From the UHGV virus genome UHGV-0205694: 53,275 nt of DNA, one strand, 5' to 3'. The translations under genes were made by a program, and so were the position numbers. The notes beneath the pieces are model-generated. The model worked only from the letters and a program-made list of their open reading frames with translations. It was not told the DNA's origin and ran no database searches. This document shows positions 1 through 53,275 of the stretch, one piece after another. This DNA comes from a virus. How positions within the stretch are numbered: the first letter of the stretch is position 1; every line of letters starts with the position of its first letter.

Positions 1-2
1 CT

Positions 3-155
3 GTCAGTCATTGGAAAAAACGTCACGGCGGCGTTGTGCCGCAAAAACGGGTTTTCCCAATCTTTAACGCAACAGGTGTTACACCGCACGAACTCCGCCC
101 GGATCTTTATCCAAATCCGAATGATGGATTGCCCTCTCAGGGATTGGGGGATTAG
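3..155 (+). CDS. Cro/YdaS-like HTH protein, C-terminal part; the ORF enters from the window start and continues in frame from 53197..53275
   Basis: Reading frame 3 is open from the window edge to TAG at 153-155 (TVSHWKKRHGGVVPQKRVFPIFNATGVTPHELRPDL...). It joins in frame the ORF begun at 53197 and is tightly coupled to the next ATG at 158. Confidence 0.5.
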   Translation, partial: VSHWKKRHGGVVPQKRVFPIFNATGVTPHELRPDLYPNPNDGLPSQGLGD

Positions 156-157
156 CC

Positions 158-694
158 ATGCAAACACTATCTTTTCAACAAAATACCGGATTCAACACCG
201 GTGCTCTGATAAAGCGAAATCAGGCGAAAGTGGCAGATCACGACGGCGTTCGTTCTGCCGTTCGCGCCTGGGCTGCAGTTGAAGGTCAGGATGTTGTTTC
301 GGCATACATCATCGATGAGTGGCGCCAGCAGGGTGGGGAAGAAATTGAATTTCCCTCTGACATCAGCCGTGCCCGTCAGAAGCTTTTCCGTTACTTGGAT
401 AACGAGGTCGATTCGGAAAAGTATCGAGCGAATTTGCGTCTTCTGACGCCAGCCATCATGGCGGTACTCCCGCTGGAATACCGCAACCGGCTGATGCCTC
501 ATGACGATGTTTTGTCGCGCCTGTCTTCAGCAATTAAAGAGTGCGCCGAAGCAAAGCAGGCAGTGATGCTGAATGCGCCAGAGCACCAGAAATTGAAGGA
601 GGTAAGCGAGGGGATAGCTTCGCTATTCAGGCTGATGCCTGAGCAGACAGGAACGCTGATGACAATCGTGAGCTCGATGCTGGGCGTGATGTAA
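158..694 (+). CDS. YdaT/CII-like early regulatory protein (178 aa)
   Basis: Sits directly after the Cro-like gene and before O; no clear motif beyond its position in the early right operon. Confidence 0.35.
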   Translation: MQTLSFQQNTGFNTGALIKRNQAKVADHDGVRSAVRAWAAVEGQDVVSAYIIDEWRQQGGEEIEFPSDISRARQKLFRYLDNEVDSEKYRANLRLLTPAIMAVLPLEYRNRLMPHDDVLSRLSSAIKECAEAKQAVMLNAPEHQKLKEVSEGIASLFRLMPEQTGTLMTIVSSMLGVM

Positions 695-705
695 GCGGGG
701 TATCC

Positions 706-966
706 ATGAATCACATCGAATTCATTGAGAAGAACGTTCGCGAAGTACTGCTTCGCCAGGGCTTCACGCAGGCAGTGGCTCAGGGGGGGGCATACCAGGC
801 GGTCGATATGTACAAGCGGATGTCACAGGCAAGCCGAAAAGGGGGAATGTTTGACGATGTTATGCGACACGCAAAGTTATGGGCAGAGAAGCAGACAAGC
901 GCAGCTGAACGCCGGGAAGCAAAGCGCACCGTGCGAAAGGGCAGCAATCAGGCTGGGTTGTTCTGA
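706..966 (+). CDS. small hypothetical early protein (86 aa)
   Basis: ORF in the operon between the YdaT-like gene and O; contains a G8 homopolymer at 783-790. Confidence 0.3.
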   Translation: MNHIEFIEKNVREVLLRQGFTQAVAQGGAYQAVDMYKRMSQASRKGGMFDDVMRHAKLWAEKQTSAAERREAKRTVRKGSNQAGLF

Positions 967-1043
967 AAGGGTGAAGACCGTTGTGCTCGAACACAGCCGG
1001 TCTTCGGGGTGTGAAAAAGGGGCTCTTAGTTCACGGAGTGAGT

Positions 1044-1964
1044 ATGTCAAATACCGCTGAAGTTATCAATTTTCCGATTAAAACCGAGCGTTCGGGAGGT
1101 CAAATGGCCGACCTGGCTAACGGGTATACCAAGATCGCAAACGAGATACAGAAGCTCAAGCCGCGTCTGCGGATGTCTGGTCGTGAGTGGCAGTGTCTTG
1201 AGGCTGTAATCTGGCTTACCTATGGATGGAACAAGAAGCAGGACCGAGTGACAAACACGGTGATTGCTGAGCTGACAGACCTCGGAGAGTCGCATATTTC
1301 CGACACAATCAAATCTCTCGCGGAGCGGAAAATTATCTTCGCTCATAAGCAGGGAGTGATGAAAATTGTCGGTATAAATACTGAGCTATCTGAGTGGATT
1401 TTAGACAAACCGAAAACGGGAAAACTCTTCCCGGAATCGGGAAAAGTGTTACCGAAAACGGGAAAACCTTTCCCGGAAACGGGAGACACCCAATACAAGA
1501 ACAAGAACAATAGTAAAAGATCTTCTTCGTCTCGGAATTCTAAAGAATCCCGAAACGAGGAAACTTTGAAGTTTCTCTCTCGTCATCCAGAAGCGGCCGA
1601 TGGGATTTATACCCCTGCGGGAAAATCCTGGGGAACAGCTGACGACCTCAAAGCCGCGCGATGGATTTTCGATAAAGCCCTCACCGTGAATGCCTCACTC
1701 TCAGAACCGAACTGGGTTGAATGGGCAAATACCATCCGTCTGATGCGCATGCAGGACAAACGCAGCCATTACGAAATCTGCGAACTGTTCAAGTGGGCCA
1801 ATGAAGACGATTTCTGGCAAAAAAACATTCTCAGCCCTTCAAAACTACGCAAGCAGTGGGATCAACTGACAACTAAGCGCCTGCGCAGCCCTGGCCCATT
1901 AAAAACCACATCAGGCGTTAGTGCGCTGGACAATACCGACTGGATCGACGGAGTACTCGAATGA
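1044..1964 (+). CDS. replication initiator, lambda O-like, with internal origin
   Basis: GGAG Shine-Dalgarno before ATG 1044; four 21-bp-spaced iterons and an AT-rich tract lie inside the gene, as in lambda O/ori; immediately upstream of the P homologue. Confidence 0.7.
   Translation: MSNTAEVINFPIKTERSGGQMADLANGYTKIANEIQKLKPRLRMSGREWQCLEAVIWLTYGWNKKQDRVTNTVIAELTDLGESHISDTIKSLAERKIIFAHKQGVMKIVGINTELSEWILDKPKTGKLFPESGKVLPKTGKPFPETGDTQYKNKNNSKRSSSSRNSKESRNEETLKFLSRHPEAADGIYTPAGKSWGTADDLKAARWIFDKALTVNASLSEPNWVEWANTIRLMRMQDKRSHYEICELFKWANEDDFWQKNILSPSKLRKQWDQLTTKRLRSPGPLKTTSGVSALDNTDWIDGVLE
1410..1487 (+). repeat. ori iterons: 4 x ~16 bp CCGRAAWCGGGARAA at 1410, 1431, 1452, 1473 (21-bp phasing), followed by an AT-rich tract at 1490-1535
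   Basis: Direct repeats are visible in the sequence; the phasing and position inside the O-like gene match lambda ori. Confidence 0.7.
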
Positions 1965-2704
1965 AATCTATCGCAGAAAGCATGCATAACTTCGATCGGA
2001 AGAACTTCCAACGTATCGCCGCCGGTATGCCTGAAATGCAGGATGCGCAGAGCTTTGCACATCAGGCGACAAAGACGGCTGAGGTATTCAACGAACTGTT
2101 TCGCCAGTTGCTCGCGGTATTCCCGGCGCTTGCCAACAAATCAGCGGAAGACCTCAACGAGATGCGTCGCCAGTGGCTCCTGGCGTTCAAGGAGAACGGC
2201 ATCACCACGGTAGAGCAGATTAACGCCGGCATGCGGGTTGCTCGCAAGCAGGAAAAACCCTTCATGCCATCTCCTGGTCAGTTTGTTGCCTGGTGCCGTT
2301 CTGAGGAGGCGGTGACGGTAGGCCTTCCAGATGCGAGTGAGCTGGTTGATATGGTTTACCAGTATTGCCGGACCCGCGGTCAGTATCCTGACGCTGAGTC
2401 GTACCCATGGCCTGAACACAAAATCGAACCGATAACGCTGAAACACAAAGCCTGCTACTGGATGGTTACCGGTCTGTATACGGATATGCGCGCAAATGGT
2501 CTCAGCGATTCAGAACTGCGTCGTAAAGCATCAGATGAGCTGTTGCGTATGGTTCGTCGCTTGAACGCCGGAGAAACGATTCCAGAGCCGGTTAAGCAGA
2601 TCCCAAAACTCGGCGGACGTCCGCTGAGTAACGAGCAGGGCTTAAACAAAATCGCTGAAATCCGCGCGAAGTTTGGCCTTGGGAGAGGGCGCAACCATGG
2701 CTAA
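1961..2704 (+). CDS. P: replication protein P (DnaB helicase loader)
   Basis: Strong similarity along its length to lambda P as recalled (MK.IA..M.NFDR...RIA..MPE..., ...NAGMRVAR.Q..PF.PSPGQFVAWCR.E..., ...IPEPVKQ.P..GGRPL); ATGA overlap with O. Confidence 0.85.
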   Translation: MKSIAESMHNFDRKNFQRIAAGMPEMQDAQSFAHQATKTAEVFNELFRQLLAVFPALANKSAEDLNEMRRQWLLAFKENGITTVEQINAGMRVARKQEKPFMPSPGQFVAWCRSEEAVTVGLPDASELVDMVYQYCRTRGQYPDAESYPWPEHKIEPITLKHKACYWMVTGLYTDMRANGLSDSELRRKASDELLRMVRRLNAGETIPEPVKQIPKLGGRPLSNEQGLNKIAEIRAKFGLGRGRNHG

Positions 2705-2963
2705 CAAATCACGTGAACAAAAACAGGCCTGCGTCCAGGCGATTATCGAACTTACTCGCGAGAAAGGGCGCCTGACAGTGAAAGAAGCCTGCGCAGAACT
2801 ACGCATGTGCAGGGATACCGCAGGTCGATATTTCCAGGCTGCAGTCAGAACCGGAAAGGTCATCCGCTACGGGCGGCTTGGATTGTTCCGGGACCAGCGG
2901 GCGACCATAGATTTTGACCTTCAGAGATTCAGTCGTCGGAAGGATACGGGAGCATGCAAATGA
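2697..2963 (+). CDS. small hypothetical protein at the ren position (88 aa)
   Basis: ATG overlaps the P stop; basic small protein; position only. Confidence 0.4.
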   Translation: MANKSREQKQACVQAIIELTREKGRLTVKEACAELRMCRDTAGRYFQAAVRTGKVIRYGRLGLFRDQRATIDFDLQRFSRRKDTGACK

Positions 2964-3352
2964 CAGAGCAAACCATTCTCGACATGTGCTGTGGCTCTCG
3001 GATGTTCTGGTTCGATAAACAGGACGAGCGCGCTGTATTCAGTGATATTCGCGCTGAACAGCACAAACTTTGTGACGGTCGCAGCCTGGTTATCAGCCCG
3101 GACATTATTGCCTACTTCCGCGCGCTGCCGTTCGCTGACACCTCTTTCCCGATTGTCGTGTTTGACCCGCCGCATCTTGAACGAGTGGGCGAAAACGCCT
3201 GGATGGGTAAGAAATACGGTCGCCTGAACAAAGATATCTGGCGCGATGACCTGCGCACAGGTTTTGAAGAGGCTTTTCGCGTGCTGCGGCCACACGACGT
3301 AATCATCTTCAAATGGAACGAAACCCAGATAACCGCGCAGCGTCTGGGGTAG
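2954..3352 (+). CDS. small methyltransferase-like protein (132 aa; DPPH motif)
   Basis: DMCCGSRMF (SAM-loop-like) and VVFDPPHL (DPPY/H-like catalytic motif) followed by FRVLRPHDVIIFKW; too short for a full MTase. Confidence 0.35.
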   Translation: MQMTEQTILDMCCGSRMFWFDKQDERAVFSDIRAEQHKLCDGRSLVISPDIIAYFRALPFADTSFPIVVFDPPHLERVGENAWMGKKYGRLNKDIWRDDLRTGFEEAFRVLRPHDVIIFKWNETQITAQRLG

Positions 3353-3445
3353 ATAATTTGGCATCTGAAAAAATCGCAGTTAAGAAAAAAATCTGACGAG
3401 CTTCTCAATCGTTGGAAAGTGGCTGTAAACATTAATAGGGGCTAG

Positions 3446-3508
3446 TTGACAAAATCAATGTTTTGCACCATTATCCCGGTTGACAAAGTTTGATTTTTGC
3501 ACTGAAAG
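3446..3508 (+). promoter_or_regulatory. sigma70-like promoter with tandem 23-bp repeats (TTGACAAA-N7-TTTTGCAC x2)
   Basis: TTGACA 3446-3451, 17-nt spacer, CATTAT 3469-3474. A second copy has TTGACA 3480-3485 with a poor -10. The direct repeat may be an operator. Confidence 0.45.
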
Positions 3509-3520
3509 GAAAGTGACCCG

Positions 3521-4114
3521 ATGCAAAATTACCCATTACCTTGGACGTTTCATCCGCAGTTAACCGAAGAACGCTTATCTATTATTGCGGAGGCTCTCCT
3601 TAAAGTGCAGGAAGACACGCATGAGCTTTTGTCTTCTTCGCTTGATGATAATTATACCCGAGCAACATGTACTTTTGGGCGCCAGAAAAATCGAATCGTC
3701 AAATTGTGCATGTCAAATAAATACGACTGGTTGGGGCTTTCTAATCCGAATAATGATTACACAATCACTATTGGCGGTATCCCAATCCGTTCATTTAGCG
3801 ATGATCCAACTAATCCGAAAAAGGCTAACTTCTTTCGAAAGAATAGTGTTGATCAGCTATTCGCATCGGAAGATACAATCCCTACGATTTGGCGCTTCGT
3901 TGTAGAGAAACCTGAGTTCGAAGGTGAAGGTGGGCGAGTGCATTTTGCGGGTTATAATGCGCTGGAAGAAATGCTCTCTTTATGGACGTATGGCGAAGAA
4001 CGGGTAACTGTGCTGCATTCTACAGATGATACCCCGCCAGCACCTGTCAAGATTGAGCTGGATGATATCAGCGCTTCTATTCCTGAAAAGGAAAAGAAAA
4101 GCGATAACGGATAA
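3521..4114 (+). CDS. hypothetical protein (197 aa), candidate toxin/effector partner of the HTH-M78 protein
   Basis: Own promoter upstream; 13-nt gap to the next gene; lower GC than flanks; no recognisable motif. Confidence 0.55.
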   Translation: MQNYPLPWTFHPQLTEERLSIIAEALLKVQEDTHELLSSSLDDNYTRATCTFGRQKNRIVKLCMSNKYDWLGLSNPNNDYTITIGGIPIRSFSDDPTNPKKANFFRKNSVDQLFASEDTIPTIWRFVVEKPEFEGEGGRVHFAGYNALEEMLSLWTYGEERVTVLHSTDDTPPAPVKIELDDISASIPEKEKKSDNG

Positions 4115-4127
4115 TAGTAGGTGAAAA

Positions 4128-5240
4128 GTGTTTAACGGTTCTAATTTGCGATTGGCTCGTCTGTATCATGAGTTATCACTGGAGCAAGTAGCTGAGCGGG
4201 TCGATAAGACCCGCCAGTACATTCAGCGGCTGGAATCCGGTTCGGCTGTGCCTACTCCTGAGCTTGCGAATAAATTAGCTGCCGTATTGCTGGTCACGCC
4301 TGAATTTTTCTCAGTGCAAGAGCAGTCTCCAGTGAATGAAGAGCTCGTTCACTTCCGCAAGCGTAGTTCAACACGCATGGCTACTAAGTTGGCGACGCTT
4401 GCTAAAGCTGAATTATATCGCCGCCTCATTGAAGTTTTTGAAGAGTACTTGAATTTACCGCCAGTAAGATTTCCTGAACTGAGAGTAAATACTCAAGAGG
4501 ACATAGAAAGAGCCGCTGAGAAATGCCGGACTGATTGGGGATTAGGTTTTGGGCCGATTGACAATATGACTCGACTTGCTGAAAAGCTGGGAGCATTTGT
4601 TACTTCTTTCGATTCTGTCTCTGATGATGTGGATGCGCTTTCTGTTCCTTTAAGCCGGCCATTCATTGTAAGAAATACGGCTAAAAAATCGCCTTGCCGT
4701 CAGCGTTTTGATATTGCTCACGAAGTAGCACATTTGATTTTGCATGAAGGTATTTCAACGGGAGATCGGGTAACTGAATCTCAAGCTAACCGTTTTGCAT
4801 CGGCATTGCTTTTACCCCGTTCGGCGATGGCAAAATATTTCCCTCGCCCAATTGGTGGTCGTATCGACTGGCAAGGGCTGAGTCAATTTAAATTGACATG
4901 GAAAGTAAGTAAGGCAGCAACAATTTATAGGGCGCATCAGCTTTCTCTCTTAACCGATGCCCAATATAAAACGGCATTCTTCGGTTTAAAGCGCAAGGGG
5001 GAAGCAATTGATGAAAAAGAGGATTATTTGATTCCTAATGAAAAGCCTGAGCTTTTTCATAAGGCAATGAAGTTTCTCTTAACGGATCTGTCTGTTGATG
5101 TTGAGTACTTAGCCAAGCGTTTGTGTATTACCCCGACGATGTTAGCAGAGTTAGCAAACGATAATACGTTAGATTTTGCCCGAGAAGTCGCTAACGAAAA
5201 TGTCGTTTCTCTGTCTGCATACCGAATGAATACCGTTTAA
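4128..5240 (+). CDS. XRE-family HTH fused to an ImmA/IrrE-type (M78) zinc metallopeptidase, 370 aa
   Basis: N-terminal HTH (LSLEQVAERVDKTRQYIQRLESG); HEXXH motif HEVAHLILHE in the C-terminal half, the COG2856-like arrangement. Confidence 0.75.
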   Translation: MFNGSNLRLARLYHELSLEQVAERVDKTRQYIQRLESGSAVPTPELANKLAAVLLVTPEFFSVQEQSPVNEELVHFRKRSSTRMATKLATLAKAELYRRLIEVFEEYLNLPPVRFPELRVNTQEDIERAAEKCRTDWGLGFGPIDNMTRLAEKLGAFVTSFDSVSDDVDALSVPLSRPFIVRNTAKKSPCRQRFDIAHEVAHLILHEGISTGDRVTESQANRFASALLLPRSAMAKYFPRPIGGRIDWQGLSQFKLTWKVSKAATIYRAHQLSLLTDAQYKTAFFGLKRKGEAIDEKEDYLIPNEKPELFHKAMKFLLTDLSVDVEYLAKRLCITPTMLAELANDNTLDFAREVANENVVSLSAYRMNTV

Positions 5241-5253
5241 TCTAGTTGTAAAG

Positions 5254-5279
5254 AGATCCCGCTTTGGCGGGATTTTTTA
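5254..5279 (+). terminator. rho-independent terminator
   Basis: ATCCCGC-TTTG-GCGGGAT stem-loop followed by TTTTTAT. Confidence 0.6.
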
Positions 5280-5339
5280 TGTGTAATATTAAATAACTAA
5301 TTGATTTATATAAATTTATTTTGAAAAAGGAAAGTTTTA

Positions 5340-5606
5340 ATGAAGATTCGCCTCACAGTGACAGTTAGCGCTTATGGCCAGGGTGATAACCCTTTGTTTA
5401 CAAGATTGATATTTGTAGATAAAGACCTTACTAATGCGCCTCCGATAGAGGTTTTTGTGGAAGGATTACAAATGGAGTTGCTTCCTGATTTTCAAAAAGA
5501 AAACAGTAGTATTGCAAGCATTGCGGTTGAATCAATTGTGATTATTGACAGCGGAAAAAGCGTCGCGCATACAGTCTGGCCGAAGCCTGATAAAAAAGGT
5601 GCATAA
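5340..5606 (+). CDS. hypothetical low-GC moron protein (88 aa)
   Basis: AT-rich ORF with an AT-rich leader. Confidence 0.35.
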   Translation: MKIRLTVTVSAYGQGDNPLFTRLIFVDKDLTNAPPIEVFVEGLQMELLPDFQKENSSIASIAVESIVIIDSGKSVAHTVWPKPDKKGA

Positions 5607-6216
5607 ATCTGCATTCATATGTACAAAATTTAGGATGGTAATTTTTCAAGAGCAGACCAGATGGGTGGGTCTTCCGGTGGTCTGCACATTTGCACAAAAA
5701 AGCGGGGTTTCTGCGTGCGTGCGGGCGAGGCGGGGAGTTGGTGATACCTAAATCCCCTACAGTGACAAAAACCATAAAACGCAAACACGCTATTTGTTAT
5801 CAACAAACCGCAGGTTTGTATTTATGCGAATGATAACCAGGAAGAAACCCGCCTTTACTGGGCTGTATCAGACAGGCGTACTGACTCGCATAGCTGCTGT
5901 AAAAAGTCCTGATGGTGGCGGCTTGCGATTGTTCAGTTTGTGGGGGAGGCAAGGATATAGCTGTGTTTGTGAAGGCTGCTCGCGGAGGAATCCGCGAGTG
6001 GTCTGGTCTCGACTACCTTGCTAACTTCTGCGCGAGCTGCGGAATCAGCCTCTGGGAGATTCACAACAAGGTCACAGAAAAACCGCCGCAGTGATATATA
6101 ATCCCCTCCACACAAGAGTGGGCTTGTGTCGAAGTGGAGCCTCTCCCTCCGGCTTTACATGTAAAATGCGCATTAGTGAACTTTGGACGCAAGGGAAACA
6201 ACAGTTGGTATAGTAT

Positions 6217-6537
6217 ATGAATAAAACATTACTTCTGGTTTGCGCTGTTCTTATATCAAACTTGGCACTTGCTGTAGAAAATAAAGAAGAAATAGTGCCT
6301 GTGCGTATAAGTTGCCCTTTCCCTTATTATCCAGCTTCTGCTATGGCTAATAAGATTAGCGGCACTGTAACATACTCTGCCGAAGTAAATGAAAAAGGAG
6401 AAGTTACTTCTGTTGATACAACTGGCACTGAGATCTTTTTTAGAGAAACTAGATCAGCAATCCGGAAATGCAAGTTTGAGCCAGGAAGACCGGGCATTGC
6501 CCGTGGAACCATAAGATTTAGGCCGTATCAACCGTAA
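6217..6537 (+). CDS. secreted stand-alone TonB C-terminal-domain protein (106 aa)
   Basis: Signal peptide MNKTLLLVCAVLISNLALA. The YPASAMANKISGTVTYSAEV...FEPGRPG region parallels the TonB C-terminal domain (YPARAQALRIEGQVKVKFDV...YEPGKPG). Low GC. Confidence 0.6.
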   Translation: MNKTLLLVCAVLISNLALAVENKEEIVPVRISCPFPYYPASAMANKISGTVTYSAEVNEKGEVTSVDTTGTEIFFRETRSAIRKCKFEPGRPGIARGTIRFRPYQP

Positions 6538-7043
6538 GAGCTCCTAACTTTTTGGGGAAGTTACCTCTGGAACTATGCTTCGCAAGAAGATTTAGATGCA
6601 CATGACATGTTTTATCTATTTCCTGCATAGATTATCTGGTTTTTCTTGCATATGTATGGCGATAAACCTTGCTATTGTATTGGCATTTGGGCTTTACCTA
6701 CAGGCGCGCTCAAGCAAAACATCATGTACCCGCTTCAGTGGGGCTTTTCGCATATGCTCATTTTGCATTTATCCCCAAGGCGAGCGATTATTACCTCGTC
6801 AGCCTGAACACCTGATACCTGTTATCCGGCTCCAAGTGGGGGCACATGGCGCACAAAACCTTAAAGCAATTCCTGTCACCGATGGCGAAAGTCACCGGAT
6901 ATTTTCTGCATTCACCATTTGGCCTCTGCGGAGGTGAAGCGTGAACATTCCTCAAGAAGGCATCAAACTCCATCGCGGTAACTTTTCGGCTATTGATGAA
7001 TACCTACAGCCATATCTGGCGAATGGCGATACCTACTGACTAA

Positions 7044-7226
7044 TACTCAAGCCGCGGCGTGAAATATGCAAAGGATAAGCAGGTCGCGCGCTGTGGCAAT
7101 GCCGTCCCGCCGCCGTTTGCTGAGGCGTTGGTGAGGGCTAATTTACCTGAATTATGTCAAAAGAAAGACCCGCCACCTGATATATATTATAAAGCTGAGA
7201 ATGCAACTGTGTTTGAAATTTGTTGA
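7044..7226 (+). pseudogene. C-terminal remnant of a C5-cytosine DNA methyltransferase
   Basis: Translates to ...KYAKDKQVARCGNAVPPPFAEALVRANLPEL... (motif X, GNAV-PP) with no upstream remainder or start codon. Confidence 0.45.
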
Positions 7227-7433
7227 ATGAAATTATTGAAGTGAATTTATGTGGCGCGCTTATCATTATATAGCTTTAGGTTAAATTATTTGGAAAACTC
7301 TCAATTTGAAAATAGTTAAATCTTTTCTCCATTAAAGCTGCTATTGTCTCTTATGAAAGGGACCCATCAGGTACCAGAGCCTTCTGGTACTTGATTTTTA
7401 AGTCTATCGCTTAGGGAAGATTGAGGGTTTGCC

Positions 7434-7727
7434 ATGGCTAATGATTCACGAGGAAATGAAGTGATCTTCAATCGTGCATATCTAAACTTATGCTTTAAAA
7501 ACAAAAAATTAAGCCCGTTGGTTATAGTGGGGAAAATTAAAGAACACAATATTGTTGAATGTTTTTCTTTTGGTCTTAAGGGTACGATAGATATTGAGTC
7601 AAGATGTCTTTTTTTGCGTTATAAATATCCGTGGCCAGATTTTGAAATTGAACTGGTTAGAAAAAAAGGAGGTGATTATGAGTTCATGCTCTTTCATAAT
7701 TATTTTCTTAAGGGTATTGGCAATTAA
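7434..7727 (+). CDS. hypothetical AT-rich ORF (97 aa)
   Basis: Only an ORF inside a 1.5-kb AT-rich stretch. Confidence 0.2.
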   Translation: MANDSRGNEVIFNRAYLNLCFKNKKLSPLVIVGKIKEHNIVECFSFGLKGTIDIESRCLFLRYKYPWPDFEIELVRKKGGDYEFMLFHNYFLKGIGN

Positions 7728-8017
7728 GACATTTATAATGCTTTTTTAATAAAAATGGATTTCCCTAGACTATATGACTTAGGTGTCTTTTTTCTTGAAC
7801 CTGTCTATAAATAACATTCAAAGAGTATGGCGTACTTTCCGACGCTTCTATCAAATAATTGTAGTGTCGCTAAACACTTATATTTGGCCTCCATGTAATT
7901 AAAAAATGTACTTCTAAATGACTCTTTTGAACTCACATGAGTTGGTTGAATTTTGTTCATCGCGACCTATGCTCCTGTCCATATATAAAGCTATTGTCTA
8001 AAAAAAACCATAAAATC

Positions 8018-8045
8018 AACCCGCTACGGCGGGTTTTCTTTTCCC
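8018..8045 (+). terminator. rho-independent terminator
   Basis: AACCCGC-TACG-GCGGGTT stem followed by TTCTTTT. Confidence 0.45.
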
Positions 8046-8106
8046 ATTCCTGACAAAAATTAACGTTTTGTGCTCTTAAGATATTGAACATTCAGTAAGT
8101 TAGGTG

Positions 8107-8126
8107 TACTGTTTATTTATACAGTA
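8107..8126 (+). promoter_or_regulatory. LexA box (SOS operator) upstream of the dinI-like gene
   Basis: TACTGTTTATTTATACAGTA is a near-perfect match to the CTGT-N8-ACAG consensus. Confidence 0.7.
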
Positions 8127-8148
8127 TATCGAACGGGGGGGTGATACC

Positions 8149-8382
8149 ATGAGAATCGAAGTAACCATCGACAAAGCTAAAAAACTGCCTACCGGTGCTG
8201 AACCAGCGTTAGAGGCCGAATTCCTGCGGCGATTAAATCAAAAATATGATGATTGCAAATTATCTATTCGTCGCGCGGGTGCTGATGGACTCAGTGTTTT
8301 CGGTGGCATAGATGGCGATAAAGAAACCATTGCAGAAATTCTACAGGAGACCTGGGAAAGCGCCGACGACTGGTTTTATTGA
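8149..8382 (+). CDS. dinI: DinI-family protein
   Basis: MRIEVTIDKAKKLPTGA...LSVFGG...ETIAEILQETWESADDWFY matches E. coli DinI; LexA box upstream. Confidence 0.8.
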   Translation: MRIEVTIDKAKKLPTGAEPALEAEFLRRLNQKYDDCKLSIRRAGADGLSVFGGIDGDKETIAEILQETWESADDWFY

Positions 8383-8437
8383 GTATTTTTATTGGCGGCG
8401 GCCTTTCTCCCAGAGCATCGCATTTGCGTTACCCTTG

Positions 8438-8737
8438 ATGCTGCCGCCCGTTTTCATGAGTGCGTCAGTGTGTCGCTCAGGGGGTAATGTGACTGATGGT
8501 ATTGAGGTTCCTACTAATCATTCCTGGTACGATGTTGTCAGGAGATCGGATGGCGCCATTATTTGTAGCTTCCCGGCCGAAGGAAGGCATCTGATTTACA
8601 GGGCTAATGGCATAATTTCAATGCGTCCATTATTGCCCGATGAAGAAATATTTACTCTAAACGGATTTATGAAGTTTGCTGAACGACTCGGCTACCGAGT
8701 TTTTCCACCTTCTGATAATATGAAATCAACGGCCTGA
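8438..8737 (+). CDS. hypothetical protein (start uncertain)
   Basis: ORF downstream of dinI; the longest version overlaps dinI, so an internal Met was chosen. Confidence 0.3.
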   Translation: MLPPVFMSASVCRSGGNVTDGIEVPTNHSWYDVVRRSDGAIICSFPAEGRHLIYRANGIISMRPLLPDEEIFTLNGFMKFAERLGYRVFPPSDNMKSTA

Positions 8738-8772
8738 ACAACCGTTAACCTACTGCGCCACGGAGAGAAACC

Positions 8773-9372
8773 ATGGCGCAACAATTACACCTGATAAAAC
8801 AGTCTCAAGGTATCCTGATCCCTGCAACGCAGGAGACCAGCGATTTTCTGCAATCAAAATGTAAGCTCGGCGCCGTTCTGGAAGCCGACTATAAGCTTGT
8901 CCGCAATCCGGCGTTTCATCGCCGCTACTTTGCTTTACTCAATCTCGGCTTTGACTACTGGGAACCTACCGGCGGAGCGATCTCATCCAATGAGCGCAAG
9001 CTTGTGTATGGCTACGCCAGTTTTCTAGCCGCCTATGGCGGTAACGAATCAGCCCTGCTTGATGCCGCAGAACAATACCTCGATCGCGTAGCCGAGAAAC
9101 GTGCCGGTAGTATCAGTATTTGCAAATCTTTTGACGCCTACCGGGCGTGGGTCATTGTCGAAGCTGGTCACTATGACGCCATAAAGCTGCCGGATGGCAC
9201 GCTGAAAAAACACCCCCGCAGCATTTCTTTCGCCAGCATGGACGAATGCGAATTTCAGGAACTGTACAAAGCATCGCTCGATGTTCTCTGGCGGTGGATC
9301 CTCTCTCGCTCGTTCAACAGCCCGCTGGAAGTCGAGAACGCCGCAAACCAGCTTTTAAGCTTCGCGGGGTGA
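8773..9372 (+). CDS. hypothetical nin-region phage protein (199 aa)
   Basis: Well-formed ORF with a Shine-Dalgarno; position in the nin region. Confidence 0.5.
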   Translation: MAQQLHLIKQSQGILIPATQETSDFLQSKCKLGAVLEADYKLVRNPAFHRRYFALLNLGFDYWEPTGGAISSNERKLVYGYASFLAAYGGNESALLDAAEQYLDRVAEKRAGSISICKSFDAYRAWVIVEAGHYDAIKLPDGTLKKHPRSISFASMDECEFQELYKASLDVLWRWILSRSFNSPLEVENAANQLLSFAG

Positions 9373-9376
9373 GCCG

Positions 9377-9577
9377 ATGAAATATTCATGGTTTCACCAT
9401 CACGACTGCACAACTCAGCAGGCTGATGAGCTGATGGCGAAATATCGCCAGCGGGGCGTAAGGGTCGAGCGCAGTCTGAATCAGGATTTAATCACCTGGA
9501 CCGTCAGTGCGCAGCTGGTGGAGGACCAGAATCCACCGCGGCCCACTTCCCGCTCGCGTAACCGGATGTGGGAGTGA
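9377..9577 (+). CDS. small hypothetical nin-region protein (66 aa)
   Basis: Coupled to neighbours; position only. Confidence 0.4.
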   Translation: MKYSWFHHHDCTTQQADELMAKYRQRGVRVERSLNQDLITWTVSAQLVEDQNPPRPTSRSRNRMWE

Positions 9578-9579
9578 TT

Positions 9580-9999
9580 ATGGCCAGAAAAGAAAAATGC
9601 CTCTTCTGCGGTAAACCCGCAACTTTATATTGTGATGGGATCCTCGGCTGGGATGCTGATGAGGATGAAAATCATCACCTTTCCAATGCCCGGGGAATTT
9701 TTACCTGCGACGCGCCAATGTGTGCGGAGTGTGGAACCTGGCACGGCAATATCTTTTTTTCAGGTAAAGCGGGTGGAATGGAAACCCGCGATTACTGTCC
9801 ACTTTGTCAGGCGCTGCACGTAAGCGGTGACGTGATCCGTGAAGACCCGCATCGAAAAGGTAAGGCTATTCGTGAACCGGTTCTACAGGCAGAGCAGGCG
9901 GCAATCATCCGAAAGGCGCACTGGAACAGTTATCTGAATGAGCATCGCCGGGAACTGAACGCAATTCAGGGAGGTGGACAACAATGCCTGCCATTCTGA
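9580..9999 (+). CDS. Cys-rich zinc-ribbon nin-region protein
   Basis: CLFCGK...C..MCAEC...CPLC cysteine pairs. Confidence 0.45.
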   Translation: MARKEKCLFCGKPATLYCDGILGWDADEDENHHLSNARGIFTCDAPMCAECGTWHGNIFFSGKAGGMETRDYCPLCQALHVSGDVIREDPHRKGKAIREPVLQAEQAAIIRKAHWNSYLNEHRRELNAIQGGGQQCLPF

Positions 10000-10595
10000 A
10001 AAAGAAACCACGCCGTAAATGTACCGTGTGCCGGGAATGGTTCAATCCAGCCCGTGACGGTCAATTTGTCTGTTCATTCGAATGTGCCAGCGCCCACGGC
10101 AAAGCCGCGAACGATGCCGCTAAGGCCGCCGCTCAGTTGAAAGTCAAACAACAGCAGAAGAAGGCAGCTAAGAGCGAACGCAAGCGCCAGGCAGAACGTC
10201 GAATGGCTGTGAAGCCGATTAGCTACTTCATCAAGCAGGCTCAGCAGGCATTTAATGATTTCATCCGGTACCGGGATCGGCATCTGGTGTGCATCAGCTG
10301 CGATCGCCACCATGACGGCCAGTATCACGCGGGGCACTTCCGCACAACCGGGGCCAACCCTGAACTGCGCTTCGATGAGGATAACTGCCATAAACAGTGC
10401 TCCGTTTGCAATAACCACTTGTCCGGAAACCTCACCGCATATCGACCGGCGCTGATCGCAAAAATCGGCCAGGCGCGTTTTGACGTCCTGATGGGCCCAC
10501 ACGCATTACCCAAATGGAGCAGAGATGACTATATCCGGATCCGAGACGAATACCGGACGAAACTCCGCGACCTAAAAAAGCAGGAGGTCGAGTGA
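9984..10595 (+). CDS. ninG: NinG / Rap-like recombination endonuclease
   Basis: Close match to lambda NinG (C.V/EC.EWF.P...SYWIKQAQQA.N.FIR.RDR.L.CISC...HAGH.RT....P.LRF.E.N.HKQC..CN.H.SGNL). Confidence 0.8.
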   Translation: MPAILKKKPRRKCTVCREWFNPARDGQFVCSFECASAHGKAANDAAKAAAQLKVKQQQKKAAKSERKRQAERRMAVKPISYFIKQAQQAFNDFIRYRDRHLVCISCDRHHDGQYHAGHFRTTGANPELRFDEDNCHKQCSVCNNHLSGNLTAYRPALIAKIGQARFDVLMGPHALPKWSRDDYIRIRDEYRTKLRDLKKQEVE

Positions 10596-10707
10596 ATTCT
10601 GAATTTATCCGGTACCAGGCAGAAAGCGTTAAGCGTGCCAACATGCCGCCAGTAGCAAAGCACAACCTGAACCAGACCAAAACCAAACAGCCAAAGAGGG
10701 CCGCAGC

Positions 10708-11529
10708 GTGAATCTTGAAAACACAGTGAAATACCACTTCGCAAAATCCACGCTGATTAGCGATTCTCCGCGTGCTACCGCCTCTGATTCACTGACCGGT
10801 ACCGACATCATGGCAGCAATGGGCATGACGCAGGAACGTGCCGCGATGGGATATAGCGCATTCCTGGGCAAGATGGGCATAAGCAACAATGACCGGGAGC
10901 GGGCTATCGGACTATTGGCTGAGTACGCGCTCACAAAATGCGATAAGGTTGCCGCGTTGCGAAAGCTCTCGCCAAACGTAAAACCCCGGGTTATACGGAT
11001 CCTCGCAGAGTACGCCTTTGAGGATTACTCCCGCAGTGCTTCCAGTAAAAAAACATGCGACTGCTGCCATGGGGCTGGATTCATCGATGCAGAGATATTC
11101 ACCAACAAAGTAACGTATCCGGACGGCAAGCCGCCAAAGTGGGTCAAAGTTACAAAGGGGATCTATCCATCATACTGGGAGGAGATGAAGTCGGTCCGGG
11201 AGCAGGTCCGGGTGCTTTGCCAAAAGTGCAAGGGGAAAGGGACTGTAAGCGCCGCCTGTAATGATTGCCATGGTCGAGGGAAGGTAGTGAACCAGAAAGA
11301 GACGGAGAAGCAGGGAGTGCCTGTTATGGGTAATTGCAAACGCTGTGGTGGTCGGGGGTATGAGCGAATCCTCTCCACTGCTGTGCACAATGCCATTTGC
11401 CAGATAACGGACGACATCACTCTGGATACCTGGAAGAAATCGGTTAAACCGTTCTTCGACGTATTGATCACTAAATTCGATATAGAGGAGGCGTGGGCAG
11501 AGGCACAACTCAAACAAATAACGCGCTGA
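10708..11529 (+). CDS. Q: late antiterminator Q (Gifsy/82-type family with four CxxCxGxG zinc-finger repeats)
   Basis: MNLENTVKYHFAKS... N-terminus and CxxC repeats as in enterobacterial prophage Q proteins; last gene before tR' and the late region. Confidence 0.75.
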   Translation: MNLENTVKYHFAKSTLISDSPRATASDSLTGTDIMAAMGMTQERAAMGYSAFLGKMGISNNDRERAIGLLAEYALTKCDKVAALRKLSPNVKPRVIRILAEYAFEDYSRSASSKKTCDCCHGAGFIDAEIFTNKVTYPDGKPPKWVKVTKGIYPSYWEEMKSVREQVRVLCQKCKGKGTVSAACNDCHGRGKVVNQKETEKQGVPVMGNCKRCGGRGYERILSTAVHNAICQITDDITLDTWKKSVKPFFDVLITKFDIEEAWAEAQLKQITR

Positions 11530-11611
11530 GATATTTACTTTTCCCGAATTTGTGTTAATTTGTTCTAACGATGGGCATTGTATGTTCACCGTTCAAGTAA
11601 AATTTCAAGAA

Positions 11612-11637
11612 CCTCGCCTCGGCGGGGTTTTTTCACA
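11612..11637 (+). terminator. tR'-like intrinsic terminator downstream of Q (the PR'/qut region lies at ~11530-11611)
   Basis: CCTCGCC-TC-GGCGGGG hairpin followed by TTTTTTC. Confidence 0.65.
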
Positions 11638-11802
11638 TCTGGACCTTTGTATTTTAACTCTCGCCAACACGCTTTAATGAAATGGGCGACCGTTGATAGC
11701 TTGGACCCTATCAGCGGCCATCTACCCCATGCAGAAGGTCATGAAGTAAACCAAGGCCCACCACGCTAGCTAGCCTGGTGATACTAATGGAATACTGTAT
11801 AA

Positions 11803-12837
11803 ATGACCAGTAATTTAGCATCTGTAACTTATGGTTCTGTTTGTTCTGGAATTGAAGCTGCATCAGTCGCTTGGGAGTCACTCAACTGGAAAGCTGAGTG
11901 GTTCGCAGAGATCGAAAAATTCCCCAGCGCTGTATTGCAGCATCACTGGCCCAACATTCCCAACCTTGGCGATATGACCCGGATTGCAGGGCGTATCCGT
12001 GAAGGGACAATAACAGCACCGGCAGTTCTTGTGGGAGGAACACCTTGCCAGGCATTCAGTGTTGCAGGAAAACGAAAAGGGCTAGATGACGAGCGCGGGA
12101 AGCTTACCTTATCTTTCGTTGAATTAGCAGATCAGATCGACAATACCCGCATTGCATCAGGAAAAGAGCCAGCAATCATTCTTTGGGAAAATGTAACAGG
12201 GGTACTAAATAGCCATGACAATGCATTCGGTTGCTTTCTCGGTGCGCTGGCCGGGGAAGGTTGCGCACTACAGCCAGCAGGGAAAAAATGGGCAAACGCT
12301 GGTGTTGTCTCTGGACCATCGCGAACTGTTGCCTGGCGAGTGCTCAACGCCGAATTTTTCGGAGTGCCCCAGTCACGTAAACGTGTCTTCGTTATGGCAA
12401 GTGCTCGACGTGAATTTGACCCCGGAATGGTTTTATTTGAATTCCCGACTTTGCCTCCGCGCACTGCGAAATATTACGGAGCACAGAAAAAAACCGGCAC
12501 CAGAGCTTATACAGGCATTGAGAGAGAATTCCATCGATATTGCCTGAGGGCAATCCCTGAGACGGCGGGAACTTTACTCGCGAGCTATAACGGAACGTCA
12601 AACCAGGATATGCGAATGCGTGGTGGCTTGATTGTAGAAGTTACCCCCTCCCTTAGAGTTCGCCGGCTCACCCCATCGGAATGTGAACGACTACAGGGCT
12701 TTCCTGTAGGACACACGAATATTCCTTGGCGCTCAAACTCCCCTTTGCCTCGTTACAAAGCTCTCGGCAACTCAATGCCAGTGCCAGTAATGAAATGGTT
12801 AGGAGAGAGAATACAAAATGCTATTTCTTCAACTTAA
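11803..12837 (+). CDS. DNA (cytosine-5) methyltransferase, orphan
   Basis: Motifs: I (VCSGIEAA), IV (TPCQAFSVAG), VI (ILWENV), VIII (QSRKRVF), X (LGNSMPVPV). Confidence 0.85.
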   Translation: MTSNLASVTYGSVCSGIEAASVAWESLNWKAEWFAEIEKFPSAVLQHHWPNIPNLGDMTRIAGRIREGTITAPAVLVGGTPCQAFSVAGKRKGLDDERGKLTLSFVELADQIDNTRIASGKEPAIILWENVTGVLNSHDNAFGCFLGALAGEGCALQPAGKKWANAGVVSGPSRTVAWRVLNAEFFGVPQSRKRVFVMASARREFDPGMVLFEFPTLPPRTAKYYGAQKKTGTRAYTGIEREFHRYCLRAIPETAGTLLASYNGTSNQDMRMRGGLIVEVTPSLRVRRLTPSECERLQGFPVGHTNIPWRSNSPLPRYKALGNSMPVPVMKWLGERIQNAISST

Positions 12838-12976
12838 GGCTGCCATCGGGCGGCCTTTTTAAATTTCAGGCTCACGGGAATCATCTACGAGGTGCTCTGT
12901 TGATAAATCCAGCCCGTGAAGTCTGATTCTCTTTCCCCTCAACTTTGAGAGGATTCACAGCAATTGAGGGGGCTAA

Positions 12977-13372
12977 ATGTCCGATCCTGTTTCTGCCACA
13001 ACGATAGCGGCTGGTGGTCTGTTCGGCGCCAGTCTATTCGGCCTGGCAACTGGCATTGATTACGGCGTGGTGTTTGGTGCGTTTGCTGGTGCGGTGTTCT
13101 ATGTCGCAACGGCGGTTAATATTAGCCGCATTAAGCTGGTTGGCTACTTCATCACTTCATTCATATTCGGTGTGATTGGTGCTCCTCTGCTGGGGTCGTA
13201 CTTCTCAAAGTGGACAGGTTACAACGACAGGCCGCTTGATGCACTCGGAGCGGTAATCGTGGCAGCCATAGCCATTAAGTTGCTGACGTTCGTCAACAGT
13301 CAGGACCTGGGTAGCCTGTTTGGGATTCTCTCTCGCTTACGTGGAGGAGGGACAAGCAATGGTAACAAGTGA
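12977..13372 (+). CDS. holin-like membrane protein (131 aa, multiple TMDs)
   Basis: Hydrophobic segments; sits immediately upstream of the endolysin. Confidence 0.5.
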   Translation: MSDPVSATTIAAGGLFGASLFGLATGIDYGVVFGAFAGAVFYVATAVNISRIKLVGYFITSFIFGVIGAPLLGSYFSKWTGYNDRPLDALGAVIVAAIAIKLLTFVNSQDLGSLFGILSRLRGGGTSNGNK

Positions 13373-13640
13373 TCCGAGCGCAATCATTAATGCGGTGATA
13401 TGCGCTGTAATTGTTGTTGCGTTGATGTTCTACCGGCGCGACGGGTCAAGACACCGCCCCATGATATCGCTGATGGCTTACTTCACTGTGCTGGTTTACG
13501 CCAGCATCCCTTTTCGTTTCCTGTTTGGCCTGTACGAGTCATCACACTGGCTGGTTGTGCTGGCTAACATTCTTATCTGCGGCGCGGTTCTCTGGTTCAG
13601 GGGGAATGTAGCGCGTCTGGTTGATGCACTGAGGCACTGA
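13359..13640 (+). CDS. second holin/antiholin-like membrane protein (93 aa)
   Basis: GGAGGAGGG Shine-Dalgarno before ATG 13359; three hydrophobic segments. Confidence 0.4.
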   Translation: MVTSDPSAIINAVICAVIVVALMFYRRDGSRHRPMISLMAYFTVLVYASIPFRFLFGLYESSHWLVVLANILICGAVLWFRGNVARLVDALRH

Positions 13641-14269
13641 TGAACCAATCACAATTTCAACGGGCGGCTGGTATTAGCGCCGGGTTAGCTGCGCGCTGGT
13701 TTCCGCATATTGATGCTGCGATGAAAGAATTCGGCATTACTGCCCCACTCGATCAGGCGATGTTCATTGCGCAGATGGGGCATGAGTCCGGCGGTTATAC
13801 AACTCTGGTGGAAAGCCTGAATTATGCCGCCGACAGAATTGTGCCTACGTTCGGTAAACACCGCATCACCGCCCAGCAGGCCGCCGCACTTGGCAGAACG
13901 GCAACAAAACCAGCGAATCAGCGAGCTATCGCTAACCTGGTGTATGGGGGCGAGTGGGGTAAAAAGAACCTCGGAAATCAGGTTGCCGGTGATGGCTGGA
14001 AATATCGCGGTCGCGGCCTGAAACAAGTTACGGGCTTGAGCAACTATCGCAGCTGCGGACAAGCGCTGAAACTTGACCTTGTCACCCAGCCTGAGCTGCT
14101 GGAGCGAGATGACTACGCCGCACGTTCAGCCGCATGGTTTTATGTCTCCCACGGTTGCCTTCTTCATTCCGGTGATGTTGAGCGCGTCACCCTGCTTATT
14201 AACGGTGGCCGCAACGGTCTGGATAAACGCCGAGCGCTGTTTAACCTGGCTAAATCAGTACTGGTGTGA
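13640..14269 (+). CDS. endolysin, glycoside hydrolase family 19 (chitinase-like lysozyme)
   Basis: FIAQMGHESGGYTTLVESLNY plus GRGLKQVTG and NY...A motifs typical of GH19 phage endolysins. Confidence 0.8.
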   Translation: MNQSQFQRAAGISAGLAARWFPHIDAAMKEFGITAPLDQAMFIAQMGHESGGYTTLVESLNYAADRIVPTFGKHRITAQQAAALGRTATKPANQRAIANLVYGGEWGKKNLGNQVAGDGWKYRGRGLKQVTGLSNYRSCGQALKLDLVTQPELLERDDYAARSAAWFYVSHGCLLHSGDVERVTLLINGGRNGLDKRRALFNLAKSVLV

Positions 14270-14276
14270 GGTAGCT

Positions 14277-14552
14277 ATGGGCATTGAAATGGTTATTGGT
14301 CTGGCAACTGCGTTGCTGGCCGTTATCGCTGGCGCATTTGGGTTAGGCCATGCGCGTGGGACCAACAAGGCGGAAGCCAAAGCCGAGCAGCAGCGAACCG
14401 AAGAGAACGCCGCTGCCAGCGTCGCAGCGGCGGAACGGAAAGAGGAAGCCACCAGAGAGGCCAGCAATGTACAGCAGACTGTTAGCCATATGCCTGATGA
14501 CGATGTTGATCGGGAGCTGCGCGAAAAGTTTACCCGCCCCGGTGGTGGTTGA
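14277..14552 (+). CDS. Rz-like inner-membrane spanin
   Basis: N-terminal TMD, charged Ala/Glu-rich coiled-coil region; GAGG Shine-Dalgarno. Confidence 0.65.
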   Translation: MGIEMVIGLATALLAVIAGAFGLGHARGTNKAEAKAEQQRTEENAAASVAAAERKEEATREASNVQQTVSHMPDDDVDRELREKFTRPGGG

Positions 14553-14697
14553 TACCGCATGTAGTTGGGTGCGGATCATCTATCTGACTGATCACGATAT
14601 TGACGTTCTCGACCGTCAGACCAAGCGCGACATTCTGGCGCACAACAAATCAGTGCTGGCGAACTGCCCGCAATCAACCGAAAAGGCTATGAAATGA
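14467..14697 (+). CDS. Rz1-like outer-membrane lipoprotein spanin, embedded in the +1 frame of Rz
   Basis: MYSRLLAICLMTMLIGSC lipobox (IGSC); nested within and extending beyond the Rz gene. Confidence 0.65.
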   Translation: MYSRLLAICLMTMLIGSCAKSLPAPVVVDTACSWVRIIYLTDHDIDVLDRQTKRDILAHNKSVLANCPQSTEKAMK

Positions 14698-14987
14698 GTG
14701 AAGCTAAACCGCAGGACGGCAGCACCGTAAAGGGCTGCCGCACATTAACCACGGGCGACATTGAGCGTATGAACCGCCTTAAAGGCGTCAGCCGCCATTT
14801 CTGTAGTTTGCTTGATACCGAGCGAGGTGAATTGTTGGCTGTCCGTAATGGCCCGGCAATGTTAAGCGCTGAGCAGGCTCGGGAGATTGATGAAGCTATG
14901 CGCAGCCTGTCTATCGCGCGCACCAAAATGCAGGAAGCGTGTATGTGGGCATGCCGTGCAGTTGCCCGGCCTGATGCAGATTGCTAA
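14694..14987 (+). CDS. hypothetical protein (97 aa)
   Basis: ATGA overlap with Rz1. Confidence 0.4.
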   Translation: MSEAKPQDGSTVKGCRTLTTGDIERMNRLKGVSRHFCSLLDTERGELLAVRNGPAMLSAEQAREIDEAMRSLSIARTKMQEACMWACRAVARPDADC

Positions 14988-15069
14988 TGCATTACAGAAG
15001 CTATTCACAGTGAGTGGCTTCGATAATGTAACGTTTACCGCTTTATGATACCTTTTCAACATCAATTTT

Positions 15070-15465
15070 ATGGTCAAGTTAGGGGCGGTGATGGGGGAGT
15101 ATTTTAGAATTACGATTCAGGTACTTTTCGATATGTTAATAACATATCGTTCAGCCCAGAGACAAATGGCTTTGGATAAGGTAAACGCTTTAAACAAGGT
15201 GTTGATTGATAATAAAATATACCTTACTGAGTGTAGTAATGGTAAGGGCAGATGTGCTTCAACTGAGCGAAGCTTATCTACTGAGTGGAGTAGGGTAGGC
15301 GATTTAATCCAAAATGACTCACCAGATCTTGCAGCGTTCTGTCGTAATAAGTCAGATTATTGGATTGATCCTGAAGGCCATTCTCGTGAAAAAGTTGAAC
15401 AACTCGGCATAACAATCAAGATGCTGGAAAGGCAGATAGAAAAATTAAAAGCCACCATGCTTTAA
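15070..15465 (+). CDS. hypothetical low-GC moron protein (131 aa)
   Basis: AT-rich ORF with a terminator-like hairpin downstream. Confidence 0.35.
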   Translation: MVKLGAVMGEYFRITIQVLFDMLITYRSAQRQMALDKVNALNKVLIDNKIYLTECSNGKGRCASTERSLSTEWSRVGDLIQNDSPDLAAFCRNKSDYWIDPEGHSREKVEQLGITIKMLERQIEKLKATML

Positions 15466-15523
15466 GTGGTTCTCTACACTAAATTGAAGCTGCCTTCAGG
15501 CGTTTTTAAAACCATCACAAAGA

Positions 15524-15546
15524 CCACCTACGGGTGGCTTTTTTAA
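15524..15546. terminator. weak bidirectional terminator hairpin
   Basis: CCACC-TACG-GGTGG stem followed by CTTTTTTAA; sits between convergent genes. Confidence 0.35.
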
Positions 15547-15551
15547 TGGTT

Positions 15552-15887
15552 TCAACTACAGACCAGATGCATGCATGGGCATGTCTCCACTCTTGCCAGC
15601 CCAGTAACCGATTTCGCTTCTCTCTCAGCCAATTCTAAGGTAGCTGCGCAAAGCTTCTGGTATCTACCGGTTGTGAAGCCTTTCTTTTCTGTCAGTCCAA
15701 GTAGCGGGTTGATGCTTTTGCAATTAGCCCGATGAATCCTGGTAAAGCGTTCATCACTCTTGCTTGCCTTACCGCTGGCGGTTTTTAAGGTGTTGACGAC
15801 ATATCCATCAGGATTATCGCTAAGCCAATGACGATACGCAGATTCACTATCCGGTTGAAGTTCGCTTCTGAATACCTTTACGCCCAT
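15552..15887 (-). CDS. hypothetical protein transcribed against the late operon (111 aa)
   Basis: Clean minus-strand ORF in a gap between plus-strand genes. Confidence 0.35.
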   Translation of the reverse strand: MGVKVFRSELQPDSESAYRHWLSDNPDGYVVNTLKTASGKASKSDERFTRIHRANCKSINPLLGLTEKKGFTTGRYQKLCAATLELAEREAKSVTGLARVETCPCMHLVCS

Positions 15888-15933
15888 ACGATATCTCCGT
15901 GTTGTTTTTAATGAATTATAACAGGATTAACCC

Positions 15934-16938
15934 ATGGCAAAACCGGACTGGGGCGAGCTTCAGCAACGGTTCCTGTCCGAACATGCCGCAACCGGCGTAT
16001 CACCGAAGGACTGGTGTGAAGCGCAGGGACTGAATTACGCTACTGCCCGCCGATACATCAAGAAACCCACTGCGCAAACTGCGCAAAAACCTGCGCAGAA
16101 GAAATTGCGCACTGCGCAAAAGGAAAAGTGCGCAGAAGAGCTGGTGGACGATGACGGCCTTACTGCCCAGCAGCGTTTATTTGTCGCAGAATACCTGAAG
16201 GACAACAACGCCACGCAGGCCGCTATCCGTGCCGGGTACAGCAAGAAGACAGCGAATGAGCAGGGAGCAAGGCTGTTAGCAAAAGTTAGTATTGCGCAGG
16301 CCATTGCGCAGCAGCAGAAAGCATCAATTGTGCGCACGCTTGGCAGCGCTGATGAAGTGCTTGAGCAGATGTGGCGCCTGGCCACCTTCGACGCCAACCA
16401 GCTATCACAGTATCGCCGCGGGAGTTGCCGTTATTGTTGGGGCTTCGGTCACCAGTATCAATGGCGTGATGCCGTGGAGTACGAAGAGAAGCGGCTCGAA
16501 GCGCTTGAGCGTAAACGTCGCGAGCCTTTGGATGATGGCGGCTATGGCTACAACCATAAGCGCGAGCCTAACCCTCATTGCCCCCGGTGTAATGGTGATG
16601 GTATCGGGCAACCCTTCTTTGCCGATACCACGAAGTTGCCATCTGATGCCGCCCGGGCTTATTCCGGAGTGAAGCTTGGTAAGAATGGCGTTGAGATAAC
16701 CGCAATCAGCCGTGAGCGCATGTACGAGGCGGTGATGAAACGTCTCGGCCTGGCTGACAGTGAGTTTGCCCAGCGCCTGCAGCAGATAGAAATTGAGCGA
16801 CGGCAGCTGGAGATCGACAAACTTCGCAAAGAACTGGCCACTGACCCGGAGGATGACGAACCAACGCCAGTTGCAATCAATATCAACGTAGTCGATGCGC
16901 GAGTGAGGGAAGAGGATGGCGATAGCTCCGACGCTTAA
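15934..16938 (+). CDS. terminase small subunit (P27/Terminase_2 family) with extended C-terminal region
   Basis: LTAQQRLFVAEYLKDNNATQAAIRAGYSKKTANEQGARLL hallmark motif. Confidence 0.75.
   Translation: MAKPDWGELQQRFLSEHAATGVSPKDWCEAQGLNYATARRYIKKPTAQTAQKPAQKKLRTAQKEKCAEELVDDDGLTAQQRLFVAEYLKDNNATQAAIRAGYSKKTANEQGARLLAKVSIAQAIAQQQKASIVRTLGSADEVLEQMWRLATFDANQLSQYRRGSCRYCWGFGHQYQWRDAVEYEEKRLEALERKRREPLDDGGYGYNHKREPNPHCPRCNGDGIGQPFFADTTKLPSDAARAYSGVKLGKNGVEITAISRERMYEAVMKRLGLADSEFAQRLQQIEIERRQLEIDKLRKELATDPEDDEPTPVAININVVDARVREEDGDSSDA
16071..16134 (+). repeat. array of six TGCGCA hexamers within 64 bp at the 5' end of terS (candidate pac/TerS recognition site)
   Basis: TGCGCA at 16071, 16080, 16092, 16106, 16113 and 16129. 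Confidence 0.6.
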
Positions 16939-18223
16939 CGTTCCCCAGGCTCGTTTTCTGGCTATGCAGCAAAAATTCAAAGCCTATGTGGCTGGCTTTG
17001 GATCCGGTAAGACGTGGGTTGGCTGCGGTGGAATATGCAAAGGGTTCTGGGAGTTCCCCAAAATAAACCAGGGCTACTTTGCCCCAACCTATCCTCAGAT
17101 CCGCGATATTTTCTATCCCACGGTGGAAGAGGTTGCTCACGACTGGGGACTGAAAGTCAAAATCGTTGAGAGCAACAAAGAGGTCCATTTCTACAGTGGG
17201 CGCCAGTACCGCGGTACGACAATTTGTCGTTCGATGGAAAAGCCGGACACGATAGTCGGCTTTAAAATCGGCAATGCGCTGGTGGATGAGCTCGACGTTC
17301 TGAAAGCGGATAAGGCGCGTCAGGCGTGGCGAAAAATCATCGCGCGTATGCGTTATAAGGTTGATGGTCTCCGTAACGGCATTGACGTCACCACAACGCC
17401 TGAAGGATTTAAGTTCGTCTATAACCAGTTTGTTAAGGCTGTGAGGGAAAAACCTGAACTGAGGCCGATGTATGGTCTGGTACAGGCTTCGACATTCGAC
17501 AACGAAAAGAACCTGCCGGATGACTATATTCCTTCGCTCCTGGCGAGTTACCCGCCGGAATTGATCAAGGCATATCTGAACGGCCAGTTTACTAACCTGA
17601 CAAGCGGCACCATTTATCACCAGTTCGACAGGGTGCTGAACAACTCCAGCGAAGAAGAACAGCCGGGTGAAGCGCTCTATATCGGGATGGACTTCAACGT
17701 CGGGAAGATGGCCGGGATCGTACATGTATTGCGTCTCGGCTTACCGCACGCGGTAACAGAGATTATCAACGCTTACGATACGCCCGACATGATACGCATC
17801 ATCAAGGAGCGTTTCTGGCTGTATGCCGACGGTGACTACCGCAAGGTCCGCGAGATTTACATTTATCCGGATGCCTCTGGTGATTCCAGGAAGTCAAACA
17901 ACGCCAGCAAAACAGATATTGAGCAACTCCGACAGGCCGGATTTAACGTCATCGTTGATGATGCTAACCCGCCAGTAAAGGACCGCATCAACTCCATGAA
18001 CGCCATGTTCTGCAATGGTAATGGCGATCGCCGATACAAGGTGAATGTGGCCCGTTGTCCGGTCTATGCCGACTGCCTGGAACAACAGGTGTGGGATAAA
18101 AACGGCGAGCCGGATAAAAAGAGCGATAACGATCACCCCAACGATGGCGCCGGTTACTTCATTGTGAAGCAATTCCCAATCGTTCGACCTGCATTCTCTA
18201 TTTCACTGGACACGACATTCTGA
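16916..18223 (+). CDS. terminase large subunit
   Basis: Walker A-like GFGSGKT; ~435 aa; follows terS; C-terminal nuclease-like acidic motifs. Confidence 0.8.
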   Translation: MAIAPTLNVPQARFLAMQQKFKAYVAGFGSGKTWVGCGGICKGFWEFPKINQGYFAPTYPQIRDIFYPTVEEVAHDWGLKVKIVESNKEVHFYSGRQYRGTTICRSMEKPDTIVGFKIGNALVDELDVLKADKARQAWRKIIARMRYKVDGLRNGIDVTTTPEGFKFVYNQFVKAVREKPELRPMYGLVQASTFDNEKNLPDDYIPSLLASYPPELIKAYLNGQFTNLTSGTIYHQFDRVLNNSSEEEQPGEALYIGMDFNVGKMAGIVHVLRLGLPHAVTEIINAYDTPDMIRIIKERFWLYADGDYRKVREIYIYPDASGDSRKSNNASKTDIEQLRQAGFNVIVDDANPPVKDRINSMNAMFCNGNGDRRYKVNVARCPVYADCLEQQVWDKNGEPDKKSDNDHPNDGAGYFIVKQFPIVRPAFSISLDTTF

Positions 18224-19623
18224 TGGCCAATAACGATATTACTTACGTTCGCCCTGAGGTCAGGGCGGCGATGCCCGTGTGGAAAAAAATTCGTGACGTG
18301 TGCAAAGGGGCTGATGCTGTAAAGGCCGCCGGGAATGAATATCTCCCTTTTCTGGATACGTCCGATAAGTCTGCACGCAATAAAAAGCGCAATGCCGATT
18401 ATATTCAGCGCGCCGTTTTCTACGCGATAACGGGCAATACAAAGGTGGGGTTACTGGGGCTGGCATTCCGAAAAGACCCGACCATGACCGCGCCGGATAA
18501 GCTGAATTATCTTCGTGATAACGCCGACGGTGCTGGTGCAAGCATTTATCAGCAGTCCCAGCAGGTTACAGAAAATATTCTGGAGGCTGCGCGCGAGGGG
18601 CTTTATACGGATTATGCCGCTGAGACCGATGAGGCGATCATTCTTCGCTATCAGGCGGAAAGCATCATAAACTGGCGCACCAAACGCATCAATGGACGTG
18701 ATCAACTGGTGCTGGTGGTTTTACGCGAATGCATGGAAAAGGAAGATGGCTTTGCGTACGAGGATGAAATCCAGTATCGCGAACTGGCTCTGGAGAACGG
18801 AAAGTTTGTCTGCCGGGTGTGGCGAAAGGCAGCTGACGCAGGCTCTTTTTCCGTCAGTTCCGAGTATCTGCCGAAGCCAAAAGGTGAGGAATTCTGGGAT
18901 GAAATTCCCTTTACCTTTGTTGGTGCGCAGAATAACGATCCCACCATCGATGAGTCGCCGTTAGCTGCTCTCGTTGAAATCAACCTTGGCCATTATCGAA
19001 ATTCGGCAGATTACGAAGACAGCGTATTTTTCTGCGGTCAGGTGCAGCCGGTGATTTCCGGTCTTGATACAGCATGGCGTGACTGGCTGCAGGATAAGGG
19101 AATTCGTGTCGGTTCTCGTTCTCCTTTCCTGCTGCCGAACGAGGGGAGTTTTACGTATGCTCAGGCGCAACCAAACACCCTGGCTAAAGAGGCGATGGAC
19201 AGTAAGCGTGATTATTCTGTTCAGCTTGGCGCCCGGCTTATCGAGCAAAACAGTGCGGTTAAAACCGCCACGCAATCGAGCGGTGAACAAACTGCTTCCA
19301 CATCGGTGCTCGGCATTTGCGTGTCCAATGTCTCGGAGGCCTACACGCTGGCGCTCGGCTGGTGCGCCAGATATCTCGGCATTAAAGACGAGAGCTACCG
19401 TTACAACATCAATCAGGAGTTTATTGCTAAAGTCGCTGAATCCGGCATGGTAACGGCAATCGTTAATGCCTGGCAGTCCGGTGCGATCCGCGACACGGAT
19501 ATGGTCAGAGCGTTGCAGAGGCTTGACCTGATAGATCCCGCTGATGACCCTGAAACTGTCATTGACGCTATTCGTAACGGCGCGCCTAACCTGATTGGTG
19601 GCAATAATGGCAACGGCGAATGA
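18223..19623 (+). CDS. portal protein (putative)
   Basis: 466-aa gene directly after TerL; size and position. Confidence 0.55.
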   Translation: MANNDITYVRPEVRAAMPVWKKIRDVCKGADAVKAAGNEYLPFLDTSDKSARNKKRNADYIQRAVFYAITGNTKVGLLGLAFRKDPTMTAPDKLNYLRDNADGAGASIYQQSQQVTENILEAAREGLYTDYAAETDEAIILRYQAESIINWRTKRINGRDQLVLVVLRECMEKEDGFAYEDEIQYRELALENGKFVCRVWRKAADAGSFSVSSEYLPKPKGEEFWDEIPFTFVGAQNNDPTIDESPLAALVEINLGHYRNSADYEDSVFFCGQVQPVISGLDTAWRDWLQDKGIRVGSRSPFLLPNEGSFTYAQAQPNTLAKEAMDSKRDYSVQLGARLIEQNSAVKTATQSSGEQTASTSVLGICVSNVSEAYTLALGWCARYLGIKDESYRYNINQEFIAKVAESGMVTAIVNAWQSGAIRDTDMVRALQRLDLIDPADDPETVIDAIRNGAPNLIGGNNGNGE

Positions 19624-20719
19624 CAAACTGCAGGATGAATCAGTAGCCCACGCTATATGGGTGAGTCGCTACAGTACCGGCGTTGCCAACAGGATGATAA
19701 AAGTCCTGAATGACAGCGACGCCGAACTTACCGCAAGGTTGCTGGTGGCTATTGATACGCTGGACGCTGAGAGCTTTACCGTTTCTCGGCTGGAAGCGTT
19801 ACTGGTAAGCGTCAGGGCGATAAACAAGGATGCGATTCAGTCGATGTATGCAGCTCTTACTGCCGAGCTGCAGGAACTGGCGAAGCACGAAGCCACTTTT
19901 CAGATGAGCCTCTTCCAGTTTGCTATTCCCGACGATGTTCTTGCTCTTCATCCGCTGGTGGGCATCTCCCCGGATGCGGTTTATGCCGCGGCGATGGGAC
20001 GTCCATTCCAGGGACGTTTGCTGAGTGAATGGGCCAGCAACCTCGAAGCTGATCGGATGGCGCGGATATCCAATACGGTGAGGCAGGGATTCCTGCTGGG
20101 CGATACGCAGGAGCAAATCGCAAAAAAGGTCCGTGGCCATGCTAATCGTGGTTACCAGGACGGCGCGCTGCAGATGAGCCGGGCCAATGCTGCCAGCATT
20201 GCAAAAACGGCAGTAGGGCATCTTGCATCGACAGCCAGACAAAGCTTTGCGGCGGCGAACGACGACATCCTGAAGGGTAAACAATGGCTATCTACCTTGG
20301 ATAACCGGACGTCAAAGGAATGTCGGATCCGCGACCGTCTCAAGTACACGCTGGATAACAAACCGATAGGGCACAAGGTGCCTTATTTGCAGGGGCCGGG
20401 GAAAATCCATTTTTGCTGTCGCAGCACCGAAACTTACATCCTGAAATCTTCCGAGGAATTGGGTATCAAAGTCGGCGAAATCAAGGACAGCTCGCGCGCC
20501 AGTATGGATGGACAGGTTCCGGCCGATACCAATTACCAGGACTGGTTCTCCCGGCAGTCGTTCACGCGACAAGCTGAGATTGTCGGAGAAACGCGCGCCA
20601 GGCTGATTCGTGATGGCGGTTTGTCTCCCGATGAGTTCTACAACGACAGGGGCGAGTGGCTGACGCTGGACCAGTTGCGCTCAAAGGATGAGCAGGCATT
20701 CAGGAACGCCAGAATTTAA
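19595..20719 (+). CDS. head morphogenesis protein (Mu F / SPP1 gp7-like), putative
   Basis: Position after the portal; ~370 aa; start may be at 19607. Confidence 0.5.
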   Translation: MVAIMATANDKLQDESVAHAIWVSRYSTGVANRMIKVLNDSDAELTARLLVAIDTLDAESFTVSRLEALLVSVRAINKDAIQSMYAALTAELQELAKHEATFQMSLFQFAIPDDVLALHPLVGISPDAVYAAAMGRPFQGRLLSEWASNLEADRMARISNTVRQGFLLGDTQEQIAKKVRGHANRGYQDGALQMSRANAASIAKTAVGHLASTARQSFAAANDDILKGKQWLSTLDNRTSKECRIRDRLKYTLDNKPIGHKVPYLQGPGKIHFCCRSTETYILKSSEELGIKVGEIKDSSRASMDGQVPADTNYQDWFSRQSFTRQAEIVGETRARLIRDGGLSPDEFYNDRGEWLTLDQLRSKDEQAFRNARI

Positions 20720-20804
20720 TCAACAAACATTCTTCAATCAGGCTGCCTTCGGGCGGCCTTTTTTTATTGGGCCAGGCCCACGGTAACTATCCCAAGGGGA
20801 CAAT

Positions 20805-21590
20805 ATGCTTATTCGTAACATGCTCATTAAATATTATTCGGCAGCTGGTGGTGAAGGTGGTGATGGCGGTGGCTCCGGTGGTGGTGCGCCTGAGATTACG
20901 CCGGAAATCCAAAAGCTGATCGATGAGCAGGTCAACGCTCAGGTCTCTGGCCTGAAGAATAAAAATAGCGAGCTACTCGGTAAGCTCAAAGAGTCCACCG
21001 AGTCGCTTAAACGTTTTGATGGTATCGACCCTGACGCGGTGAAAACGATTCTCCAGCGTTTTTCCGACGATGAAGAAGCGCAGCTGATTGCCGCCGGGAA
21101 AGTTGATGAGGTTCTGGATAAGCGCACTGAAAGGCTACGCGCTGATGTTGATAAGCAAATCAAAGCCGCTAATGAACGCGCTGAAAAGGCGGAAGCGTTC
21201 TCCAACAAATTCCGTGATCGTGTCCTGGGTGATGCCATCCGCAGCGCAGCGCTTAAGGCTGGCGCGCTGCCAGAAGCATCCGACGATCTAATTCTACGTG
21301 CTAAAGGCACTTTCCAGCTCAACGACGAAGGCGAGGCCGTAGCAGTTGATGCAAATGGCGATGTTCTGTTCGGGAAAGACGGCAAAACTCCGCTCACCCC
21401 TGTTGAGTGGGCTGAATCTCTGAAAGAGACGGCCCCGCACCTGTTCCCACGCGCTGAAGGCTCCGGGGCTGGTGGTCACAAGCCAGGTGGCGGCGGCGGA
21501 AGCCTCAAACGTTCAGAAATGAGCTCAAGCGATAAAGCGGACTACATCCGCAAACATGGCCAGCAGGCCTATCTCAAATTGCCTAAGTAA
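20805..21590 (+). CDS. scaffolding protein (putative)
   Basis: Gly-rich N-terminus, highly charged helical protein immediately before the capsid gene. Confidence 0.5.
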   Translation: MLIRNMLIKYYSAAGGEGGDGGGSGGGAPEITPEIQKLIDEQVNAQVSGLKNKNSELLGKLKESTESLKRFDGIDPDAVKTILQRFSDDEEAQLIAAGKVDEVLDKRTERLRADVDKQIKAANERAEKAEAFSNKFRDRVLGDAIRSAALKAGALPEASDDLILRAKGTFQLNDEGEAVAVDANGDVLFGKDGKTPLTPVEWAESLKETAPHLFPRAEGSGAGGHKPGGGGGSLKRSEMSSSDKADYIRKHGQQAYLKLPK

Positions 21591-21600
21591 GGACTAATCA

Positions 21601-22554
21601 ATGCCTACGACCGTAAACACTGACCTGATTATCTATGACGACCTCGCGCAGACTGCGTTTCTTGAGCGTCGCCAGGATAATCTGGAAGTCTTCAACGCCG
21701 CTTCAAACGGCGCAATCATTCTCGACAACGAACTGATCGAGGGTGATTTTCGCAAGCGCACCTTCTATAAAGTTGGTGGCTCTATCGAATCGCGCAACGT
21801 TAACTCCACTGACCCGGTAACGGGTAAAAAAATCGGTGCCGGCGAATCTGTCAGCGTTAAGGCACCGTGGAAATACGGCCCGTATGAAACTACTGAAGAA
21901 GCGTTTAAACGTCGTGGTCGCGATGTAAGCGAATTCTCCGAAGTGATCGGCGTCGACGTCGCTGATGCAACGCTTGAAGGTTATATCAAGTATGCACTTC
22001 AGGGACTTGTGGCAGCCATTGGCGCAAACGCTGATATGACGGTTTCAGCGGATATTGCCACGGATGGTAAGAAAACCCTGACCCGCGGCCTGCGTAAATA
22101 CGGCGATAAATTTAACCGTGTTGCGCTGTTTGTTATGCATTCCACGACCTATTTCGACATTGTTGATCAGGCTATCGACAACAAAATCTACGAAGAAGCG
22201 GGCGTGGTGGTTTATGGCGGACAGCCAGGTACTCTCGGTAAGCCTGTACTGGTAACCGACACCATGCCAGTTGATGCGATTCTGGGTCTGGTGGCCGGCG
22301 CGGTATCCGTAACGGAATCACAGGCTCCGGGCTTCCGTTCCTACGATATCAACGACCAGGAAAACCTTGCCATTGGCTATCGCGCAGAGGGTACGGTCAA
22401 CGTTGAACTGTTGGGTTACAGCTGGGATGAGACGAAGGGCGCTAACCCTGACCTGACCAAAATCGGCACCGGCGCGAACTGGAAGAAACATTTCACCAGT
22501 AACAAATCCACTGCAGGCGTACTGATTAAGCTGGAAGCCCCTGCGGGGGAGTAA
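21601..22554 (+). CDS. major capsid protein
   Basis: 317-aa gene after the scaffold; typical position and size. Confidence 0.65.
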   Translation: MPTTVNTDLIIYDDLAQTAFLERRQDNLEVFNAASNGAIILDNELIEGDFRKRTFYKVGGSIESRNVNSTDPVTGKKIGAGESVSVKAPWKYGPYETTEEAFKRRGRDVSEFSEVIGVDVADATLEGYIKYALQGLVAAIGANADMTVSADIATDGKKTLTRGLRKYGDKFNRVALFVMHSTTYFDIVDQAIDNKIYEEAGVVVYGGQPGTLGKPVLVTDTMPVDAILGLVAGAVSVTESQAPGFRSYDINDQENLAIGYRAEGTVNVELLGYSWDETKGANPDLTKIGTGANWKKHFTSNKSTAGVLIKLEAPAGE

Positions 22555-22562
22555 CCCTGTCA

Positions 22563-22835
22563 GTGGATAAAACTTCCGCAACTGCTGACAGTACCGACGC
22601 GGTGACCGTTTCGCTCAAGTACACCAGAAATGGTGCCGGAGTCTCCGGGGCAGCTGTGGCGTGGACGTCTACTGGCGGCACGCTAAGTGCTTCGACGTCA
22701 CAGACAGGGTCTGCTGGTGGCTCGACCGTGAAACTCACCTCTGATACGGCCGGCTCCTTCACGGTGACAGCTACCGTTGACGGCGTAGTGAAAACAACTG
22801 AAGCGATCGCGTTCACTGCTCCAGCGGGTGGTTAA
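22563..22835 (+). CDS. Ig-like (BIG_2-type) domain protein, GTG start, in the -1 frame relative to the capsid gene
   Basis: Thr/Ser-rich repeat-like segments (VTVSLKY...SFTVTATVDGV...AFTAP); resembles the C-terminal Ig domain of the major tail protein. Confidence 0.5.
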   Translation: MDKTSATADSTDAVTVSLKYTRNGAGVSGAAVAWTSTGGTLSASTSQTGSAGGSTVKLTSDTAGSFTVTATVDGVVKTTEAIAFTAPAGG

Positions 22836-22875
22836 CTGACGGGGCGAAAGCCCCGTTTCTTTTGGTGAGGATCCG

Positions 22876-23271
22876 ATGACCGTTTATATAACAATCCAGG
22901 ACGTTGACGAGTTGCTGGGGGATACCTGGGCTGCCGCCGACAAAAAGGTTAAAGCCGTGCTCCAGGCAAACACCTGGATGACGGCGCTTAACCTTCAGGA
23001 TATCGACCCGGAGCATATTCCTGAAGAAGTTAAGCAAGCCGGAGCGTTTATCGCTTCCGTAGCCGCTGCAGGCAATCTGTATCAGCAAAAAACAGATTCC
23101 GGCGTGGTGACGAGCAAAAGCGTTGAGGCCGACGATGTGAAGGTTTCCCGCACTTTTGCCGAGCTTTCAACCACCAGCACTGAATTACTCGATCCTGATT
23201 TGCAGCTGGCGCTGGATATGCTCAAACCGTGGATGATTAACCCTTTCCAGACGTTCTTTGTGAGGGCGTGA
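22876..23271 (+). CDS. head-tail connector (gp6-like), putative
   Basis: Position and size in the head-tail joining block. Confidence 0.45.
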   Translation: MTVYITIQDVDELLGDTWAAADKKVKAVLQANTWMTALNLQDIDPEHIPEEVKQAGAFIASVAAAGNLYQQKTDSGVVTSKSVEADDVKVSRTFAELSTTSTELLDPDLQLALDMLKPWMINPFQTFFVRA

Positions 23272-23272
23272 T

Positions 23273-23527
23273 ATGTCCGATTTGAAGGTGGTCCCATTTC
23301 AAAAGCCCAGCCATCACAACCTCGATAACGACCAGGTTATTCGCCTGCTGAAACAGGCTCTGGAGCGAGCCGAAAACGGCGGCTGCCACAGTGTCGCAGT
23401 GATACTGCTTGATGATGAGGGTAACGCGATTGATTGCTGGCATAACGGTGGACGCCCCTATGTGATGGTTGGCGCTATGGAGTCGCTTAAAACCGACTTT
23501 ATCCATGCTCATATTGAGCGGCGGTAA
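23273..23527 (+). CDS. head-tail joining protein, putative
   Basis: Position; ATGA coupling. Confidence 0.35.
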   Translation: MSDLKVVPFQKPSHHNLDNDQVIRLLKQALERAENGGCHSVAVILLDDEGNAIDCWHNGGRPYVMVGAMESLKTDFIHAHIERR

Positions 23528-23536
23528 GGGGGTAAC

Positions 23537-23770
23537 ATGCAAAATCCATATGTGCATTATGCCGGCGACGGGCTCGGTCCCCGCGATGTGTTTGTGAATG
23601 GAAACCCGATCAGACATGTCGTTTACGCAAACCAGGCAAAGGGTGTTGTAGAGTTTGCTCCGCTCCCGCTGCGGGTTAAGCGCAATGGCGAAATTTATAC
23701 CCGCAAACTCCACGGTACAGTGATCGTTAAACCTCAGCAGCGTATTGGTGGGTGCAATGGGCATTCGTGA
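23537..23770 (+). CDS. head-tail joining protein, putative
   Basis: Position. Confidence 0.35.
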   Translation: MQNPYVHYAGDGLGPRDVFVNGNPIRHVVYANQAKGVVEFAPLPLRVKRNGEIYTRKLHGTVIVKPQQRIGGCNGHS

Positions 23771-24140
23771 CGAGCTGCAAACCGAAGTCGCCGCGGCATT
23801 CGATACCGACCTGCAGGATGCCGTTAAGGATTTCACTGGGTCATATACCGTTCGGGGTGCCTGGGACCCGGTGACGGAAACCGGCACTGAAACGCATGTG
23901 ACTTACTCGGGGCGTGGAGTGCTGGCGCGCTATAAGCTGCGCCGTATCGATGGCGTTAACATTCTGCATGGTGATGTGAAGCTAACCGCACTGGTTAACG
24001 AGGTGACTGATAAGCCGGCCGTCGGGCATATCATCACCGCACCAGATCCGATTACGGGTGAGCTTCAGCGCTACGAGGTCATCACCGCTTCTTCCGACTC
24101 TGCTGGCGTTGCGTACTCCATTCAACTGCGGAGAGCGTAA
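23757..24140 (+). CDS. head closure / tail completion protein, putative
   Basis: Position; an internal Met was chosen to limit overlap. Confidence 0.4.
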   Translation: MGIRDELQTEVAAAFDTDLQDAVKDFTGSYTVRGAWDPVTETGTETHVTYSGRGVLARYKLRRIDGVNILHGDVKLTALVNEVTDKPAVGHIITAPDPITGELQRYEVITASSDSAGVAYSIQLRRA

Positions 24141-24141
24141 T

Positions 24142-24693
24142 ATGGCTAAGGGCTGGAACATCGACCCGGCGGCATTCGCCGGGCTAGTGGAAGACGATGT
24201 GAGGTTACGGCAGAGAACCATCGCCATTCAGCTGCTGAATGAAATTGTTCAACGGTCGCCGGTAGGAAACCCGGAGCTGTGGGCCATCAACGCGACCGCG
24301 GTTCAATACAACAAAGCTGTTGGGGAATGGAACGAATCTCTTTATGCCGATCCTGCCAACCTGACAAAGACGGGCCGTCTCAGAAAAAAAGTCCGTGTTA
24401 ATGACAGCATGGATATCAGGCGGCCGGCTGAGTATCGCGCAGGAACCTTCAGGGCATCGCATTTTGTCAGCATCGGCGAACCTAATCATTCCGTCCCGAC
24501 CGAACCGGATCCGCGCGGGACAATGACGTTTCTTAATGGCAAAAATATTATTGACCAGGCGCCAGCCTACTCGGTGATTTACATCCAGTCGAACCTGCCT
24601 TACTCCGTGCCTCTGGAGAATGGCCACTCAACACAGGCGCCGACAGGCGTCTATGCCGTCTCGTTTAATGGTGTAATTCAGGCCTACAAATGA
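24142..24693 (+). CDS. tail completion protein, putative
   Basis: Position; start at the Met after the upstream stop. Confidence 0.45.
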   Translation: MAKGWNIDPAAFAGLVEDDVRLRQRTIAIQLLNEIVQRSPVGNPELWAINATAVQYNKAVGEWNESLYADPANLTKTGRLRKKVRVNDSMDIRRPAEYRAGTFRASHFVSIGEPNHSVPTEPDPRGTMTFLNGKNIIDQAPAYSVIYIQSNLPYSVPLENGHSTQAPTGVYAVSFNGVIQAYK

Positions 24694-25082
24694 CCCTTAC
24701 AGAAATCAGAAACGCTGTCATTTCCCGAATGGCGGCACAGACCGCTATTGCCTCTGATGCGGTGGATTATCCCAATGGCCCGGTATTTGACCCCAGTAAC
24801 CGCGATATCTGGGCCCGATTAACCAACATTGCTGGGCAGGCTGGCGCAACAGAGATCGGGGATGGGCCGGTCGTCCACAGGACGGGCTTACTCATCATTC
24901 AGCTGTTTGTTCCGGTCGGATCCGGGACGTTGCTAATCTCCCGAACGGCCGATCAGCTAACGGAGCTATTCGAGTTTAAGGACGACGGAAAGCTAAGTTA
25001 TTTCGCTGTATCTGCTGTGCCGGCGGGTGAGACCGATGGCTGGTTACAGCTCAATCTTCAAATTCCTTATCGCGCTCTGTAG
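24690..25082 (+). CDS. tail terminator-like protein, putative
   Basis: Position immediately before the major tail protein. Confidence 0.4.
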   Translation: MTLTEIRNAVISRMAAQTAIASDAVDYPNGPVFDPSNRDIWARLTNIAGQAGATEIGDGPVVHRTGLLIIQLFVPVGSGTLLISRTADQLTELFEFKDDGKLSYFAVSAVPAGETDGWLQLNLQIPYRAL

Positions 25083-25105
25083 CGCACAAAAAACAGGAGG
25101 CTCCT

Positions 25106-26278
25106 GTGAGCTCAGGTGCAAAAGTAGTAGCCGCGTTTATTCGCGAGACAACGCCAGGAATCACGCCTACAGCAGGGGCGTGGAACCTGCTGCGTCGTTC
25201 TTCATTTGGTCTGAAACCAACGCAGAACACCAACGACAATGACGAAATCGCTGGTGACCGCATGGCGCAGGGCGTTTCACGTGGCACAGTGGATGTCGGC
25301 GGCGATGTCGGCACGCGGTTTCGCTGGAACCAGCATGATGATTTTCTTGCCAGCTGCTTCGGTTCCGAATGGGTAAATAACGTGCTGACGATGGGTAATG
25401 GTCGCATTACGTTCTCCGTGGCGACTTTTGCCAGTGATGTGGGGATCGCCCAGATTGCCCGCGGTTGCCAGGTTGGCACCTTCCAGATGGAAATCCCGGC
25501 CGATGGTGATATCACTGCAACCATTACGTTTGCAGGGCTGGACTGGGAGACGAAGGGGGACGATACCAGCTATTTCACCGCGCCGGTGGATTTAGCGGGG
25601 GCGCTGCGTTACTCCTTCAAAGAGGTCACGAACATCCGGCTAAATGGTGTTGATGGCGGGACAGGCTTCTGCGTCGACACCTTTAACATTCAGTTCAACA
25701 ACAATATGCAGACTCAGCGCTGCATCGGTACCGGTTCGGCATTCGCCGGCGCAAACATTCCGACAACCTTTACCCCGTCAGGTCAAATCACGCTGTCATG
25801 GTCAAAGGCTGCCTGGGAGGTTTACAAAAAAACGTTCACCGGCGAAACGGTGCCGTTTAGCTTCACGCTGGAGAATGCTGAAGGCGCCTATACCTTCGAT
25901 TTCCCGGAAGTGCAGATCTCTGGCGACTGGCCGGATGCGGGGAGCACTGACATTGTTCAGGTTCAGCTGGATATCACCGCGGCCAATACTCCGCCAACTA
26001 TCACCCGCGTTCCCAAAGTGCCGGCGACGGCAATCAGTGTTGCGCCAGCCACTTCAACTGGGGCCGTGGGATCTACTGTGACGTTAACCGCCACGCTTAC
26101 GCCAGCTGATTCAACTGATACCGTCCAGTGGACGTCATCGGATCCGACTATCGCCAGCGTGGTTTCTACCGGGCAGAAAACAGCGAAAGTCACACGTAAC
26201 GCAGCCGGTACTGCAACCATCACCGGTAAGGCCCGCACCTTTACCGCAACGTCTGAAATCACCGTTACCGCGCCTTAA
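25106..26278 (+). CDS. major tail (tube) protein with C-terminal Ig-like domain
   Basis: 390 aa; C-terminal BIG_2-like segment; precedes the chaperone pair. Confidence 0.65.
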   Translation: MSSGAKVVAAFIRETTPGITPTAGAWNLLRRSSFGLKPTQNTNDNDEIAGDRMAQGVSRGTVDVGGDVGTRFRWNQHDDFLASCFGSEWVNNVLTMGNGRITFSVATFASDVGIAQIARGCQVGTFQMEIPADGDITATITFAGLDWETKGDDTSYFTAPVDLAGALRYSFKEVTNIRLNGVDGGTGFCVDTFNIQFNNNMQTQRCIGTGSAFAGANIPTTFTPSGQITLSWSKAAWEVYKKTFTGETVPFSFTLENAEGAYTFDFPEVQISGDWPDAGSTDIVQVQLDITAANTPPTITRVPKVPATAISVAPATSTGAVGSTVTLTATLTPADSTDTVQWTSSDPTIASVVSTGQKTAKVTRNAAGTATITGKARTFTATSEITVTAP

Positions 26279-26332
26279 TTTACCTGGCCCGTTCTGCAGT
26301 CATCGCGGATCGGGCTTTTCCATGGAGTTCTT

Positions 26333-26815
26333 ATGCTGATTGTTACCCCAAAAATTGATTTAGACGGCGAGCGCTGGTTTTACCCCTACAAAAAGCCAGA
26401 AGACAGCAAAAAGGAATTCTCGCCGGAAGAAGAATCGCTGTTCAAACTTCGCCTGCTGGTGGCCAGCAGCGAGAATTCACAATATCGCTCACGGAACGCG
26501 TTGGTGCGCCGCCACATCGATAAGATGGACGCAGGCTATAAGGTAGGAACCAAAGAATTTAATCTCGCCAGCGTGGGCGATATCGACTCTGTTGATGACC
26601 TGCTGATCGATAACGTAGCGCGGTTCCTGCTGAAAGGCTGGGAAGGTGTGGGCCAACTGGTGGACGGTATAGAGGTTGCTCTCGATTACACCCCAGAACT
26701 CGGGGCCGCCATGCTTAAACAGCACCCGGAACTGTACTGGCTGATTCTTACCGAGGCCGCAAACATTGCTCAGGGTAAAGAGCAGCAGACTCAGGAAACC
26801 GTAAAAAAGCCCTAG
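26333..26815 (+). CDS. tail assembly chaperone (lambda G-like)
   Basis: Acidic 160-aa protein ending at a slippery A AAA AAG directly before an open -1 frame. Confidence 0.65.
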   Translation: MLIVTPKIDLDGERWFYPYKKPEDSKKEFSPEEESLFKLRLLVASSENSQYRSRNALVRRHIDKMDAGYKVGTKEFNLASVGDIDSVDDLLIDNVARFLLKGWEGVGQLVDGIEVALDYTPELGAAMLKQHPELYWLILTEAANIAQGKEQQTQETVKKP

Positions 26816-27150
26816 AGGCGCAGGCGTGGCTAAAGGAGTTCGGGGGCGAAAGGGGAGATAAGGCAAAGTGGCGGCGGGAGAAGCTACATCTCCCGCCCGT
26901 TACAGAGCCTGAAATCGATGCGGTCACTGGGGAGATCCTCAACGCATACGCGATGATTTCTCGCGGCAGGCAGTATGCAGGAATGGCTGGCGTACCACTC
27001 CCGTTGTCCCTGAGCGATATCGAGCGCTATCTGGCCTCACGTTCCATATTGATTGACCGAACCGAATTTGACACTGCCATACTTGCCCTCGACGATGCCT
27101 GGCGGGATGCGTGGGCTGAAGAGCAGAAAAGACAGGCAAAAGTGAAGTAG
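26803..27150 (+). CDS. T-like extension of the tail chaperone, reached by programmed -1 frameshift (G-T fusion, 26333..27150)
   Basis: Heptamer A AAA AAG at 26803-26809; the -1 frame is open from within G through to TAG at 27148-27150. Confidence 0.55.
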   Translation, partial: KKALEAQAWLKEFGGERGDKAKWRREKLHLPPVTEPEIDAVTGEILNAYAMISRGRQYAGMAGVPLPLSLSDIERYLASRSILIDRTEFDTAILALDDAWRDAWAEEQKRQAKVK

Positions 27151-27217
27151 TCATATCATTGTCTCCATCTTTTCCTGTGCTAACCTGTGTGCAAATGTTA
27201 ATGATGGGGATAGGGAT

Positions 27218-27616
27218 ATGAAAATACTGGGGTACATAATTGGAGCTTTCTTTGTGATCATTGTACTGGTGGTTGTGGTGACTAATGTATCAGACCCCTC
27301 CCCAAGCGATGCCACTTCTTTTGTTGAAAAAGGGGTGCGTAACATGATGAAAGACCCTGACTCAGCAACTTTTGATAATGTTAGATTTTATCCAGACTCA
27401 AGTCCACAGGGTGAAGAGATAAGCGGTGCTGTCTGTGGATATGTTAATGGAAAGAATAGCTTTAATGCATACACTGGAAGGGTACGATTCTTTTCAAGAA
27501 TAACCGTATCCAACAATGGAAGAACAGCCGATTACTCAAGTCCGACTGTCGAAGATCCAAGTAATCCAATTTCTGTCGGAGGGATGGATAATGCTTGGAG
27601 TGAGTCATGCAAGTAA
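27218..27616 (+). CDS. membrane-anchored moron protein (132 aa) between tail chaperone and tape measure
   Basis: N-terminal TMD (ILGYIIGAFFVIIVLVVVV), low GC, own terminator downstream. Confidence 0.45.
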   Translation: MKILGYIIGAFFVIIVLVVVVTNVSDPSPSDATSFVEKGVRNMMKDPDSATFDNVRFYPDSSPQGEEISGAVCGYVNGKNSFNAYTGRVRFFSRITVSNNGRTADYSSPTVEDPSNPISVGGMDNAWSESCK

Positions 27617-27743
27617 TCTATATGATTATTTAATTCCTTAGTTCATCCAGTCGGTTCTTCTGTTAAGTGTAGAGTTTTTTTCTTCGCTTTTAAGATTTAT
27701 TGCGAATAAACACTTGTTATGCGAAGAATTACCCGATGTGACG

Positions 27744-27770
27744 AACCTCGCCTAGGCGAGGTTTTTTATT
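27744..27770 (+). terminator. rho-independent terminator
   Basis: AACCTCGCC-TA-GGCGAGGTT followed by TTTTTTATT; near-copy of the tR' hairpin. Confidence 0.6.
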
Positions 27771-27786
27771 GCCTGGAGAAAAATAA

Positions 27787-30700
27787 ATGTCAGAACAAGA
27801 ATCAAGACTAGCGATACGCCTTGACAGCTCCGGGGCAGAGAAGCAAGCCGATAGCCTGGCGGTGGCTCTGGTAAAAATGACGCGCGCGGGTGAAGAGGCT
27901 GAAAGAGCAGCCGACGATCTGGGGGATGCAACTCAAAATCTAAATTCACGCCTTAGGGATGGTGCGACTGCAACAGGAAGAGCGACAAAATTTACTGAGG
28001 AGCAGCGAGAGGCATTTCGTAAACTCCGCGATCAGATTGATCCCGTGGGTGCTGCCATAGACAGAATTGGCAAAAAATACTCCGAACTTAAAGGATATTT
28101 TGACCGTGGTCAGATTGATCTTGAGGAGTATCGCTCGTTAGCGAAAAGCCTTGATGCTGCCACTAATGAATTAACTGGTGTGGCGAAGGCAGAGCGTGAA
28201 GCTGCAAAAGCAGCTGATGAGCAAAAAGCTGCATTACAGCGCCTAGCTGCACAGCTAGATCCTATATCTGATGGTTTTCGAAAAATTGCTGACAACCAGA
28301 AATTGTTGGATAGCGCAAAATCTAACGGAATGCTCTCTACAGAGCAGTACGACTCACTTTCTGGAAAGTTAAAACAAATGCGAGGCGAGCTTGAGTTGAC
28401 TCAGGCCCAACTCGGAAAAACGGGAATGTCAGCCAGACAAACCGCTTTTGCCATGCGCATGATCCCCGCACAGATGACTGATATCGTTGTCGGCCTCTCC
28501 ACTGGTCAATCTCCATTTATGGTGCTCATGCAGCAGGGCGGTCAGCTTAAGGATATGTTCGGCGGTATTGGCCCAGCGATTAAAGGCGTTGGCGGGTATG
28601 TAGTAGGGTTGATTAACCCCTTTACTCTGGCCGCTGCGGCGGTCGGTGTACTTGGTTTGGCTTATTACAAAGGTTCTCAGGAACAGGACGAGTTTTATAA
28701 ATCTCTTGTTCTTACTGGTAATCAGGTAAACAAAACATCTGGCCAACTTGCCGATATAGCTGCTCGCGCTGGAGTTGCAGCGGATTCAACCACAGGCAAG
28801 GCTGCATCAACACTTAATCTGTTAGTGTCATCGGGGAAGGTTGCTGGCGATTCGCTGGAGCGCGTGACAGCAGCTATCGTTAAGATCAGTGACGCGACGG
28901 GTATTGCTACCGATAAGTTGGTAAGCGACTTCAACGATATCGCCGCCGACCCGGTTGCAGCTATTACCAAGCTGAATGACCAGTACCACTTTCTGACGCT
29001 GGCGACCTACAACCAGATTAAAGCGCTTCAGGATGAAGGGAATCAACAGGAAGCTGCTCGCGTGGCGACTGATGCTTATGCTAACACCATGCAGCAACGA
29101 GCGAATGATATTCATGAGAATCTCGGTCTTCTGGAACGGGGGTGGAATTCTGTTACCAATGCCATAAAAGGGGCTACAGATGCATTATTGGATTTTGGCC
29201 GCGAAAAGGGACCATCTGAAAGATTAGCAGAGATAAGAAAAGAAATTGATTGGATCGATAAGGCTGCTGGCGGGAAGTTTTTTTTTGGTGGAAGAAAGAA
29301 TGAACTCGAAGCCGAGCTAAATAATCTTCAATCTCAAATCACCACTGAAAGCGTTTTAACTGGAATAATCAGCAATCATGACAAAGCAGAACAAAAGCGC
29401 ATTAAAACTCAGCAGGAAGCGGATCGAGTTAACCAGCAATATCTCAGCAATGCGGACAAGCGCAATAAAGCCATTAAGCAGCAGAGTGAGTTCCTGAAGG
29501 CTGGCGCAATCACAGCGGACCAATACGCTAAAAACGTTTCCCGCATTAACGAGATGTATAAGGATCCAAAAGCACCTAAAACGCCAAAGGAAAAAGCCTT
29601 TACAGAGGACGCCGCAACCCGACTGCTCGACCAGATTAACCAGCAGACTGCAGCCATGCAGTCCCAACTGGATGCCAGCGACAAGTTGAATAGCGCAACA
29701 CAGGCGCGGGTTAAGTTCGAGCAACAGATCGCTGACCTCAAGTCTAAAACGCAGCTCACTGCTGACCAGAAGTCGATCCTTTCCCGTTCAGATGAAATCC
29801 TCCAGGCGTATAAGCAGCAGGAGGCACTGCAAAATTCCGTAAAAACCCTGGACGATTATCGGAAGATGCAGGAAGAGATAACGCCGAAGGAGCTACGACA
29901 GAACGAGACGCTGCAAAAACGTCTCGAAATCCTGCAAAAGATGGTCGATCTCAAAAAGCTATCACCGGAAGACGCAGGGCAGCAGGCCAGCGATCTGATT
30001 GGTAAATCTGTACTTCCTGATTCCGTTATCTCAGGGGTGAACAAAGCTGGTGGAACGCTTACTTCTGGTGCGACTAATAGCGACCTGTCAGGGCAGGGTC
30101 TGAACATGATAGGGCTGCAAATTGACCCGCAACTTGAAATCATCGAGAAGCTGAAAGTTGCCCAGACTGATTATGCGGCCTGGCTGAATCAGCAACAGCA
30201 GGCGATAACGCAGAGCACCGTCCTGAATGAGCAGCAGAAGCAGCAGCAGCTACTGGCCTTACAGCAACAGGGCCAGCAGAATCAGGAGGCATTAACTACG
30301 GCTGTCTACGTTGCGCAGATGCAATCCGCTCAAAACTCCTTCTCCAGCATCACCGATTCGATGGGAACTATGTTTGGCGAGCAATCCGCGATGTATAAAG
30401 CTGCTTTTGTGACGCAGAAGGCATTCGCTATCGCTCAGGCAGCCCTGCAGCTTCCTATGGCGATGGGGCAGGCGATGGCTGGCTTGCCGTTCCCGGCTAA
30501 CCTTGCAGCTGTCGCTCAGGTTATCGGGCTCATGGCCTCCATTACTTCCAGCATCACCAGTGCCGCTGCTGTTGGCTTCGCCTCTGGCGGTTATACCGGC
30601 CCCGGCGGTAAGTATCAGCCCGCAGGTATCGTTCATAAAGGTGAATACGTCTTTGACCAGGCGTCAACGAACCGGATCGGGGTGTCTCAGCTTGAGGCGC

Positions 30701-30990
30701 TTCGGAATGGTAAACCGCTCGATGCCACGCTCAGCAAACCGGGTTTTGGGACCGGGGTGCAGAACGTGAATAGTGATAACAGCAGGAAAACCACTATTCA
30801 CGCACCGATAGAACAGCATTTCCATTCACCTGCTGGTGTAACCCCTGACCAGATGGCTATCTCCATGGCACAAACGCAGAAGCGGGCGACAACAGATGCG
30901 CTTAATCAGGTTGCAGCGCAAGTGCTGAAGGGGGACGGGAAAGTTGGAAACGCAATGCGCAATAAATACCCGGGAAGGGGGATAGGTTGA
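27787..30990 (+). CDS. tail tape measure protein
   Basis: 1067 aa, coiled-coil rich, Gly/Ala-rich hydrophobic central segments; follows G/G-T. Confidence 0.85.
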
Positions 30991-31463
30991 TGGCCAATAT
31001 CTACTACCCACATGACTATCTTCCAATGCCACTGCAGGAAGGATACGGATTCCAGCCTGTAAGCCCATTAAAACGAACTCAGCTAACCACCGGCCGCGCG
31101 CGGCAAAGGCGAGCTTATACGTCAACGCCGACGCAGGCCAGTATCGCCTGGTTCATGGAAAACGATGCTCAGGGACTGGCGTTTGAATCGTGGTTCCGCG
31201 ATGCATTATCTGATGGTGCGGCTTGGTTCCTGATGAAGCTGCAGACGCCGGCGGGCATTAAGTTTTATAAATGCCGGTTTACGGATATTTATCAGGGGCC
31301 GGAGCTGGTTGCGCCAATTTACTGGAAATATTCAGCGACTCTGGAGTTATGGGAACGTCCGCTTATTCCGGCACCGTGGGGTAATTACCCGGAATGGATT
31401 GTCGGTAGCTCGCTGCTCGATATCGCGCTGAATAAGGAGTGGCCAAAGCATGACGCAGATTAA
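30990..31463 (+). CDS. distal tail protein, putative
   Basis: Position after the tape measure; overlapping stop/start. Confidence 0.5.
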   Translation: MANIYYPHDYLPMPLQEGYGFQPVSPLKRTQLTTGRARQRRAYTSTPTQASIAWFMENDAQGLAFESWFRDALSDGAAWFLMKLQTPAGIKFYKCRFTDIYQGPELVAPIYWKYSATLELWERPLIPAPWGNYPEWIVGSSLLDIALNKEWPKHDAD

Positions 31464-31932
31464 CCGCCTTTATGCCAGCAGCGGGCCGGAGGTGATCATT
31501 GAAACGCTGCAGATAACTATCGGTTCTGATGTTCACTACCTCTGCCAGGGTTATGAGGATATTACCGCGACGACGGAGAACGGCGATACCGTAACATTTA
31601 CCGCCTGTGCGATAGACATTGCACTGCCGGCGCGCAATGCGGACGGTACGCAAGATTTGAAATTTGCCCTGTGCAATATCGATGGTGTTGTATCCACGGC
31701 GATCCGCAATGCGCTGGCGAACCGCCTTTCTGCGTCGCTGACTTACCGGAGTTATATTTCCACGGATTTAGCGGCGCCTGCAGCGGTTCCGTACACGTTG
31801 CAGATTAAATCAGGATACTGGACGGCGACAGAAGTGCAGATCACCGCGGGCTATATGAATGTCCTCGATACAGCCTGGCCGCGGTACCGCTATACGCTCC
31901 CATCATTCCCCGGTCTGCGTTACATCAGCTAA
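31450..31932 (+). CDS. minor tail protein, putative
   Basis: Position. Confidence 0.45.
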   Translation: MTQINRLYASSGPEVIIETLQITIGSDVHYLCQGYEDITATTENGDTVTFTACAIDIALPARNADGTQDLKFALCNIDGVVSTAIRNALANRLSASLTYRSYISTDLAAPAAVPYTLQIKSGYWTATEVQITAGYMNVLDTAWPRYRYTLPSFPGLRYIS

Positions 31933-31941
31933 GGAATCCCA

Positions 31942-32322
31942 ATGTTTAACCCTGATAAATACCTTTCAGTCACCTGGCTGAAGGGCGGCAGAGTGTATCC
32001 GCAACTCGACTGCTTCGGCATTGTGAACGAAATCCGGGCGGACCTTGGGCTGCCTCTCTGGCCTGAGTTCGCCGGGGTAACCAAAGACGACGACGGGCTC
32101 GACCGCGAAGCGCGCCGGATGATGCTTTCACTGGAACGCTGCGAACCTTGTGAAGGTGCCGGGGTTGCCTGCTATTCCGGTTCAGCAGTCACCCATGTGG
32201 GGATCGTCGTCAATATCGGTGGCATGCTGCACGTGGCGGAATGCAATCCGGTCACGAACGTCACCTTTCTGCTTTTACCGCGATTTAAGCGGCGATTTGT
32301 CAAAGTGGAGTTCTGGCAATGA
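31942..32322 (+). CDS. NlpC/P60-like tail protein (lambda K-like), putative
   Basis: Cys...His spacing (DCFGIV...THVGIV); position before the host-specificity protein. Confidence 0.45.
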   Translation: MFNPDKYLSVTWLKGGRVYPQLDCFGIVNEIRADLGLPLWPEFAGVTKDDDGLDREARRMMLSLERCEPCEGAGVACYSGSAVTHVGIVVNIGGMLHVAECNPVTNVTFLLLPRFKRRFVKVEFWQ

Positions 32323-35300
32323 CTATTCGTTTTTACCCGTCGCGGCTGCCTGGTGAACCGCTGGAAACGCATGAGCATGGCGTTACCACCATTCGCAGCT
32401 GGCTGGTTGCCAATGTCGAAGATTATGAGGATCGGGATGTTCCTCCGCTGGCTATTGAACTGGATGGCCAGCCGGTACCACCTGGCGAATGGGCGTTTTG
32501 CATCATCCGGCCGGAGAGCGATGTCCGCATGTACCCGGTTCCTTTCGGGCTTGAAGTAGCAACGATCGCATGGATAGGGGTAGGTATCGCCGTGGCAACG
32601 GCGGCTTATTCACTGTTCATGATGGGTAATATTGATGCTGGTGGCTATACGTCATCCACCGGACGAAGCCTCGACCTGAACCCCGCGAAAGCAAACAGCG
32701 CGAAACTGGGTGATGCGATTCGTGAAGTTTTTGGGCGCGTACGTATTTATCCGGATTATGTTGTGCAGCCCGTTACCCGGTTCGATGCTGCCGATCCCAC
32801 GAAAATGCGCGTACAGATGCTGCTGTGCCTTGGTGTCGGAGCTCTGGATTATACCAATGGCGATATCCGGGTTGGCAGCACGCCTGCATCGACCCTGCCG
32901 GGATTCAGCAGCACGCATTATCCCCCTGGTGCGGACGTATCAGGTGATGAGCGCAGTGAAAACTGGTTCAACAGTACGGAGGTGGGCGGGACGTCATCCG
33001 GTACCGGGCTGGACATGGCCCAGACGTCGCCGGATGCGGACGACATTATCGCAGACAGCATGACCGTTGCCGGAGCAGATGTAACGTTTACCGGGCTGGA
33101 CACGGATGACGGCGATGATGACGACGAGAACGACAATTCTCTTCCGGATAGCTGGGTAGAAGGCGCGATTGTTGAGATAAAGGCTCCCGCCAACTACCAG
33201 ATATCAACGGCGGCCGGGTACAGTGTTATCGCGAGTCCGCTGCTGACGGAGATCGCGCCGGTGGTTGGTATGCCGGTGACGCTGGGGTTTAACTCAGTCG
33301 ATTACGATCTGTTTATCGCGTCATATACACCGGGTCAGGCCGCCGTCCCCGGCGTCGGTGGCAGCGCTGCCAAAATTCAGGCCAGCGCAGCCCCTACCAC
33401 CTACGACTTTTCGACCAGCTCCAGCACGTTCACGATCACGTGGCGTGGCACAACTTATACGGTGTCGCTGGTGGCGAACTATGTCTCAATGTCGGGACTG
33501 CTGGCGGCCATCACCGAGGGGCTGACTGGCTCCGGTCTGGTCGCGCAGGACAACGGCGGCACCGTACTGATAACCGAGTCGGCCAGTCCGTTCGCGGGTG
33601 GGGCGGTCTCATCCTCTTCGCTGCCTGCTGCCGTTTTCGGTGATGCTCCGGTTTATACCTCCGGTACGGCGTCAACCGGCGGCAGCCCGGCGGTAACAGC
33701 AAACGTGACACTCGCCTATAACAGCGCCACGGGAACGGCCTTTTCCGGGATGCCGGAGGGGGTGCAACGGCTTTCACTTGCTCACCGCGGGAATGAGTAC
33801 CGGATTGTGTCAGCTGACGGCACGACGGCGACAGTGGGGCGCCTGGTAAACGGTGCAGTTGATGAGTCATGGCCGGGATTCACCACCAGGACGATGATCG
33901 ACTATGAGGCCACTGGCCTCAACGACACACTGAGCTGGCTGGGGCCGTTCCTGGTCTGTCCTGAAAATGAAACTGTGGATATGTTCGAAGTGAATTTTTC
34001 CTTTCCGAACGGCATCTGCGGTTTTGACAGCAAGGGCAAAAAACGACTCCGGCATGTTGAGTGGGAAATTCAGTATCGGATTTACGGCTCCGGCTCTGGG
34101 TGGGTCAGTAAACAGGGCGAGTACGCGCTGAAGAACGTCAACGGTCTGGGCTTTACTGAGCGGATTACACTCGGTTCACCTGGGCTTGTAGAGGTTCGTT
34201 GCCGACGGCGCAACGAACAGGGCTCCAATAATGCCAGGGATTCGATGTACTGGCAGGCACTGCGCGGGCGCCTGCTGACGCGTCCTTCATCCTATCCCGG
34301 CGTGTCGCTGATGGCGGTGACCGTCGAGACGGGCGGGAAGCTGGCGGCGCAGTCTGACCGCCGCGTAAACGTTGTTGGGACTCGTGCCTATGAAACCGGA
34401 ACGGCCAGAACCATTTCGGGGGCGCTGCTGCATGTCGGGAACTCGCTGGGACTGGAGATGGATGTCGACACCATCAACGCGCTGGAGTCTGCGTACTGGA
34501 CGCCACGGGGAGAGTATTTCGATTACGCTACCGGCGACAGTATCTCAGCGCTGGAAATGCTGCAGAAGATTACCACAGCGGGGAAATCGTATTTTCTGCT
34601 GAGTGATGGGCTCGCATCCGTAGGCAGGGAAGGGGTTAAGAACTGGTCGGGGATCATCAGCCCGCATGAAATGACCGAAGAACTGCAGACTAGTTTTACG
34701 GCACCGTCTGCTGATGATTACGATGGCGTTGATGTGACATATATCAACGGCATCACCTGGGCAGAGGAGACTGTGAAATGCCGAACACCCGACAATCCCA
34801 CGCCGGTGAAAATCGAGAACTACAAACTCGATGGGGTACTCAATCAGGACCACGCTTACCAGATAGGTATGCGGCGTCTGATGAAATATTTGCATCAGCG
34901 GCTGGGTCATAATACGACGACTGAGCTGGATGCACTGGTATATGAGTACGGTGATCGCATCCTGCTGACAGATGATATTCCAGGGAATAAAACCGTGAGT
35001 TGTCTGGTCGTGGATATGGCCACAACGGGTATCGAAACGGTATTTACCGTTTCCGAACAGCTGGACTGGACCTTTGAAAACCCGCGCGCAATTTTGCGCT
35101 ACCAGGATGGCTCTGCCTCGGGGCTGCTGGAGGCCACTTTCGTCGGGGATTATCAGCTGTCTGTTCCATGGCAAGCCGCTTTCGATGAAATCATGCTGAA
35201 CGATCCGAGCATTGAACCGCCGCGACTGGTGTTCTGTAGCTCAACGCGGGGTATCTATGACGCCATATTTGAGGAGATAGCGCCGCAGGCAGACGGAACC

Positions 35301-35378
35301 TGCCAGGTGACTGCAAGACAGTACAGCGACATTTACTACCAGTACGACGACGCCACATACCCCGGCGACGTCGCTTAA
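32319..35378 (+). CDS. tail host-specificity / central fibre protein (J-like)
   Basis: 1019 aa; position and size. Confidence 0.7.
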   Translation: MTIRFYPSRLPGEPLETHEHGVTTIRSWLVANVEDYEDRDVPPLAIELDGQPVPPGEWAFCIIRPESDVRMYPVPFGLEVATIAWIGVGIAVATAAYSLFMMGNIDAGGYTSSTGRSLDLNPAKANSAKLGDAIREVFGRVRIYPDYVVQPVTRFDAADPTKMRVQMLLCLGVGALDYTNGDIRVGSTPASTLPGFSSTHYPPGADVSGDERSENWFNSTEVGGTSSGTGLDMAQTSPDADDIIADSMTVAGADVTFTGLDTDDGDDDDENDNSLPDSWVEGAIVEIKAPANYQISTAAGYSVIASPLLTEIAPVVGMPVTLGFNSVDYDLFIASYTPGQAAVPGVGGSAAKIQASAAPTTYDFSTSSSTFTITWRGTTYTVSLVANYVSMSGLLAAITEGLTGSGLVAQDNGGTVLITESASPFAGGAVSSSSLPAAVFGDAPVYTSGTASTGGSPAVTANVTLAYNSATGTAFSGMPEGVQRLSLAHRGNEYRIVSADGTTATVGRLVNGAVDESWPGFTTRTMIDYEATGLNDTLSWLGPFLVCPENETVDMFEVNFSFPNGICGFDSKGKKRLRHVEWEIQYRIYGSGSGWVSKQGEYALKNVNGLGFTERITLGSPGLVEVRCRRRNEQGSNNARDSMYWQALRGRLLTRPSSYPGVSLMAVTVETGGKLAAQSDRRVNVVGTRAYETGTARTISGALLHVGNSLGLEMDVDTINALESAYWTPRGEYFDYATGDSISALEMLQKITTAGKSYFLLSDGLASVGREGVKNWSGIISPHEMTEELQTSFTAPSADDYDGVDVTYINGITWAEETVKCRTPDNPTPVKIENYKLDGVLNQDHAYQIGMRRLMKYLHQRLGHNTTTELDALVYEYGDRILLTDDIPGNKTVSCLVVDMATTGIETVFTVSEQLDWTFENPRAILRYQDGSASGLLEATFVGDYQLSVPWQAAFDEIMLNDPSIEPPRLVFCSSTRGIYDAIFEEIAPQADGTCQVTARQYSDIYYQYDDATYPGDVA

Positions 35379-35407
35379 TACCCCATAAAAACCCCTTATT
35401 AACTCTT

Positions 35408-35433
35408 TTCGCACAAACCCTCGTTTGGGCGAA
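35408..35433 (+). other. hix/gix-like 26-bp inversion crossover site (left)
   Basis: TTCGCACAAACC-CT-CGTTTGGGCGAA is an imperfect palindrome resembling gix TTCCTGTAAACC-GA-GGTTTTGGATAA; an inverted copy lies at 41522-41547. Confidence 0.5.
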
Positions 35434-35455
35434 CGCCTTTTTTGGAGCAAAAAAC

Positions 35456-37603
35456 ATGGCCTTTAACCCGGAGCTGGGGAGTACTTCTCCGGCGGTGCTG
35501 CTCGATAATGCCGAGCGCCTGGATAAGCTGGTGAACTCGGACGCTCTCACCGTGCCTGATCGCGCGGATGTTGATCTGGATACCTGGCGCGGATTCATGG
35601 CGAAAAATGACGAGATTCGTCAGAACCTTGTGCCATTGAGTAAGCAGTACATGACGCCTGAAGCGGCTCAGGCTGATATTGCAAACATCCCGGATGGCTC
35701 AACAACCTATGTACGCAGCCCTGATGATGCTTATCTGGCTGTTGAATACAAGAACACGGGTGGAACGTTAGAGGCTACCGGGCGCAGGATGATTTCAGCG
35801 GGATATGTTGACGCGTTGAGGGATTTAGTTATCACCGAACTGGCGAAGATTATGGCCTTCGGTGCCGCGCAGACAACTGATGCTTATCCGGATATTGCTG
35901 AACTGATTCTTGATAGTGTAGGGAATGCAGTTTATCGCCGCTTCGCGGACGGAACGAGCCAGTTTCCGGCGCTGATGATTGGTTCAGGGATTGAGCTTGT
36001 GCAAATGACGGGCGGAGGGTTTGTCTGCCAGATGCGCGCCACCGGAGAAGAAATATTTAATATTTCTGCATTGGGTAACCTGACGCATGGCAGCCAGACA
36101 ACGTGGTTTGCTGATGATGACAGTGTCAGTGATTATGCTGAAATACATATGGACGGACAGGGAAGAATTTTTCGGAGAGTTCTCACGGATGGTACTGTGG
36201 AGCAAGTGGGTGATGATACACCTGATGATGACGCCTCTGAATTCCCAATGGTTGCTTCAGTTGATGGAAACATCATTGCAGTAAACGGCAACAACGTTAC
36301 TCAGATAACGAACGACACCGGAGTTTCAAATATTGCTCCTGTAGCATTCGCTAAATTTCTTCGTTTTCTGTCCAACCTTAGCGGCAACTATCTGACGAAT
36401 CGCTCTACGTATAACGGGAAATACCGGGTGCGTGAAAGCAAGAATATCCTGCTTCATTACATTGGCACCGGGCAATCTCTTAAAGCAGGGGGATCGACGA
36501 TTAGCCAGGCTCCTGTCACTATCGCCTCAGAAGCAGACTATGGAGTGATCAGCTTTTCAACTGGCCCGAAGGTCGATTTCAAATACGATACTCTGGACGA
36601 ATCCCTGCTGGGATCGGCCACCCCTGCGCGAGAAAACGTGGGGACCCGTCCCGGCCAGGAGTCACCATCCAGCGGCATAGCTTATAAAATTCATGAGCTG
36701 ACAGGGCATACCGTTTTGGCCTCCACCGCTGCAAGTTCGGGTACAGATATTGCGGGGATTTCGGCTGGAACCGCCACGTTTACCGCCGCCACCAAAATGA
36801 TTCAGGCGGCCGTTGCGATGGCTGATGAACTGGGCATGGAGTATGTCCCGGTACTTGTGCTCATCCACGGAAACCAGAATGCGGCAGCAGGAACATCGAT
36901 ATCCAGTTATCGCACAGCGATGGAAACCCTGCGCACTCAGTATGAGTCTGTAATAAATGCCGCAACAGGCGAAACGCAGTCACTGCACATGTTTGTCGGG
37001 CAGCTATCCAACACGATCCCATATGGTGGCACTGCCGGCACGACAAAAACCAATAACATTGGCATCGCGCAGTACCAGGAGGCCCGTGATAACGCGTTAA
37101 TCCATCTCGCCAGCGCACAATATGCCCGCCCGTATTCAGACGGGGAGCATCTGACAAGCGCAGGATATCGGACAGAAGGTGAAGTTATTGGCGCGGTGGT
37201 TGGTGGGTGGCTGAATGACAACACAAAATCCTCGCTTGTGCCGATAGAGTCTGGTGTTGTGCAGTCCGGCACCACAATCACTATTCCTGTGGCGGGCTGT
37301 GTAGGTGATCTCGTGATTGACACCGCGAGGGTCACTGACCCCGGCAACTACGGATTTGTCCTGACCAGGGCCACTATTGCTTCGGTAGCCGTCAGCGGCA
37401 GCGGAACAGCGGCAAAAATAGTTATCACAAAGACCGATTCCACCACTGCGACGGCAATATCTTATGCAAGCCAGGGGATTGCGGGACAAAACCCTGGACC
37501 CGTTACTGGTTCGCGGGGGTGCATTCGTGACTCTCAGTCTGGATCATCACTATCCGGCCTGCCTCTCTATAACGATCTATGCGTTTTCTCCATCCAGCTT
37601 TAA
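35456..37603 (+). CDS. tailspike/tail fibre A with SGNH(GDSL)-type esterase motifs
   Basis: N-terminal ~110 aa shared with the inverted gene at 38967-41498. Downstream motifs IGTGQS (block I), IHGNQN (block III) and DGEH (block V). Confidence 0.65.
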   Translation: MAFNPELGSTSPAVLLDNAERLDKLVNSDALTVPDRADVDLDTWRGFMAKNDEIRQNLVPLSKQYMTPEAAQADIANIPDGSTTYVRSPDDAYLAVEYKNTGGTLEATGRRMISAGYVDALRDLVITELAKIMAFGAAQTTDAYPDIAELILDSVGNAVYRRFADGTSQFPALMIGSGIELVQMTGGGFVCQMRATGEEIFNISALGNLTHGSQTTWFADDDSVSDYAEIHMDGQGRIFRRVLTDGTVEQVGDDTPDDDASEFPMVASVDGNIIAVNGNNVTQITNDTGVSNIAPVAFAKFLRFLSNLSGNYLTNRSTYNGKYRVRESKNILLHYIGTGQSLKAGGSTISQAPVTIASEADYGVISFSTGPKVDFKYDTLDESLLGSATPARENVGTRPGQESPSSGIAYKIHELTGHTVLASTAASSGTDIAGISAGTATFTAATKMIQAAVAMADELGMEYVPVLVLIHGNQNAAAGTSISSYRTAMETLRTQYESVINAATGETQSLHMFVGQLSNTIPYGGTAGTTKTNNIGIAQYQEARDNALIHLASAQYARPYSDGEHLTSAGYRTEGEVIGAVVGGWLNDNTKSSLVPIESGVVQSGTTITIPVAGCVGDLVIDTARVTDPGNYGFVLTRATIASVAVSGSGTAAKIVITKTDSTTATAISYASQGIAGQNPGPVTGSRGCIRDSQSGSSLSGLPLYNDLCVFSIQL

Positions 37604-37616
37604 AGGACTGTAAATC

Positions 37617-38369
37617 ATGACTACCCGCTTTTATGTTGATAACGGCGTGACAGCCACGCGTTACCTGGACACTTACCCGTATCCAAACGACATCACGCAA
37701 CTACCAGCACTGATCCCCGGTATTATTTTGCAGGCGGATTTCGATGTGAATGATCCCGCCTCATTAACCAGAAACCGGGTTGGGGCTGCTATGTCCGTTG
37801 TTGGCTCTCCTGCTCTGGGTGATTACGGCGTCAGCCTTACTGAGGTAAACCACCTTGATACGAACATCGACATAGCAGCATATAACGGCAGCGATCTGAC
37901 AATGGTGACAATTGCAGTTCATCCAGGCGTTGTTGGTGCAATTGTAGGGCGCGCACAAATGAATGCCCCCCAGCGCTCGCGTGCGACGCAGACTACAACG
38001 ACAGGATGGCAGGCAAAATGGCTGACGTCTGCCGGAGCGGCGCAGCAGGCCATTATTGTCCCGTCCAGTGCAGCGGTCGATGGCGAAATGGCAGTCAGTC
38101 GGTTTGTGCGAGACAACGGTAGCGGATCAATGCTGACTAAGCTTGATCTGCCACGCACATCACAGTCAGCAACCGGCACCGCAGCGACGACTCCTTATGC
38201 TGTACCTTCGTCAAACATTCTGCTGGGCGGTTCGGTTGAGGGAGGCACGACAGCGAATATCTCTATGCGGGCCTGTCTGATTGTATCCAGGTCAATTACG
38301 AATACTGAAATGGCAACTATTTACACCTGTTACAAAAACTACTATCAGCTGAAAGGTAAAACTATTTAA
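37617..38369 (+). CDS. accessory tail fibre protein for cassette A, hypothetical
   Basis: Position downstream of tailspike A inside the invertible segment. Confidence 0.4.
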   Translation: MTTRFYVDNGVTATRYLDTYPYPNDITQLPALIPGIILQADFDVNDPASLTRNRVGAAMSVVGSPALGDYGVSLTEVNHLDTNIDIAAYNGSDLTMVTIAVHPGVVGAIVGRAQMNAPQRSRATQTTTTGWQAKWLTSAGAAQQAIIVPSSAAVDGEMAVSRFVRDNGSGSMLTKLDLPRTSQSATGTAATTPYAVPSSNILLGGSVEGGTTANISMRACLIVSRSITNTEMATIYTCYKNYYQLKGKTI

Positions 38370-38378
38370 GGGGCAAGT

Positions 38379-38573
38379 ATGGCTGGCTACATTGTCGATT
38401 ATCAGGCAACTAAAAACGGGCAGGTAATTTATTCTGGAACACTGGCGGTTGAGTCAGAGGGAACTGATGCTGCAGTAAAGGAGGCAGTTACAGCCGAACT
38501 GAACAACATCAATACCCAGTATGGCGGCGGCGTACCAGACTCCGTCATCGTTAACTCTTGGCTGGGAATTTAA
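38379..38573 (+). CDS. small hypothetical protein, cassette A
   Basis: Position only. Confidence 0.3.
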   Translation: MAGYIVDYQATKNGQVIYSGTLAVESEGTDAAVKEAVTAELNNINTQYGGGVPDSVIVNSWLGI

Positions 38574-38681
38574 TTTAACCGTAAAAGGATATATCTTCAT
38601 ATTATTTAAGATGAATAGATTTGCGGCTGTCAGTCATCTGGACAGCCGCTCTCATCCATTAAATCTGTGCTGTGAAATAAT

Positions 38682-38957
38682 TTATTGTGAAAAATCCTCC
38701 ATAGTCACAAGCTGCGCTTCTGCTTGTTCTGCCCACGACTTTGAAGATAAAACATCTAAAGTAATAGGGTAATCACCAGCGTTGACCTTCGCTCCATCAT
38801 CATATCGTACTGATATTGATGCCATTAACAGTCCCGCATCATCTTGCCTGACACTTTCAACAGCATAAATCAGGTCAATGTCTATCTCTTTATCGCACAG
38901 ATACCCACCCAGATAATAAATCTGGACTGTTTTTGTTGTTGATAATTTGAAAGCCAT
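38682..38957 (-). CDS. small hypothetical protein, cassette B
   Basis: Downstream of tailspike B on the minus strand. Confidence 0.3.
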   Translation of the reverse strand: MAFKLSTTKTVQIYYLGGYLCDKEIDIDLIYAVESVRQDDAGLLMASISVRYDDGAKVNAGDYPITLDVLSSKSWAEQAEAQLVTMEDFSQ

Positions 38958-38966
38958 AACAATTCC

Positions 38967-41498
38967 TCACGAAGGTAAATAATATTTTTCGCCATAAATC
39001 AGCTTGCACAGACTGAATGCCGCAGCATCTGCGCCAGCCTTGTAACTGACGGTATAGCCGAGGTCATTCGGATGGTTGTAATTAGGAGAGTTAAAAAGCG
39101 CCGACCATCCGTGAACCTCAACACCCAGCCTGAACGAGGGGATTTCAGCCTCCAGTACAAATGCGGATTTCCCACGCGCCACTGCACGCACCATGCTGTT
39201 GTAAAGGCCAAAACGTACATCCCCAACAACTTTAATGCCGCTTCCTGACCAGTCGGCCTCCACAAACGATTTTGAAGGTGGCGGGTCCAGCACCTCTTCA
39301 ATAATGCTGTCGAGATTGATGTGCTGAATGCTGGTATTAAGCAGGCCTGAAACCGGGATATTTTCTGCAACGGTGATGGTTTTCCTGTCCTCGGATATGG
39401 CGGCAATGGTGTAATCACCGGCATTCACACCGCTAACCCGAAGAATGTGCCCCGGTCGCAGGATTTGCCCGCCCCAGCTGGTCGCTGCGTTTCCTGTGTC
39501 ATAGGCAAATGCCGTGCTGTTTATAGTTTTGCTCACTGAATCGAATGTAAAATTCGCTGTAACGTTGAAGGTTCGAACCGGCCACAGGACATTAAGATCA
39601 CCCAGCGTGATGTTTTTGACGGTGGCGGACTCGACATTGTGGTGCGGCGTGGTGCAGACAATAACCACAGCGCCCTTTGCAGTGCACTGGTCAATAAGAT
39701 CTTCCAGCACTGCCCGCTGAAGTGGGTACGTGCGCCCGCGGTTAAAGTTCCCGGTCGGTGTGGCATCATTCATCCCGCCGACAATCAGCACGATATCCGG
39801 CCAGTCTTCAGGCTCACTGCTGGTGAAATAGGGCGAGTTTTGTAGCTGCGCGGCAAACTGGTGTATCGCCTGGCCTCCGATACTCTGGTTGTCGTCGATA
39901 AACTCAAATTCGCCATAGCCAGAAAGGTGCTCTTTCATCGCTTCAATAAACAAAGCGCTAGGAGAGAACGGCGCGCCCACCACACCCCCGTCAGTGGACC
40001 CAGCCCCCAGGCCTATGGAGGAGCCGGGCGTGGTTATAATTATGCGCTTCTTGGTTACAGTTCTGACGCCATTGCTGAACGAAATTTTACCGAATGGCGA
40101 GGTATTGGCCTGGGTTCCGTCACCGATAAGCTTTTTGCTCAGTTTAACGTAGGGGTCAGTGATTGCACCCTGCAGAGTGGTGACATCGCTTATGAGGTTC
40201 AGAATGTCGGTAGTCGGGTCCCCGGCATACAGCAATTTAAAGTTATTCTGTGGTGAGCCTCGGTATTGCACGGTAACAGGCATTGCTGCCCGCAGCTCTC
40301 CGCCAGTTAGTGCGGTATTGGCTCCTTTAAACAAACTACGTGTGACTGAGTTCCCGTAGAGGTCTGTAATAACCAGCGTTGTTGCACCGGTATTCGCCAC
40401 CACAGGCTCAAACGTTATCTGAGTACCGTCACCCAAAGAGCCAGGGATCGTGATTGATACCGCATCAGGAGTAGAGGTATCACTTGTCACTGTGGCTTTG
40501 GAATACGCATTCAATAAGCGGTTTCTGTCTGCCGGGTAGGTCAGCAGCCGAAAATCTGCTGAAGCGAAATTGAATTTAACGAGATACGTATAACCCGCTA
40601 CCAAATCACCAGCCGCGACGTTCGAACCGTTATTCTGCTTTATCTGGCGAGCGGTACCGCCATTGACTGAAAGCGTTGGCGTTCTGGTCGTGTTAGTAGC
40701 GTTCGGAGTAAAGAGGAACACACGATCAGAAGCAACAATACCAGGGATTGTAGATGCGGTGCCGGAATATGCGTCGGCATTATTAACAACTCCCGAAAGT
40801 AACGCGATGCTGTTTATTTCCAGTGCTGAAATTCTGACAGCCAACTCGGCCGCTACCGGACCGGATGCGACCATAACAAAATTATTAGCAGTCCCGGTTC
40901 TGAATTGCATCAAAACGGGCTGGCCCAGAAGTAATTCACCTCCGGTTAACGTCCCGTTGTTTTGCTTCTGTATTGCGCGCGTGACGCTGTTTCCCTTCGT
41001 ATCTGTAACGGTCACATTGACCGCAGCAGTGTTTAGAATTGGGGAAAGAAAATAGACCAGGCTACCTTCAATCAACAGTCCAGGAATGGTGATAGCGATA
41101 GTATTAGCCGCGCTGCTGCTAACCGCGGTAGCAGACTGATATCCCGTTGGAATCGCCGATGGCATTTTCCGACCCGTTGCAACCAGCGTACCGCCGACAT
41201 TCATATACTCAATAGCCAGATAAGCATCATCAGGACTGCGCACATAGGTTGTTGACCCATCCGGGATATTGACGATATCCGTCTGGGCCGCCTCAGGCGT
41301 CATGTACTGCTTACTCAATGGCACAAGGTTCTGACGAATCTCGTCATTCTTCGCCATCATTCCGCGCCAGGTATCCAGATAAACGCCAGCGCGGTCCGGT
41401 TCGGTCGGCGCATCACCATTCACCAGCTTATCCAGGCGCTCGGCGTTATCGAGCAGCACTGCGGGAGACGTGCTCCCCAGCTCCGGGTTAAAGGCCAT
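38967..41498 (-). CDS. tailspike/tail fibre B (alternative, currently inverted) with SGNH-like esterase motifs
   Basis: N-terminus ~85% identical over ~110 aa to tailspike A; C-terminal motifs TPGSSIG, GGMNDA and NHPNDLGY. Confidence 0.65.
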   Translation of the reverse strand: MAFNPELGSTSPAVLLDNAERLDKLVNGDAPTEPDRAGVYLDTWRGMMAKNDEIRQNLVPLSKQYMTPEAAQTDIVNIPDGSTTYVRSPDDAYLAIEYMNVGGTLVATGRKMPSAIPTGYQSATAVSSSAANTIAITIPGLLIEGSLVYFLSPILNTAAVNVTVTDTKGNSVTRAIQKQNNGTLTGGELLLGQPVLMQFRTGTANNFVMVASGPVAAELAVRISALEINSIALLSGVVNNADAYSGTASTIPGIVASDRVFLFTPNATNTTRTPTLSVNGGTARQIKQNNGSNVAAGDLVAGYTYLVKFNFASADFRLLTYPADRNRLLNAYSKATVTSDTSTPDAVSITIPGSLGDGTQITFEPVVANTGATTLVITDLYGNSVTRSLFKGANTALTGGELRAAMPVTVQYRGSPQNNFKLLYAGDPTTDILNLISDVTTLQGAITDPYVKLSKKLIGDGTQANTSPFGKISFSNGVRTVTKKRIIITTPGSSIGLGAGSTDGGVVGAPFSPSALFIEAMKEHLSGYGEFEFIDDNQSIGGQAIHQFAAQLQNSPYFTSSEPEDWPDIVLIVGGMNDATPTGNFNRGRTYPLQRAVLEDLIDQCTAKGAVVIVCTTPHHNVESATVKNITLGDLNVLWPVRTFNVTANFTFDSVSKTINSTAFAYDTGNAATSWGGQILRPGHILRVSGVNAGDYTIAAISEDRKTITVAENIPVSGLLNTSIQHINLDSIIEEVLDPPPSKSFVEADWSGSGIKVVGDVRFGLYNSMVRAVARGKSAFVLEAEIPSFRLGVEVHGWSALFNSPNYNHPNDLGYTVSYKAGADAAAFSLCKLIYGEKYYLPS

Positions 41499-41521
41499 GT
41501 TTTTTGCTCCAAAAAATAGCG

Positions 41522-41547
41522 TTCGCTTAAACGAGGGTTTGAGCGAA
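41522..41547 (+). other. hix/gix-like 26-bp inversion crossover site (right, inverted)
   Basis: TTCGCTTAAACG-AG-GGTTTGAGCGAA; its reverse complement matches the left site at 23 of 26 positions. Confidence 0.5.
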
Positions 41548-41590
41548 CGCCAGGAGCTTTTTACAATCAGCTATTTCAAAGGGTTACATC

Positions 41591-42142
41591 ATGCTGATTG
41601 GTTACGCCAGGGTGTCAACCGGGGATCAAAACCTCGATTTACAGAAAAATGCGCTGATCCGCGCAGAATGTGAGCTGGTTTTCGAAGATACGGCGAGCGG
41701 GAAGAATGCCCGGAGACCAGGGCTAAAACGCGCGCTGCGGCGGCTGCGACCGGGGGACGTGCTGGTCGTCTGGAAACTGGACAGACTGGGCCGCAGCGTG
41801 CGCGATCTGATTACGCTCGTGTCGGAGCTGCAGGCGCGCGGGGTGAATTTCCGCAGCCTGACGGACAGCATAGATACCAGTACGCCAGCAGGACGCTTTT
41901 TCTTCCATGTAATGAGCGCTCTGGCGGAAATGGAAAGAGAGCTGATCGTCGAGCGTACCCGCGCCGGTTTAGCAGCGGCAAGGGAGCAGGGGCGCATCGG
42001 TGGTCGCCGCCGGGTAATGACCGAAGAAGTAGTGGAACGCTGCCGCCGGATGTTGGATGCAGGTGCCACCCGTCAGCAGGTGGCGGGAGTGATCGGGGTA
42101 GATGTGAAGACGATCTATAAGTACCTGCCAGCTGCTGAATAA
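41591..42142 (+). CDS. serine recombinase, DNA invertase (Hin/Gin/Pin/Cin family)
   Basis: MLIGYARVSTGDQNLDLQ catalytic-Ser N-terminus; 183 aa; C-terminal HTH. Confidence 0.85.
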   Translation: MLIGYARVSTGDQNLDLQKNALIRAECELVFEDTASGKNARRPGLKRALRRLRPGDVLVVWKLDRLGRSVRDLITLVSELQARGVNFRSLTDSIDTSTPAGRFFFHVMSALAEMERELIVERTRAGLAAAREQGRIGGRRRVMTEEVVERCRRMLDAGATRQQVAGVIGVDVKTIYKYLPAAE

Positions 42143-42210
42143 TCATTAATTTGCGTCGGTGTGCCTGATTGATAGCTGCAATCTCTATTGATCAGATTAA
42201 CGAATATAAC

Positions 42211-42230
42211 TACTGTATATAAAAACAGTA
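42211..42230 (+). promoter_or_regulatory. LexA box
   Basis: TACTGTATATAAAAACAGTA (CTGT-N8-ACAG). Confidence 0.65.
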
Positions 42231-42248
42231 TTTATATGAGGTGAAATT

Positions 42249-42488
42249 ATGCCGCGAAACTCAGATATCGAAATGGCCTGGCGTCAGGCAATTGTCATTG
42301 AATCAAATGGCCGCCGTACAGTGACAACATCCAGGTTTATCTTGGAACTCGCAAAAGTTAACTGGATATGGTCTCCGCGTCAGGCAAACCAGTGGATAGA
42401 GCATTATGTGACGACGTTCCGTGATGTCTCAACGAAAGAGGGGGATGAGCGAACATTCCAGCTTTATAACCCGAACGGAGGGCTGTAA
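42249..42488 (+). CDS. hypothetical protein (79 aa), first gene of a LexA-controlled pair
   Basis: GAGGTG Shine-Dalgarno; LexA box 19 bp upstream. Confidence 0.4.
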   Translation: MPRNSDIEMAWRQAIVIESNGRRTVTTSRFILELAKVNWIWSPRQANQWIEHYVTTFRDVSTKEGDERTFQLYNPNGGL

Positions 42489-42490
42489 TC

Positions 42491-42808
42491 GTGGGATTCC
42501 CGTCACCGGCTACGGATTACATTGAAACTGCTTTGACAGTGAATTCTCTGTGCAATATCGGTGCAAACTCGCGAGTTATCCCCACCGACCGTGGGTATGT
42601 CGTTCTGGACTTGTCGCTGAAGGTTAAGCAGGGGAGTATTCTACTTATACGTTCGGCAGGAGAACTGCAGTTTGCAAAGCTAATGGGCCGTTCATTTATC
42701 ACAGTTGAGGGAGAATCGATTGAAGGTGATGCCATGGATGAGGTAGAAGTGCTCGGAGTCGCAACGCACGTGATCAATGATATGCGGCAAGATGATGCTC
42801 CTGTTTAA
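42491..42808 (+). CDS. UmuD'-like protein (pre-truncated, HumD-like), S24 fold with degenerate Ser site
   Basis: MGFPSPATDYIE... matches the UmuD' N-terminus (GFPSPAADYVEQ); C-terminus VLGVATHVINDMR resembles VFGVVIHVVKAMR; GDSM is replaced by TDRG. Confidence 0.7.
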   Translation: MGFPSPATDYIETALTVNSLCNIGANSRVIPTDRGYVVLDLSLKVKQGSILLIRSAGELQFAKLMGRSFITVEGESIEGDAMDEVEVLGVATHVINDMRQDDAPV

Positions 42809-42809
42809 T

Positions 42810-43258
42810 GAAAGGATTTAGTTTCTCGATAAAACATAAGAAGAGCCTTGCGATAATCCTGGTTCGTTCCTGTAACGTATCCCTTGCTGACGATTAAGGC
42901 GCTACAGTGTAATATGCAGGCCAGCATACGGACAGGTAGGTTTGAGATAGTGTCCACCGATGTGTCCATTAAATAGAAAACGTTACAAAATAAGGTTAAA
43001 AAATCCTTATATATGAAGAATATAAGAAACTTTTCAATCATCGCTCACATCGATAATTGACACCAAGACACCCTAAGCCAACCTTAGACAATTTCTCGCT
43101 CAAGACCCGCCACAATCAACCCTCTTCGAAAAACTACTGTTTACATATACAGACAACCTAAGACAACGTAAGCCACTCTTTTTGTGTCCATAGCCGCGTC
43201 CATGAACTATGATGGACACGATCACAACATTTCTGATGGACACGGTGGATTATTTTCT
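42810..43258. other. AT-rich attP-like region with candidate arm-type repeats upstream of int
   Basis: CCTTAGACAAT / CCTAAGACAAC and two GATGGACACG repeats; position next to a P4-type integrase. Confidence 0.35.
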
Positions 43259-44488
43259 ATGGCTATTTCAGATAGTTATCTAAAGTCTTGCCTCGGGCGT
43301 GAAAGAGAAAAGGTCGAAGAGAAATCAGACCGCGACGGCCTGTGGGTGCGCATATCCCGGAAGGGGGCGGTAACCTTTTTCTACCGTTACCGTTTTCTTG
43401 GTAAGCAGGACAAGATGACGATCGGTAGTTATCCTGAGTTTGGATTAAAAGCAGCTCGTGAGGAGGTCGTTAAATGGTCGGCTATCCTCGCCCGGGGTGA
43501 GAACCCCCGGATCCGCCAGAGTCTGGATAAAGCAAAAATAAACAGTCAGCACTCGTTTGAAGAATTATTTCGTGAATGGCACGAGATGGTCTGTATCCAA
43601 AAGGAAACGGCTGACCAGATCCTGAGAACGTTCGAACTTCATGTATTCCCAAAGCTCGGGAAGTACCCGGCTAACCAACTCACATTACATAATTGGCTAA
43701 CCGTCCTGGACCGACTCGCCGAAGGCTACACAGAAATCACGAAGCGGGTGATCAGTAACGGCCGGCAGTGCTATTCATGGGCAGTTAAGCGCCAGTTACT
43801 GGAAAATAACCCACTGTCAGAGCTTTCCGGGCGTGACTTTGGCATTCAGAAAAAGATGGGGGAGCGGACGCTTAATCGCAAAGAACTGGCCATTGTCTGG
43901 CGTGCTATTGAAGATTCCCGCCTCATGGAAAGAAACAAGATAATGTACAAGTTATGCCTGGTTTGGGCTTGCAGGGTTGGGGAGATCCGTTTGGCAGAAG
44001 TTCAGCACTTTGATTTTGAAGAAGGTGTATGGACAGTGCCATGGGAAAACCACAAGACCGGTCGCAAGACCAAAAAGCCGCTGATAAGGCCGATCATCCC
44101 AGAAATGTTACCATTACTAAAAAGGGCCATTGAACTGGCACCCGGCCGGTATGTCTTCTCAAGGTATGAGGATAAGCCGATGAGTGAAGGTTTCCACTTA
44201 AGCATCAGCAGCAACCTGGTTAAGTTTATGCTGAAGTCATACAGTGAGCAGGTCCCTCACTTTACCGTTCACGATCTGCGCAGAACAGCGAGAACTAACT
44301 TTTCTGAGCTGACGCAACCGCATATTGCAGAAATTATGCTGGGGCATAAATTGCCCGGCGTCTGGTCAGTCTATGACAAGCATACTTATATCGAAGAAAT
44401 GCGCGATGCCTATAGCAGATGGTGGGCTCGACTGATGAGCATCATCGAGCCCGATGTGCTGGAGTTCACGCCGAGGCATGCCGGGTAA
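43259..44488 (+). CDS. tyrosine integrase, P4-like (N-terminal arm-binding DUF4102-type domain); longest ORF begins at 43184
   Basis: GLWVRISRKGAVTFFYRYRFLGK...IGSYP N-domain; catalytic HDLRRT box and C-terminal Tyr. Confidence 0.8.
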   Translation: MAISDSYLKSCLGREREKVEEKSDRDGLWVRISRKGAVTFFYRYRFLGKQDKMTIGSYPEFGLKAAREEVVKWSAILARGENPRIRQSLDKAKINSQHSFEELFREWHEMVCIQKETADQILRTFELHVFPKLGKYPANQLTLHNWLTVLDRLAEGYTEITKRVISNGRQCYSWAVKRQLLENNPLSELSGRDFGIQKKMGERTLNRKELAIVWRAIEDSRLMERNKIMYKLCLVWACRVGEIRLAEVQHFDFEEGVWTVPWENHKTGRKTKKPLIRPIIPEMLPLLKRAIELAPGRYVFSRYEDKPMSEGFHLSISSNLVKFMLKSYSEQVPHFTVHDLRRTARTNFSELTQPHIAEIMLGHKLPGVWSVYDKHTYIEEMRDAYSRWWARLMSIIEPDVLEFTPRHAG

Positions 44489-44756
44489 GGCGCCCCTTTA
44501 CATCCCTTACCAGATCGTTGAGGTGTGACATAGGGCGGCGCGTTCTGCGTCGCATCTCTTTTTCCTGCCACTCGGTGACCTTGCTCTTTAGCCACTTATT
44601 TGGACCGCCCATATAGGAGCAGTCCGGTGCAGGGAATGGATTATCATTTTTCTTTCGCTTCCGGTAGCGATCGAGTGTCCGCGGTGTGATGCTCAGTTGT
44701 TCGCAAATATCGCGAGTTTTCATTAATTCGAGTTCGTTGCCCATCATTTCCTCCAC
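44466..44756 (-). CDS. AlpA-family excisionase/regulator-like protein
   Basis: ICEQLSITPRTLDRYRKRKKNDNPFPAP...W; small HTH protein next to int. Confidence 0.55.
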   Translation of the reverse strand: MEEMMGNELELMKTRDICEQLSITPRTLDRYRKRKKNDNPFPAPDCSYMGGPNKWLKSKVTEWQEKEMRRRTRRPMSHLNDLVRDVKGRLTRHASA

Positions 44757-44781
44757 TGGCCCTTTACAGGGCCATCTCTAA

Positions 44782-45021
44782 TCAGTCAGTCTGGCCCGGG
44801 AGACTTCTCAGTCTGCGCATTCCTGTCATCGCTGTGGCGACGTAGCTTTTATGGCGATTGACTACCTCAACCCAGACTTTCACTCCTTCAACTTCTACGG
44901 TGTAAGTCACTTTTCTTTCGCAGTGTCCATAATTCCCATAACGCTCAAAATGCTTCGCCAGTGCCGCATCGCATGCCTGACGCCCCAGCGGAGATTGTTT
45001 GCTTCGGTTTATCAGTCGCAT
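44782..45021 (-). CDS. hypothetical protein
   Basis: ORF in the leftward operon; start set at an internal Met to avoid overlap. Confidence 0.3.
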   Translation of the reverse strand: MRLINRSKQSPLGRQACDAALAKHFERYGNYGHCERKVTYTVEVEGVKVWVEVVNRHKSYVATAMTGMRRLRSLPGQTD

Positions 45022-45028
45022 ATCCACC

Positions 45029-45337
45029 TCACACAAATACATCAACCGGATCGCCAGCTGCACGCGCGTTGTCGTTAGCTTCACGGCGGAGGCCGAGAAC
45101 ATAACCAACGGGATCCCAACTGGACAGAATCGCGTTGAGCTCCTTCTGGCTATGCCAAGTTGTCAGGCGTTTTTTAAGCTCGGTGGCGCATGCGCGCACG
45201 TTCGCCCGGGTGGGGCCGGACATTTTCATGCACAGGCATAATGTCAACAGCAGATCAGAATACTCATCGGCGGCCGCGCGCAATGCTGCCGGGTCAATGC
45301 TGGCTTCCAGTTCGGATAAACGGTGTTTAAGGCTCAT
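45029..45337 (-). CDS. hypothetical protein
   Basis: ORF in the leftward operon. Confidence 0.35.
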   Translation of the reverse strand: MSLKHRLSELEASIDPAALRAAADEYSDLLLTLCLCMKMSGPTRANVRACATELKKRLTTWHSQKELNAILSSWDPVGYVLGLRREANDNARAAGDPVDVFV

Positions 45338-45819
45338 CAGTATTCCCCCCAGCTATAAGTTGACGCTATCGGGCCCGGAGCCGCGGCAGCCACAAACCCT
45401 GTATCTGCAGGCAATTTCTTAACCGTGCATCGATATCCACCTGTAATCATCCCTGCATCATGAAGCCCCGCCAGGCACATTTTCACCGTTTCTGCTGTAA
45501 GCTGGATTTTTTCAAGCTGATACATTTTCCGGTACACAAACGCTCGCAAAGCCTCTTCTCGCGTGTAGTGGTAACGAGAACGGTAAGCACCTTTTAAGCA
45601 GCGCTTTACGTGATATTTTTGATTCTCTTTCCGGCCGGTGTTGCGATACTGCACAAGCTGCTCAAACGTCATTTGCGGCATATCTTCGACATGCCAGAAG
45701 GTTTTCTCCGTCTCACGAATAATGACCCGCTTCCAAAGTGTTACGACCGGGCGACCTTCGCCATCATGACCATCGTCGTAGCGGTAGCAGTATTTTTTAC
45801 CGTCAGTGATTTTGCTCAT
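45337..45819 (-). CDS. hypothetical protein (160 aa)
   Basis: ORF in the leftward operon, coupled to the upstream gene. Confidence 0.4.
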   Translation of the reverse strand: MSKITDGKKYCYRYDDGHDGEGRPVVTLWKRVIIRETEKTFWHVEDMPQMTFEQLVQYRNTGRKENQKYHVKRCLKGAYRSRYHYTREEALRAFVYRKMYQLEKIQLTAETVKMCLAGLHDAGMITGGYRCTVKKLPADTGFVAAAAPGPIASTYSWGEY

Positions 45820-45853
45820 TTGATTACCGGGAGGGCGTACCCTCCCGCCTCCC

Positions 45854-46942
45854 TTAGCCCACGTATTCCGGTTTCATATCGTCAAGGGTGATGCGGAACT
45901 GTTCATACAGTTCATCACCAAGATGGCGTTTGGCGGCGGTGAGGGTGCCTTCAGCTTTAGCAAACAGCTCGACAGCTTCCGGTTCGCCAGGGTTAGGCAG
46001 TGAATTGATCGCGGCCTCAATCTTGTTTCGTGCATCAACGAGGTAGTAGCGTTTCACTGCCTTGTTTTTCAGTTCGGTATACAGAGCAGTACCCAGCAGT
46101 GCTTTTTGCGATTCGATATCTACGCGGATGGCTTTAGCCTGATCAACAGAACTTGCAGAATCAATCCGGTTGCGCAGTTCGTCCGCTACAGAGTCAACGT
46201 TGACTGCAGAGTCTTGCACGCTGGCGGAAGCGCCCGCGGAGCTTGTAATCTCATCCAGCGTGATTTTTTCAGCCTGAGCCGGGTTGATTACCTTTTCCTC
46301 GCGCTCGTCAATCTCATCTGCGGTATAGACACCGAGGATCACATCCGGGCAGTACAGCCGCGCCCAACGTTTAACGGCGAGATAAGCCAGCTGCTGACGG
46401 GGATCTGTCGCCCAGAGTGTTGAATTGCGAACCTGTGCCTGCGAAAGCATCAGGACAAGCTCGCGAGGTTCGGATTCTCCTTTGAGCGTTGCCCAGGCGC
46501 GAACGCCCACACCAGCTTCATCTTTCAAATTCCAGCCCGGAGCGATGTACTTCTTGTTCTGGCTGCTTGTCTTCTCTATGAAGCGCCCTACGATATTTTC
46601 CCATTCCCCGAACCATTCGAAGTGGATTCGATCCTTTGTTGGCGCCATGGTATTGATTACCGCATTCACCAGTTGCGCTTCATAGCCAAGAACACCTGAA
46701 TTACCCACGATGAATGTTTTCTGTGCCACTGCGAATGGGTCCATGCCCCAGCGTGCAGCCTGCATTACAACAGCCATGCACGCATCTGGTTTCCCGCGGT
46801 AATGCTCGGGCACGAAGTTTCCACTATTGGCCATTACCTCCGAGAGCGTGCGCAGGCGGTTGAACAATTCACCATTCGTCAGGATTGAAACGTTGTCGAT
46901 CTTCTGGGTCTGGTTGTCAGTAGTTGCGACTAAATTGGACAT
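45854..46942 (-). CDS. recT: RecT-family single-strand annealing protein
   Basis: 362 aa; pairs with the large exonuclease gene immediately upstream; composition resembles Rac RecT. Confidence 0.65.
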   Translation of the reverse strand: MSNLVATTDNQTQKIDNVSILTNGELFNRLRTLSEVMANSGNFVPEHYRGKPDACMAVVMQAARWGMDPFAVAQKTFIVGNSGVLGYEAQLVNAVINTMAPTKDRIHFEWFGEWENIVGRFIEKTSSQNKKYIAPGWNLKDEAGVGVRAWATLKGESEPRELVLMLSQAQVRNSTLWATDPRQQLAYLAVKRWARLYCPDVILGVYTADEIDEREEKVINPAQAEKITLDEITSSAGASASVQDSAVNVDSVADELRNRIDSASSVDQAKAIRVDIESQKALLGTALYTELKNKAVKRYYLVDARNKIEAAINSLPNPGEPEAVELFAKAEGTLTAAKRHLGDELYEQFRITLDDMKPEYVG

Positions 46943-46953
46943 TGTTTTTCCCC

Positions 46954-49893
46954 TTATGCCTGTACGCGCAGCGCTTCGAGACGGCGCACATCAAAATCGT
47001 TAAGTTCTTCGGCGTAGTCTTCGGTAATCGGTGCCGGCCATTCGCCAGTGTCGAAACCGTTAGCGATGGCTCTCATTGCTTTGCGGTATTCCAGCATGCC
47101 GAGTTCCAGCAGTTCTTCGGATGCCTCGATGATGGCGATCCAGTGGTAGTTGTCGTCTTTGTTGACGAAAATCCAGAAGAACTGATCCAGCGCTGCGGTT
47201 TCGCAGTACATAGCGGCGCTGAGGTGGTAATCGCGCTCAATGATTTCCCTGTGCAACTTCGCGCGCAGGCCTTCCTGCTTGATGTTCCACATGCTGATGG
47301 TCTTCAGGTCCGCACCAATGCGCAGGCCGCTCATGTCTATCTCAAGGTCAGGGCGCACGCGAACTTCCAGCCCGGTTTCCTCATCAATACCGAAATAGCT
47401 CACCTCGACGGCGCGGCTCGGATGCTGGAGCAGCTTGCCGGCGGTAGGGTGATTCAACAGTGCTTTCTGAATGTCCAGCGCAGTGCTCATCTGCTGGCGG
47501 GTAACCAGAATTTTTCCTTCCGGGTTTTCGCGCCATGCATCCAGCAGTTCGTCGGCAAACACGGCATTCGGTTTAACCGATTTCACGGCCTGAATCAGAT
47601 CCGTTTTAGTGCCTGATACTTTCAGCGGCTGCGCCTTCTGGGCCTCCTGAGCGACCATGTCAGGATTGATAATCGTCAGTTGCTCTAACAGGGCATCACG
47701 GCTGCCGCTGGTTTTCACCGGCGCGGGCAGGGTGGCGTTGTATTCTTTGATGCAGGCCTTCATTGCCGTAGCGGTATGCTTAGTCCCATTCTCGATGCGC
47801 TGGAACTCCTCCGGGAGTTGCTCATATGACGCATAGGATTCGTCAACGGATGCTCCAAGCGGGAACGGCGCGGGCAGGGTGGCGTTATGTGCATCCAGTA
47901 ATGCTTTGATATCGTCGGCGCTCAACAGCGGCGGCAGGCTGGCGTTGTGCTCGTCGATAAACGCGCGGATCGTCGCAGTCGTGGTGAAGGCGCCTTCCGG
48001 GATTTCCGGCTCAATGCTGAATTCTTTTTCCAACTGCTCGGGCTGCAGCGCCAGCGCATGCACCAGGTTCCCCATATCCAGAACCGGCGAGCGTTCCTTT
48101 TTGATAGTTTTTGAGACATGGCGCGCTTCGAAATACATCAGCGATACCCGGGCATCTTTAACCATCGTGGAGCTGATGCCGTTAGCAGCGTGATAAACCT
48201 CGTTCGGTACACCTTCATATCGACCAGGCTCGAAGTATTCCGGCCACGCTGGCCCTGTCGGTTTCTGGGCTGGTTCTTCGACAGAACCTTCAGGCTTGAT
48301 TGTTGGTTCCTGGTCCTGCAGAACCGCAGCGGCCAGGTCAGGACAGCGCTCAGTTAAAATTTTGCGTGCGTTTACGGCATCTGTTTTTTCAGCATCTGCA
48401 TCAGGGCTTTCGCCTGCTGGTACCGGATTATCAACTTCGTCTTTGACCTGCTGAGTCTCTTCCATCTGCACATCGCTGGTGGCCTCTTCGTTGTCGCTTT
48501 TCGGGGCAGGAGAGGCCATAAGGCCTTCAATGGAGAATACGGTAGAACTGACCCTGGCAATTTCAGGCTGCCTCTTTTTGGTCAGGTCTTCGTGTACCCA
48601 TTTAGGATCGTTGGGGTCGCTGATGCCTTCGACGTATTCACCACGGCCGGCGGCAAGCTGGCGCCCAACTTCTTCATCTGAATCATTTTTCGACGGATGA
48701 CGCGCAGCTGCGATTGTCTCCGCTGACGGTTTATCGTGTACGCTTTCAGTGAGGCAGGAGTTGATGTACCGGCGCAGGCTATCCGGGAAATGATGCACGT
48801 TATCACCAGCACTGCGGATCATGGCAAATATTGCCGCGCGGGAATAATCAAGGATTCCAGGGACACTACGAAGTGCCACCGACCATTCTTTCCAGGGGCT
48901 TTCTTTGTCCGCGATGATTTCTTTCGCACGACGGTGAATAGATGCCGGGAAATCGTAGATATCGAAATCCATTGGCAACGTGGCCAGCGCGATTTCTTGA
49001 TCCAAGGTATCCAGTGTGTGGACATAATCCGGATTACGGTCTGTTTTGTTACCGCCTCCGGCATTGGTTCCGGCATCAGTGCGTTGTACTGAGGTAATGC
49101 GATTACCGGAAGCCCATTCTTTTACGAGAATGCCGCGATCAACATAAGCTGTCTTCACCCACAACTTCGCAAACTCAATGCGTTTGCCGAGCTCATGCCG
49201 TTTGCCTTCCGGGAATACTTTTTTACAGGCGCTTGTGTACTTCCAGAGAGAAGGCATGTCGAATTTCTTAATTTCAGGTTCGTTCTCTGTTGAGAGAATC
49301 AGATCCTGCACTGCGGAGTTATCGGTATCCATTTCCAGAACTGCGAGCTCTTTATGGTGAGGAATACTGATTTGATAGACGTGGTTATCATTCGCCATGT
49401 ACTGCGCCAGCAGCTTAATGCGGAACGGCTGCTCAGCAATATTGAACAGGGCGTTTTTATCGTTTTCGTATTCAGCATTGCCGAACGACTCCACGGTATC
49501 GACATCACCAGCATCACTAGCATCGTCACCACTATTGTCATCAACCAACTCGCCAGTGACAGGCCCAGAGGATACTTCAGCATCATCGGTGTGATGAACG
49601 TCTGCAGGCTCTTGTCCTGGCTTCAGTGCCCAGGTACGACCATCGTCGGCGAGCTGGTAGCGTTCGCACCAGGAGTAATCGAGAACACCTTCAGCCGGAA
49701 GATCGTTAAATACCGGGAAATCGGTACGGATTGGCTTTTGATAGTCTTTGCCGCGGCCTGTTTCGATCTCAGCATCTTCCAGGTCGACGTCCAGCTGCAG
49801 CAGCGCGCGAGCTTCAGACTTCGCGGAACGCCAGATAATGGCATCGGCTTTACCCGATTTTTGAGTTGCCTTTATCAGATAAAAATATTCCAT
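46954..49893 (-). CDS. recE: RecE-like exonuclease VIII (979 aa) with C-terminal PD-(D/E)XK / YqaJ-type nuclease domain
   Basis: Large acidic N-terminal region; C-terminal ...DLEIDMSGL...GADLKT... nuclease-like core; directly upstream of recT. Confidence 0.6.
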   Translation of the reverse strand: MEYFYLIKATQKSGKADAIIWRSAKSEARALLQLDVDLEDAEIETGRGKDYQKPIRTDFPVFNDLPAEGVLDYSWCERYQLADDGRTWALKPGQEPADVHHTDDAEVSSGPVTGELVDDNSGDDASDAGDVDTVESFGNAEYENDKNALFNIAEQPFRIKLLAQYMANDNHVYQISIPHHKELAVLEMDTDNSAVQDLILSTENEPEIKKFDMPSLWKYTSACKKVFPEGKRHELGKRIEFAKLWVKTAYVDRGILVKEWASGNRITSVQRTDAGTNAGGGNKTDRNPDYVHTLDTLDQEIALATLPMDFDIYDFPASIHRRAKEIIADKESPWKEWSVALRSVPGILDYSRAAIFAMIRSAGDNVHHFPDSLRRYINSCLTESVHDKPSAETIAAARHPSKNDSDEEVGRQLAAGRGEYVEGISDPNDPKWVHEDLTKKRQPEIARVSSTVFSIEGLMASPAPKSDNEEATSDVQMEETQQVKDEVDNPVPAGESPDADAEKTDAVNARKILTERCPDLAAAVLQDQEPTIKPEGSVEEPAQKPTGPAWPEYFEPGRYEGVPNEVYHAANGISSTMVKDARVSLMYFEARHVSKTIKKERSPVLDMGNLVHALALQPEQLEKEFSIEPEIPEGAFTTTATIRAFIDEHNASLPPLLSADDIKALLDAHNATLPAPFPLGASVDESYASYEQLPEEFQRIENGTKHTATAMKACIKEYNATLPAPVKTSGSRDALLEQLTIINPDMVAQEAQKAQPLKVSGTKTDLIQAVKSVKPNAVFADELLDAWRENPEGKILVTRQQMSTALDIQKALLNHPTAGKLLQHPSRAVEVSYFGIDEETGLEVRVRPDLEIDMSGLRIGADLKTISMWNIKQEGLRAKLHREIIERDYHLSAAMYCETAALDQFFWIFVNKDDNYHWIAIIEASEELLELGMLEYRKAMRAIANGFDTGEWPAPITEDYAEELNDFDVRRLEALRVQA

Positions 49894-50032
49894 GTGATAG
49901 CCTCAATTTTGGGTGTTAGAATCCCCGGGCCATTGATAGCGCCCATTCAGGGTGTTCATTGGTTTTTGGTAATTTCCGGTGGAACTTTGGTCGGTGTCAC
50001 CGGACGTACAGCCCGCTTCGGCGGGTTTTACG

Positions 50033-50191
50033 TTAGGCCTCGTTGGCCATGGCGTCGTATTCGCCACAACGTTTCGAGCAATACGTTCTTTCACGTGGTA
50101 CTAACTGCGTGCCGTGAATGATGAGAATGGTCATCTTCACAACTTTTCCTTCCTCCAGTGCCTTGCGGCAATACGCACATCGTTTCTGCAT
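50033..50191 (-). CDS. small zinc-finger protein (CxxC...CxxC)
   Basis: MQKRCAYCRK...CSKRCGE. Confidence 0.3.
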   Translation of the reverse strand: MQKRCAYCRKALEEGKVVKMTILIIHGTQLVPRERTYCSKRCGEYDAMANEA

Positions 50192-50199
50192 AACGCCTC

Positions 50200-50391
50200 C
50201 TACATCTGTGCGGTGAATCCGGCGGGGTGTTCCGCCAGAACGCCTTTCAATGGCAGGCATTCGCCCTTTACACCTTGTTCAACAGCAGCTTCCTCACATG
50301 CTTTCTCGCTGTCATATACACCCAGCAAAACATCCTGATTACCGCCAATGAGCATGCCGACGGTTATCACCAGAGCGAACATTGTGCTCAT
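50200..50391 (-). CDS. small hypothetical membrane-anchored protein
   Basis: N-terminal hydrophobic segment. Confidence 0.25.
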   Translation of the reverse strand: MSTMFALVITVGMLIGGNQDVLLGVYDSEKACEEAAVEQGVKGECLPLKGVLAEHPAGFTAQM

Positions 50392-50600
50392 CAGTGGGTA
50401 CCTGCCGGAACGAGATAGGGCGCAAGCTCCCTTGAGTAAAAGGGCTGACGGATAAAGCGCAGATTTCCCTGCGGTTCATGGAAATAGGTTTTGCGAACAT
50501 GGTCGTATGAAACAGACCAGGGCGCGCCGGTGCGCGGATTACGCATTGGTATTGCGCGACCGCTGTTTGGAACTGGATTAGCCATAGATAACCCCCGCAA
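50391..50600 (-). CDS. small hypothetical protein
   Basis: ORF in the early leftward operon. Confidence 0.25.
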   Translation of the reverse strand: MRGLSMANPVPNSGRAIPMRNPRTGAPWSVSYDHVRKTYFHEPQGNLRFIRQPFYSRELAPYLVPAGTH

Positions 50601-50748
50601 TGCATATGATGAATAAAGGCCATAAGATGAGCCCGATAACTACCGAAATGACCAACGAACGAATGCCGTTTCTACTCATTTCAACCTCTGCCTTGTCGCC
50701 GGCTAGCGGAACGTTGCTACCTACTGCGCATTGATATTTCCACCTCAT
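50578..50748 (-). CDS. small hypothetical protein with C-terminal TMD; first gene after PL (start uncertain)
   Basis: Hydrophobic SLVISVVIGLILWPLFIICIAGVIYG; lies downstream of the PL-like promoter. Confidence 0.25.
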   Translation of the reverse strand: MRWKYQCAVGSNVPLAGDKAEVEMSRNGIRSLVISVVIGLILWPLFIICIAGVIYG

Positions 50749-50818
50749 CCCGGCATTCGTATGCTCCGGGCAGCTACTTCGTGGGCGTCCTGCCTTGGTG
50801 GCTTGTTGCGATGGAGTA

Positions 50819-50881
50819 ATTAAACACAATGTTTATTTTTATGTCAACAAAATGAGTTGATTTAGATAAACAAAAAGTTTA
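50819..50881 (-). promoter_or_regulatory. PL-like promoter with two operator palindromes (OL)
   Basis: Minus strand TTGACA (plus 50843-50848), ~17-18-nt spacer, TTTAAT. Palindromes are TAAACACAATGTTTA (50821-50835) and TAAACAAAAAGTTTA (50867-50881). Confidence 0.5.
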
Positions 50882-50958
50882 GTTGGGGGCGTTTTTTGGC
50901 AGGGGTAGCATGTTTTTAGTTCTTTTATTGGGCGGAAAATAGACAGTTGAGGTGAGCT

Positions 50959-51168
50959 ATGGACTATGAGGAAGCTGCGCAACTACGCTATCAAGAAATG
51001 TGCCGGATTGTAGGTGATGTCGTATTTGCGATGGTAGCTGAAGGGCATGAAACCAAAAGAGTGGCTATAGCTGACGTGATACGAACGGAGGTATCGAAGG
51101 GGCTGGGTAAGTGGGATGCTGACCAACTACAGTGCACGGAGCTTGCTGTGAAGTTGCCGGAAGAGTAG
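50959..51168 (+). CDS. small hypothetical protein on the opposite strand (69 aa)
   Basis: GAGGTG Shine-Dalgarno; lies between PL and the leftward terminator. Confidence 0.3.
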   Translation: MDYEEAAQLRYQEMCRIVGDVVFAMVAEGHETKRVAIADVIRTEVSKGLGKWDADQLQCTELAVKLPEE

Positions 51169-51173
51169 GGGCA

Positions 51174-51199
51174 ATAAAAACCCGGCTCGGAGGCCGGGT
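51174..51199 (-). terminator. rho-independent terminator ending the repressor operon
   Basis: Minus-strand ACCCGGCC-TCCGAG-CCGGGTT hairpin followed by TTTTT. Confidence 0.55.
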
Positions 51200-51211
51200 C
51201 AGTAAAGAAAC

Positions 51212-51589
51212 TTAAGCGGGTAAGTAGAGATACGATTGTGGCGGTTTAATGTTTCCGCCTAAGTCAGAGATGGGGAGAGGCTCCTGATAGCGTTCGACTT
51301 CACCGATCTTTATAGCGTATGCCTTGTCTCTGCCCGAGTAGTAACTATCAAAAAACTGTTTTGATATACCAGCATATTTTTTCGTTTCATTCCATAAAGA
51401 CTCTGGCTCTCCGGAAAGGATAGTTTCTATTTGGAACTGACCAACGACTTTACCAAGAGGCATTGTGGCATAGATTATAACAATGCTGATCTCTTGATTT
51501 TTAAAAATACCTTTTCGAAACTCAAATCGTTTAGTCCCATCCAAAATTTTTTCTGCAAATTCTGGCTTAATGGATAATAAAACTTTCAT
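51212..51589 (-). CDS. ASCH-domain (PUA-like) protein, 125 aa
   Basis: MKVLLSIKPEFAEKILDGTKRFEFRKG... is the canonical ASCH N-terminal strand motif; overlaps the upstream gene by 23 nt. Confidence 0.65.
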   Translation of the reverse strand: MKVLLSIKPEFAEKILDGTKRFEFRKGIFKNQEISIVIIYATMPLGKVVGQFQIETILSGEPESLWNETKKYAGISKQFFDSYYSGRDKAYAIKIGEVERYQEPLPISDLGGNIKPPQSYLYLPA

Positions 51590-52628
51590 TTATACGACCT
51601 AACTCTATGATCTTAAAAAACTGCTCATCAGTAAGTTGAAAATGACTCCATCTAAATCCACGAGCACCATTTAAACCGACCTGATCAATAAGACTAGCAC
51701 GATTTGGACGTTTAGGTAAAGATATGTTATAGGAAAAGCGTATAACATAGGGGTAACGCTTATCTTTGTAAAAACCTCTGAGCTCCTCTTCAGAGAAGAC
51801 GCTAAAGCGAAGGCAGTATTCGACAAAGCTATCTTCATTTCGAAAATCATCAATGGTTTTTACTGACTCGACGACACAAATCGTGGATGCGACTGCACGG
51901 TAGTGCGCTGGGCCTTGCCCATCTCCTGTGCGATAGATAACAATAATATCGCCCCTGTTCATGCGGGTAACTGTTGGCATCCCACAAATGTATATTTTAT
52001 GTATGCTGTTTGCGTGAGAGATGTCTTTAACAATATCTGGTGATTCGTTAATAAGCTTGGAGTCAGGGAATAGTCTTGTATGATAATCTGGATAAATAGC
52101 AAGAAGGTATTTATTTACTTTCGCTGTTAATATTCTGGGATAATCCAACAGGATATCACCGTAGACATCATGCAAGGAGCGAGCATATACATACTCTTTT
52201 CCATTATGCGTTTCTTTTTCACCATGCACATAAAAACCATAGGTTTGGAAGAGTTTTATTAGGTGGGCATGTTTATCAAACACTGTGACGTATATGTCAT
52301 CAGAACCAGATGAAAAAGCATGGTCAAAGGCTTTTTTTAAGAAACGCTGCCCCCTAAGTGTTCCCTTTGACTCGAACTTAAATGTACCTATCTTTAAATG
52401 ACGGCCGTGAGGCAATTTGGGGCTTATGTCGTCGGCATCATCATTTTCCTTAAGGTACATGAATCCTTCAATTTTGTGATTTTCATCGTAGAGAATGTAG
52501 GCGGATTCATTAGCGTCGGCTTTTTTCTTGAGCCAATCAGGGAACTCTTTGTAATCACTCTTCAATGAATCAAAAAATGGGTCGTTATGATCAAATTGAG
52601 AGAAACTTTCATACCTTAAGCTATCCAT
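51567..52628 (-). CDS. GNAT-like acetyltransferase N-terminal domain fused to a PUA-like C-terminal domain (353 aa)
   Basis: LKIGTFKFESKGTLRGQRF...FDKHAHLIKLFQTYGFYVHGE fits GNAT motifs A/B; C-terminal RMNRGDIIVIYR... reads as a beta-rich PUA-like fold. Low GC. Confidence 0.5.
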   Translation of the reverse strand: MDSLRYESFSQFDHNDPFFDSLKSDYKEFPDWLKKKADANESAYILYDENHKIEGFMYLKENDDADDISPKLPHGRHLKIGTFKFESKGTLRGQRFLKKAFDHAFSSGSDDIYVTVFDKHAHLIKLFQTYGFYVHGEKETHNGKEYVYARSLHDVYGDILLDYPRILTAKVNKYLLAIYPDYHTRLFPDSKLINESPDIVKDISHANSIHKIYICGMPTVTRMNRGDIIVIYRTGDGQGPAHYRAVASTICVVESVKTIDDFRNEDSFVEYCLRFSVFSEEELRGFYKDKRYPYVIRFSYNISLPKRPNRASLIDQVGLNGARGFRWSHFQLTDEQFFKIIELGRINESFIIH

Positions 52629-52696
52629 GTGCCCTCACTTATAATCGAAAATCTCACATTATATTAATGTCCGTAAATCATTCAGATGTTTACAGT

Positions 52697-53092
52697 TCAT
52701 TCACCGTCACCCTTAATCCTTCGCCCCATGTACTTGGCATACAGCTCATCAAGTTCCTTCAGCCGCAGAGATACGATCCGCAACATGTTTTGCTGCTCTT
52801 CTTCATTCGGTAGCTGGTTATAGAGCTCCAACAGTCTCCGCTCATCTGGCCTCAAGCCATCTTTAGAATCGACGTCCTGCCCCAAAACCCACTCAAGACT
52901 AACACCTAGCGCATCAGCAAGTTTTATTGCAGAGCTTTTCCCGATCGCTCCTCTAACAAACCAGTTGTTAACAGATTGCGAGCTCACACCACAGATCCTC
53001 GCTATATCAGCTTTAGATATGCGCTTCTGCTCAATGATTTCGTTAAGCCGCTTTACCTGCGGGTTATCTGCTTGGTGCGTATTTTTTCTCAT
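52697..53092 (-). CDS. cI-type prophage repressor, HTH-XRE only (131 aa), no S24 autocleavage domain
   Basis: HTH ISKADIARICGVSSQSVNNW; divergent from a Cro-like gene with operators between; no GDSM...K peptidase segment. Confidence 0.75.
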   Translation of the reverse strand: MRKNTHQADNPQVKRLNEIIEQKRISKADIARICGVSSQSVNNWFVRGAIGKSSAIKLADALGVSLEWVLGQDVDSKDGLRPDERRLLELYNQLPNEEEQQNMLRIVSLRLKELDELYAKYMGRRIKGDGE

Positions 53093-53104
53093 ATATCACG
53101 ATTT

Positions 53105-53168
53105 TAAACTAAAAGTTTATCGCCTCAACATTCATAAAGTTGACAATAAAATAAACATAATGTTTAAT
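53105..53168 (+). promoter_or_regulatory. OR/PR region: two operator palindromes and PR
   Basis: TAAACTAAAAGTTTA (53105-53119) and TAAACATAATGTTTA (53152-53166); TTGACA 53140-53145, 17-nt spacer, TTTAAT 53163-53168; GGGAG Shine-Dalgarno before ATG 53197. Confidence 0.55.
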
Positions 53169-53196
53169 TTGTGGTGTAACTTAAAGGGAGTGGTTT

Positions 53197-53275
53197 ATGA
53201 ACGCACTTGAAAGAGCCATACATATCGCCGGTGACGCTACAAAACTGGCTGAAAAATTGGATGTTTCCTCAATGA
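53197..53275 (+). CDS. Cro/YdaS-like HTH protein, N-terminal part (runs off the window end; continues in frame at 3..155)
   Basis: MNALERAIHIAGDATKLAEKLDVS (YdaS/Cro-like HTH) directly downstream of PR. Confidence 0.55.
   Translation, partial: MNALERAIHIAGDATKLAEKLDVSSM

Follow-up and report, generated by a model that had tools for sequence, protein, structure and literature searches.

The window, the whole stretch of 53,275 nucleotides of the virus genome UHGV-0205694 that was analysed, carries two co-oriented open reading frames, rmrT (197 aa, ATG start) and rmrA (370 aa, GTG start), which are separated by 13 nt and enclosed by one promoter and one terminator (Table 1). The same gene arrangement is found in every intact locus examined, distant members included, so that the strict order of toxin gene first and antitoxin gene second is established here, as is the anatomy of the cassette. 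The GTG start of rmrA and a gap of 10–13 nt are likewise kept in all intact loci.

Table 1. Features of the rmrT–rmrA cassette in the window
Feature	Position	Strand	Description
Conserved upstream flank	3394–3445	+	Contains a degenerate short inverted repeat (3423–3439)
Sigma-70-type promoter	3446–3474	+	-35 TTGACA (3446–3451), 17-nt spacer, -10 CATTAT (3469–3474)
Operator-like box 1	about 3446–3468	+	TTGACAAA-N9-TTGCAC; overlaps -35 and spacer
Operator-like box 2	about 3480–3502	+	TTGACAAA-N9-TTGCAC; overlaps predicted transcription start and 5′ UTR
Shine-Dalgarno core of rmrT	3507–3510	+	AGGA, read from the sequence; 10 nt 5′ of ATG
rmrT	3521–4114	+	Predicted 197-aa toxin, PADLOC RmrT PDLC03929 family (PHROG 5786)
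Shine-Dalgarno of rmrA	4119–4124	+	AGGTGA, read from the sequence; in the 13-nt intergenic gap
rmrA	4128–5240	+	Predicted 370-aa antitoxin/regulator, XRE HTH fused to M78 (ImmA/IrrE) Zn-peptidase
XRE-type HTH of RmrA	4146–4310	+	Residues 7–61; Pfam HTH_3, E 1.1e-13
Peptidase_M78 of RmrA	4578–4934	+	Residues 151–269; Pfam, E 1.5e-17
HEVAH zinc motif of RmrA	4719–4733	+	Residues 198–202; invariant in 8 of 8 orthologs
Fast-evolving C-terminal tail of RmrA	5058–5237	+	Residues about 311–370; from the RmrA alignment
Intrinsic terminator	5251–5278	+	GC-rich stem core (5256–5273), then U-tract

Control elements and limits of the cassette

In a consensus scan, the promoter fits the sigma-70 consensus at 10 of 12 positions, and its TTGACA, together with a -10 of the form CAnnAT, is invariant in nine loci whose RmrT is 58–87% identical to that of the window. 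Two operator-like boxes overlap the promoter and the 5′ UTR. A direct-repeat search describes them as 23/24 nt long (3445–3468 and 3479–3502) and 75% identical, with a start-to-start distance of 34 bp, and the window contains just two copies of the motif TTGACAAA-N9-TTGCA (at 3446 and 3480), the expectation from 100 shuffles being zero. Across the nine loci, the ends of the boxes are invariant and their interiors variable, and the boxes are also present in the copy carried by a P2-like prophage. Conservation of these regulatory boxes is established by the comparison; that they are the binding site of the RmrA HTH is our proposal, to which their conservation points. At the other end of the cassette, the terminator was overlooked by a simple scan and revealed by RNA folding (-17.4 kcal/mol, z -4.54, with none of 200 shuffles equally stable). 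An equivalent hairpin followed by a T-run lies 3′ of rmrA in six other loci examined, although the stem sequences differ. Neither an Rfam scan nor a tRNA scan of the window gave a match.

But how far does the cassette extend? Homology to copies in unrelated backbones runs from just 5′ of the promoter to just 3′ of the terminator, giving an extent of about 3331/3445 to 5280. Upstream, blastn homology begins at 3331 with a copy in the P2 hotspot (L024), at 3403 with L004 and at 3421–3422 with L001 and L008, and about 50 bp 5′ of the boxes are conserved with these four; downstream, homology to other copies stops at 5278–5282. The base composition of the cassette is distinct as well: its GC content is 0.436, compared with 0.522 in the upstream sequence and 0.509 in the sequence downstream of 8104. 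Its GC3 is 0.39–0.40, versus 0.54–0.63. The rmrT–rmrA pair is a mobile cassette. An 88-aa open reading frame at 5340–5606 was considered as a third component and rejected: it lies beyond both the terminator and the shared homology, has no family match, and is unrelated to the 90-aa open reading frame found 3′ of the E. coli copies.

The original prediction had described a self-contained two-gene module of lower GC content than its flanks, with its own sigma70-like promoter, tandem 23-bp repeats and a strong terminator. Both open reading frames lie exactly where it had placed them, and the module, its composition, promoter and terminator are all as described; of the repeats, two similar boxes are indeed present, but they are not strictly tandem 23-mers. 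The conserved two-box operator architecture and the clean boundaries could be put to direct use in cloning and footprinting.

Family membership of the two proteins

The product of gene 1 matches the PADLOC model RmrT PDLC03929 from end to end (E 1.5e-94, positions 1–196 of 198), and that of gene 2 matches RmrA PDLC03943 (E 2.7e-205, positions 1–369 of 370) as well as 13 other PADLOC RmrA models. What PADLOC and DefenseFinder look for in a RosmerTA system was found at the locus: an RmrA model, an RmrT model, adjacent co-oriented genes and an intact HEXXH. Judged by these matches, the gene pair is a member of the catalogued RosmerTA toxin-antitoxin/anti-phage family, which is already known, and a standard PADLOC run is sufficient to detect it. 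Two genes that would read as ‘hypothetical protein’ and ‘ImmA-IrrE peptidase’ are now annotated as a RosmerTA cassette. The locus had been predicted to be arranged like RosmerTA, with an XRE HTH fused to a HEXXH-bearing M78 peptidase in gene 2 and no recognisable domain in gene 1, and a PADLOC check of the pair had been suggested. That check, now run, matched both models end to end; HTH_3, Peptidase_M78 and HEVAH were all found in gene 2, and gene 1 gave no domain match in Pfam or NCBIfam.

RmrT belongs to PHROG 5786 (E 2.8e-79), and its family has 478 representatives. The AF2 model has a pLDDT of 80.5 and a pTM of 0.73; fold searches gave no confident PDB match and nothing among the BFVD viral folds at E ≤ 0.001, and a sequence search of the PDB was equally empty. 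In an alignment of 112 diverse members, conservation of charged positions is limited to D42 and R90 and, to a lesser degree, E17 and R18; it does not extend to D79, D94 or K101, and no nuclease motif is conserved. The top fold matches of RmrT, which are weak, are restriction endonucleases; we rejected a PD-(D/E)xK nuclease as unsupported because the putative catalytic acids and lysine vary in the same alignment.

RmrA is conserved unevenly along its length. Identity across loci is 71–94% in residues 1–70 and 86–98% in residues 120–275, which cover the M78 domain; beyond residue ~310, conservation collapses. The C-terminal segment is only 52–84% identical and thereby near the 58–87% of RmrT, which flags the last ~60 residues as the part of RmrA whose evolution keeps step with that of the toxin. 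From this pattern, the variable tail is a candidate for a toxin-specific neutralisation or recognition module. Among models of characterised relatives, RmrA matches NCBIfam NF052239 (spr1629, RipB) over residues 1–344 (E 6.4e-47); since the score of 160.4 bits falls under the cut-off of 335 bits, RmrA is related to the spr1629 family but is not its equivalog. Weaker partial PADLOC matches were obtained to capP (E 1.7e-18) and capH (E 7.9e-08), and a sequence search of the PDB gave a weak HTH match only.

Genomic settings and known relatives

In the window, the cassette sits after the O, P, DUF977 and methyltransferase-like genes and before DinI, DUF1367, NinG and Q, that is, at the predicted nin-region site between the replication genes and dinI. 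The prophage repressor, a 131-aa CI-like protein (52697–53092, minus strand), contains an HTH but no S24 domain, in line with the expectation that it lacks an autocleavage domain. The assembly collection lists RmrT identical to that of the window in 130 blocks, and in all six contexts shown the pair occupies the same slot of a lambdoid prophage. The immunity regions of prophages with identical RmrT are of at least three types: a 131-aa CI_repr/HTH_3 protein, a 147-aa protein without a Pfam match and a 137-aa HTH_3 protein. In E. coli, lambdoid copies, present in 86 out of 5426 complete genomes, lie between hok/AAA_31 and DUF968-RusA-Q, and the ortholog resides in prophages with S24 repressors. 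The P2-like prophage carries its copy between gpA and the portal gene, the P2 defence hotspot. Relatives are also present in 25 plasmid records and in some non-phage chromosomal sites; distant RmrT members (25–45% identity) are each followed by a gene for a 367–371-aa HTH-M78 protein, and one of these copies adjoins AbiE and an RT-trypsin gene. Movement of the cassette among defence hotspots is established by these settings. Among 50,697 phage records, none carries the RmrT of the window, and a megablast of the cassette against sequenced phages gave no match.

RosmerTA systems have been validated in anti-phage defence (Millman et al., 10.1101/2022.05.11.491447; Ernits et al., PMC10440598). The window pair shares with those of Millman et al. 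the co-oriented two-gene operon, the XRE HTH-M78 antitoxin and a toxin without a known domain. However, the toxin validated there, a 239-aa RmrT of E. coli OLC-716, comes from another toxin family, and homology to the RmrT of the window is undetectable: distant homology was considered and rejected after hhalign of the two profiles gave a probability of 0.08 (E 0.63), and comparison of the RmrT family with the single OLC-716 sequence gave 0.09. A stretch of the form TxRG..FG / P..KKG.F looks alike in the two proteins; the resemblance is not significant.

The E. coli ortholog has already been investigated as a toxin-antitoxin pair: it is a prophage module of E. coli E101 that makes clpP essential, with antitoxin WP_000481765.1, toxin WP_001179380.1 and the suppressor mutation T46S (Rousset et al., 10.1101/2020.05.25.114553). 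Two E. coli genomes have WP_000481765.1 as their RmrA ortholog, adjoining WP_001179381/382; the E101 toxin was identified via these neighbouring accession numbers and the residue T46, not via its sequence. In the E. coli ortholog, E101_02645/E101_02644, the toxin (197 aa) is 62% and the antitoxin (373 aa) 77% identical to its counterpart in the window, and the ortholog shares both the lambdoid prophage slot and the operator boxes of the window cassette. Host and phage backbone differ, and clpP essentiality is known for E101. The E101 pair is in turn 33%/42% identical to Vmi480/Vmi470 (Rousset et al., 10.1101/2020.05.25.114553), of which the 198-aa toxin Vmi480 is lethal in E. coli and neutralised by the 362-aa HTH-Zn-peptidase Vmi470; vmi470 could not be deleted alone, and Vmi470 expressed alone left growth unimpaired (PMC4671572). 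As in the window, the toxin gene comes first and the HTH and Zn-peptidase follow (Luo et al. 2015), but this pair resides on the Vibrio mimicus mobilisable island MGIVmi1 rather than in a prophage, and it serves as the counter-selection marker of pLP11/pLP12. The placement of Vmi480 in the same RmrT family is second-hand, via the identity statement of Rousset et al., and a family-profile search returned no Vibrio-named proteins among its matches. One toxin family now appears to link PADLOC RmrT PDLC03929 and the clpP-dependent E101 system directly, and Vmi480 by that statement.

RipA/RipB of Streptococcus pneumoniae (Spr1630/Spr1629) is likewise a pair of Rosmer type: its antitoxin is an XRE-ImmA protein like RmrA, and control of its toxin depends on ClpX (PMC12795458). 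The target of RipA is the sliding clamp DnaN; RmrT matches no NCBIfam model. In Pectobacteriaceae that carry RosmerTA, rmrA and clpX are essential (PMC13566846). ImmA/ImmR of ICEBs1 and IrrE/DdrO use the same peptidase family (PF06114), functionally coupled to an XRE HTH; in these systems the protease cleaves a separate HTH repressor, whereas RmrA combines both in one polypeptide, and the partner gene of RmrA encodes a toxin where that of ImmA encodes a repressor. In CapH/CapP of CBASS, the HTH and the protease are likewise encoded by separate genes, unlike the fused RmrA, and no CBASS genes were found near the cassette.

Proposed mechanism and competing explanations

Taken as a whole, the locus is very probably a moron, namely a type II-like toxin-antitoxin cassette of the RosmerTA type that a Klebsiella-type lambdoid prophage carries in its nin region. 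The sigma-70 promoter would drive a bicistronic rmrT–rmrA transcript that ends at the strong intrinsic terminator, and RmrT would act as a growth-arresting toxin. The N-terminal XRE HTH of RmrA probably binds both TTGACAAA-N9-TTGCA boxes and so represses the operon, as their conservation suggests, while the M78 body and the variable C-terminal tail would neutralise RmrT at the protein level. According to the literature, host ClpXP is needed for neutralisation in the E. coli ortholog; for the window pair, toxicity, neutralisation and Clp dependence are assumed by analogy with such orthologs, and anti-phage activity by analogy with other RosmerTA systems. A superinfecting phage or another stress might then disturb RmrA or ClpXP, freeing RmrT, so that the cell stops and the infection is aborted. 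Because RmrT would be released on loss of control, the cassette, and with it the prophage, would be hard to lose. Four parts of this scheme are our inference: that RmrA binds the operator, what triggers the system, that this RmrT subtype aborts infections, and what the toxin acts on. For protection against phages by this subtype in particular, the support comes from genomic context; protection has been demonstrated for other RmrT types.

A more specific version of the toxin-antitoxin reading would be a proteolytic relay in place of simple sequestration by RmrA: RmrT, given its lack of a confident fold match and of a conserved catalytic motif, as a non-enzymatic toxin of new fold that binds and thereby blocks an essential host machine, the RmrA tail as recognition adaptor, M78 and ClpXP continuously processing or handing over the toxin, and infection sensed as a disturbance of the relay or through self-cleavage of the RmrA HTH. 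We put this forward tentatively and consider it rather unlikely; if true, it would be a form of toxin control and phage sensing unlike that of classical type II toxin-antitoxin systems.

Could the pair instead be a pure addiction or stabilisation module without any anti-phage role, retaining a prophage, plasmid or island because its loss kills? For this RmrT subtype, the reported phenotypes are indeed antitoxin essentiality and toxin lethality only, the defence assays in the literature concern other RmrT families, and the pair is found on plasmids and islands besides prophages. However, it resides repeatedly in phage defence or moron hotspots (the lambdoid nin region and the P2 gpA–portal locus), one relative lies beside AbiE and an RT-trypsin gene, and protection against phages is known from other RosmerTA systems whose antitoxin is of the same type. 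We regard an exclusive addiction role as quite unlikely; addiction and defence are, in any case, not mutually exclusive.

Role assignment from architecture alone would be unsafe, because in PD-lambda-2, a related three-gene system, the toxic component is the Xre-peptidase itself: overexpression of PD-lambda-2B is toxic and the upstream gene rescues (Vassallo et al., PMC9519451). By the example of PD-lambda-2A/B, the HTH-M78 protein would be the toxin and the 197-aa protein its inhibitor. The loci themselves speak largely for the opposite. The toxin gene decays and the antitoxin gene does not: rmrT is a pseudogene beside an intact rmrA in two loci, through a nonsense codon in L006 and a frameshift in L007, where reversed roles predict the reverse. 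The sole observation in their favour is one E. coli genome (L020) in which rmrA is split into 245- and 118-aa open reading frames next to an intact rmrT; this split means that the toxin is tolerable there, that the fragments are functional, or that the assembly is in error. In addition, the lethal protein of Vmi480/470 is the upstream one of 198 aa (PMC4671572), and in E101 it is the upstream gene that bears the suppressor mutation (10.1101/2020.05.25.114553), making reversed roles very improbable.

A third alternative elaborates one raised in the original prediction: RmrA as an ImmA-like anti-repressor that cleaves the 131-aa CI-like repressor after DNA damage and induces the prophage, with gene 1 as an accessory. 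ImmA/IrrE-type M78 peptidases are indeed able to cut HTH repressors (Ernits et al., PMC10440598), the repressor of the window has an HTH without a peptidase domain, and RmrA has its weaker capP-like match, but this reading is scarcely credible and goes unsupported because prophages with identical RmrT have at least three types of immunity region, and hence no one dedicated repressor, because the box motif is confined to the promoter of the cassette and absent from the rest of the genome, immunity region included, and because phages with the same repressor type exist (94.6% in ST974-OXA48phi18.2, 72% in mEp237), yet the RmrT of the window is in none of the 50,697 phage records. The copies in S24-repressor prophages, in the P2-like prophage and at non-phage chromosomal sites point the same way. 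RmrA carries its own HTH; an ImmR-like substrate, if any, would therefore be built in.

Family identity and characterized relatives

On its sequence, the gene pair is RosmerTA as defined by Millman et al. (10.1101/2022.05.11.491447), because the PADLOC models of both components, which the original prediction had suggested consulting, match nearly end to end: RmrT model PDLC03929 matches gene 1 (rmrT, putative toxin) over positions 1–196 of 198 (E 1.5e-94) and RmrA model PDLC03943 matches gene 2 (rmrA, putative antitoxin) over positions 1–369 of 370 (E 2.7e-205), with thirteen further RmrA models matching gene 2 more weakly. Both open reading frames lie where they had been predicted, Pfam recovers the fusion of an XRE-type HTH to an M78 peptidase, HEVAH motif included, and gene 1, described as lacking a recognisable domain, returned none in Pfam and NCBIfam scans. 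PHROGs assigns gene 1 to phrog_5786 (unknown function) and gene 2 to phrog_2439 (transcriptional regulator), while the NCBIfam spr1629-family repressor/antitoxin model scores RmrA at 160 bits, under its 335-bit cut-off. PDB sequence searches with RmrT and RmrA gave nothing useful. The original observation is correct, and the system is already catalogued rather than new, since standard tools call it, public databases already contain the exact proteins, and its E. coli ortholog is a characterised toxin-antitoxin pair. What retains interest is the fold and mechanism of the RmrT family, and how the M78 protease and ClpXP take part in its control.

A characterised relative comes from a prophage of E. 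coli E101, where a toxin (WP_001179380.1) and antitoxin (WP_000481765.1) make clpP essential; K-12 acquires the same dependence when given the pair, but not when the toxin has the T46S change (Rousset et al., 10.1101/2020.05.25.114553). Judged by annotation and sequence, this module is the E. coli ortholog of the window pair, because the RmrA ortholog in complete E. coli genomes is annotated exactly WP_000481765.1, or WP_000481764.1, and lies directly downstream of a 197-aa RmrT ortholog (WP_001179381.1 or WP_001179382.1); on the toxin side, the link runs through these neighbouring accession numbers and residue 46, the T of a DDNYTR motif conserved in the window RmrT and the E. coli ortholog. 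The E101 pair is in turn reported to be 33%/42% identical to Vmi480/Vmi470 of Vibrio mimicus (10.1101/2020.05.25.114553), by which the Vibrio pair would be a relative of ours. Vmi480 is a 198-aa toxin, lethal in E. coli and used as a counter-selection marker, and is neutralised by a 362-aa HTH-Zn-peptidase (PMC4671572).

RosmerTA of E. coli OLC-716, validated for phage defence (10.1101/2022.05.11.491447), has a 239-aa RmrT without detectable homology to the window RmrT (hhalign probability of 0.08 between the two family profiles). RmrT of Gordonia phage Kita depolarises membranes, and the Kita system protects against two BASEL phages (Ernits et al., PMC10440598). In pneumococcus, RipA (Spr1630) targets the DnaN clamp, and RipB needs ClpX to control it (PMC12795458). 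Tn-seq shows rmrA to be essential in Pectobacteriaceae, where only RosmerTA-carrying strains have an essential clpX (PMC13566846).

A word-indexed search placed RmrT homologues in 88 clusters, and an exhaustive profile search returned 478 representatives at 50% identity, of which 218 have E <= 1e-10; almost all are standalone proteins about 200 aa long. In all four distant members inspected (25–45% identity; Gallionella, a Rhodospirillales MAG and two metagenome contigs), a co-oriented 367–371-aa HTH and Peptidase_M78 gene immediately follows rmrT; therefore, the toxin-then-antitoxin pairing holds family-wide. One of these loci adjoins AbiEii/DUF6088 and an RT-trypsin gene. The AlphaFold2 model of RmrT (51-sequence alignment; pLDDT 80.5, pTM 0.73) is reasonably confident and predicts long helices at 16–36 and 44–64, three strands, a long ordered loop and three further strands, with a tail disordered from about residue 160. 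As modelled, this fold is without a confident known relative. A PD-(D/E)xK nuclease, suggested by restriction enzymes recurring among weak fold matches, was set aside as unsupported: in an alignment of 112 sequences (median 27% identity to the window RmrT), charge is conserved only at D42 and R90 and, to a lesser degree, at E17 and R18. Since D79, D94 and K101 are not kept, we assign RmrT no nuclease function. Among the profile matches is also a 5046-aa protein (P0262), in which 12 separate stretches, one around 3258–3295, match positions 4–41 of the RmrT profile (E 1.9e-23); they are either a repeat similar to the N-terminal part of RmrT or an artefact of composition.

A discrete cassette with its own promoter, boxes and terminator

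Features of the cassette, the adjoining variable stretch and the immunity region (window coordinates unless residues are given)
Feature	Position	Strand	Details
rmrT (gene 1)	3521–4114	+	ATG start, 197 aa
rmrA (gene 2)	4128–5240	+	GTG start, 370 aa, 13 nt downstream of gene 1
HTH_3 (XRE-type)	RmrA residues 7–61		Pfam, E 1.1e-13
Peptidase_M78	RmrA residues 151–269		Pfam, E 1.5e-17
HEVAH zinc motif	RmrA residues 198–202 (4719–4733)		
Promoter	3446–3474		TTGACA-17-CATTAT, upstream of rmrT, consensus scan
Box 1	3445–3468		overlaps -35 and spacer
Box 2	3479–3502		overlaps predicted transcription start
Terminator	5251–5278		hairpin then U-run, -17.4 kcal/mol, z -4.5
88-aa ORF	5340–5606		no family match
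106-aa TonB_C-like ORF	6217–6537		
97-aa ORF	7434–7727		
125-aa ASCH-domain ORF	51212–51589	minus	after 353-aa ORF
353-aa ORF	51567–52628	minus	no Pfam match; follows CI-like repressor gene
131-aa CI-like repressor	52697–53092	minus	without S24 domain

That the module is self-contained, as originally proposed, is borne out by its borders: in blastn of window 2500–6500 against copies in unrelated backbones, homology begins at 3331–3445 and stops at 5278–5282, directly past the terminator. The lower GC noted for the pair is equally evident (0.436 versus 0.522 in the upstream early genes; GC3 0.39–0.40 versus 0.54–0.63). Against sequenced Klebsiella phages with the same flanks, homology is lost at ~3335 and regained at ~8103, which puts the cassette at the left edge of a variable, low-GC part of the nin region, 4.8 kb long. 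Its remainder (5280–8103; GC 0.41, locally 0.32) is absent from related sequenced phages, and its ORFs are probably further accessory genes; the 88-aa ORF, considered as a module member, sits past the terminator and is not part of it. Upstream, a methyltransferase-like ORF (2954–3352) has its last codons in cassette-derived DNA, related-phage homology being lost at ~3335, and in a P2-like prophage copy (L024 160–2565) the gpA ORF extends into the cassette as far as a stop codon within box 1. The genes upstream thus seem to have had their 3' ends replaced when the cassette inserted.

The sigma70-like promoter and the strong terminator are likewise present; no shuffled sequence folds as stably as the terminator hairpin, which a simple scan missed, and a hairpin terminator follows rmrA in six other loci examined, with differing stem sequences. 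Of the tandem 23-bp repeats in the original prediction, two repeated boxes (23/24 nt each) exist, but they are 34 bp apart and 75% identical, hence not strictly tandem. We aligned the rmrT upstream regions of nine loci (Yersinia, Pectobacterium, Pseudescherichia, Pantoea, two Enterobacter, Providencia, E. coli and the window), among which RmrT identity to the window protein is no more than 58–87%: neither the TTGACAAA...TTGCA ends of the two boxes nor the CAnnAT -10 varies, unlike the box interiors and flanks. The N-terminal HTH of RmrA is almost the same in all of them. Across the 53 kb of the window, TTGACAAA-N9-TTGCA is found at two places and no others, where chance predicts none; allowing two mismatches adds one site, which is chance level. 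The boxes would be the classical footprint of autorepression by the HTH of RmrA, a binding that we infer from sequence. Just upstream of box 1, a short inverted repeat, GCTGTGAAAATTAACAG, is conserved in several copies (L001, L004 and L008, about 7905–7925; L024, 2531–2547) and degenerate in the window (3423–3439); it may be an extra regulatory site or an upstream-terminator remnant.

The 10–13-nt gap between the genes is conserved across the loci compared. The GTG start of rmrA (4128) is kept in every locus examined (L001–L008 and L016) and could set the toxin-to-antitoxin translation ratio. Across seven orthologs, RmrA residues 120–275, spanning the M78 domain, are 86–98% identical and the HTH region (residues 1–70) 71–94%, but the C-terminal segment only 52–84%, similar to RmrT at 58–87%; conservation collapses beyond about residue 310. 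From these seven pairs, we suspect that the last ~60 residues form a toxin-specific part.

Mobility, asymmetric decay and a proposed mechanism

The assembly collection lists RmrT identical to the window's in 130 blocks, from sources named Klebsiella oxytoca or Klebsiella spp.; in each of the six contexts displayed, a lambdoid prophage has the pair at this same position. The 90% cluster also spans Salmonella (at least 1000 contigs), Cronobacter, E. coli, Yersinia and Pectobacteriaceae. Lambdoid prophages of E. coli carry a 62%/77%-identical pair in the equivalent slot, between hok/AAA_31 and DUF968-RusA-Q, with matches in 86 of 5426 complete genomes. Directly upstream of these copies lies a hok/gef (hokD) type I toxin gene (L016, L019 and L022, 7672–7827; L025, 273–428), so two toxin systems stand side by side in one hotspot. 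In the P2-like prophage, a pair about 80% identical in DNA, and having both boxes as well, separates gpA from the portal gene; Rousset et al. (2022) reportedly described this interval, among other variable loci of P2, as a defence hotspot. Relatives also occur in 25 plasmid records, and none of 50,697 sequenced-phage records carries the window's RmrT or cassette.

Which of the two genes is toxic? Among eight species-representative loci, rmrT is a pseudogene in Enterobacter sp. BRE11 (L006 8001–8588, in-frame stop at codon 20) and Providencia alcalifaciens (L007 8001–8569, frameshift near codon 72), each leaving an orphan, full-length rmrA product 70% and 80% identical, respectively, to the window's. 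This pattern fits the upstream gene being the toxin and argues against reversed roles, in which the HTH-M78 protein would be toxic and the 197-aa protein its inhibitor. Three-gene PD-lambda-2 (Vassallo), whose Xre-peptidase is itself toxic, is a caution (PMC9519451). A counter-example is an E. coli locus (L020 8605–9725, CP122620.1) with intact rmrT and rmrA split into 245- and 118-aa ORFs; the truncation may be tolerated, the fragments may complement each other, or the split may be a sequencing error.

With RmrT as the putative toxin, a lysogen would most likely express the pair from its own promoter at a low level set by RmrA on both boxes. RmrA, helped by ClpXP, would hold RmrT inactive. 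A superinfecting phage or cassette loss might then upset the balance and let RmrT arrest the cell. Family membership, anatomy, box conservation, obligate pairing, hotspot mobility and asymmetric decay are direct observations; toxicity, neutralisation and Clp dependence are carried over from published work on orthologs and family members, phage defence is an analogy to other subtypes, and we infer operator occupancy, the trigger, abortive infection by the window subtype and the toxin target.

Prophage immunity

The window spans a complete lambdoid prophage in circularly permuted form, and the original prediction offered an alternative in which RmrA is an ImmA-like induction protease acting on the CI-like repressor. 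We consider this highly improbable: the repressor does lack an S24 autocleavage domain, as had been noted, but the identical cassette is found with no fewer than three types of immunity region, its ortholog is known from prophages whose repressors are of the S24 kind, from the P2-like prophage and from non-phage loci, Klebsiella phage ST974-OXA48phi18.2 (94.6%) and coliphage mEp237 (72%) have this repressor type yet no phage record has this RmrT, the box motif is confined to RmrA's own promoter, and RmrA carries its own HTH.

Rfam and tRNA scans of the whole window found nothing. The 353-aa and ASCH ORFs occupy the position of lambda rexAB, so they may form a second accessory or defence locus. 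The 178-aa protein called 'CII' in related phages (158–694) has a YdaT_toxin domain and follows a YdaS/Cro-like gene; the early region is of cro/ydaT type, not of lambda-type cII.

What the first reader, a model, noticed from the sequence alone, without database searches (positions are those of the whole stretch)
6217..6537. Secreted stand-alone TonB C-terminal domain: a possible periplasmic decoy or superinfection-exclusion factor
The 106-aa low-GC ORF has a Sec signal peptide and then a segment that aligns motif-by-motif with the TonB C-terminal domain. This is the part that contacts TonB boxes of outer-membrane receptors (YPxxA...G.V.V...V...G.V..V......F...A..A.....++..FEPG+PG). A soluble periplasmic copy could compete with TonB at FhuA/BtuB/FepA-type receptors. 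It could thereby block TonB-dependent phages and colicins, analogous in outcome to T5 Llp or phi80 Cor.
Basis: partly seen in the sequence, partly recalled or inferred. Interest (0 to 1): 0.6.

Follow-up and report, generated by a model that had tools for sequence, protein, structure and literature searches.

The report
Prophage-encoded secreted copy of TonB's tip
A Klebsiella prophage carries a small gene for an exported copy of just the receptor-contacting end of the host protein TonB; it probably acts as a decoy that blocks phages and protein toxins that hijack TonB to enter the cell, but no experiment has tested this.

Summary
Window 6217..6537 (+) is a 106-aa ORF with 40.5% GC (window 50.6%). 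It encodes a Sec-type signal peptide (ALA|VE) followed by a complete TonB C-terminal domain. Pfam TonB_C scores 38.2 bits (cut-off 24.6). The AF2 model superposes on E. coli TonB-CTD, including its BtuB- and FhuA-bound forms, at 1.3-1.6 A. It is not a TonB: it lacks the membrane anchor and the proline-rich spacer.

The gene is real and under selection. I recovered 45 distinct sequences from 65 loci, with domain dN/dS 0.27. All prophage copies sit in the cargo slot between the replication genes and dinI/ninB of Klebsiella/Raoultella lambdoid prophages. In this window it lies 1 kb downstream of a Rosmer defence system.

Two features were not in the original finding. Two cysteines absent from TonB are invariant across the family. 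Chromosomal relatives (45-50% identical) are translationally coupled to, or fused with, a lipoprotein copy of TolA domain III, the other envelope hub hijacked by colicins and phages. Lone TolAIII lipoproteins also occur on 1,305 plasmid records and in phage mEp460.

Best reading (about 0.5): a periplasmic decoy of the Ton import pathway. Lab-exported TonB fragments already show this effect. Expression timing, binding partner and phenotype are untested, and I found no paper on the family.

The parts
6217..6537 (+). Gene for the 106-aa secreted stand-alone TonB C-terminal domain protein (stop codon included).
   Evidence: The ORF is. Family matches: Pfam and TIGRFAM TonB_C above their cut-offs and phrog_36291, function unknown, at E=4e-42. 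The exact protein is deposited as 'TonB family protein [Klebsiella oxytoca / Klebsiella]' on 31 contigs. Purifying selection is shown.
6217..6273 (+). Signal peptide, residues 1-19 (MNKTLLLVCAVLISNLALA), with predicted SPase I cleavage between A19 and V20.
   Evidence: This is read from the sequence and from conservation of the A/V-x-A motif in 45 homologues. Cys9 is variable, so there is no lipobox. dN/dS is relaxed here (0.78) compared with 0.27 in the domain. No signal-peptide predictor was run.
6298..6519 (+). TonB_C fold, residues 28-101. Order of elements: strand 30-32, helix 40-44 (after the Y38-P39 'YP' motif), strands 49-57 and 63-70, helix 72-83, bridge 86-87, edge strand 93-101 (the counterpart of TonB beta3, which pairs with TonB boxes).
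   Evidence: The AF2 model is and the Foldseek matches to 1u07, 1xx3, 2gsk_B and 2grx_C are. The residue map P36=TonB P161 through G93=G221 comes from BLASTP.
6313..6471 (+). Span bounded by the family-specific cysteine pair. Cys33 (codon 6313-6315) corresponds to TonB R158. Cys85 (codon 6469-6471) corresponds to TonB W213. I infer a periplasmic disulfide.
   Evidence: Both cysteines are invariant in all prophage, chromosomal and fused relatives down to about 35-45% identity, and absent from TonB. The model places strand 30-32 and bridge 86-87 next to the two cysteines. The bond itself is inferred, not shown.
6184..6216 (+). Conserved leader of the cassette: SD-like AAGGGA at 6191-6196, TTG at 6205-6207, then an in-frame TAG at 6211-6213.
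   Evidence: About 30 nt upstream of the ATG are conserved even where the farther flank differs. In relatives the TTG or ATG at -12 looks like the start codon: where Met1 is CTA, the -12 codon is ATG in five of six such upstream variants and CTG in the sixth. In this window a TAG follows, so ATG 6217 must be used, with a poorly placed SD.
6091..6213 (+). Context only: a degenerate upstream ORF that is the remnant of a DNA polymerase III theta (HolE/Hot-like) gene. The cassette abuts it.
   Evidence: Relatives carry 'MSKWNI..DKVNVDL..GVACKMRISELW' fused in frame to the TonB_C ORF (P0001 and P0022). ST974-OXA48phi18.2 annotates the fusion as 'DNA polymerase III subunit theta'.
3521..5240 (+). 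Context only: Rosmer anti-phage defence system. RmrT is at 3521-4114 and RmrA at 4128-5240 (HTH plus M78 peptidase). It lies 1 kb upstream in the same cargo region.
   Evidence: PADLOC gives RmrT E=1.5e-94 and RmrA E=2.7e-205. Pfam finds HTH_3 plus Peptidase_M78. None of the other 64 loci carries it.
8104..8382 (+). Context only: dinI, the gene that follows the cassette in most related prophages.
   Evidence: phrog_189 DinI. In related loci the order is TonB_C, intrinsic terminator, LexA box, dinI.

Best explanation
The gene encodes a small soluble periplasmic protein that is a copy of only the globular C-terminal domain of the energy transducer TonB. It has no membrane anchor and no proline-rich spacer, so it cannot transmit energy.

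Shown: the ORF; the TonB_C fold; a signal-peptide-like N-terminus; purifying selection; location in prophage cargo; and linkage of relatives to TolA domain III.

Inferred: after Sec export and signal-peptide cleavage, the 87-residue domain folds and is probably stapled by a Cys33-Cys85 disulfide. Through its exposed edge strand it then binds the short 'TonB box' strands that TonB normally grips. These boxes occur on outer-membrane TonB-dependent transporters and at the N-termini of TonB-dependent bacteriocins. By occupying or sequestering them, the domain uncouples the import step that TonB-dependent phages and protein toxins require. The carrier cell gains exclusion or tolerance and pays with some loss of siderophore and B12 uptake. 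Interference with the TonB-ExbD contact is a possible additional target.

Whether the protein is made in the lysogen or only after induction is unknown.
For: Identity of the domain:
- Pfam and TIGRFAM match above their cut-offs.
- The best PDB sequence matches are E. coli TonB-CTD.
- The AF2 model matches TonB-CTD, including its BtuB- and FhuA-bound chains, at rmsd 1.3-1.6 A.

It is not a full TonB:
- TonB equivalog models score 24-33 bits against cut-offs of 265-448.
- The protein is 106 aa with only a cleavable hydrophobic N-terminus.

It is a functional gene:
- 45 distinct sequences in 65 loci, with domain dN/dS 0.27.
- An invariant cysteine pair is absent from cytoplasm-synthesised, membrane-anchored TonB. 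This fits a protein that matures in the oxidising periplasm.

Experimental precedent:
- Periplasmically exported TonB(33-239) causes iron-deficient growth and abolishes 55Fe-ferrichrome transport.
- The exported domain also blocks the ExbD-TonB interaction (bioRxiv 10.1101/2020.01.05.895219).
- From memory of Howard et al. 2001 (J Bacteriol 183:5885), which I could not retrieve: phi80 infection and colicin M killing were also inhibited.

Context:
- The gene always lies in the variable cargo slot between replication genes and dinI/ninB of lambdoid prophages.
- In this window it is 1 kb from a Rosmer defence system.
- An intrinsic terminator follows the gene in at least 38 of 62 related loci.

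Comparative link:
- Relatives with the same cysteine pair are followed by a TolA-domain-III lipoprotein whose ATG overlaps their stop (TAATG) in Yokenella and Phytobacter.
- In two proteins the TonB_C domain is fused to TolAIII, with 109 bits to PF06519 and close similarity (E about 5e-33) to E. coli TolAIII.
- TolAIII is the hub used by group A colicins and Ff phages, through the same beta-augmentation mode (PMC7391070).
- Lone TolAIII lipoproteins occur on 1,305 plasmid records and in the moron slot of phage mEp460.

Relevant threats exist in Klebsiella:
- FhuA- and TonB-dependent phages (PMC10783003).
- The TonB/ExbB-dependent toxin TelA (PMC12042878).

Variability:
- Within the folded domain, positions 35 and 37, which align with TonB Q160 and Q162, are among the most variable. 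From memory, genetics links that segment of TonB to the TonB box.
Against: - There is no binding, localisation, expression or phenotype data.
- No promoter was found upstream. In this window there is also no downstream terminator, and the conserved TTG start is closed by a TAG. The gene may therefore be only weakly translated here, and perhaps transcribed only from the early lytic operon.
- The residues aligned with TonB R158, Q160, R166 and W213 are replaced by C, F, S and C. The 'YP' tyrosine is Met in most relatives. The binding surface may have been retargeted.
- The shortest inhibitory TonB fragment cited in the text I read begins at residue 122. This protein corresponds to about 152-233.
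- Blocking TonB would starve the host of iron, a real cost for Klebsiella.
- PADLOC has no model for the protein.
- Cargo genes next to the cassette in four other loci gave no meaningful defence hits (one marginal match).
- The prophage's own tail tip gives no hint that it uses a TonB-dependent receptor.
Confidence: 0.5

Rival explanations
1. Retargeted binding module. The TonB-CTD fold is used only as a scaffold that has evolved to bind one particular partner: a single transporter's plug or signalling domain, a periplasmic protein, or peptidoglycan. Its role could be unrelated to general exclusion, for example tuning one uptake or signalling pathway of the host.
For: Key TonB surface residues are replaced: R158C, Q160F, R166S and W213C, with YP becoming MP in most relatives. 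Chromosomal relatives are stable host genes at fixed loci in Yokenella, Phytobacter and Enterobacter-like genomes. This suggests a function the cell tolerates continuously. The profile search finds many other proteins that reuse TonB_C in non-TonB architectures, including tandem arrays.
Against: The edge strand and overall fold are kept at 1.3-1.6 A from TonB bound to its receptors. Coupling and fusion specifically with TolAIII, which is very similar to the authentic TolA domain, are hard to explain unless mimicry of the two energy-transducer tips is the point.
Confidence: 0.2
2. Lytic-cycle takeover factor. The protein is made only from the early right operon after infection or induction. It shuts down the Ton system for the phage's own benefit. 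Possible benefits are preventing superinfection and toxin entry while progeny are being made, or changing iron/Fur physiology. It would not act as a lysogenic-conversion trait.
For: The gene lies on the same strand as, and between, P and ninB/Q in the delayed-early region. No promoter was recognised. This window's copy has no terminator of its own.
Against: Most related loci have a terminator directly after the gene, and a few have one in front of it. That is the layout of an autonomous cargo cassette. Chromosomal relatives function outside any phage. Mechanistically this rival overlaps the best explanation and differs only in timing.
Confidence: 0.15
3. Passenger fragment. A piece of a host tonB gene was picked up by illegitimate recombination and carried along without any function.
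For: Low GC and mosaic surroundings containing gene remnants: a theta fragment upstream and a ninB fragment downstream. The start context in this window is damaged.
Against: dN/dS is 0.27 over the domain across 45 distinct sequences. The family has acquired and kept a signal peptide and an invariant cysteine pair. The ORF is intact in 64 of 65 loci. The family spans several genera with distinct architectures.
Confidence: 0.03

Closest known systems
C-terminal domain of the energy transducer TonB (E. coli TonB residues about 150-239; PF03544/TIGR01352; PDB 1U07, 1XX3, 2GSK, 2GRX)
   Same: The fold and order of secondary-structure elements are the same. The conserved motifs are shared: P-x-YP, G-x-V, the helix FxRE..A, and EPGxPG followed by the edge strand. 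Identity is 33-38% and rmsd 1.3-1.6 A.
   Different: There is no N-terminal membrane anchor with its His motif and no proline-rich spacer, so there is no link to ExbBD. A cleavable signal peptide takes their place. A loop is 3 residues shorter. A cysteine pair replaces R158 and W213. The protein ends right after beta3. It is encoded by a prophage.
Engineered periplasmic TonB fragments (signal sequence fused to TonB 33-239, 103-239 or 122-239)
   Same: An anchor-less TonB C-terminal portion is delivered to the periplasm. Exported TonB(33-239) abolishes ferrichrome transport and blocks the ExbD-TonB interaction. All three fragments inhibit TonB system activity. From memory of Howard et al. 2001, phi80 and colicin M were also blocked.
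   Different: Those are laboratory constructs that were overexpressed and are longer. This one is natural, is the minimal domain (about 152-233), has diverged to 33-38% identity, is probably disulfide-stabilised, and has unknown expression.
Receptor-blocking superinfection-exclusion lipoproteins Cor (phi80/N15/T1 group) and Llp (T5), which inactivate FhuA
   Same: The proposed outcome is the same: a temperate or lytic phage gene makes the cell refractory to phages and toxins that enter through a TonB-dependent transporter. This comparison rests on general knowledge of those systems.
   Different: There is no sequence relationship; the only meaningful PHROG hits are phrog_36291 and a TonB family. 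The protein is not a lipoprotein, since there is no conserved lipobox. The proposed mechanism is mimicry of the host energy transducer, which would act on many receptors rather than one.
Stand-alone TolA domain III lipoproteins of plasmids, phage mEp460 and some enterobacterial chromosomes (annotated 'TolA'; uncharacterised as far as I could find)
   Same: They are also an exported copy of only the C-terminal hub domain of an envelope energy transducer. They are carried by mobile elements. They are physically linked to relatives of this protein by operon coupling and by gene fusion.
   Different: The domain is different (PF06519, not PF03544). They are lipid-anchored. They are far more widespread (1,305 plasmid records). 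None is present in this window or in the related prophage loci.
Specialised TonB paralogues (HasB, FusB, TonB2)
   Same: They have a TonB_C fold that diverged for particular partners (Foldseek hits 7zc8, 2m2k and 2k9k).
   Different: By general knowledge, those keep the membrane anchor and work as energy transducers. This protein cannot.

Membership tests
TonB_C domain (Pfam PF03544 / TIGR01352) | Profile match above the curated cut-off | tested here: met
   PF03544 scores 38.2 bits against 24.6. TIGR01352 scores 40 bits against 27.1.
TonB_C domain (Pfam PF03544 / TIGR01352) | Three-stranded sheet packed against two helices, superposable on solved TonB-CTD | tested here: met
   AF2 pLDDT is above 93 over residues 30-100. 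Foldseek target TM is 0.78-0.84 and rmsd 1.3-1.6 A to 1u07, 1xx3, 2gsk_B and 2grx_C.
TonB_C domain (Pfam PF03544 / TIGR01352) | Conserved 'YP' motif at the start of the domain | tested here: met
   Y38-P39 align with TonB Y163-P164. In most relatives the Tyr is Met while the Pro is invariant.
TonB energy transducer (full-length TonB, NCBIfam PRK10819 equivalogs) | N-terminal membrane anchor that couples to ExbB/ExbD, plus a proline-rich periplasm-spanning spacer | tested here: not met
   The protein is 106 aa, and the only hydrophobic stretch is a cleavable signal peptide with an AxA site. There is no Pro-rich region. Equivalog scores are 24-33 bits against cut-offs of 265-448, and the matches cover only the C-terminal part of the models.
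Cor/Llp-type receptor-blocking exclusion lipoproteins | Lipobox and lipid anchoring | tested here: not met
   LLVC is not a canonical lipobox, and Cys9 is L or S in many relatives.
Cor/Llp-type receptor-blocking exclusion lipoproteins | Sequence homology to Cor or Llp families | tested here: not met
   The PHROG scan gives only phrog_36291 (unknown function) and phrog_34172 (TonB-like alignment), plus non-significant hits.
Cor/Llp-type receptor-blocking exclusion lipoproteins | Confers resistance to phages or colicins that use the targeted receptor | not testable with these tools
   Plating and killing assays are needed.
Phage moron (autonomous cargo cassette) | Own promoter upstream and terminator downstream; presence or absence varies among otherwise related phages | tested here: inconclusive
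   A terminator 110-140 nt after the stop is found in at least 38 of 62 related loci, but not in this window. No convincing sigma-70 promoter was found. The cassette has a sharp left boundary about 30 nt upstream and sits in different flanks. Its GC is 10 points below the genome.
Catalogued anti-phage defence systems (PADLOC-DB 2.0) | Match to a defence-protein model | tested here: not met
   No PADLOC family matched at E<=0.01. The neighbouring RmrT and RmrA genes do match.
Cys-pair secreted TonB-CTD subfamily (defined here) | Exported N-terminus, C-P-x-P near the domain start, x-C-x-F after helix 2, GDE(V/I)FF, and a 3-residue deletion relative to TonB | tested here: met
   The window protein has all of these, with T-E-I-F-F in place of GDEVFF. 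It is closer to the TonB_C half of fusion P0193 (44% identity, ungapped, 63 bits) than to E. coli TonB (38%, gapped, 48 bits).

The most novel reading that the evidence does not exclude
Exported copies of the tips of the two envelope energy transducers may form a previously unrecognised class of periplasmic 'hub-mimic' immunity. The copies are the TonB C-terminal domain and TolA domain III. They occur alone, coupled in an operon, or fused in one lipoprotein, and are carried by prophages, plasmids and some chromosomes. They would protect cells by soaking up the TonB boxes and TolA-binding strands that bacteriocins and phages use to enter. The gene in this window would be the prophage-borne Ton-specific member.
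Probability: 0.35. Interest if true: 0.8.

Novelty: new variant of a known kind. Interest (0 to 1): 0.66.

Why it matters
Known phage exclusion at the outer membrane works by masking or altering one receptor (Cor, Llp) or by changing surface sugars. A natural decoy of the host's own energy transducer would be a different principle: one small protein could blunt every invader that needs TonB.

- It would affect phage therapy in Klebsiella, where FhuA- and TonB-dependent phages are being used.
- It would affect the activity of TonB-dependent bacteriocins and of siderophore-conjugated ('Trojan horse') antibiotics.
- It would impose an iron-uptake trade-off relevant to virulence.
- The link to stand-alone TolA domains on more than a thousand plasmid records suggests the idea may generalise.
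- It gives a simple, directly testable hypothesis for a set of widely mis-annotated 'TonB family protein' and 'TolA' genes.

Tried and rejected
- Lipoprotein reading: rejected. Cys9 is not conserved and there is no lipobox.
- Spanin or lysis role: the phrog_1267 hit at E=0.089 is not significant, and the gene is far from the lysis cassette.
- Promoter search: the consensus scan and inspection of 41 distinct upstream variants gave nothing convincing. No LexA box lies upstream; the LexA box found belongs to the downstream dinI.
- Does this phage itself use a TonB-dependent receptor? The J-like tail-tip C-terminus matches only other Klebsiella prophages and distant Pseudomonas and Salmonella siphophage tips, which is uninformative.
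- Defence-island test in other loci: ten neighbouring cargo proteins from four loci gave no meaningful PADLOC hit. The Rosmer association is specific to this window.
- Viral structure library (BFVD): no match at E<1e-3.
- E. coli complete genomes: the cassette is absent at the DNA level. Plasmids: only two Klebsiella records carry it.
- Rfam: nothing in the window. tRNA: none.
- The search for related loci with the divergent alignment failed because no conserved stretch was available.
- Literature: ten full-text searches found no paper on a phage- or plasmid-encoded TonB-CTD or TolAIII decoy. The paper that deposited ST16-OXA48phi5.1 ('periplasmatic protein TonB') does not mention it. Howard et al. 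2001 could not be retrieved.
Full report
**1. What is at the coordinates.** Window 6217..6537 (+) is an ATG-to-TAA ORF of 106 codons. Its GC content is 40.5% against 50.6% for the window. The product begins MNKTLLLVCAVLISNLALA|VENKEE. This has a basic n-region, a hydrophobic core and an A-x-A cleavage site, which is the layout of an SPase I signal peptide. No signal-peptide predictor was available, so this rests on the sequence and on conservation of the motif in all relatives. The cysteine inside the hydrophobic core is replaced by Leu or Ser in many relatives, so it is not a lipobox cysteine.

**2. The domain.**
- Residues 28-101 match Pfam TonB_C (PF03544) at E=2e-9 and 38.2 bits, cut-off 24.6.
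- They match TIGR01352 at 40 bits, cut-off 27.1.
- Full-length TonB equivalog models reach only 24-33 bits against cut-offs of 265-448, and the matches cover only their C-terminal ends.
- Among solved structures, the best sequence matches are E. coli TonB C-terminal domain entries 1XX3, 2GSK, 1U07 and 2GRX.
- An AlphaFold2 model built on 16 family members has pLDDT above 93 over residues 30-100.
- Foldseek places the model on TonB-CTD structures at target TM 0.78-0.84 and rmsd 1.3-1.6 A. These include the chains crystallised with BtuB and FhuA. TolA domain III appears only as a distant tail of the hit list.
- BLASTP fixes the residue map: P36 = TonB P161, Y38-P39 = Y163-P164, and EPGRPG = EPGKPG at 216-221.

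The protein is a TonB C-terminal domain. It is not a TonB, because the membrane anchor and the proline-rich spacer are absent.

**3. It is a real gene under selection.**
- The word-indexed protein search found 24 clusters, all from Klebsiella or Raoultella.
- Seven deposited Klebsiella phage genomes carry the gene. One annotates it 'periplasmatic protein TonB'.
- IMG/VR yielded 54 further viral loci. The species-representative genomes added Raoultella scottii, Yokenella regensburgei and an Enterobacteriaceae MAG.
- The exact window protein is deposited as 'TonB family protein' of Klebsiella oxytoca and other Klebsiella, on 31 contigs. This also names the likely host.
- Across 65 loci there are 45 distinct protein sequences. 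The ORF is intact in all but one.
- Nei-Gojobori dN/dS is 0.27 over the folded domain, 0.78 over the signal peptide, and 0.2-0.3 for the window against other clades.
- PHROGs already groups the prophage copies as phrog_36291, function unknown.

**4. Family-specific features not in the finding.**
- Two cysteines are invariant in every relative down to about 35-45% identity: Cys33 (aligned with TonB R158) and Cys85 (aligned with TonB W213). TonB lacks both.
- The model puts a short strand (30-32) and a bridge (86-87) directly beside them. I infer a disulfide that staples the N-terminal segment to the loop before the edge strand. A disulfide would form only outside the cytoplasm, which is independent support for export. 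This is an inference, because I could not inspect coordinates.
- The family also shares a three-residue deletion relative to TonB and a GDE(V/I)FF motif. The protein ends just after the strand that corresponds to TonB beta3.
- Within the folded part, positions 35 and 37 are among the most variable. They align with TonB Q160 and Q162, a segment that genetics links to the TonB box (from memory). This could reflect diversification of specificity or simply low constraint.

**5. Genomic setting.**
- The window is a complete or nearly complete temperate lambdoid phage. It carries CII, O, P, NinB, NinG, Q, holins, endolysin and spanin. It also carries a tail tip, tail fibres, an invertase, an integrase, RecT and an exonuclease.
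- The gene lies on the early-right strand between P and dinI/ninB. Every prophage relative has it in the same slot.
- The slot is mosaic. Upstream of the cassette is the remnant of a Pol III theta (Hot-like) gene, which in some relatives is fused in frame to the ORF and misleads annotation.
- In this window a ninB fragment and a 36%-GC insert lie downstream.
- One kilobase upstream lies a Rosmer defence system: RmrT at E=1.5e-94 and RmrA at E=2.7e-205. Rosmer is unique to this window among the 65 loci. Cargo genes from four other loci gave no meaningful defence hits. The defence context is therefore suggestive, not general.

**6. Expression signals.**
- About 30 nt upstream of the ATG are conserved even when the farther flank changes, which marks the left edge of the cassette.
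- In relatives a TTG or ATG 12 nt upstream, preceded by AAGGA at a good distance, looks like the true start. Where Met1 is replaced by CTA, that upstream codon is ATG in five of the six such upstream variants (CTG in the sixth).
- In this window a TAG closes that reading frame. Translation must therefore begin at ATG 6217, which has a poorly placed Shine-Dalgarno sequence.
- At least 38 of 62 related loci have a clean intrinsic terminator 110-140 nt after the stop, followed by a LexA box and dinI. This window has none.
- I found no convincing promoter.
- Whether the protein is made in lysogens or only from the antiterminated early transcript is open.

**7. Relatives outside prophages, and the TolA link.**
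- A profile search of 1.8 billion representatives found further small exported TonB_C proteins with the same cysteine pair. Some have lipoboxes.
- Their contexts are chromosomal. In Yokenella and Phytobacter the gene lies between a GNAT gene and dinI-umuDC. It is followed by a 138-140-aa lipoprotein whose ATG overlaps its stop (TAATG). That lipoprotein is a TolA C-terminal domain, scoring 81-83 bits to PF06519.
- A third, short contig shows the same arrangement.
- In Enterobacter-like genomes the TonB_C gene stands alone at the equivalent locus.
- Two proteins, P0192 and P0193, are single lipoproteins in which this TonB_C domain is fused to a TolA domain III (109 bits to PF06519, closely similar to the E. 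coli domain at E about 5e-33). They are encoded a few genes from the authentic tonB, in a clsA..tonB..ompW..trp region that also holds a lone TolAIII gene.
- The window protein is closer to the TonB_C half of that fusion (44% identity, ungapped) than to E. coli TonB (38%, gapped).
- Lone TolAIII lipoproteins also turned up on 1,305 plasmid records and in the Q-to-lysis moron slot of Escherichia phage mEp460.

**8. How it most likely works.** TonB and TolA are the two periplasm-spanning energy transducers. Their C-terminal domains are hubs that bind short partner strands by beta-augmentation. Those same hubs are what group B and group A colicins and several phages exploit (PMC7391070).

A copy of the hub that is exported but not connected to the motor can only bind and compete. 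The experiment has in effect been done with TonB:
- Periplasmically exported TonB(33-239) causes iron-deficient growth and abolishes 55Fe-ferrichrome transport.
- The exported domain also blocks the ExbD-TonB interaction (bioRxiv 10.1101/2020.01.05.895219).
- From memory of Howard et al. 2001, which I could not retrieve, phi80 infection and colicin M killing were inhibited too.

Klebsiella faces the relevant threats: FhuA- and TonB-dependent phages (PMC10783003) and a TonB/ExbB-dependent phage-borne toxin (PMC12042878).

I therefore favour a periplasmic decoy. It would either occupy the TonB boxes of transporters or sequester the TonB boxes of incoming toxins. The second mode would be cheaper for the cell. 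The repeated pairing and fusion of Ton and Tol hub copies is the strongest comparative argument. It is hard to explain unless mimicking both transducer tips is the function.

I put this at about 0.5, for four reasons. Nothing is shown about binding, localisation, expression or phenotype. Several TonB surface residues are replaced. The domain is shorter than the fragments tested in the laboratory. The iron cost is real.

**9. Rivals.**
- A retargeted scaffold with a single specific partner: 0.2.
- A lytic-cycle-only takeover factor: 0.15. This is the same mechanism with different timing.
- A functionless passenger: 0.03, and largely excluded by selection.

**10. Novelty.** The domain call itself is already in public annotation ('TonB family protein', phrog_36291). 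No function is assigned, and ten full-text searches found no study of a natural exported TonB-CTD or TolAIII decoy. The library is incomplete, so an existing report cannot be excluded. Relative to known receptor-level exclusion (Cor, Llp), this would be a new variant working by mimicry of the host energy transducer. It is not a member of those families.

Noticed in passing
window 3521-5240 (+): A complete Rosmer anti-phage defence system sits in the cargo region between P and the TonB_C gene. RmrT (197 aa) is followed by RmrA (370 aa, HTH plus M78 peptidase). None of the other 64 related loci has it.
   Followed up: partly
window 51212-52628 (-): Two adjacent genes match the PADLOC candidate defence system PDC-M11: M11A (352 aa, E=1e-133) and M11B (124 aa, E=3e-50). 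They lie in the early-left/immunity part of the phage.
   Followed up: no
window 35456-42142: A likely invertible tail-fibre module. Two large fibre genes on opposite strands (35456-37603 + and 38967-41498 -) share nearly identical N-terminal regions of about 110 aa but have different C-termini. A DNA invertase gene (41591-42142) lies next to them, suggesting host-range switching by inversion.
   Followed up: no
L071:7321-7737, L072:7327-7749; P0192/P0193; L074:3215-3604: Chromosomal relatives of the TonB_C protein are translationally coupled to a lipoprotein that is a stand-alone TolA domain III (Yokenella, Phytobacter). In another enterobacterium they are fused to it; there the fusion gene lies near the authentic tonB, beside a further lone TolAIII gene.
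   Followed up: yes
L077:3959-4393 (plasmid NZ_CP056858.1); L076:3977-4405 (phage mEp460_ev081, LR597641.1 40533-40961): Stand-alone TolA-domain-III lipoproteins of about 140 aa, annotated simply 'TolA', occur on 1,305 plasmid records (mostly Klebsiella and E. coli). One also lies between Q and the lysis genes of a lambdoid coliphage. I found no paper on them.
   Followed up: partly
window 6091-6213 and related loci (L002:4863-5321, P0001, P0022): The cassette abuts the remnant of a DNA polymerase III theta (HolE/Hot-like) gene. In some phages the remnant is in frame with the TonB_C ORF, so the fusion is annotated 'DNA polymerase III subunit theta'.
   Followed up: partly
window 6205-6219: The likely family start codon (TTG at -12, with a well-spaced AAGGA) is followed here by an in-frame TAG, forcing use of ATG 6217. 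The same TCG-to-TAG change occurs independently in locus L052 of another clade.
   Followed up: partly
window 6745-6985 and 7200-8000: A fragment of about 240 nt, 85-87% identical to ninB or recombination genes of other Klebsiella phages, lies 2 kb upstream of the intact ninB (8773-9372). It is followed by a 36%-GC insert with an orphan 97-aa ORF (7434-7727) that has no family match.
   Followed up: no
window 6147-6318 versus the rest of the gene: The leader, the signal peptide and the first 34 or so codons are 82-90% identical in DNA across clades whose mature domains are only 58-65% identical in protein. This suggests that allele swapping by recombination happens at the conserved 5' end.
   Followed up: no
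window 2673-3364: DNA methyltransferase matches cover only part of the family profiles (132-aa ORF at 2954-3352). This suggests a truncated or split methylase gene after P. A second, full-length methylase lies at 11803-12837 between Q and the lysis genes.
   Followed up: no

Follow-up and report, generated by a model that had tools for sequence, protein, structure and literature searches.

We found that an array of the palindromic hexamer TGCGCA, lying inside the small-terminase gene (terS) of a prophage, probably constitutes the sequence-specific recognition part of its pac site; we put the probability of this reading at about 70%. The gene belongs to a stretch of viral DNA of 53,275 nt, here called the window, which corresponds to a lambdoid prophage of Klebsiella type with O/P replication genes, NinG, Q and lysis genes. 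That the array might be a pac site recognized by TerS, on the model of phages P22, SPP1 and P1, was the original prediction. It is supported, at the level of sequence and specifically for the P1 model, by selection acting on the DNA, by the presence of a PacA-type helix-turn-helix (HTH) in TerS, by a layout resembling that of P1 and by the covariation of the hexamer with the recognition helix.

By an exact string search of the window, TGCGCA was found at positions 16071, 16080, 16092, 16106, 16113 and 16129, and re-reading the sequence thus confirmed the six copies first reported. The extent of the array had been underestimated, as a further trio at 16293, 16305 and 16331 had been overlooked; in total, nine copies are present in 266 nt. 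In the whole window, 34 copies of TGCGCA were observed for 25.6 expected; the hexamer is not generally enriched and the abnormality is confined to the cluster. Its density was said to be far above chance, and this proved correct: the densest 64 nt contain 6 copies, while no more than 3 were obtained in any of 300 first-order Markov simulations, and for the density of nine copies in 266 nt the simulated maximum was only 4. The Poisson estimate for at least six copies in any 64-nt segment of the sequence is about 5e-8.

The features of the region are collected in Table 1. In the first cluster, the start-to-start spacings of the hexamers are 9, 12, 14, 7 and 16 nt. This cluster corresponds to nt 138-201 of terS and encodes PTAQTAQKPAQKKLRTAQKEKCAEE, a part of the disordered linker that directly follows the N-terminal HTH. 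The second cluster corresponds to nt 360-403, with IAQ, IAQ and VRT as codon contexts, and is located at the end of the G1P-like HTH. All nine hexamers are thus contained in the first 40% of the gene. An RNA structure formed by pairing of the palindromes was also considered and was rejected, since the folding of positions 16055-16345 gave a z-score of -1.36, which is not significant.

Table 1. Features of the terS region (positions in the window)
Feature	Coordinates	Strand	Basis or proposed role
terS, small terminase, 334 aa	15934..16938	+	ORF; Pfam Terminase_2, PHROG 51, SF6 structures
N-terminal three-helix HTH (aa 1-44)	15934..16065	+	Proposed hexamer reader; AlphaFold, hhalign, BLASTP
Hexamer cluster 1 (six TGCGCA palindromes, A-rich flanks)	16071..16134	strandless	Proposed TerS-HTH binding array, 'HEX-left' of pac
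Spacer between clusters	16135..16292	strandless	Encodes start of SF6-G1P-like DNA-binding domain
Second HTH, SF6/SPP1 G1P-type DNA-binding domain (aa 76-125)	16159..16308	+	PDB 2cmp, 4zc3
Hexamer cluster 2 (TGCGCA at 16293, 16305, 16331)	16293..16336	strandless	Proposed 'HEX-right' of pac
terL, large terminase, nuclease/ATPase partner	16916..18223	+	Pfam Terminase_6N (E 5e-35), Terminase_6C (E 8e-8)

TerS matches Pfam Terminase_2 over aa 76-275 (E 2.5e-29; 103.1 bits, the curated cut-off being 26.1), PHROG 51, the terminase small subunit (E 5.8e-75), and the structures of the SF6 small terminase, PDB 3zqp/3zqq (E 6e-8). The protein is composed of an N-terminal PacA-type HTH, a disordered linker and a body of the SPP1/SF6 G1P type, in which a CxxC...CxxC insertion is present. 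TerS had been proposed as the reader of the pac site and this assignment is supported; that the protein contains two HTH domains had been missed. Indeed, the G1P-like domain is not the first one: it starts at aa 76 and is preceded by the extra HTH and by a linker of about 30 aa, of which residues 46-69 are predicted to be disordered (pLDDT <50 in the AlphaFold model). The second HTH, modelled with a pLDDT of 81-89, resembles PDB 2cmp/4zc3 both in sequence (E 1e-5) and in structure (Foldseek TM 0.90-0.92, rmsd 1.0-1.5). As regards a ring-forming oligomerisation core, alignment with 3zqp extends to aa 152, and the pLDDT of the model is below 50 beyond aa 135. Relatives of the body from Pseudomonas and Burkholderia match only aa 76-278; as they align from aa 76 only, they are without the first HTH and the linker. 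Downstream, terL overlaps the end of terS by 23 nt and is followed by a DUF4055 portal gene. The relatives of TerL belong to the Kagunavirus, Jersey-like and Dhillonvirus siphophages, groups which we take to be headful packagers.

The N-terminal HTH was modelled by AlphaFold with a pLDDT of 73-90 and with helices at aa 6-20, 24-31 and 35-38+; its proposed recognition helix reads ..NYATARRYIKK. By hhalign, it aligned with aa 2-41 of P1 PacA (91% probability, E 1e-6, 40 columns), and by BLASTP it matched D6 PacA (E 1e-11) and P1 PacA (E 6e-4). Judged from these alignments, the domain is a remote homologue of the N-terminus of P1 PacA. We also obtained a weak match with HTH_Tnp_1 (E 0.0025). A fold search performed with the HTH model returned only non-significant HTH matches (IstA, Tc3 and Aca1, E ≥0.57), and a profile search of PDB sequences with the same domain gave no match.

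The original prediction also held that the DNA repeat shapes the peptide. In cluster 1, four of the hexamers are in phase xxT-GCG-CAx, one is in phase xTG-CGC-Axx and one in phase TGC-GCA, with TAQ three times and then PAQ, LRT and CA as peptide contexts. Since three phases are used, it is the DNA repeat that shapes the peptide rather than the reverse, in agreement with this claim. We then kept the peptide fixed and carried out 20,000 synonymous recodings with the local codon usage. In such conditions, 0.54 hexamers are expected in cluster 1 for 6 observed, and none of the 20,000 recodings contained more than 4. The joint probability under synonymous recoding is 2e-7 for the six hexamers and 3.6e-10 for the nine.

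The same conclusion comes from natural variation. Among 64 close relatives, we counted 13 minor alleles at the 36 positions within the hexamers of cluster 1 and 97 at the 40 positions between them, so that the bases of the hexamers are about sevenfold less variable than those that separate them. For instance, hexamer 4 is almost unchanged, although 24 of these 64 relatives differ at the base immediately 5' of it. Among 80 unique terS sequences of close relatives, almost every one retains eight or nine of the nine hexamers; in one variant, a hexamer was lost through a 9-nt deletion. Third-codon variability is 0.004-0.09 at nt 1-210 of terS and 0.016 at nt 361-390, compared with 0.10-0.30 over most of the gene downstream of the array. 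The DNA coding for the HTH is even less variable than the array, so that a recent sweep may account for part of the conservation. In eight close relatives, cluster 2 is invariant while the spacer is mosaic: nt 216-358 exist as three very different alleles, nt 1-215 and 359-420 being invariant, and within terS of these relatives no part is more mosaic than the spacer. Purifying selection thus acts on the DNA of the hexamers and not on the peptide.

We investigated the distribution of the HTH module. By tblastn, it was found as the N-terminal part of TerS proteins whose bodies differ considerably. An exhaustive search placed it in 229 protein clusters (46-382 aa); among their best-listed representatives, nearly all have it at residues 1-46. 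A separate protein search with the 46-aa HTH returned mostly short ORFs, truncated or frameshifted, some of which entered the alignment used for the small structure model. The TerS family itself comprises 2,822 TerS matches. A species survey, for which one genome per species was scanned, yielded 67 loci, distributed among Enterobacterales, Vibrio, Aeromonas, Gallibacterium and Psychromonas. Here, as in phages vB_EcoS-613R10, PhiR12_3, douglas 12A4, RothD and vB_YenM_30.14, the HTH is directly followed by an array of a single hexamer, which starts at nt 131-147 of terS. The HTH and its array are carried by at least five unrelated types of TerS body, in addition to PacA. For the 54 loci of the TGCGCA class, the density of the hexamer is 34.6 per kb at nt 126-260 and 7.5 per kb at nt 261-460, whereas the flanks have 0.25-0.39 per kb, about 100-fold less than the array zone. 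The zone of cluster 2 contains two or more hexamers in only 26 of these 54 species-level loci. One locus (L181) is an exception, as it has a ..ARRY.. helix and no array.

The identity of the hexamer varies together with the recognition helix. Apart from a few exceptions, the 55 loci with a helix ..A-R-R-Y/H.. have 3-9 copies of TGCGCA, and a helix ..A-K-R-Y/H.. is paired with TGCGAA/TTCGCA, in 4-7 copies and with no or one TGCGCA, in all 13 loci concerned. GATC hexamers are present in P1, D6 and Stx phages, and likewise in D6-like and P1-like contigs. The motif TGCGAA encodes Ala-Asn in the enteric loci and Cys-Glu in Gallibacterium, and in another locus (L199) it is found in three phases across a Sf6-gp1-like domain. 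The encoded peptide is a passenger of the hexamer array. In a tree built from residues 1-35 of the HTH, the R and K classes are interleaved and two loci, L093 and L103, are identical over these residues, which indicates that the specificity switch is local to the helix and the array. The recognition helix is only about 15 nt away from the array, so the R/K covariation could correspond to one or a few linked events brought by recombination. In addition, the Ala-Lys codons themselves form TGCGAA in 5 of 12 K-class loci, and Lys39 could therefore be in part a passenger of the DNA motif. Asn36 was also considered as the determinant of the central AT of the hexamers of P1, D6 and Stx phages; this was refuted by locus L198, which combines Asn36 with six TGCGCA. 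The P1 helix, NTARRYLRA, is almost identical to the helix of this TGCGCA-class locus.

As the reader and its sites are located within about 15 nt of each other, they would be inherited together as a specificity cassette. We propose, giving it an even chance, that a PacA-type HTH and the hexamer array that it reads, which lies in the sequence of its own linker, form a portable 'reader plus address' cassette. This cassette would be transferred between unrelated small-terminase genes and would determine the specificity of packaging, with at least three specificities, TGATCA, TGCGCA and TGCGAA, the last two being split by the Arg/Lys change in the helix. The hexamer design of the P1 pac site is already known. 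In the literature searched, the coverage of which is incomplete, we found no account of a TGCGCA array or of packaging of the TGCGCA class, and none of unrelated terS genes carrying a homologous HTH followed by an array of hexamers other than those of P1.

How such an array could be used can be proposed by analogy. The G1P domain of SF6 binds pac DNA without sequence preference (PMC4737164), and the non-specific binding of this type of HTH leaves room for a further domain with specificity. The PacA-type HTH would supply the specificity that is absent from the SF6-type HTH of the TerS body. We infer that the N-terminal HTHs, carried by flexible linkers around the TerS ring, would bind the six A-tract-flanked hexamers of positions 16071-16134 and probably also the three hexamers of positions 16293-16336, thereby bending or wrapping about 270 bp of DNA. 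TerL would then be placed for the first cut, most likely within the 158-nt spacer (16135-16292) by analogy with P1, and headful packaging would proceed towards terL and the portal gene.

Other explanations of the array have to be considered. It could be a by-product of a low-complexity basic linker, in which slippage of a unit of 9-12 nt generates a TAQK-like repeat with selection on the peptide or on nothing. In favor of this, the commonest spacings are 12, 14, 7 and 9 nt, two of the four being multiples of a codon, the linker is predicted to be disordered and a 9-nt indel changes the number of copies among relatives. However, the use of three codon phases, when synonymous recoding expects 0.5 hexamers, does not fit such an origin, nor do the sevenfold lower variability of the hexamers within one and the same linker and the position of cluster 2 in a folded domain. 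In addition, the hexamer is kept when the peptide changes completely (ANS versus NCE; LRT, CA and VRT contexts). A linker repeat driven by the peptide or by slippage is essentially excluded by the recoding and relative-variation data, and we consider it the least probable of the alternatives. It is also very improbable that the two invariant clusters serve mainly as recombination joints for lambdoid swaps of the DNA-binding segment that they enclose. The three alleles of nt 216-358 between invariant borders are what joints would produce, but joints leave unexplained the repetition of the hexamer, its independence of the codon phase, the switch to TGCGAA together with the helix and the presence of the array in non-mosaic loci. 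Such joints could be a secondary consequence of a conserved pac DNA.

Two further possibilities accept that the hexamers are protein-binding sites. In one of them, the HTH binds them for another purpose, either autoregulation of terS/terL or occlusion of antisense transcription; this is unlikely, yet less so than the other alternatives. Indeed, the linkage and covariation of the HTH and the array demonstrate a cognate pair only and not its function, the array is inside a transcribed and translated gene, and on the minus strand its palindromes and A-runs score as three terminator-like hairpins. Against a regulatory purpose, the homologous module of P1 serves pac cleavage, the module is practically confined to the N-terminus of small terminases, there is no promoter-like site in or beside the array, and the hairpin property is not general, since the TGCGAA class is non-palindromic. 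In the other, to which we give a slightly lower probability, the hexamers are bound by some other protein, such as a host factor or a C5-methylase/restriction-related function of the prophage. TGCGCA contains GCGC and is a type II restriction site, the prophage has a gene for a C5 DNA methylase at 11803-12837, for which M.HhaI (GCGC) is the best match of solved structure, and pac of P1 is controlled by methylation of its hexamers. However, the target-recognition region of the methylase does not align with M.HhaI; the match covers the catalytic motifs only and allows no conclusion on a GCGC specificity. Moreover, TGCGAA of the sister class has no GCGC and, across unrelated phage backgrounds, the position of the array is fixed relative to the HTH and not to other genes. 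Recognition of the array by the N-terminal HTH for packaging is thus the reading that we prefer.

To our knowledge, very few phages have a known pac site; that of ES18, although this phage is well studied, is still unknown (PMC11260489). If our reading is true, the packaging start of common prophages of Klebsiella, Enterobacter, Citrobacter, Salmonella and E. coli could be read from their sequence, and likewise that of Stx-converting phages. The start of lateral and generalised transduction of neighbouring host genes would become predictable, and a compact fragment of about 270 bp would be available for packageable Klebsiella phagemids. If, in addition, the cassette is portable as proposed, a pac code legible in the sequence would apply to thousands of enterobacterial prophages, including Stx phages, and phages and satellites could exchange or escape a packaging specificity by a single recombination event. 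The two classes offer a natural experiment in protein-DNA recognition, in which one class of helix residue is confronted with one base of the hexamer. Finally, the unusual pac design of P1 would be a widespread modular solution and not an oddity of this phage.

The closest known system is that of P1, the design of which was already known in the 1980s (cited in PMC10028697). In the P1 record, pac is annotated inside pacA, with the cleavage sites at nt 276-285 of this gene, beside an IHF site. TGATCA is present at nt 194, 201, 213 and 228 of pacA and TGATCG/A at nt 324, 336 and 347; the hexamers thus form clusters at nt 194-233 and 324-352, that is 4+3 (plus 1) TGATCR in 160-190 nt, and their destruction by synonymous changes lowers P1 packaging about ninefold (PMC10028697). 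As in P1, a TG..CA palindromic hexamer occurs here in two clusters (4+3 in P1, 6+3 in our prophage), with irregular spacings of 7-16 nt, in the 5' third of the small-terminase gene and directly after an N-terminal HTH. The two HTHs are homologous (..NTARRYLRA in P1, ..ATARRYIKK here), and a low-complexity passenger peptide runs across the hexamers in both cases. The hexamer itself is different, TGCGCA instead of TGATCA/G; no GATC was found within positions 16066-16340, and Dam control is hence absent here. The gap between the clusters is 164 nt from start to start (158 nt free), compared with 96 nt in P1, and the IHF consensus WATCAANNNNTTR, a weak one, had no match with at most one mismatch in positions 16135-16292. 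HU or an intrinsic bending by the A-tracts could substitute for IHF. Unlike PacA, the TerS body is SF6/SPP1 G1P-like, the similarity of TerS to PacA being marginal beyond aa 45 (E 0.035); TerL has no significant similarity to P1 PacB (E 0.085), and the host element is a lambdoid siphovirus prophage, whereas P1 is a plasmid myovirus.

With E. coli LF82 phage Gally, whose pac peak maps inside terS (PMC9928086), we looked for an experimental anchor; the phage was uninformative, its TerS being a 140-aa protein of the Sf6-gp1 type without the HTH module. In SPP1, pac, which is organized as pacL-pacC-pacR with box repeats, overlaps the 5' end of terS and sets of direct repeats flank the cut (PMC4737164). 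The likeness to SPP1/SF6 is in the TerS body, where aa 75-152, the HTH DNA-binding domain included, are homologous to SF6 G1P. The SPP1/SF6 proteins differ by having no extra N-terminal HTH, and the G1P domain does not recognize their box repeats specifically; here, a separate and apparently specific reader with a simple hexamer code is added upstream.

In lambda, the N-terminal winged HTH of gpNu1 reads the repeated R-sites of cosB, which adjoin its own gene. According to work of the Feiss laboratory, the specificity classes of lambda, 21 and N15 reportedly differ by matched changes of recognition helix and site. The prophage shares with lambda a small terminase with an N-terminal HTH and repeated sites beside its own gene. 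The lambda sites are, however, R elements of 16 bp, in non-coding DNA upstream of Nu1 and used for cos packaging, whereas here the hexamers are inside the coding sequence and the type of TerL suggests headful packaging. Finally, terS of Stx phages of the 933W type (Traversvirus) encodes the same N-terminal HTH, 53% identical over 43 aa, immediately followed by a four-copy hexamer array with a 12-nt spacing. Its hexamer is YGATCA, as in P1, with TGCGCA in the downstream pair; its helix reads ..NTARTRIKM and its TerS body is unrelated to that of our prophage. This mixed arrangement is found in Stx phage phi296, which has GATC hexamers in cluster 1 and TGCGCA in cluster 2.

In the terS gene, we observed that the segment coding for the SF6-G1P-like HTH exists as three very different alleles among eight Klebsiella phages that are 84-92% identical (comparison loci L001-L007), and that both hexamer clusters flanking it are invariant in these same phages. 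It looks like an exchangeable DNA-binding segment that has the clusters as its borders. Third-codon-position variability was also monitored in 80 relatives; in the DNA coding for the N-terminal HTH it is only 0.004-0.05, below that of the hexamer array, suggesting either an additional constraint at the DNA level or a recombination block that has spread recently.

Features of the terS region and of the methylase gene (window coordinates)
Feature	Position	Strand	terS nt or TerS aa	Remarks
C5 cytosine DNA methylase gene	11803-12837	+		Pfam DNA_methylase, E 1.9e-40
Upstream ORF	15552-15887	-
HTH-coding DNA	15934-16053		nt 1-120
Three predicted terminator-like hairpins	16070-16119	-		with T-tails
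SF6-G1P-like HTH segment	16149-16291		nt 216-358
CxxC...CxxC pair (CRYC, CPRC)	16426-16590		aa 165-219	insertion within Terminase_2 match

A fusion was found in L199, an IMG/VR contig in which a Lys-class HTH is joined to an Sf6-gp1-like TerS (terS nt 111-290). There, the conserved Sf6-type HTH carries TGCGAA hexamers in three codon phases, and its peptide reads SLRKVCER versus SLLKVCKR in phage Gally, which suggests that the DNA motif has changed the sequence of a folded domain.

The array region has other properties. In many publicly available terS sequences, the reading frame is shifted or cut short right inside the A-rich hexamer array (loci L096, L128, L139 and L143, terS nt about 130-230; proteins P0001-P0101), leaving ORFs of 44-80 aa; these breaks could be homopolymer sequencing errors, prophage decay or something regulated. 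Furthermore, the palindromic hexamers together with the A-runs score as the minus-strand hairpins, and seven terminator-like sites are present in the region where 1.6 are expected. The hairpins are probably a by-product of the motif, and they could also halt antisense transcription into the upstream ORF.

The Cys insertion also occurs in the TerS of 613R10-type and Yersinia phages and is probably a zinc ribbon, a part of the protein where the confidence of the structure model is low.

The best solved relative of the C5 methylase is M.HhaI, whose target is GCGC, with an alignment limited to the catalytic motifs. Since TGCGCA includes GCGC, the pac hexamers could conceivably be controlled by methylation as in P1. 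In Stx/933W-type phages, four YGATCA hexamers (Dam-site, P1-like) follow the same HTH directly, at 12-nt spacing (L090, vB_EcoP_phi296, terS nt 135-180). The downstream hexamer pair of these phages (terS nt 235-264) reads TGCGCA and matches exactly the pair in PhiR12_3 (L091), a phage in which, unlike in the Stx/933W type, the first cluster is also TGCGCA. The mixed YGATCA/TGCGCA arrangement of the Stx/933W-type phages may be the footprint of a cassette replacement.

Follow-up and report, generated by a model that had tools for sequence, protein, structure and literature searches.

The question raised by this locus is whether a prophage can exchange two complete receptor-binding proteins (RBPs), rather than parts of them, through inversion of a DNA segment. 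Tail-fibre switching through DNA inversion is textbook biology, and in every described phage case that we know of or found, the swap is confined to C-terminal parts and the N-terminus stays constant. A reading of the sequence alone had proposed that inversion here would swap whole RBPs behind a constant J-like gene, with crossover sites upstream of both start codons. We examined this proposal in the whole 53,275-nucleotide stretch of viral DNA (UHGV-0205694; hereafter the window), in other loci and in public assemblies.

Two converging RBP cassettes behind the tail-tip gene

The host element of the window is a Klebsiella prophage of a lambda-like siphovirus. It is apparently complete, from the replication genes through the tail genes, and reads rightward throughout except for the cassette now in the off position, the sole leftward block. 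The gene content up to the right-hand leader is as follows.

32319..35378, plus strand: J-like tail-tip gene (host specificity, TipJ-type), 1019 aa; phrog_469, E = 1e-287, and phrog_31 'central tail fiber J'
35434..35455, plus strand: leader of cassette A, with T-run and ribosome-binding site GGAG; within the invertible segment
35456..37603, plus strand: RBP-A, 715 aa, now behind the late operon; phrog_4201 'tail fiber protein', E = 7e-90, full length
35456..35800, plus strand: RBP-A N-terminal attachment part, aa 1-115
37617..38369, plus strand: accessory gene A1, 250 aa; phrog_4390, E = 2e-8; gene-called in other assemblies
38379..38573, plus strand: accessory gene A2, 64 aa; gene-called in other assemblies
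38625..38651, no strand: GC-rich inverted repeat GCGGCTGTC...GACAGCCGC between the converging cassettes, read off the sequence
38682..38957, minus strand: accessory gene B1, 91 aa; gene-called in other assemblies
38967..41498, minus strand: RBP-B, 843 aa, now in the off position; N-terminus matching the same PHROG families as RBP-A
39642..40019 (approximate), minus strand: SGNH/GDSL esterase domain of RBP-B, aa 494-619; Pfam PF13472, 33.8 bits (cut-off 32.9)
41154..41498, minus strand: RBP-B N-terminal attachment part
41499..41521, minus strand: leader of cassette B, with T-run and ribosome-binding site; within the invertible segment

The J-like gene, whose E. coli homologue is labelled TipJ family protein by NCBI's pipeline, is the constant final gene of the late operon ahead of the switch. 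In the window it is followed by the 715-aa gene, so that only the plus-orientation cassette is joined to the late operon, as the sequence-only reading had it. The two large genes that it described as facing each other lie where it had placed them, and their shared N-terminus, estimated there at about 110 aa and 85% identity, measures 115 aa with 88% identity; the two proteins do not align beyond it. At the DNA level the resemblance forms inverted-repeat arms (35438-35800 and 41154-41516; 363 nt, 84% complementary), the longest exact repeat being only ~44 nt, and a second inverted-repeat pair spans 35408-35454 and 41501-41547. The claimed near-identity of the inverted 5' leaders with their ribosome-binding sites also held, TTTTTTGGAGCAAAAAACATGG being found at both ends, and the leader of cassette A travels with its gene in flipped genomes.

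Each RBP gene is indeed trailed by its own small open reading frames, of 250 and 64 aa after the 715-aa gene and of 91 aa after the 843-aa gene. These accessory sets are type-specific, each co-varying with its RBP type in other loci: A1 was found solely alongside a 715-type RBP (locus L096), where a counterpart of A2 with 82% identity likewise adjoins it, and B1 is 71-76% identical to genes adjoining 843-type RBPs (loci L034, L042, L073 and L082). None of the accessory frames matched a tail-fibre assembly family in Pfam, PHROG and a further search. The GC-rich repeat between the cassettes is a possible two-way transcription stop, judging from its sequence; a simple terminator scan did not flag it.

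The assignment of both products as RBPs draws on their place after the tail-tip gene, their modular N-terminus and, for the 843-aa protein only, the carbohydrate-active domain PF13472. The 115-aa N-termini match many PHROG families whose C-termini differ, and homologues of RBP-B are named 'SGNH/GDSL hydrolase family protein' in the source records. RBP-A gave no PDB or Pfam match and has no recognised catalytic domain; SGNH-like motifs in it are a by-eye reading only. With regard to fold, no beta-helix family of Pfam and no PDB sequence matched either RBP, and the AlphaFold models of both (mean pLDDT 46) are too poor for assigning a fibre or a spike fold. The label 'tailspike' for the two proteins is therefore a guess.

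Recombination sites and the adjoining invertase

The elements expected of a Gin/Hin-type system lie at the two ends of the segment and just outside its right end.

35408..35433: left gix/hix-like site, 26 bp, TTCGCACAAACC-CT-CGTTTGGGCGAA; core 35420-35421
41522..41547: right site, TTCGCTTAAACG-AG-GGTTTGAGCGAA on the plus strand and TTCGCTCAAACC-CT-CGTTTAAGCGAA as reverse complement; core 41534-41535; inverted relative to the left site
41539..41567, plus strand: promoter-like site for the invertase, TTGAGC-17-TACAAT; consensus match only
41591..42142, plus strand: Gin/Hin-family serine DNA invertase, 183 aa; Pfam Resolvase, E = 5e-50, and HTH_7; phrog_125 'DNA invertase'
41621..41680: candidate recombinational enhancer, invertase codons 11-30; minimum synonymous diversity

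The sites are imperfectly palindromic, with 12-bp half-sites flanking a 2-bp core, and align with Mu gixR. Read from outside to inside the core is CT in both; it is asymmetric and sets the polarity of the sites. The site pattern has exactly two matches in the window against 0.01 expected from shuffled sequences, and more than two sites were seen neither in the window, with up to three mismatches allowed, nor in any scanned locus. The segment between the cores measures 6114 bp, and each site ends 22-23 nt ahead of an RBP start codon, leaving both reading frames complete and each with its own ribosome-binding site.

The serine invertase reported just outside the segment proved to be an intact gene starting 44 nt beyond the right site. 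Its product is ~65% identical, end to end, to Gin in structures 4m6f and 3uj3 (E = 1e-71), and Ser9 is kept. A basic patch on helix B (Hin K47, R48, K51) is peculiar to the invertase subclass (PMC3798978), and in our own alignment reading K46, R47 and R50 of the present protein (...RPGLKRALRRL...) align with the corresponding Gin residues K46, R47 and K50. The first hexamer of the promoter-like site overlaps the outer half of the right site. Among 40 distinct invertase genes, no 20-codon block shows less synonymous codon diversity than codons 11-30, and this candidate enhancer, 86-146 bp from the site centre, is at the position of the hin enhancer (PMC3798978). One match to the Fis motif G-N13-C (gene nt 71-85) is common to gin, and the other expected site is degenerate; by analogy with the family, the invertase presumably depends on Fis.

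Both orientations in public genomes

The exact 715-aa, 843-aa, J and invertase proteins were looked up in public assemblies, and all four joints were recovered. J joined to the 715-aa gene is found in the window, GCA_054586695.1 and ERZ27237787, and J joined to the 843-aa gene in Logan ERR13881994 and ERZ28648348. On the other side, the invertase adjoins the 843-aa gene in the window, GCA_015934245.1 and SRR8652875, and the 715-aa gene in GCA_020117225.1, GCA_901563825.1, GCA_010590025.1, ERZ28648348 and ERZ27237787. An identical J protein thus precedes either cassette, depending on the assembly, and the predicted swap of whole RBPs by inversion upstream of both starts is supported by the two orientations with identical proteins. 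The flipped state is carried on isolate contigs of 90 kb and 214 kb. The metagenome ERZ27237787 contains the J+715 and invertase+715 joints together, and in two isolate assemblies contigs of 6057 and 6052 bp correspond to the segment alone; such contig breaks at repeats are no more than suggestive of switching within a clone, and the mixed sample is a metagenome.

The flipped joints are exact reciprocal recombinants: each flank keeps its outer half-site, and the gene carries with it all sequence from position 19 of the site inward. An outer A/T polymorphism at position 6 is fixed to the flank, and inner polymorphisms, GG/AA at positions 19-20 and GCC/GCTA past the site, travel with the cassette. 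Comparison of the joints thereby confines the crossover to a 12-bp interval about the core, after position 6 and before position 19. Let us consider, however, that RecA-dependent homologous recombination between the 363-nt repeats makes both orientations and that the invertase is irrelevant. Arms of such length, 84% identical, could permit rare exchange, but the exchange point falls inside the 26-bp site in every flipped assembly, where the N-termini are never chimeric and both proteins are 100% identical to those of the window; moreover, exact repeats reach only the short length given above and the sites are gix-like in length, symmetry and core. We regard this explanation as highly improbable. 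Because the crossover lies in the core interval and chimeric RBPs are absent from these assemblies, the inversion is site-specific and not the outcome of homologous recombination.

Recurrence of the design

The same design is present in at least 16 further complete viral-contig loci, and phage KPP5665-2 and some E. coli genomes have it as well. All 16 viral-contig loci have both sites, always inverted and 5.3-7.4 kb apart, with the sites upstream of both RBP starts and each start 47-50 nt from its site. In 43 of 44 loci a distance of 44 nt separates the invertase start from its site, and the CT core is kept in 85 of 87 sites on the J side and in all 44 on the invertase side. Three relatives retain the J-side site with no invertase within 8 kb or more; because of them, we think that the site may persist without switching.

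Approximately 70 different RBP bodies stand behind these sites. When pairs of loci with an identical 200-nt outer flank and unrelated RBPs were compared, the first difference fell in the inner half-site or the leader in 18 of the 22. One could imagine that the 26-bp site routinely delimits a portable RBP cassette, which as read here comprises the leader with its ribosome-binding site, the attachment part, the RBP body and the cognate accessory genes, with Gin-like invertases flipping two such cassettes within a phage and also exchanging them between co-resident related prophages. This scenario is speculative and we consider it rather unlikely as a whole, though it would help explain how J-gene ends of the same kind came to be followed by ~70 unrelated RBP bodies in prophages of Klebsiella, Raoultella and E. 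coli.

Proposed mechanism of the switch

We are largely confident that the locus is a Gin/Hin-type site-specific inversion switch, exchanging two complete RBP cassettes behind a fixed late operon. As in the Gin/Hin family, invertase dimers would bind both sites and bring them into synapsis, probably aided by Fis and by an enhancer within the 5' part of the invertase gene, followed by cutting at the central CT/AG dinucleotide, 180-degree rotation and religation. From the anatomy of the locus, late transcription would reach only the cassette joined to J, since the whole prophage seems to be transcribed rightwards. That cassette would supply its own ribosome-binding site, start codon, 115-aa tail-tip docking part, distinct distal part and accessory gene or genes. 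The off copy would presumably be silent. One could speculate, as a rather unlikely addition to the cassette-boundary scenario above, that the site with the T-run that follows it also acts as a transcription insulator in silencing that copy.

Having two RBPs at once is common among Klebsiella phages, which raises the alternative that both proteins are expressed in either orientation and the inversion is a neutral by-product of a resident invertase. The off cassette does have its own ribosome-binding site. Nevertheless, it is the only leftward block, a scan found no promoter-like site facing it from the invertase side, and on that side it is preceded by a terminator-like structure, a strong hairpin (-20 kcal/mol) with a U-run after it. 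The same attachment part on both RBPs suggests competition for one docking place, and the sites, their spacing and the position of the invertase are strictly conserved over diverged loci. Simultaneous use of both RBPs therefore seems to us improbable.

If the inversion acts as a switch of RBPs, a lysogen population would release two kinds of virion, differing in the surface polysaccharide or receptor recognised, and orientation would alter host range. Alternatively, the switch might mainly serve the lysogen, through changes in a surface-active prophage protein whose role is to exclude other phages or alter the cell surface. There is precedent in the PinQ-driven inversion of the e14 P segment, which yields a protein blocking T2 adsorption (PMC12529663), and the SGNH esterase predicted in one cassette could act on surface polysaccharide. 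Against this stand the complete appearance of the prophage, the infectious particles produced by its relative KPP5665-2 (PMC5658490) and the placement of the cassettes where a late operon normally has its RBP genes, without a promoter of their own; we give a primarily lysogen-serving role little credence and favour exchange of virion RBPs.

Comparison with known inversion systems

The closest likeness is to the Mu G segment with Gin and the P1 and P7 C segments with Cin: a homologous invertase encoded outside one end of the segment, an inverted pair of 26-bp sites whose 2-bp core is asymmetric, two alternative fibre cassettes that converge and have an accessory gene downstream of each, and, likely, host-range alternation as the purpose. 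In Mu and P1, however, the left site lies within fibre gene S, giving a constant N-terminus and alternative C-termini (AF083977 annotation), whereas here, unlike in Mu G, P1 C or e14 P, both sites precede the start codons and complete genes are exchanged. Mu and P1 are also myoviruses, in contrast to the present lambda-like siphovirus; the half-site sequences differ (TTCGC.. here as against TTCCT../TTATC..), and the DNA-binding domain of the invertase differs as well. The alternative Mu fibres each have an assembly gene, U or U'; here small type-specific genes follow each RBP and match no such assembly family.

The e14 P segment with Pin and the Qin invertase PinQ resemble the present system in that a tail-fibre segment of a prophage is inverted by an enzyme of the Gin family, but in e14 gene parts are recombined into chimeric proteins, which are not formed here. 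The PinQ/e14 pair also illustrates that an invertase can act in trans on the sites of another prophage (PMC12529663). With Salmonella Hin the system shares the recombinase family, the 26-bp hix-type site and an enhancer within the recombinase gene ~100 bp from the site (PMC3798978). In the Hin system, however, a promoter moves together with the hin gene itself and the target genes stay in place; here the promoter is fixed, promoter-less whole-gene cassettes move and the invertase lies outside the segment. In the sap locus of Campylobacter fetus, inversion connects a single promoter in turn to complete alternative genes whose 5' ends are conserved; these genes encode bacterial S-layer proteins, and the inversion requires RecA and the homologous 5' regions and involves no serine invertase. 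The whole-gene inversion behind one promoter is thus shared with sap, and the difference is that the present system belongs to a phage and has a serine invertase. Inversion also diversifies an adhesin or RBP in p15B Min, the R64 shufflon and the Rin shufflon of Bifidobacterium prophages, but there many sites shuffle C-terminal segments, in contrast to exactly two sites and two complete genes here.

Our literature search found no paper on a whole-RBP switch, and one preprint that reports such an inversion unexplained: in evolved clones of K. pneumoniae ST14, a ~5-kb segment of five ORFs, fibre genes and hypotheticals, adjoining a DNA invertase was inverted in prophage #4 (10.64898/2025.12.17.694638). 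The preprint gives neither sites nor a mechanism, and its authors suggest that reduced fibre production may result, not replacement of one complete RBP by another (10.64898/2025.12.17.694638). Going by this description, the ST14 segment probably belongs to the same class of element as the present one.

What is new in the present locus is the exchange, at a site in the untranslated leader, of complete genes that bring along their own leaders, attachment parts and accessory genes. Temperate siphoviruses of Klebsiella, Raoultella and some E. coli commonly have this arrangement. In their records the genes concerned bear the names 'kinase', 'flagellar biosynthesis protein' or 'hypothetical', and the switch has therefore gone unnoticed. 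If orientation sets the capsule or O-antigen type attacked, one lysogen would give rise to phages of two host-range types. This would matter when prophage tropism is predicted from sequence, when host-range results for induced Klebsiella phages are interpreted and when transduction from one capsule type to another is considered; the 26-bp site together with the 115-aa attachment part would serve as a natural plug-in point for engineered exchangeable RBPs.

Results

Layout of the invertible region

The stretch is a lambda-like siphovirus prophage in which nearly all genes run rightward, its gene set comprising O-like and P-like replication genes, a methyltransferase, an endolysin, the large terminase, portal, major head, tail tube, tape measure and minor tail genes. 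The sequence-only reading had described two large genes facing each other, each with its own small gene or genes and with an invertase alongside, and all of these elements are present as claimed.

Features of the invertible region (window coordinates)
32319-35378: J-like tail-tip gene, 1019 aa, final constant tail gene (phrog_469, phrog_31)
35396-35446: left site with T-run, terminator-like fold (folding)
35408-35433: left site, 26-bp imperfect palindrome, TTCGCACAAACC-CT-CGTTTGGGCGAA, directly 5' of the 715-aa start codon
35408-35454 and 41501-41547: second inverted-repeat pair (repeat finder)
35438-35800 and 41154-41516: inverted-repeat arms, 363 nt, 84% (repeat finder)
35456-37603, plus strand: 715-aa receptor-binding protein (RBP) ORF, converging with the 843-aa ORF
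38967-41498, minus strand: 843-aa RBP ORF, converging with the 715-aa ORF
41509-41560, minus strand: right site with T-run, terminator-like fold (folding)
41522-41547: right site, reverse complement TTCGCTCAAACC-CT-CGTTTAAGCGAA, directly 5' of the 843-aa start codon
Overlapping the outer half of the right site: promoter-like TTGAGC-17-TACAAT for the invertase (consensus match)
41591-42142: serine recombinase, 183 aa, Resolvase and HTH_7 domains, ~65% full-length identity to Mu Gin, Ser9 present

The small ORFs 3' of the 715-aa gene encode 250 and 64 aa and that 3' of the 843-aa gene encodes 91 aa; in other loci these ORFs accompany their own RBP type. The likeness of the two large proteins at their N-termini, also noticed at the outset, extends over aa 1-115 with 88% identity.

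A generalised site pattern, with three mismatches allowed, has exactly two matches in the 53 kb, where 0.01 would be expected by chance. With only two sites present, a multi-site shufflon is ruled out. In length, half-site symmetry and asymmetric 2-bp core the sites agree with Mu gixR (TTCCTGTAAACC-GA-GGTTTTGGATAA), and their cores are inverted relative to each other, the orientation that inversion requires. The proposal that the crossover sites lie 5' of both start codons holds: the sites end 22-23 nt before each, and because the intervening gap contains a T-run and the ribosome-binding site GGAG, the leader, the ribosome-binding site and the whole ORF lie inside the invertible segment, which measures 6114 bp from core to core. 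At two loci, L033 (7025-7050) and L090 (2602-2627), the J-side core has a polarity opposite to that of the other 85 (AAACG-AG-GGTTT read from J); the J protein of these two is diverged, at 53% identity.

Inversion in nature

Public assemblies were searched for proteins identical to J, the invertase and the two RBPs of 715 and 843 aa, and every joint between a flank and its adjoining cassette was typed. Three markers distinguish the partners: position 6 of the outer half-site (A on the J side, T on the invertase side), inner positions 19-20 (GG with the 715-aa cassette, AA with the 843-aa cassette) and the bases past the site (GCC and GCTA, respectively). All four flank/cassette combinations exist among these assemblies and the window.

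Joints found
J + 715: window, K. oxytoca-group GCA_054586695.1, ERZ27237787
J + 843: Logan ERR13881994, ERZ28648348
Invertase + 843: window, GCA_015934245.1, SRR8652875
Invertase + 715: GCA_020117225.1 (90-kb contig), GCA_901563825.1 (214-kb contig), GCA_010590025.1, ERZ28648348, ERZ27237787

In all flipped cases the outer base is kept by the flank and position 19 inward goes with the gene, which places the crossover within 12 bp around the core. The flipped assemblies never contain a chimeric RBP protein. Homologous recombination in the 363-nt arms, the alternative source of such joints, is ruled out by this crossover mapping together with the absence of chimeras, and the joints fit a serine invertase cutting at the core. 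ERZ28648348 carries both flipped joints, J + 843 and invertase + 715, as expected of a fully inverted copy, and since ERZ27237787 holds J + 715 together with invertase + 715, both orientations exist in one sample. Among 21 contigs with an identical J protein, about half are apparently in each state, a division that rests on the grouping of similar places. Segment-only contigs of 6057 and 6052 bp in two isolate assemblies are what a mixed population would give, and are only suggestive. All the parts exist, and natural genomes show that the segment inverts at the site cores; with four joints, no chimeras and sites 5' of both starts, the suggestion that inversion exchanges whole RBP genes behind a constant J is supported.

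Some of these strains carry further rearrangements. GCA_901563825.1 (L013 3599-3605) has a deletion joining window 30499 to 40765 in the flipped orientation. The J-like gene is lost, and a 1501-aa ORF combines the tape-measure gene with the C-terminal portion of the 843-aa gene. The deletion locks this decayed prophage, which lies on a long contig, in its flipped orientation. The contigs of GCA_020117225.1 and GCA_020116915.1 (L004 and L007) both end at window 39678, inside the 843-aa gene, which may point to an insertion or repeat at that position in these strains. As a within-lineage comparison of orientation, the E. coli sister strains p10A and p10B are uninformative, with IS26 beside the p10A invertase and a pseudogene in the p10B on position. 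In p10A (L153, 8709-9413) IS26 lies directly beside the invertase, at the expected place of the cassettes, and p10B has retained the entire module, its on-position RBP being truncated; the pair shows decay of the switch driven by IS26.

Distribution and cassette diversity

In IMG/VR the site pattern matched at least 120 stretches, and at least 16 loci among the matches listed have both sites. All 16 have inverted cores at a spacing of 5.3-7.4 kb, and at a distance of 47-50 nt from each site an RBP ORF of 515-1081 aa begins, behind which there is usually another ORF of ~250 aa. In 43 of 44 cases the invertase begins 44 nt from its own site. The plaque-forming temperate siphovirus KPP5665-2, found in strain CVUAS 5665-2, has the same layout; neither its genome announcement (PMC5658490) nor the paper depositing related prophages mentions the arrangement. 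In the GTDB set of species representatives, Klebsiella and Raoultella are the only genera with the site, apart from one 1-kb contig labelled Streptomyces; this contig (L152, 1095 bp) reproduces the enterobacterial site pattern exactly and is probably contamination. Among complete E. coli genomes, 40 of 5426 have both invertase and site.

Flanking sequence is long enough at 17 J-side loci: 14 include an invertase, and the remaining three are single-cassette loci that lack it but keep the site. Single-cassette loci of this kind are L096 (1406-5000), L059 and L123, where the 26-bp site stands between the J-like and RBP genes. Phage ST846-OXA48phi9.2 (L001) is a degenerate form of the module, with a J-side site only and a 40-aa 'Hin recombinase' remnant at 8355-8477.

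By k-mer and gapped analyses of cassette types and joints, ~70 unrelated RBP bodies stand behind the site in 113 distinct joints. A single J-end cluster is found with 11 RBP types, and for 17 types there are joints to the J side as well as to the invertase side. In 22 pairs an identical 200-nt outer flank leads into unrelated RBPs, and in 18 of them the sequences first diverge in the inner half-site or leader. The pairs are non-independent, some being two states of one phage. The pattern is nevertheless compatible with a further, less probable role of the site: it may mark the boundary at which phages exchange cassettes.

Nature of the two proteins

Genome position, PHROG matches and the common N-terminal part together identify both products as receptor-binding tail proteins. 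The 715-aa protein matches phrog_4201 'tail fiber protein' (E = 7e-90), and the shared N-terminal part also heads many PHROG families with other C-termini; comparison of RBP family profiles found no relatedness outside aa 1-115. The 843-aa protein has an SGNH/GDSL esterase domain that is barely over the Pfam cut-off, and sources name its homologues accordingly. Neither protein gave a match in PDB sequence searches. With the E threshold relaxed to 10, Pfam had no informative hit to the N-terminal part, to the middle region of the 715-aa protein or to the 250-aa ORF. Structure models built on alignments of 24 and 20 homologues have mean pLDDT values of 45.7 and 46.3. In the 715-aa protein, the motifs GTGQS, HGNQN and DGEHLTSAGY (aa ~336-570), together with an alternating strand-helix prediction, resemble SGNH/sialate-O-acetylesterase blocks; profile searches gave no support for an SGNH-like reading of these motifs. 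As no fold is assigned to either protein, both are best called 'receptor-binding protein', 'tailspike' not being established.

Candidate enhancer and predicted expression

The invertase retains the basic helix-B patch K46/R47/R50, reported to be specific to the invertase subclass (PMC3798978). Among 40 distinct invertase genes, codons 11-30 (window 41621-41680) show the least synonymous codon diversity (0.31 vs ~0.9, rank 1 of 140 blocks), which suggests a DNA element overlapping the coding sequence, with a recombinational enhancer as the obvious candidate. The block lies 86-146 bp from the site centre, and the hin enhancer roughly 100 bp from one hix site (PMC3798978); by homology, a gin enhancer would be expected at the same place. 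Considering the helix-B patch, the codon constraint and a block position like that of the hin enhancer, dependence on Fis and an enhancer is plausible. A Fis-site search with a degenerate consensus gave no convincing pair at the expected spacing. A small terminator-like hairpin lies on the minus strand at 41650-41665, within the same codons.

The off cassette is the sole leftward block of the prophage, and a scan found no promoter-like site facing it. In the window, the site and its flank, read from the invertase side, fold into a hairpin (-20 kcal/mol, z = -4.6) with a U-run behind it, and on the J side the value is -11.7 kcal/mol. Over all loci the medians are -20.0 kcal/mol on the invertase side vs -16.2 kcal/mol on the J side; the invertase-side flank lengthens the stem (-20 to -33 kcal/mol across loci) and often has GCUCC, complementary to the cassette ribosome-binding site. 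This terminator-like hairpin may insulate the off copy. The overlap of the putative invertase promoter with the right site would allow autoregulation of the invertase; Cin is autoregulated.

Neighbouring prophage end

Two LexA-box-like sequences (CTGT-N8-ACAG) lie at 42208-42228 and 43132-43152, the first preceding a 79-aa ORF (42249-42488, phrog_3893) and a short 105-aa UmuD-like ORF (42491-42808, phrog_3469) at the prophage end. The stretch looks like an SOS-controlled cargo module, and the same LexA/UmuD-like module follows the single cassette of L096. Similarity to genomes in which the prophage abuts lepA stops at 43053. The window and SRR8652875 run on past this point into a second integrase-bearing element, so the strain carries two prophages in tandem there.

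Genes of the second element
43184-44488: integrase
45854-46942: RecT
46954-49893: ExoVIII-like

Discussion

The element is likely to be a switch in which an invertase exchanges two complete RBP cassettes. Going by what is known of the family, invertase dimers would bind the sites, bring them into synapsis, make double-strand cuts at the cores, rotate by 180 degrees and religate; judging from the anatomy, late transcription would reach just the cassette that adjoins J.

In operation the element resembles the Mu G, P1 C and e14 P segments, and on every testable feature it belongs to the Gin/Hin invertase family. In the Mu/P1 type of fibre switch, however, the crossover lies inside the fibre gene, as the Mu annotation has it, and the element described here is without that defining feature. 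It is also the reverse of Hin, where a promoter moves past fixed genes. Its logic resembles that of loci in which whole genes alternate behind a single promoter, as at Campylobacter fetus sap. Our literature searches found no account of a whole-RBP-gene inversion design.

A preprint of December 2025 (10.64898/2025.12.17.694638) describes, for a K. pneumoniae ST14 prophage, an inversion of ~5 kb with five ORFs next to an invertase, and its authors consider that the inversion might lower fibre production. Whole-cassette exchange offers a more specific explanation for the ST14 inversion. In the element described here, the orientation of the segment may have consequences for the host range of the phage.

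Follow-up and report, generated by a model that had tools for sequence, protein, structure and literature searches.

A 6.1-kb invertible cassette with crossover sites in gene leaders: a probable Gin-family switch between two whole receptor-binding protein genes of a temperate siphovirus

Two 26-bp imperfect palindromes lie in inverted orientation in a 53,275-nucleotide stretch of viral DNA, which we refer to as the window. Between them are two convergent tail-fibre genes, and beside one of them is a gene for a serine DNA invertase. A sequence-only reading had proposed that the palindromes are crossover sites resembling gix and hix. Here we ask whether the two sequences are used for inversion, where in them the exchange occurs, and what is exchanged. 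We consider it very probable that the window derives from a temperate siphovirus with a 6.1-kb invertible cassette, in which a Gin-family invertase alternates two whole receptor-binding protein (RBP) genes behind the tail operon.

The window was re-read and the relationships between the two sequences were recomputed. Both 26-mers were found with the letters, and at the positions, that the sequence-only reading had given. They are as follows, together with the inverted repeat that lies inside them.

35408-35433, no strand assigned: left crossover site, TTCGCACAAACC-CT-CGTTTGGGCGAA; positions 1-12, the outer half, stay in place, and positions 15-26, the inner half, are exchanged upon inversion.
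41522-41547, no strand assigned: right crossover site, TTCGCTTAAACG-AG-GGTTTGAGCGAA; here positions 1-12 form the inner half and positions 15-26 the outer half.
35438-35800 (left arm) and 41154-41516 (right arm), no strand assigned: 363-nt inverted repeat, 84% complementary, comprising the leaders and the N-terminal module of ~115 aa common to both RBP genes.

When the right site is reverse-complemented, 23 of its 26 positions agree with the left site, as had been claimed; the mismatches are at positions 6, 20 and 21. Within each 26-mer the half-sites agree at 10 of 12 positions. Hence, the description of both as imperfect palindromes was correct. The core dinucleotides are also complementary; CT, at the left, is the reverse complement of AG, at the right, and the core is not itself palindromic. 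When up to two mismatches were allowed, the pattern TTCGCNNAAACNNNNGTTTNNGCGAA matched the 53-kb window exactly twice, at the two sites. The mean number of matches in 100 dinucleotide-preserving shuffles of the window was 0.00.

The four half-sites of the window (TTCGCACAAACC, TTCGCCCAAACG, TTCGCTTAAACG and TTCGCTCAAACC) have the consensus TTCGCNNAAAC(C/G) and the TT.....AAAC(C) frame common to gix and cix. For comparison, the Mu record gives gixL as TTATCCAAAACC-TC-GGTTTACAGGAA and gixR as TTCCTGTAAACC-GA-GGTTTTGGATAA, and the cix half-sites in the P1 record are TTCTCTTAAACC and TTATCCAATACC. The skeleton TTC...AAACC-NN-GGTTT...GAA had been assigned to both sites in full. This held for the outer half-sites, where the match is exact, but not for the inner half-sites, which read AAACG/CGTTT and have G instead of C at position 12. 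Just inside each site is a spacer of 4-5 nt that does not match between the two sides and differs in length by 1 nt (CGCC versus CGCTA). After this spacer, the inverted repeat runs on through the start codon, as described previously, and passes through TTTTTTGGAGCAAAAAACATGGCC on both sides. Taken together, the data support the view that the two 26-mers are real, non-random crossover sites of a Gin/Hin-type invertase.

The sites bound a segment of 6140 bp (35408-41547) that carries two convergent and complete RBP genes, encoding proteins of 715 and 843 aa. The genes of the segment, and the tail gene to its left, are listed here.

32319..35378, plus strand: TipJ/J-like tail-tip gene, 1019 aa (PHROG 469 tail protein, E=1e-287; phrog_31, central tail fibre J).
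35434..35455, plus strand: RBP-1 leader, CGCCTTTTTTGGAGCAAAAAAC, with Shine-Dalgarno GGAG at 35444-35447; moves with the segment.
35456..37603, plus strand: RBP-1, complete tail-fibre gene, 715 aa (PHROG 4201 tail fibre protein, E=7e-90); behind the tail operon in the window orientation.
37617..38573, plus strand: two small ORFs 3' of RBP-1, 250 aa and 64 aa (phrog_4390, unknown function).
38682..38957, minus strand: 91-aa ORF 3' of RBP-2, a presumed accessory gene judging by its position.
38967..41498, minus strand: RBP-2, complete tail-fibre gene, 843 aa, with an SGNH/GDSL esterase domain (Pfam Lipase_GDSL_2, residues 494-619, E=6e-8).
41499..41521, minus strand: RBP-2 leader, CGCTATTTTTTGGAGCAAAAAAC on the minus strand; moves with the segment.

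Both RBPs match tail-fibre PHROGs. A Pfam search with RBP-1 gave no match, and there were no matches in PDB sequence searches with RBP-1 or RBP-2. The N-terminal ~115 aa are common to the two proteins and may be the virion-attachment part, or anchor. Each RBP gene has its GGAG and ATG inside its own site; the left site ends 22 nt, and the right site 23 nt, before the ATG of a complete ORF. The proposed location in 5' UTRs was thus borne out. The more exact description is a leader between cistrons, in a polycistronic tail operon. The TipJ gene is the last fixed gene of that operon, and a TipJ-operon transcript would be expected to read into the invertible segment. Relatives of this gene carry the RefSeq label 'host specificity factor TipJ family'. 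In the window orientation RBP-2 faces the invertase side and is presumed to be silent; the order of the genes suggests that only the operon-proximal RBP gene is expressed. The 250-aa and 64-aa ORFs are inherited together with RBP-1 in other assemblies, and their position suggests that they are accessory or assembly genes of RBP-1.

Two further features were noted at the right end of the segment.

41539..41567, plus strand: invertase promoter-like element, TTGAGC-17-TACAAT, a consensus match; the -35 hexamer falls within the right site, in its outer half.
41591..42142, plus strand: Gin/Cin/Hin-family serine DNA invertase, 183 aa, starting 43 nt outside the right site.

The invertase has Pfam Resolvase (E=5e-50) and HTH_7 domains and matches PHROG 125, DNA invertase. 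Alignment to the Gin structures 3UJ3/4M6F extended over residues 1-181 (E=1e-71) with the catalytic Ser9 aligned, and the protein is 68.7% identical to P1 Cin. The adjoining gene therefore belongs to the Gin/Cin family, in agreement with the serine-invertase link made earlier. In the alignment to the Gin structures, His106 and Met114 are present at the FFHVM and AEMERE motif positions. We take positions 106 and 114 to be those of the known Fis-independent mutants of Gin and Hin; both are wild-type in the window invertase.

Public assemblies were then used as a record of natural inversion. Look-ups were made by exact protein identity to the 715-aa and 843-aa RBPs, the invertase and TipJ, and the contigs found have 40/40-nt identical flanks. 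Between them, independent assemblies of the same phage show the segment either way round, with all four types of junction represented. All are written here from the fixed flank into the segment.

TipJ side, window orientation: TTCGCACAAACC CT CGTTTGGGCGAA, then CGCCTT..., then the 715 gene (window, L084/L102, L104).
Invertase side, window orientation: TTCGCTCAAACC CT CGTTTAAGCGAA, then CGCTAT..., then the 843 gene (window, L088/L097, L091, L095, L096).
Invertase side, inverted: TTCGCTCAAACC CT CGTTTGGGCGAA, then CGCCTT..., then the 715 gene (L083/L090, GCA_020117225.1; L089, GCA_901563825.1; L092; L093).
TipJ side, inverted: TTCGCACAAACC CT CGTTTAAGCGAA, then CGCTAT..., then the 843 gene (L103, L100, L099/L101).

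The outer-half SNP (position 6, A/T) was always kept with the flank. The inner-half SNP (positions 20-21, GG/AA) and the spacer always moved with the segment. In L103, every diagnostic SNP of the coding repeat moved with the segment too. This partition of SNPs in the hybrid sites places the exchange within positions 7-19 of the 26-bp site and outside the 363-nt coding repeat. Exchange in the shared N-terminal coding repeat had been named as the outcome that would speak against the 26-mers; it is not what the natural junctions show. The hybrid sites remain 26 bp long, with no bases gained or lost, indicating a reciprocal and conservative exchange. In the window lineage the natural SNPs resolve the exchange to 13 bp. 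In relatives the resolution is 8 bp; a near-isogenic pair (L079/L080, of class B below) has its breakpoints at positions 8-15. Both intervals bracket the 2-bp core. Note that the diagnostic SNPs are just 14-15 nt apart, so that the hybrid sites cannot have been created by an assembler that placed the segment in the wrong orientation. Both recombinant junctions (L100 and L092) were present in metagenome ERZ28648348, and metagenomes ERZ27237787 and ERZ28583303 each contained junctions of both orientations. Such co-occurrence fits ongoing switching, or mixed strains.

These junctions also bear on whether the cassette can still invert. The sites could be relics of an ancestral cassette that was invertible and has become fixed in the window genome. 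Locked derivatives do exist; in Klebsiella phage ST846-OXA48phi9.2, for example, the right site has been lost, as has the 5' part of the invertase gene. Conversely, the window has both sites, matching cores, a full-length invertase with Ser9 and the promoter-like element, all intact. Furthermore, copies with identical proteins are seen in either orientation, in some cases within one metagenome, which means that the switch operated very recently in the window lineage. We regard a relic as very improbable.

The distribution of the arrangement was examined by scanning IMG/VR with the invertase. This identified 80 loci with an invertase at least 87% identical, out of more than 590 relatives. Nearly all of the ~81 loci with an invertase at this level of identity had exactly two sites. 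One site always started 69 nt upstream of the invertase start codon, and the second was 3.5-8.4 kb further upstream. Segments of 5.3-8.4 kb with many RBP types were seen, and the cargo is diverse. Ten pairs of related loci had the same segment in opposite orientations. In five of these, all of class A (below), the inverted block ran exactly from site to site. The non-isogenic class A pairs L004/L006, L010/L012, L007/L018, L001/L049 and L025/L037 were dropped for fine junction mapping. The 4-6-nt spacer did not cleanly track the gene in these pairs because the flanks are just 82-89% identical.

The loci fall into two classes and the core dinucleotide is invariant within each. Class A consists of ~57 loci and the window. 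The core is CT/AG and the sites are in the leaders of whole genes; GGAG and ATG were found 20-23 nt inside both sites in all 53 loci examined. Class B consists of ~24 IMG/VR loci with the core TG/CA. Here, the site is in frame and encodes LRSNLGS. The constant N-terminal part of the protein is outside the segment and is 136 aa long in several loci and longer in others. This constant part is homologous to the class A N-terminal module (MANIEKLGSSSPEVLLKNATNLDKLVNG versus MAFNPELGSTSPAVLLDNAERLDKLVNS). The half-site consensus, and the 69-nt position of the site, are the same in both classes. Likewise, class A and class B invertases have no fixed amino acid difference and are 85-97% identical across the classes. 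The class A site is almost invariant (nucleotide diversity 0.026) and is more palindromic than the class B site, which must encode LRSNLGS. The exact class A pattern was also found in Raoultella and Klebsiella species-representative genomes (GTDB), none of them close to the window, in at least 120 IMG/VR stretches, in E. coli str. 3426 and in the inducible Klebsiella siphovirus KPP5665-2.

With the relatives in hand, the route of inversion can be considered again. One alternative is that RecA-dependent homologous recombination flips the segment, with the N-terminal coding repeats (363 nt, 84% identical) as its substrate, and that the 26-bp palindromes are incidental. The repeat does exist, and one metagenome scaffold (L099/L101) is a chimera: it begins as the 843-type gene and continues as the 715-type gene, the change falling in 56 nt of the repeat where the two are identical. 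This scaffold, the sole chimera, reflects either homologous recombination or an assembly artefact; the latter is likely, as the sample also contains the other orientation (L096). In contrast, isolate-derived recombinant junctions all move the whole leader, and the SNPs of the coding repeat, with the segment, and switch inside the 26-bp site. Moreover, across the 53 class A loci, identity between the two RBP genes over their first 360 nt is only 53-94%, with a median of 67%. Inverted copies are found even where the genes start differently, with MAFNPE versus MAELNP (L004/L006 and L010/L012). Hence, homologous recombination is a very improbable route. It is also very improbable that the palindromes are mainly RNA or DNA regulatory hairpins (terminator-attenuators or operators) and the database orientations assembly errors. 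The sites do fold in the leader RNA, with a T6 run 4-5 nt later and right-side z-scores of -4.4 and -5.9. However, the left-site fold is no better than shuffles (z=-1.5), and a hairpin is expected of any palindrome. At the variable positions 6-7 and 20-21, complementarity is not preserved (A is opposite G in the left site). In every locus, a Gin-family invertase is at the same distance, 69 nt, from one site, and k-mers spanning hybrid-site SNPs 14-15 nt apart must exist in the reads.

Site-specific inversion at the 26-mers thus remains our preferred reading, and the invertase gene was inspected for signals that such a system would use. Both hexamers of the promoter-like element are invariant in 58 class A sequences whilst the spacer between them is variable. 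This suggests a real invertase promoter. Given the position of the -35 hexamer, bound invertase might occlude the promoter, which would make autoregulation possible. General scans for promoters and terminators gave match counts at chance level, and the promoter scan found no leftward promoter-like site at the invertase-side RBP end.

The 5' part of the invertase gene contains one further feature.

41621..41695, no strand assigned: candidate recombinational enhancer in the invertase gene (gene nt 31-105), marked by synonymous constraint; nt 34-85 are the most constrained.

Synonymous diversity in codons 11-35 of the invertase gene is 0.15-0.21, compared with 0.35-0.41 elsewhere, in both site classes. 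In class A, these codons are the lowest 25-codon window of the gene. The constrained block is ~85-160 bp from the centre of the right site. In the P1 record the Cin enhancer is annotated at cin nt 19-90, which is the same alignment position. The Hin enhancer is 65 bp long, is ~100 bp from hixL and has Fis sites 47 bp apart (PMC3798978). A scan of the window invertase gene for G-N13-C 15-mers found several, the best being at gene nt 31-45 and 71-85, 40 bp apart. The scan found no two Fis cores with a spacing of 47-48 bp; the candidates are 40 or 56 bp apart. The 15-mer at gene nt 71-85, GCGCAGAATGTGAGC, aligns with GCGCAGGATGTGAGC of cin. On these patterns of sequence conservation, codons 11-35 are a plausible candidate for the enhancer.

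The locus was next compared with the known members of the family. It shares with the Gin, Hin, Cin and Pin systems a small serine recombinase, paired 26-bp inverted sites, gix/cix-like half-sites and a conservative exchange within the site. Convergent alternative receptor-binding modules with accessory ORFs are also present (for RBP-1, 250 and 64 aa on the plus strand; for RBP-2, 91 aa on the minus strand). The in-ORF fusion of the Mu G, P1 C and e14 P type was not found; in the window, and in 53 of 53 class A loci, the sites are upstream of the ATG.

The Mu G segment is similar in layout. In the Mu record the invertase gene is just outside the right end of the segment and is transcribed away from it, as in the window. 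In both systems the sites are 26 bp long, and two imperfectly inverted half-sites of 12 bp flank a 2-bp core that is not palindromic; both also have two convergent sets of tail-fibre and accessory genes in the segment. However, in Mu the crossover falls within the ORF of the S tail fibre, and inversion fuses alternative C-termini to a constant N-terminus, whereas the window swaps whole genes, each with its own copy of the N-terminal module. Furthermore, Mu is a myovirus, the window phage is lambda-like, a siphovirus whose tail tip is of the TipJ type, and at least one of the window RBPs is of esterase type rather than a Mu-type fibre. The class B relatives, with an in-ORF site after a constant N-terminal part, have the classical Mu-like design and differ from the window in this respect.

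In P1, Cin is similar in sequence and the annotated cin enhancer coincides with the trough of synonymous diversity. The P1 C segment is otherwise unlike the window; cin is on the other side of its segment, cixL overlaps the 3' end of cin and the cix sites are inside the S ORF. The Hin system also uses 26-bp sites, and its enhancer, which is within the invertase gene, is ~100 bp away from the closer of them (PMC3798978). In one respect the logic of the window comes nearest to Hin: a crossover site is in an untranslated leader between promoter and gene, so that the coupling is transcriptional and not translational. The arrangement is turned inside out, though. The Hin segment contains the promoter and hin, and the genes under its control are beyond it. 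Conversely, in the window, the promoter and operon are outside and the alternative genes are inside.

How the switch may work can be outlined from these comparisons. Binding, synapsis, cutting, 180-degree rotation and religation are established for Gin and Hin, and we borrow this scheme for the window invertase. By analogy, the window invertase itself, more probably than a co-resident Gin-family enzyme, would catalyse flipping. It would bind the four 12-bp half-sites, cut at the CT/AG core, presumably with the 2-bp stagger and the phosphoserine intermediate of its relatives, rotate the ends and religate them, and the cassette would flip conservatively. Synapsis would probably take place on a Fis-bound enhancer within the invertase gene, if the dependence of the family on host Fis, DNA supercoiling and the enhancer extends to this protein. 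Because the sites are in the leader, 22-23 nt before the start codons, there is a whole RBP gene at each end of the cassette. Each would bring its own Shine-Dalgarno sequence, ATG and N-terminal module. The RBP gene facing TipJ, with its accessory ORFs, would be transcribed as the last cistrons of the operon; the other would face the divergent invertase gene and be promoterless. Inversion would then alternate the 715-aa RBP and the 843-aa SGNH-esterase RBP. The two probably differ in host specificity, presumably for two surface glycans.

Host-range switching driven by an invertase is of a known kind, and the mechanism will not surprise specialists. What differs is the wiring through the leader rather than the coding sequence. 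A search of open-access papers, which did not extend to subscription journals, found no description of the crossover sites or of leader-located tail-fibre inversion sites. An inversion of ~5 kb and five ORFs, beside a DNA invertase and with no ORF disrupted, has been reported for a K. pneumoniae ST14 prophage in a preprint whose authors did not analyse the sites (doi 10.64898/2025.12.17.694638). Two recent large studies of Klebsiella prophage RBPs versus capsule type do not mention inversion, and neither does the KPP5665-2 genome announcement. We lean, with some reserve, towards regarding this as an undescribed wiring: a Gin-family host-range switch in which crossover in the leader plugs entire RBP cassettes behind a fixed tail operon. 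That essentially the same invertase runs the in-ORF design in sister phages suggests that the two designs interconvert in evolution.

Placement in the leader frees the site of all coding constraint. In addition, a complete RBP gene of any type can be exchanged into the cassette so long as it has the right N-terminal module, in agreement with the diversity of the cargo. The site and invertase form a compact inversion module that has been validated naturally, and inversion may help to explain why short-read assemblies break at such loci. Prophages of Klebsiella and Raoultella commonly have this arrangement, as do some E. coli prophages. If it works as we infer, many such temperate phages carry two switchable receptor specificities. 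The RBP beside TipJ in a given assembly, across at least 57 related loci, may then be half of the potential specificity of the phage. A silent second RBP may confound predictions of host range and genome-wide association studies of prophage RBPs versus K-loci. The same consideration bears on the choice and engineering of therapeutic phages.

Short-read contigs from three isolate assemblies (GCA_020116915.1, GCA_053109735.1 and GCA_045302155.1) all start 18–29 nt upstream of the ATG of the 715-aa RBP gene, just inside the crossover site. Hence, these assemblies break at crossover sites. At 6.05 kb, the contigs of the second and third assemblies are roughly as long as the interior of the segment. 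The breaks possibly reflect the presence of both orientations in the sequenced cultures.

In scaffold_67 of ERZ28583303 (loci L099 and L101), the RBP gene that follows the TipJ-side site is chimeric within its first ~210 nt. The leader and 5′ end are of the 843-type, to approximately nt 149, and the sequence is of the 715-type from approximately nt 206 onwards. The switch point falls inside a run of 56 nt over which the two RBP genes do not differ. The same sample contains the invertase-side AA junction (L096). Either the coding repeat really underwent homologous recombination, or the metagenome assembly wrongly joined mixed orientations.

Klebsiella phage ST846-OXA48phi9.2 (MK416022, positions 6740–6980) carries a locked derivative of the cassette. 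Of the two sites it retains only the left one; a deletion has removed the right site together with the 5′, catalytic portion of the invertase gene. What is left of that gene, a 3′ remnant, carries the annotation 'Hin recombinase' (41 aa).

In sister phages whose invertase is essentially the same, the crossover sites lie inside the RBP open reading frame (class-B loci L026, L031, L048, L065, L079 and others). Here, the 26-mer encodes LRSNLGS and lies where the constant N-terminal part joins the alternative C-terminal parts. The window's segment contains two copies of an N-terminal module to which this constant part is homologous. A 1095-nt contig (NZ_JBFBIU010000098.1) in the assembly of Streptomyces sp. 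NPDC088196 is 91% identical to window positions 34808–35700, which span the left site with the 3′ end of TipJ on one side and the 5′ end of the RBP gene on the other. Enterobacterial phage DNA has almost certainly contaminated the Streptomyces assembly.

Two potential secondary structures were noted in the window.

38623–38649: GC-rich hairpin with a 9-bp stem (GCGGCTGTC...GACAGCCGC)
41650–41665, minus strand: small palindrome TGCGCGGATCAGCGCA, then TTTTTCTGTA, within the invertase gene's constrained block

The hairpin lies where the gene sets of the cassette converge, in the 108 nt that separate them. It has a T-run on neither side and may keep the two modules transcriptionally apart. The palindrome with the sequence after it resembles a terminator, one that would stop antisense transcription entering the segment. 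It could be an alternative, or additional, cause of the local synonymous constraint. Overall, terminator-like matches occurred at chance level.

The region to the right of the invertase/UmuD-like module (42809–53275) has the gene order of a phage early region.

43184–44488: integrase
45854–46942: RecT
46954–49893: exonuclease VIII-like gene
52697–53092: CI-type repressor

Whereas these genes follow the UmuD-like gene in the window, host lepA directly follows the same gene in at least seven other assemblies. Hence, the window looks like a permutation from unintegrated phage DNA (circular or virion) or else like a tandem copy, and its attP is expected around positions 42809–43183.
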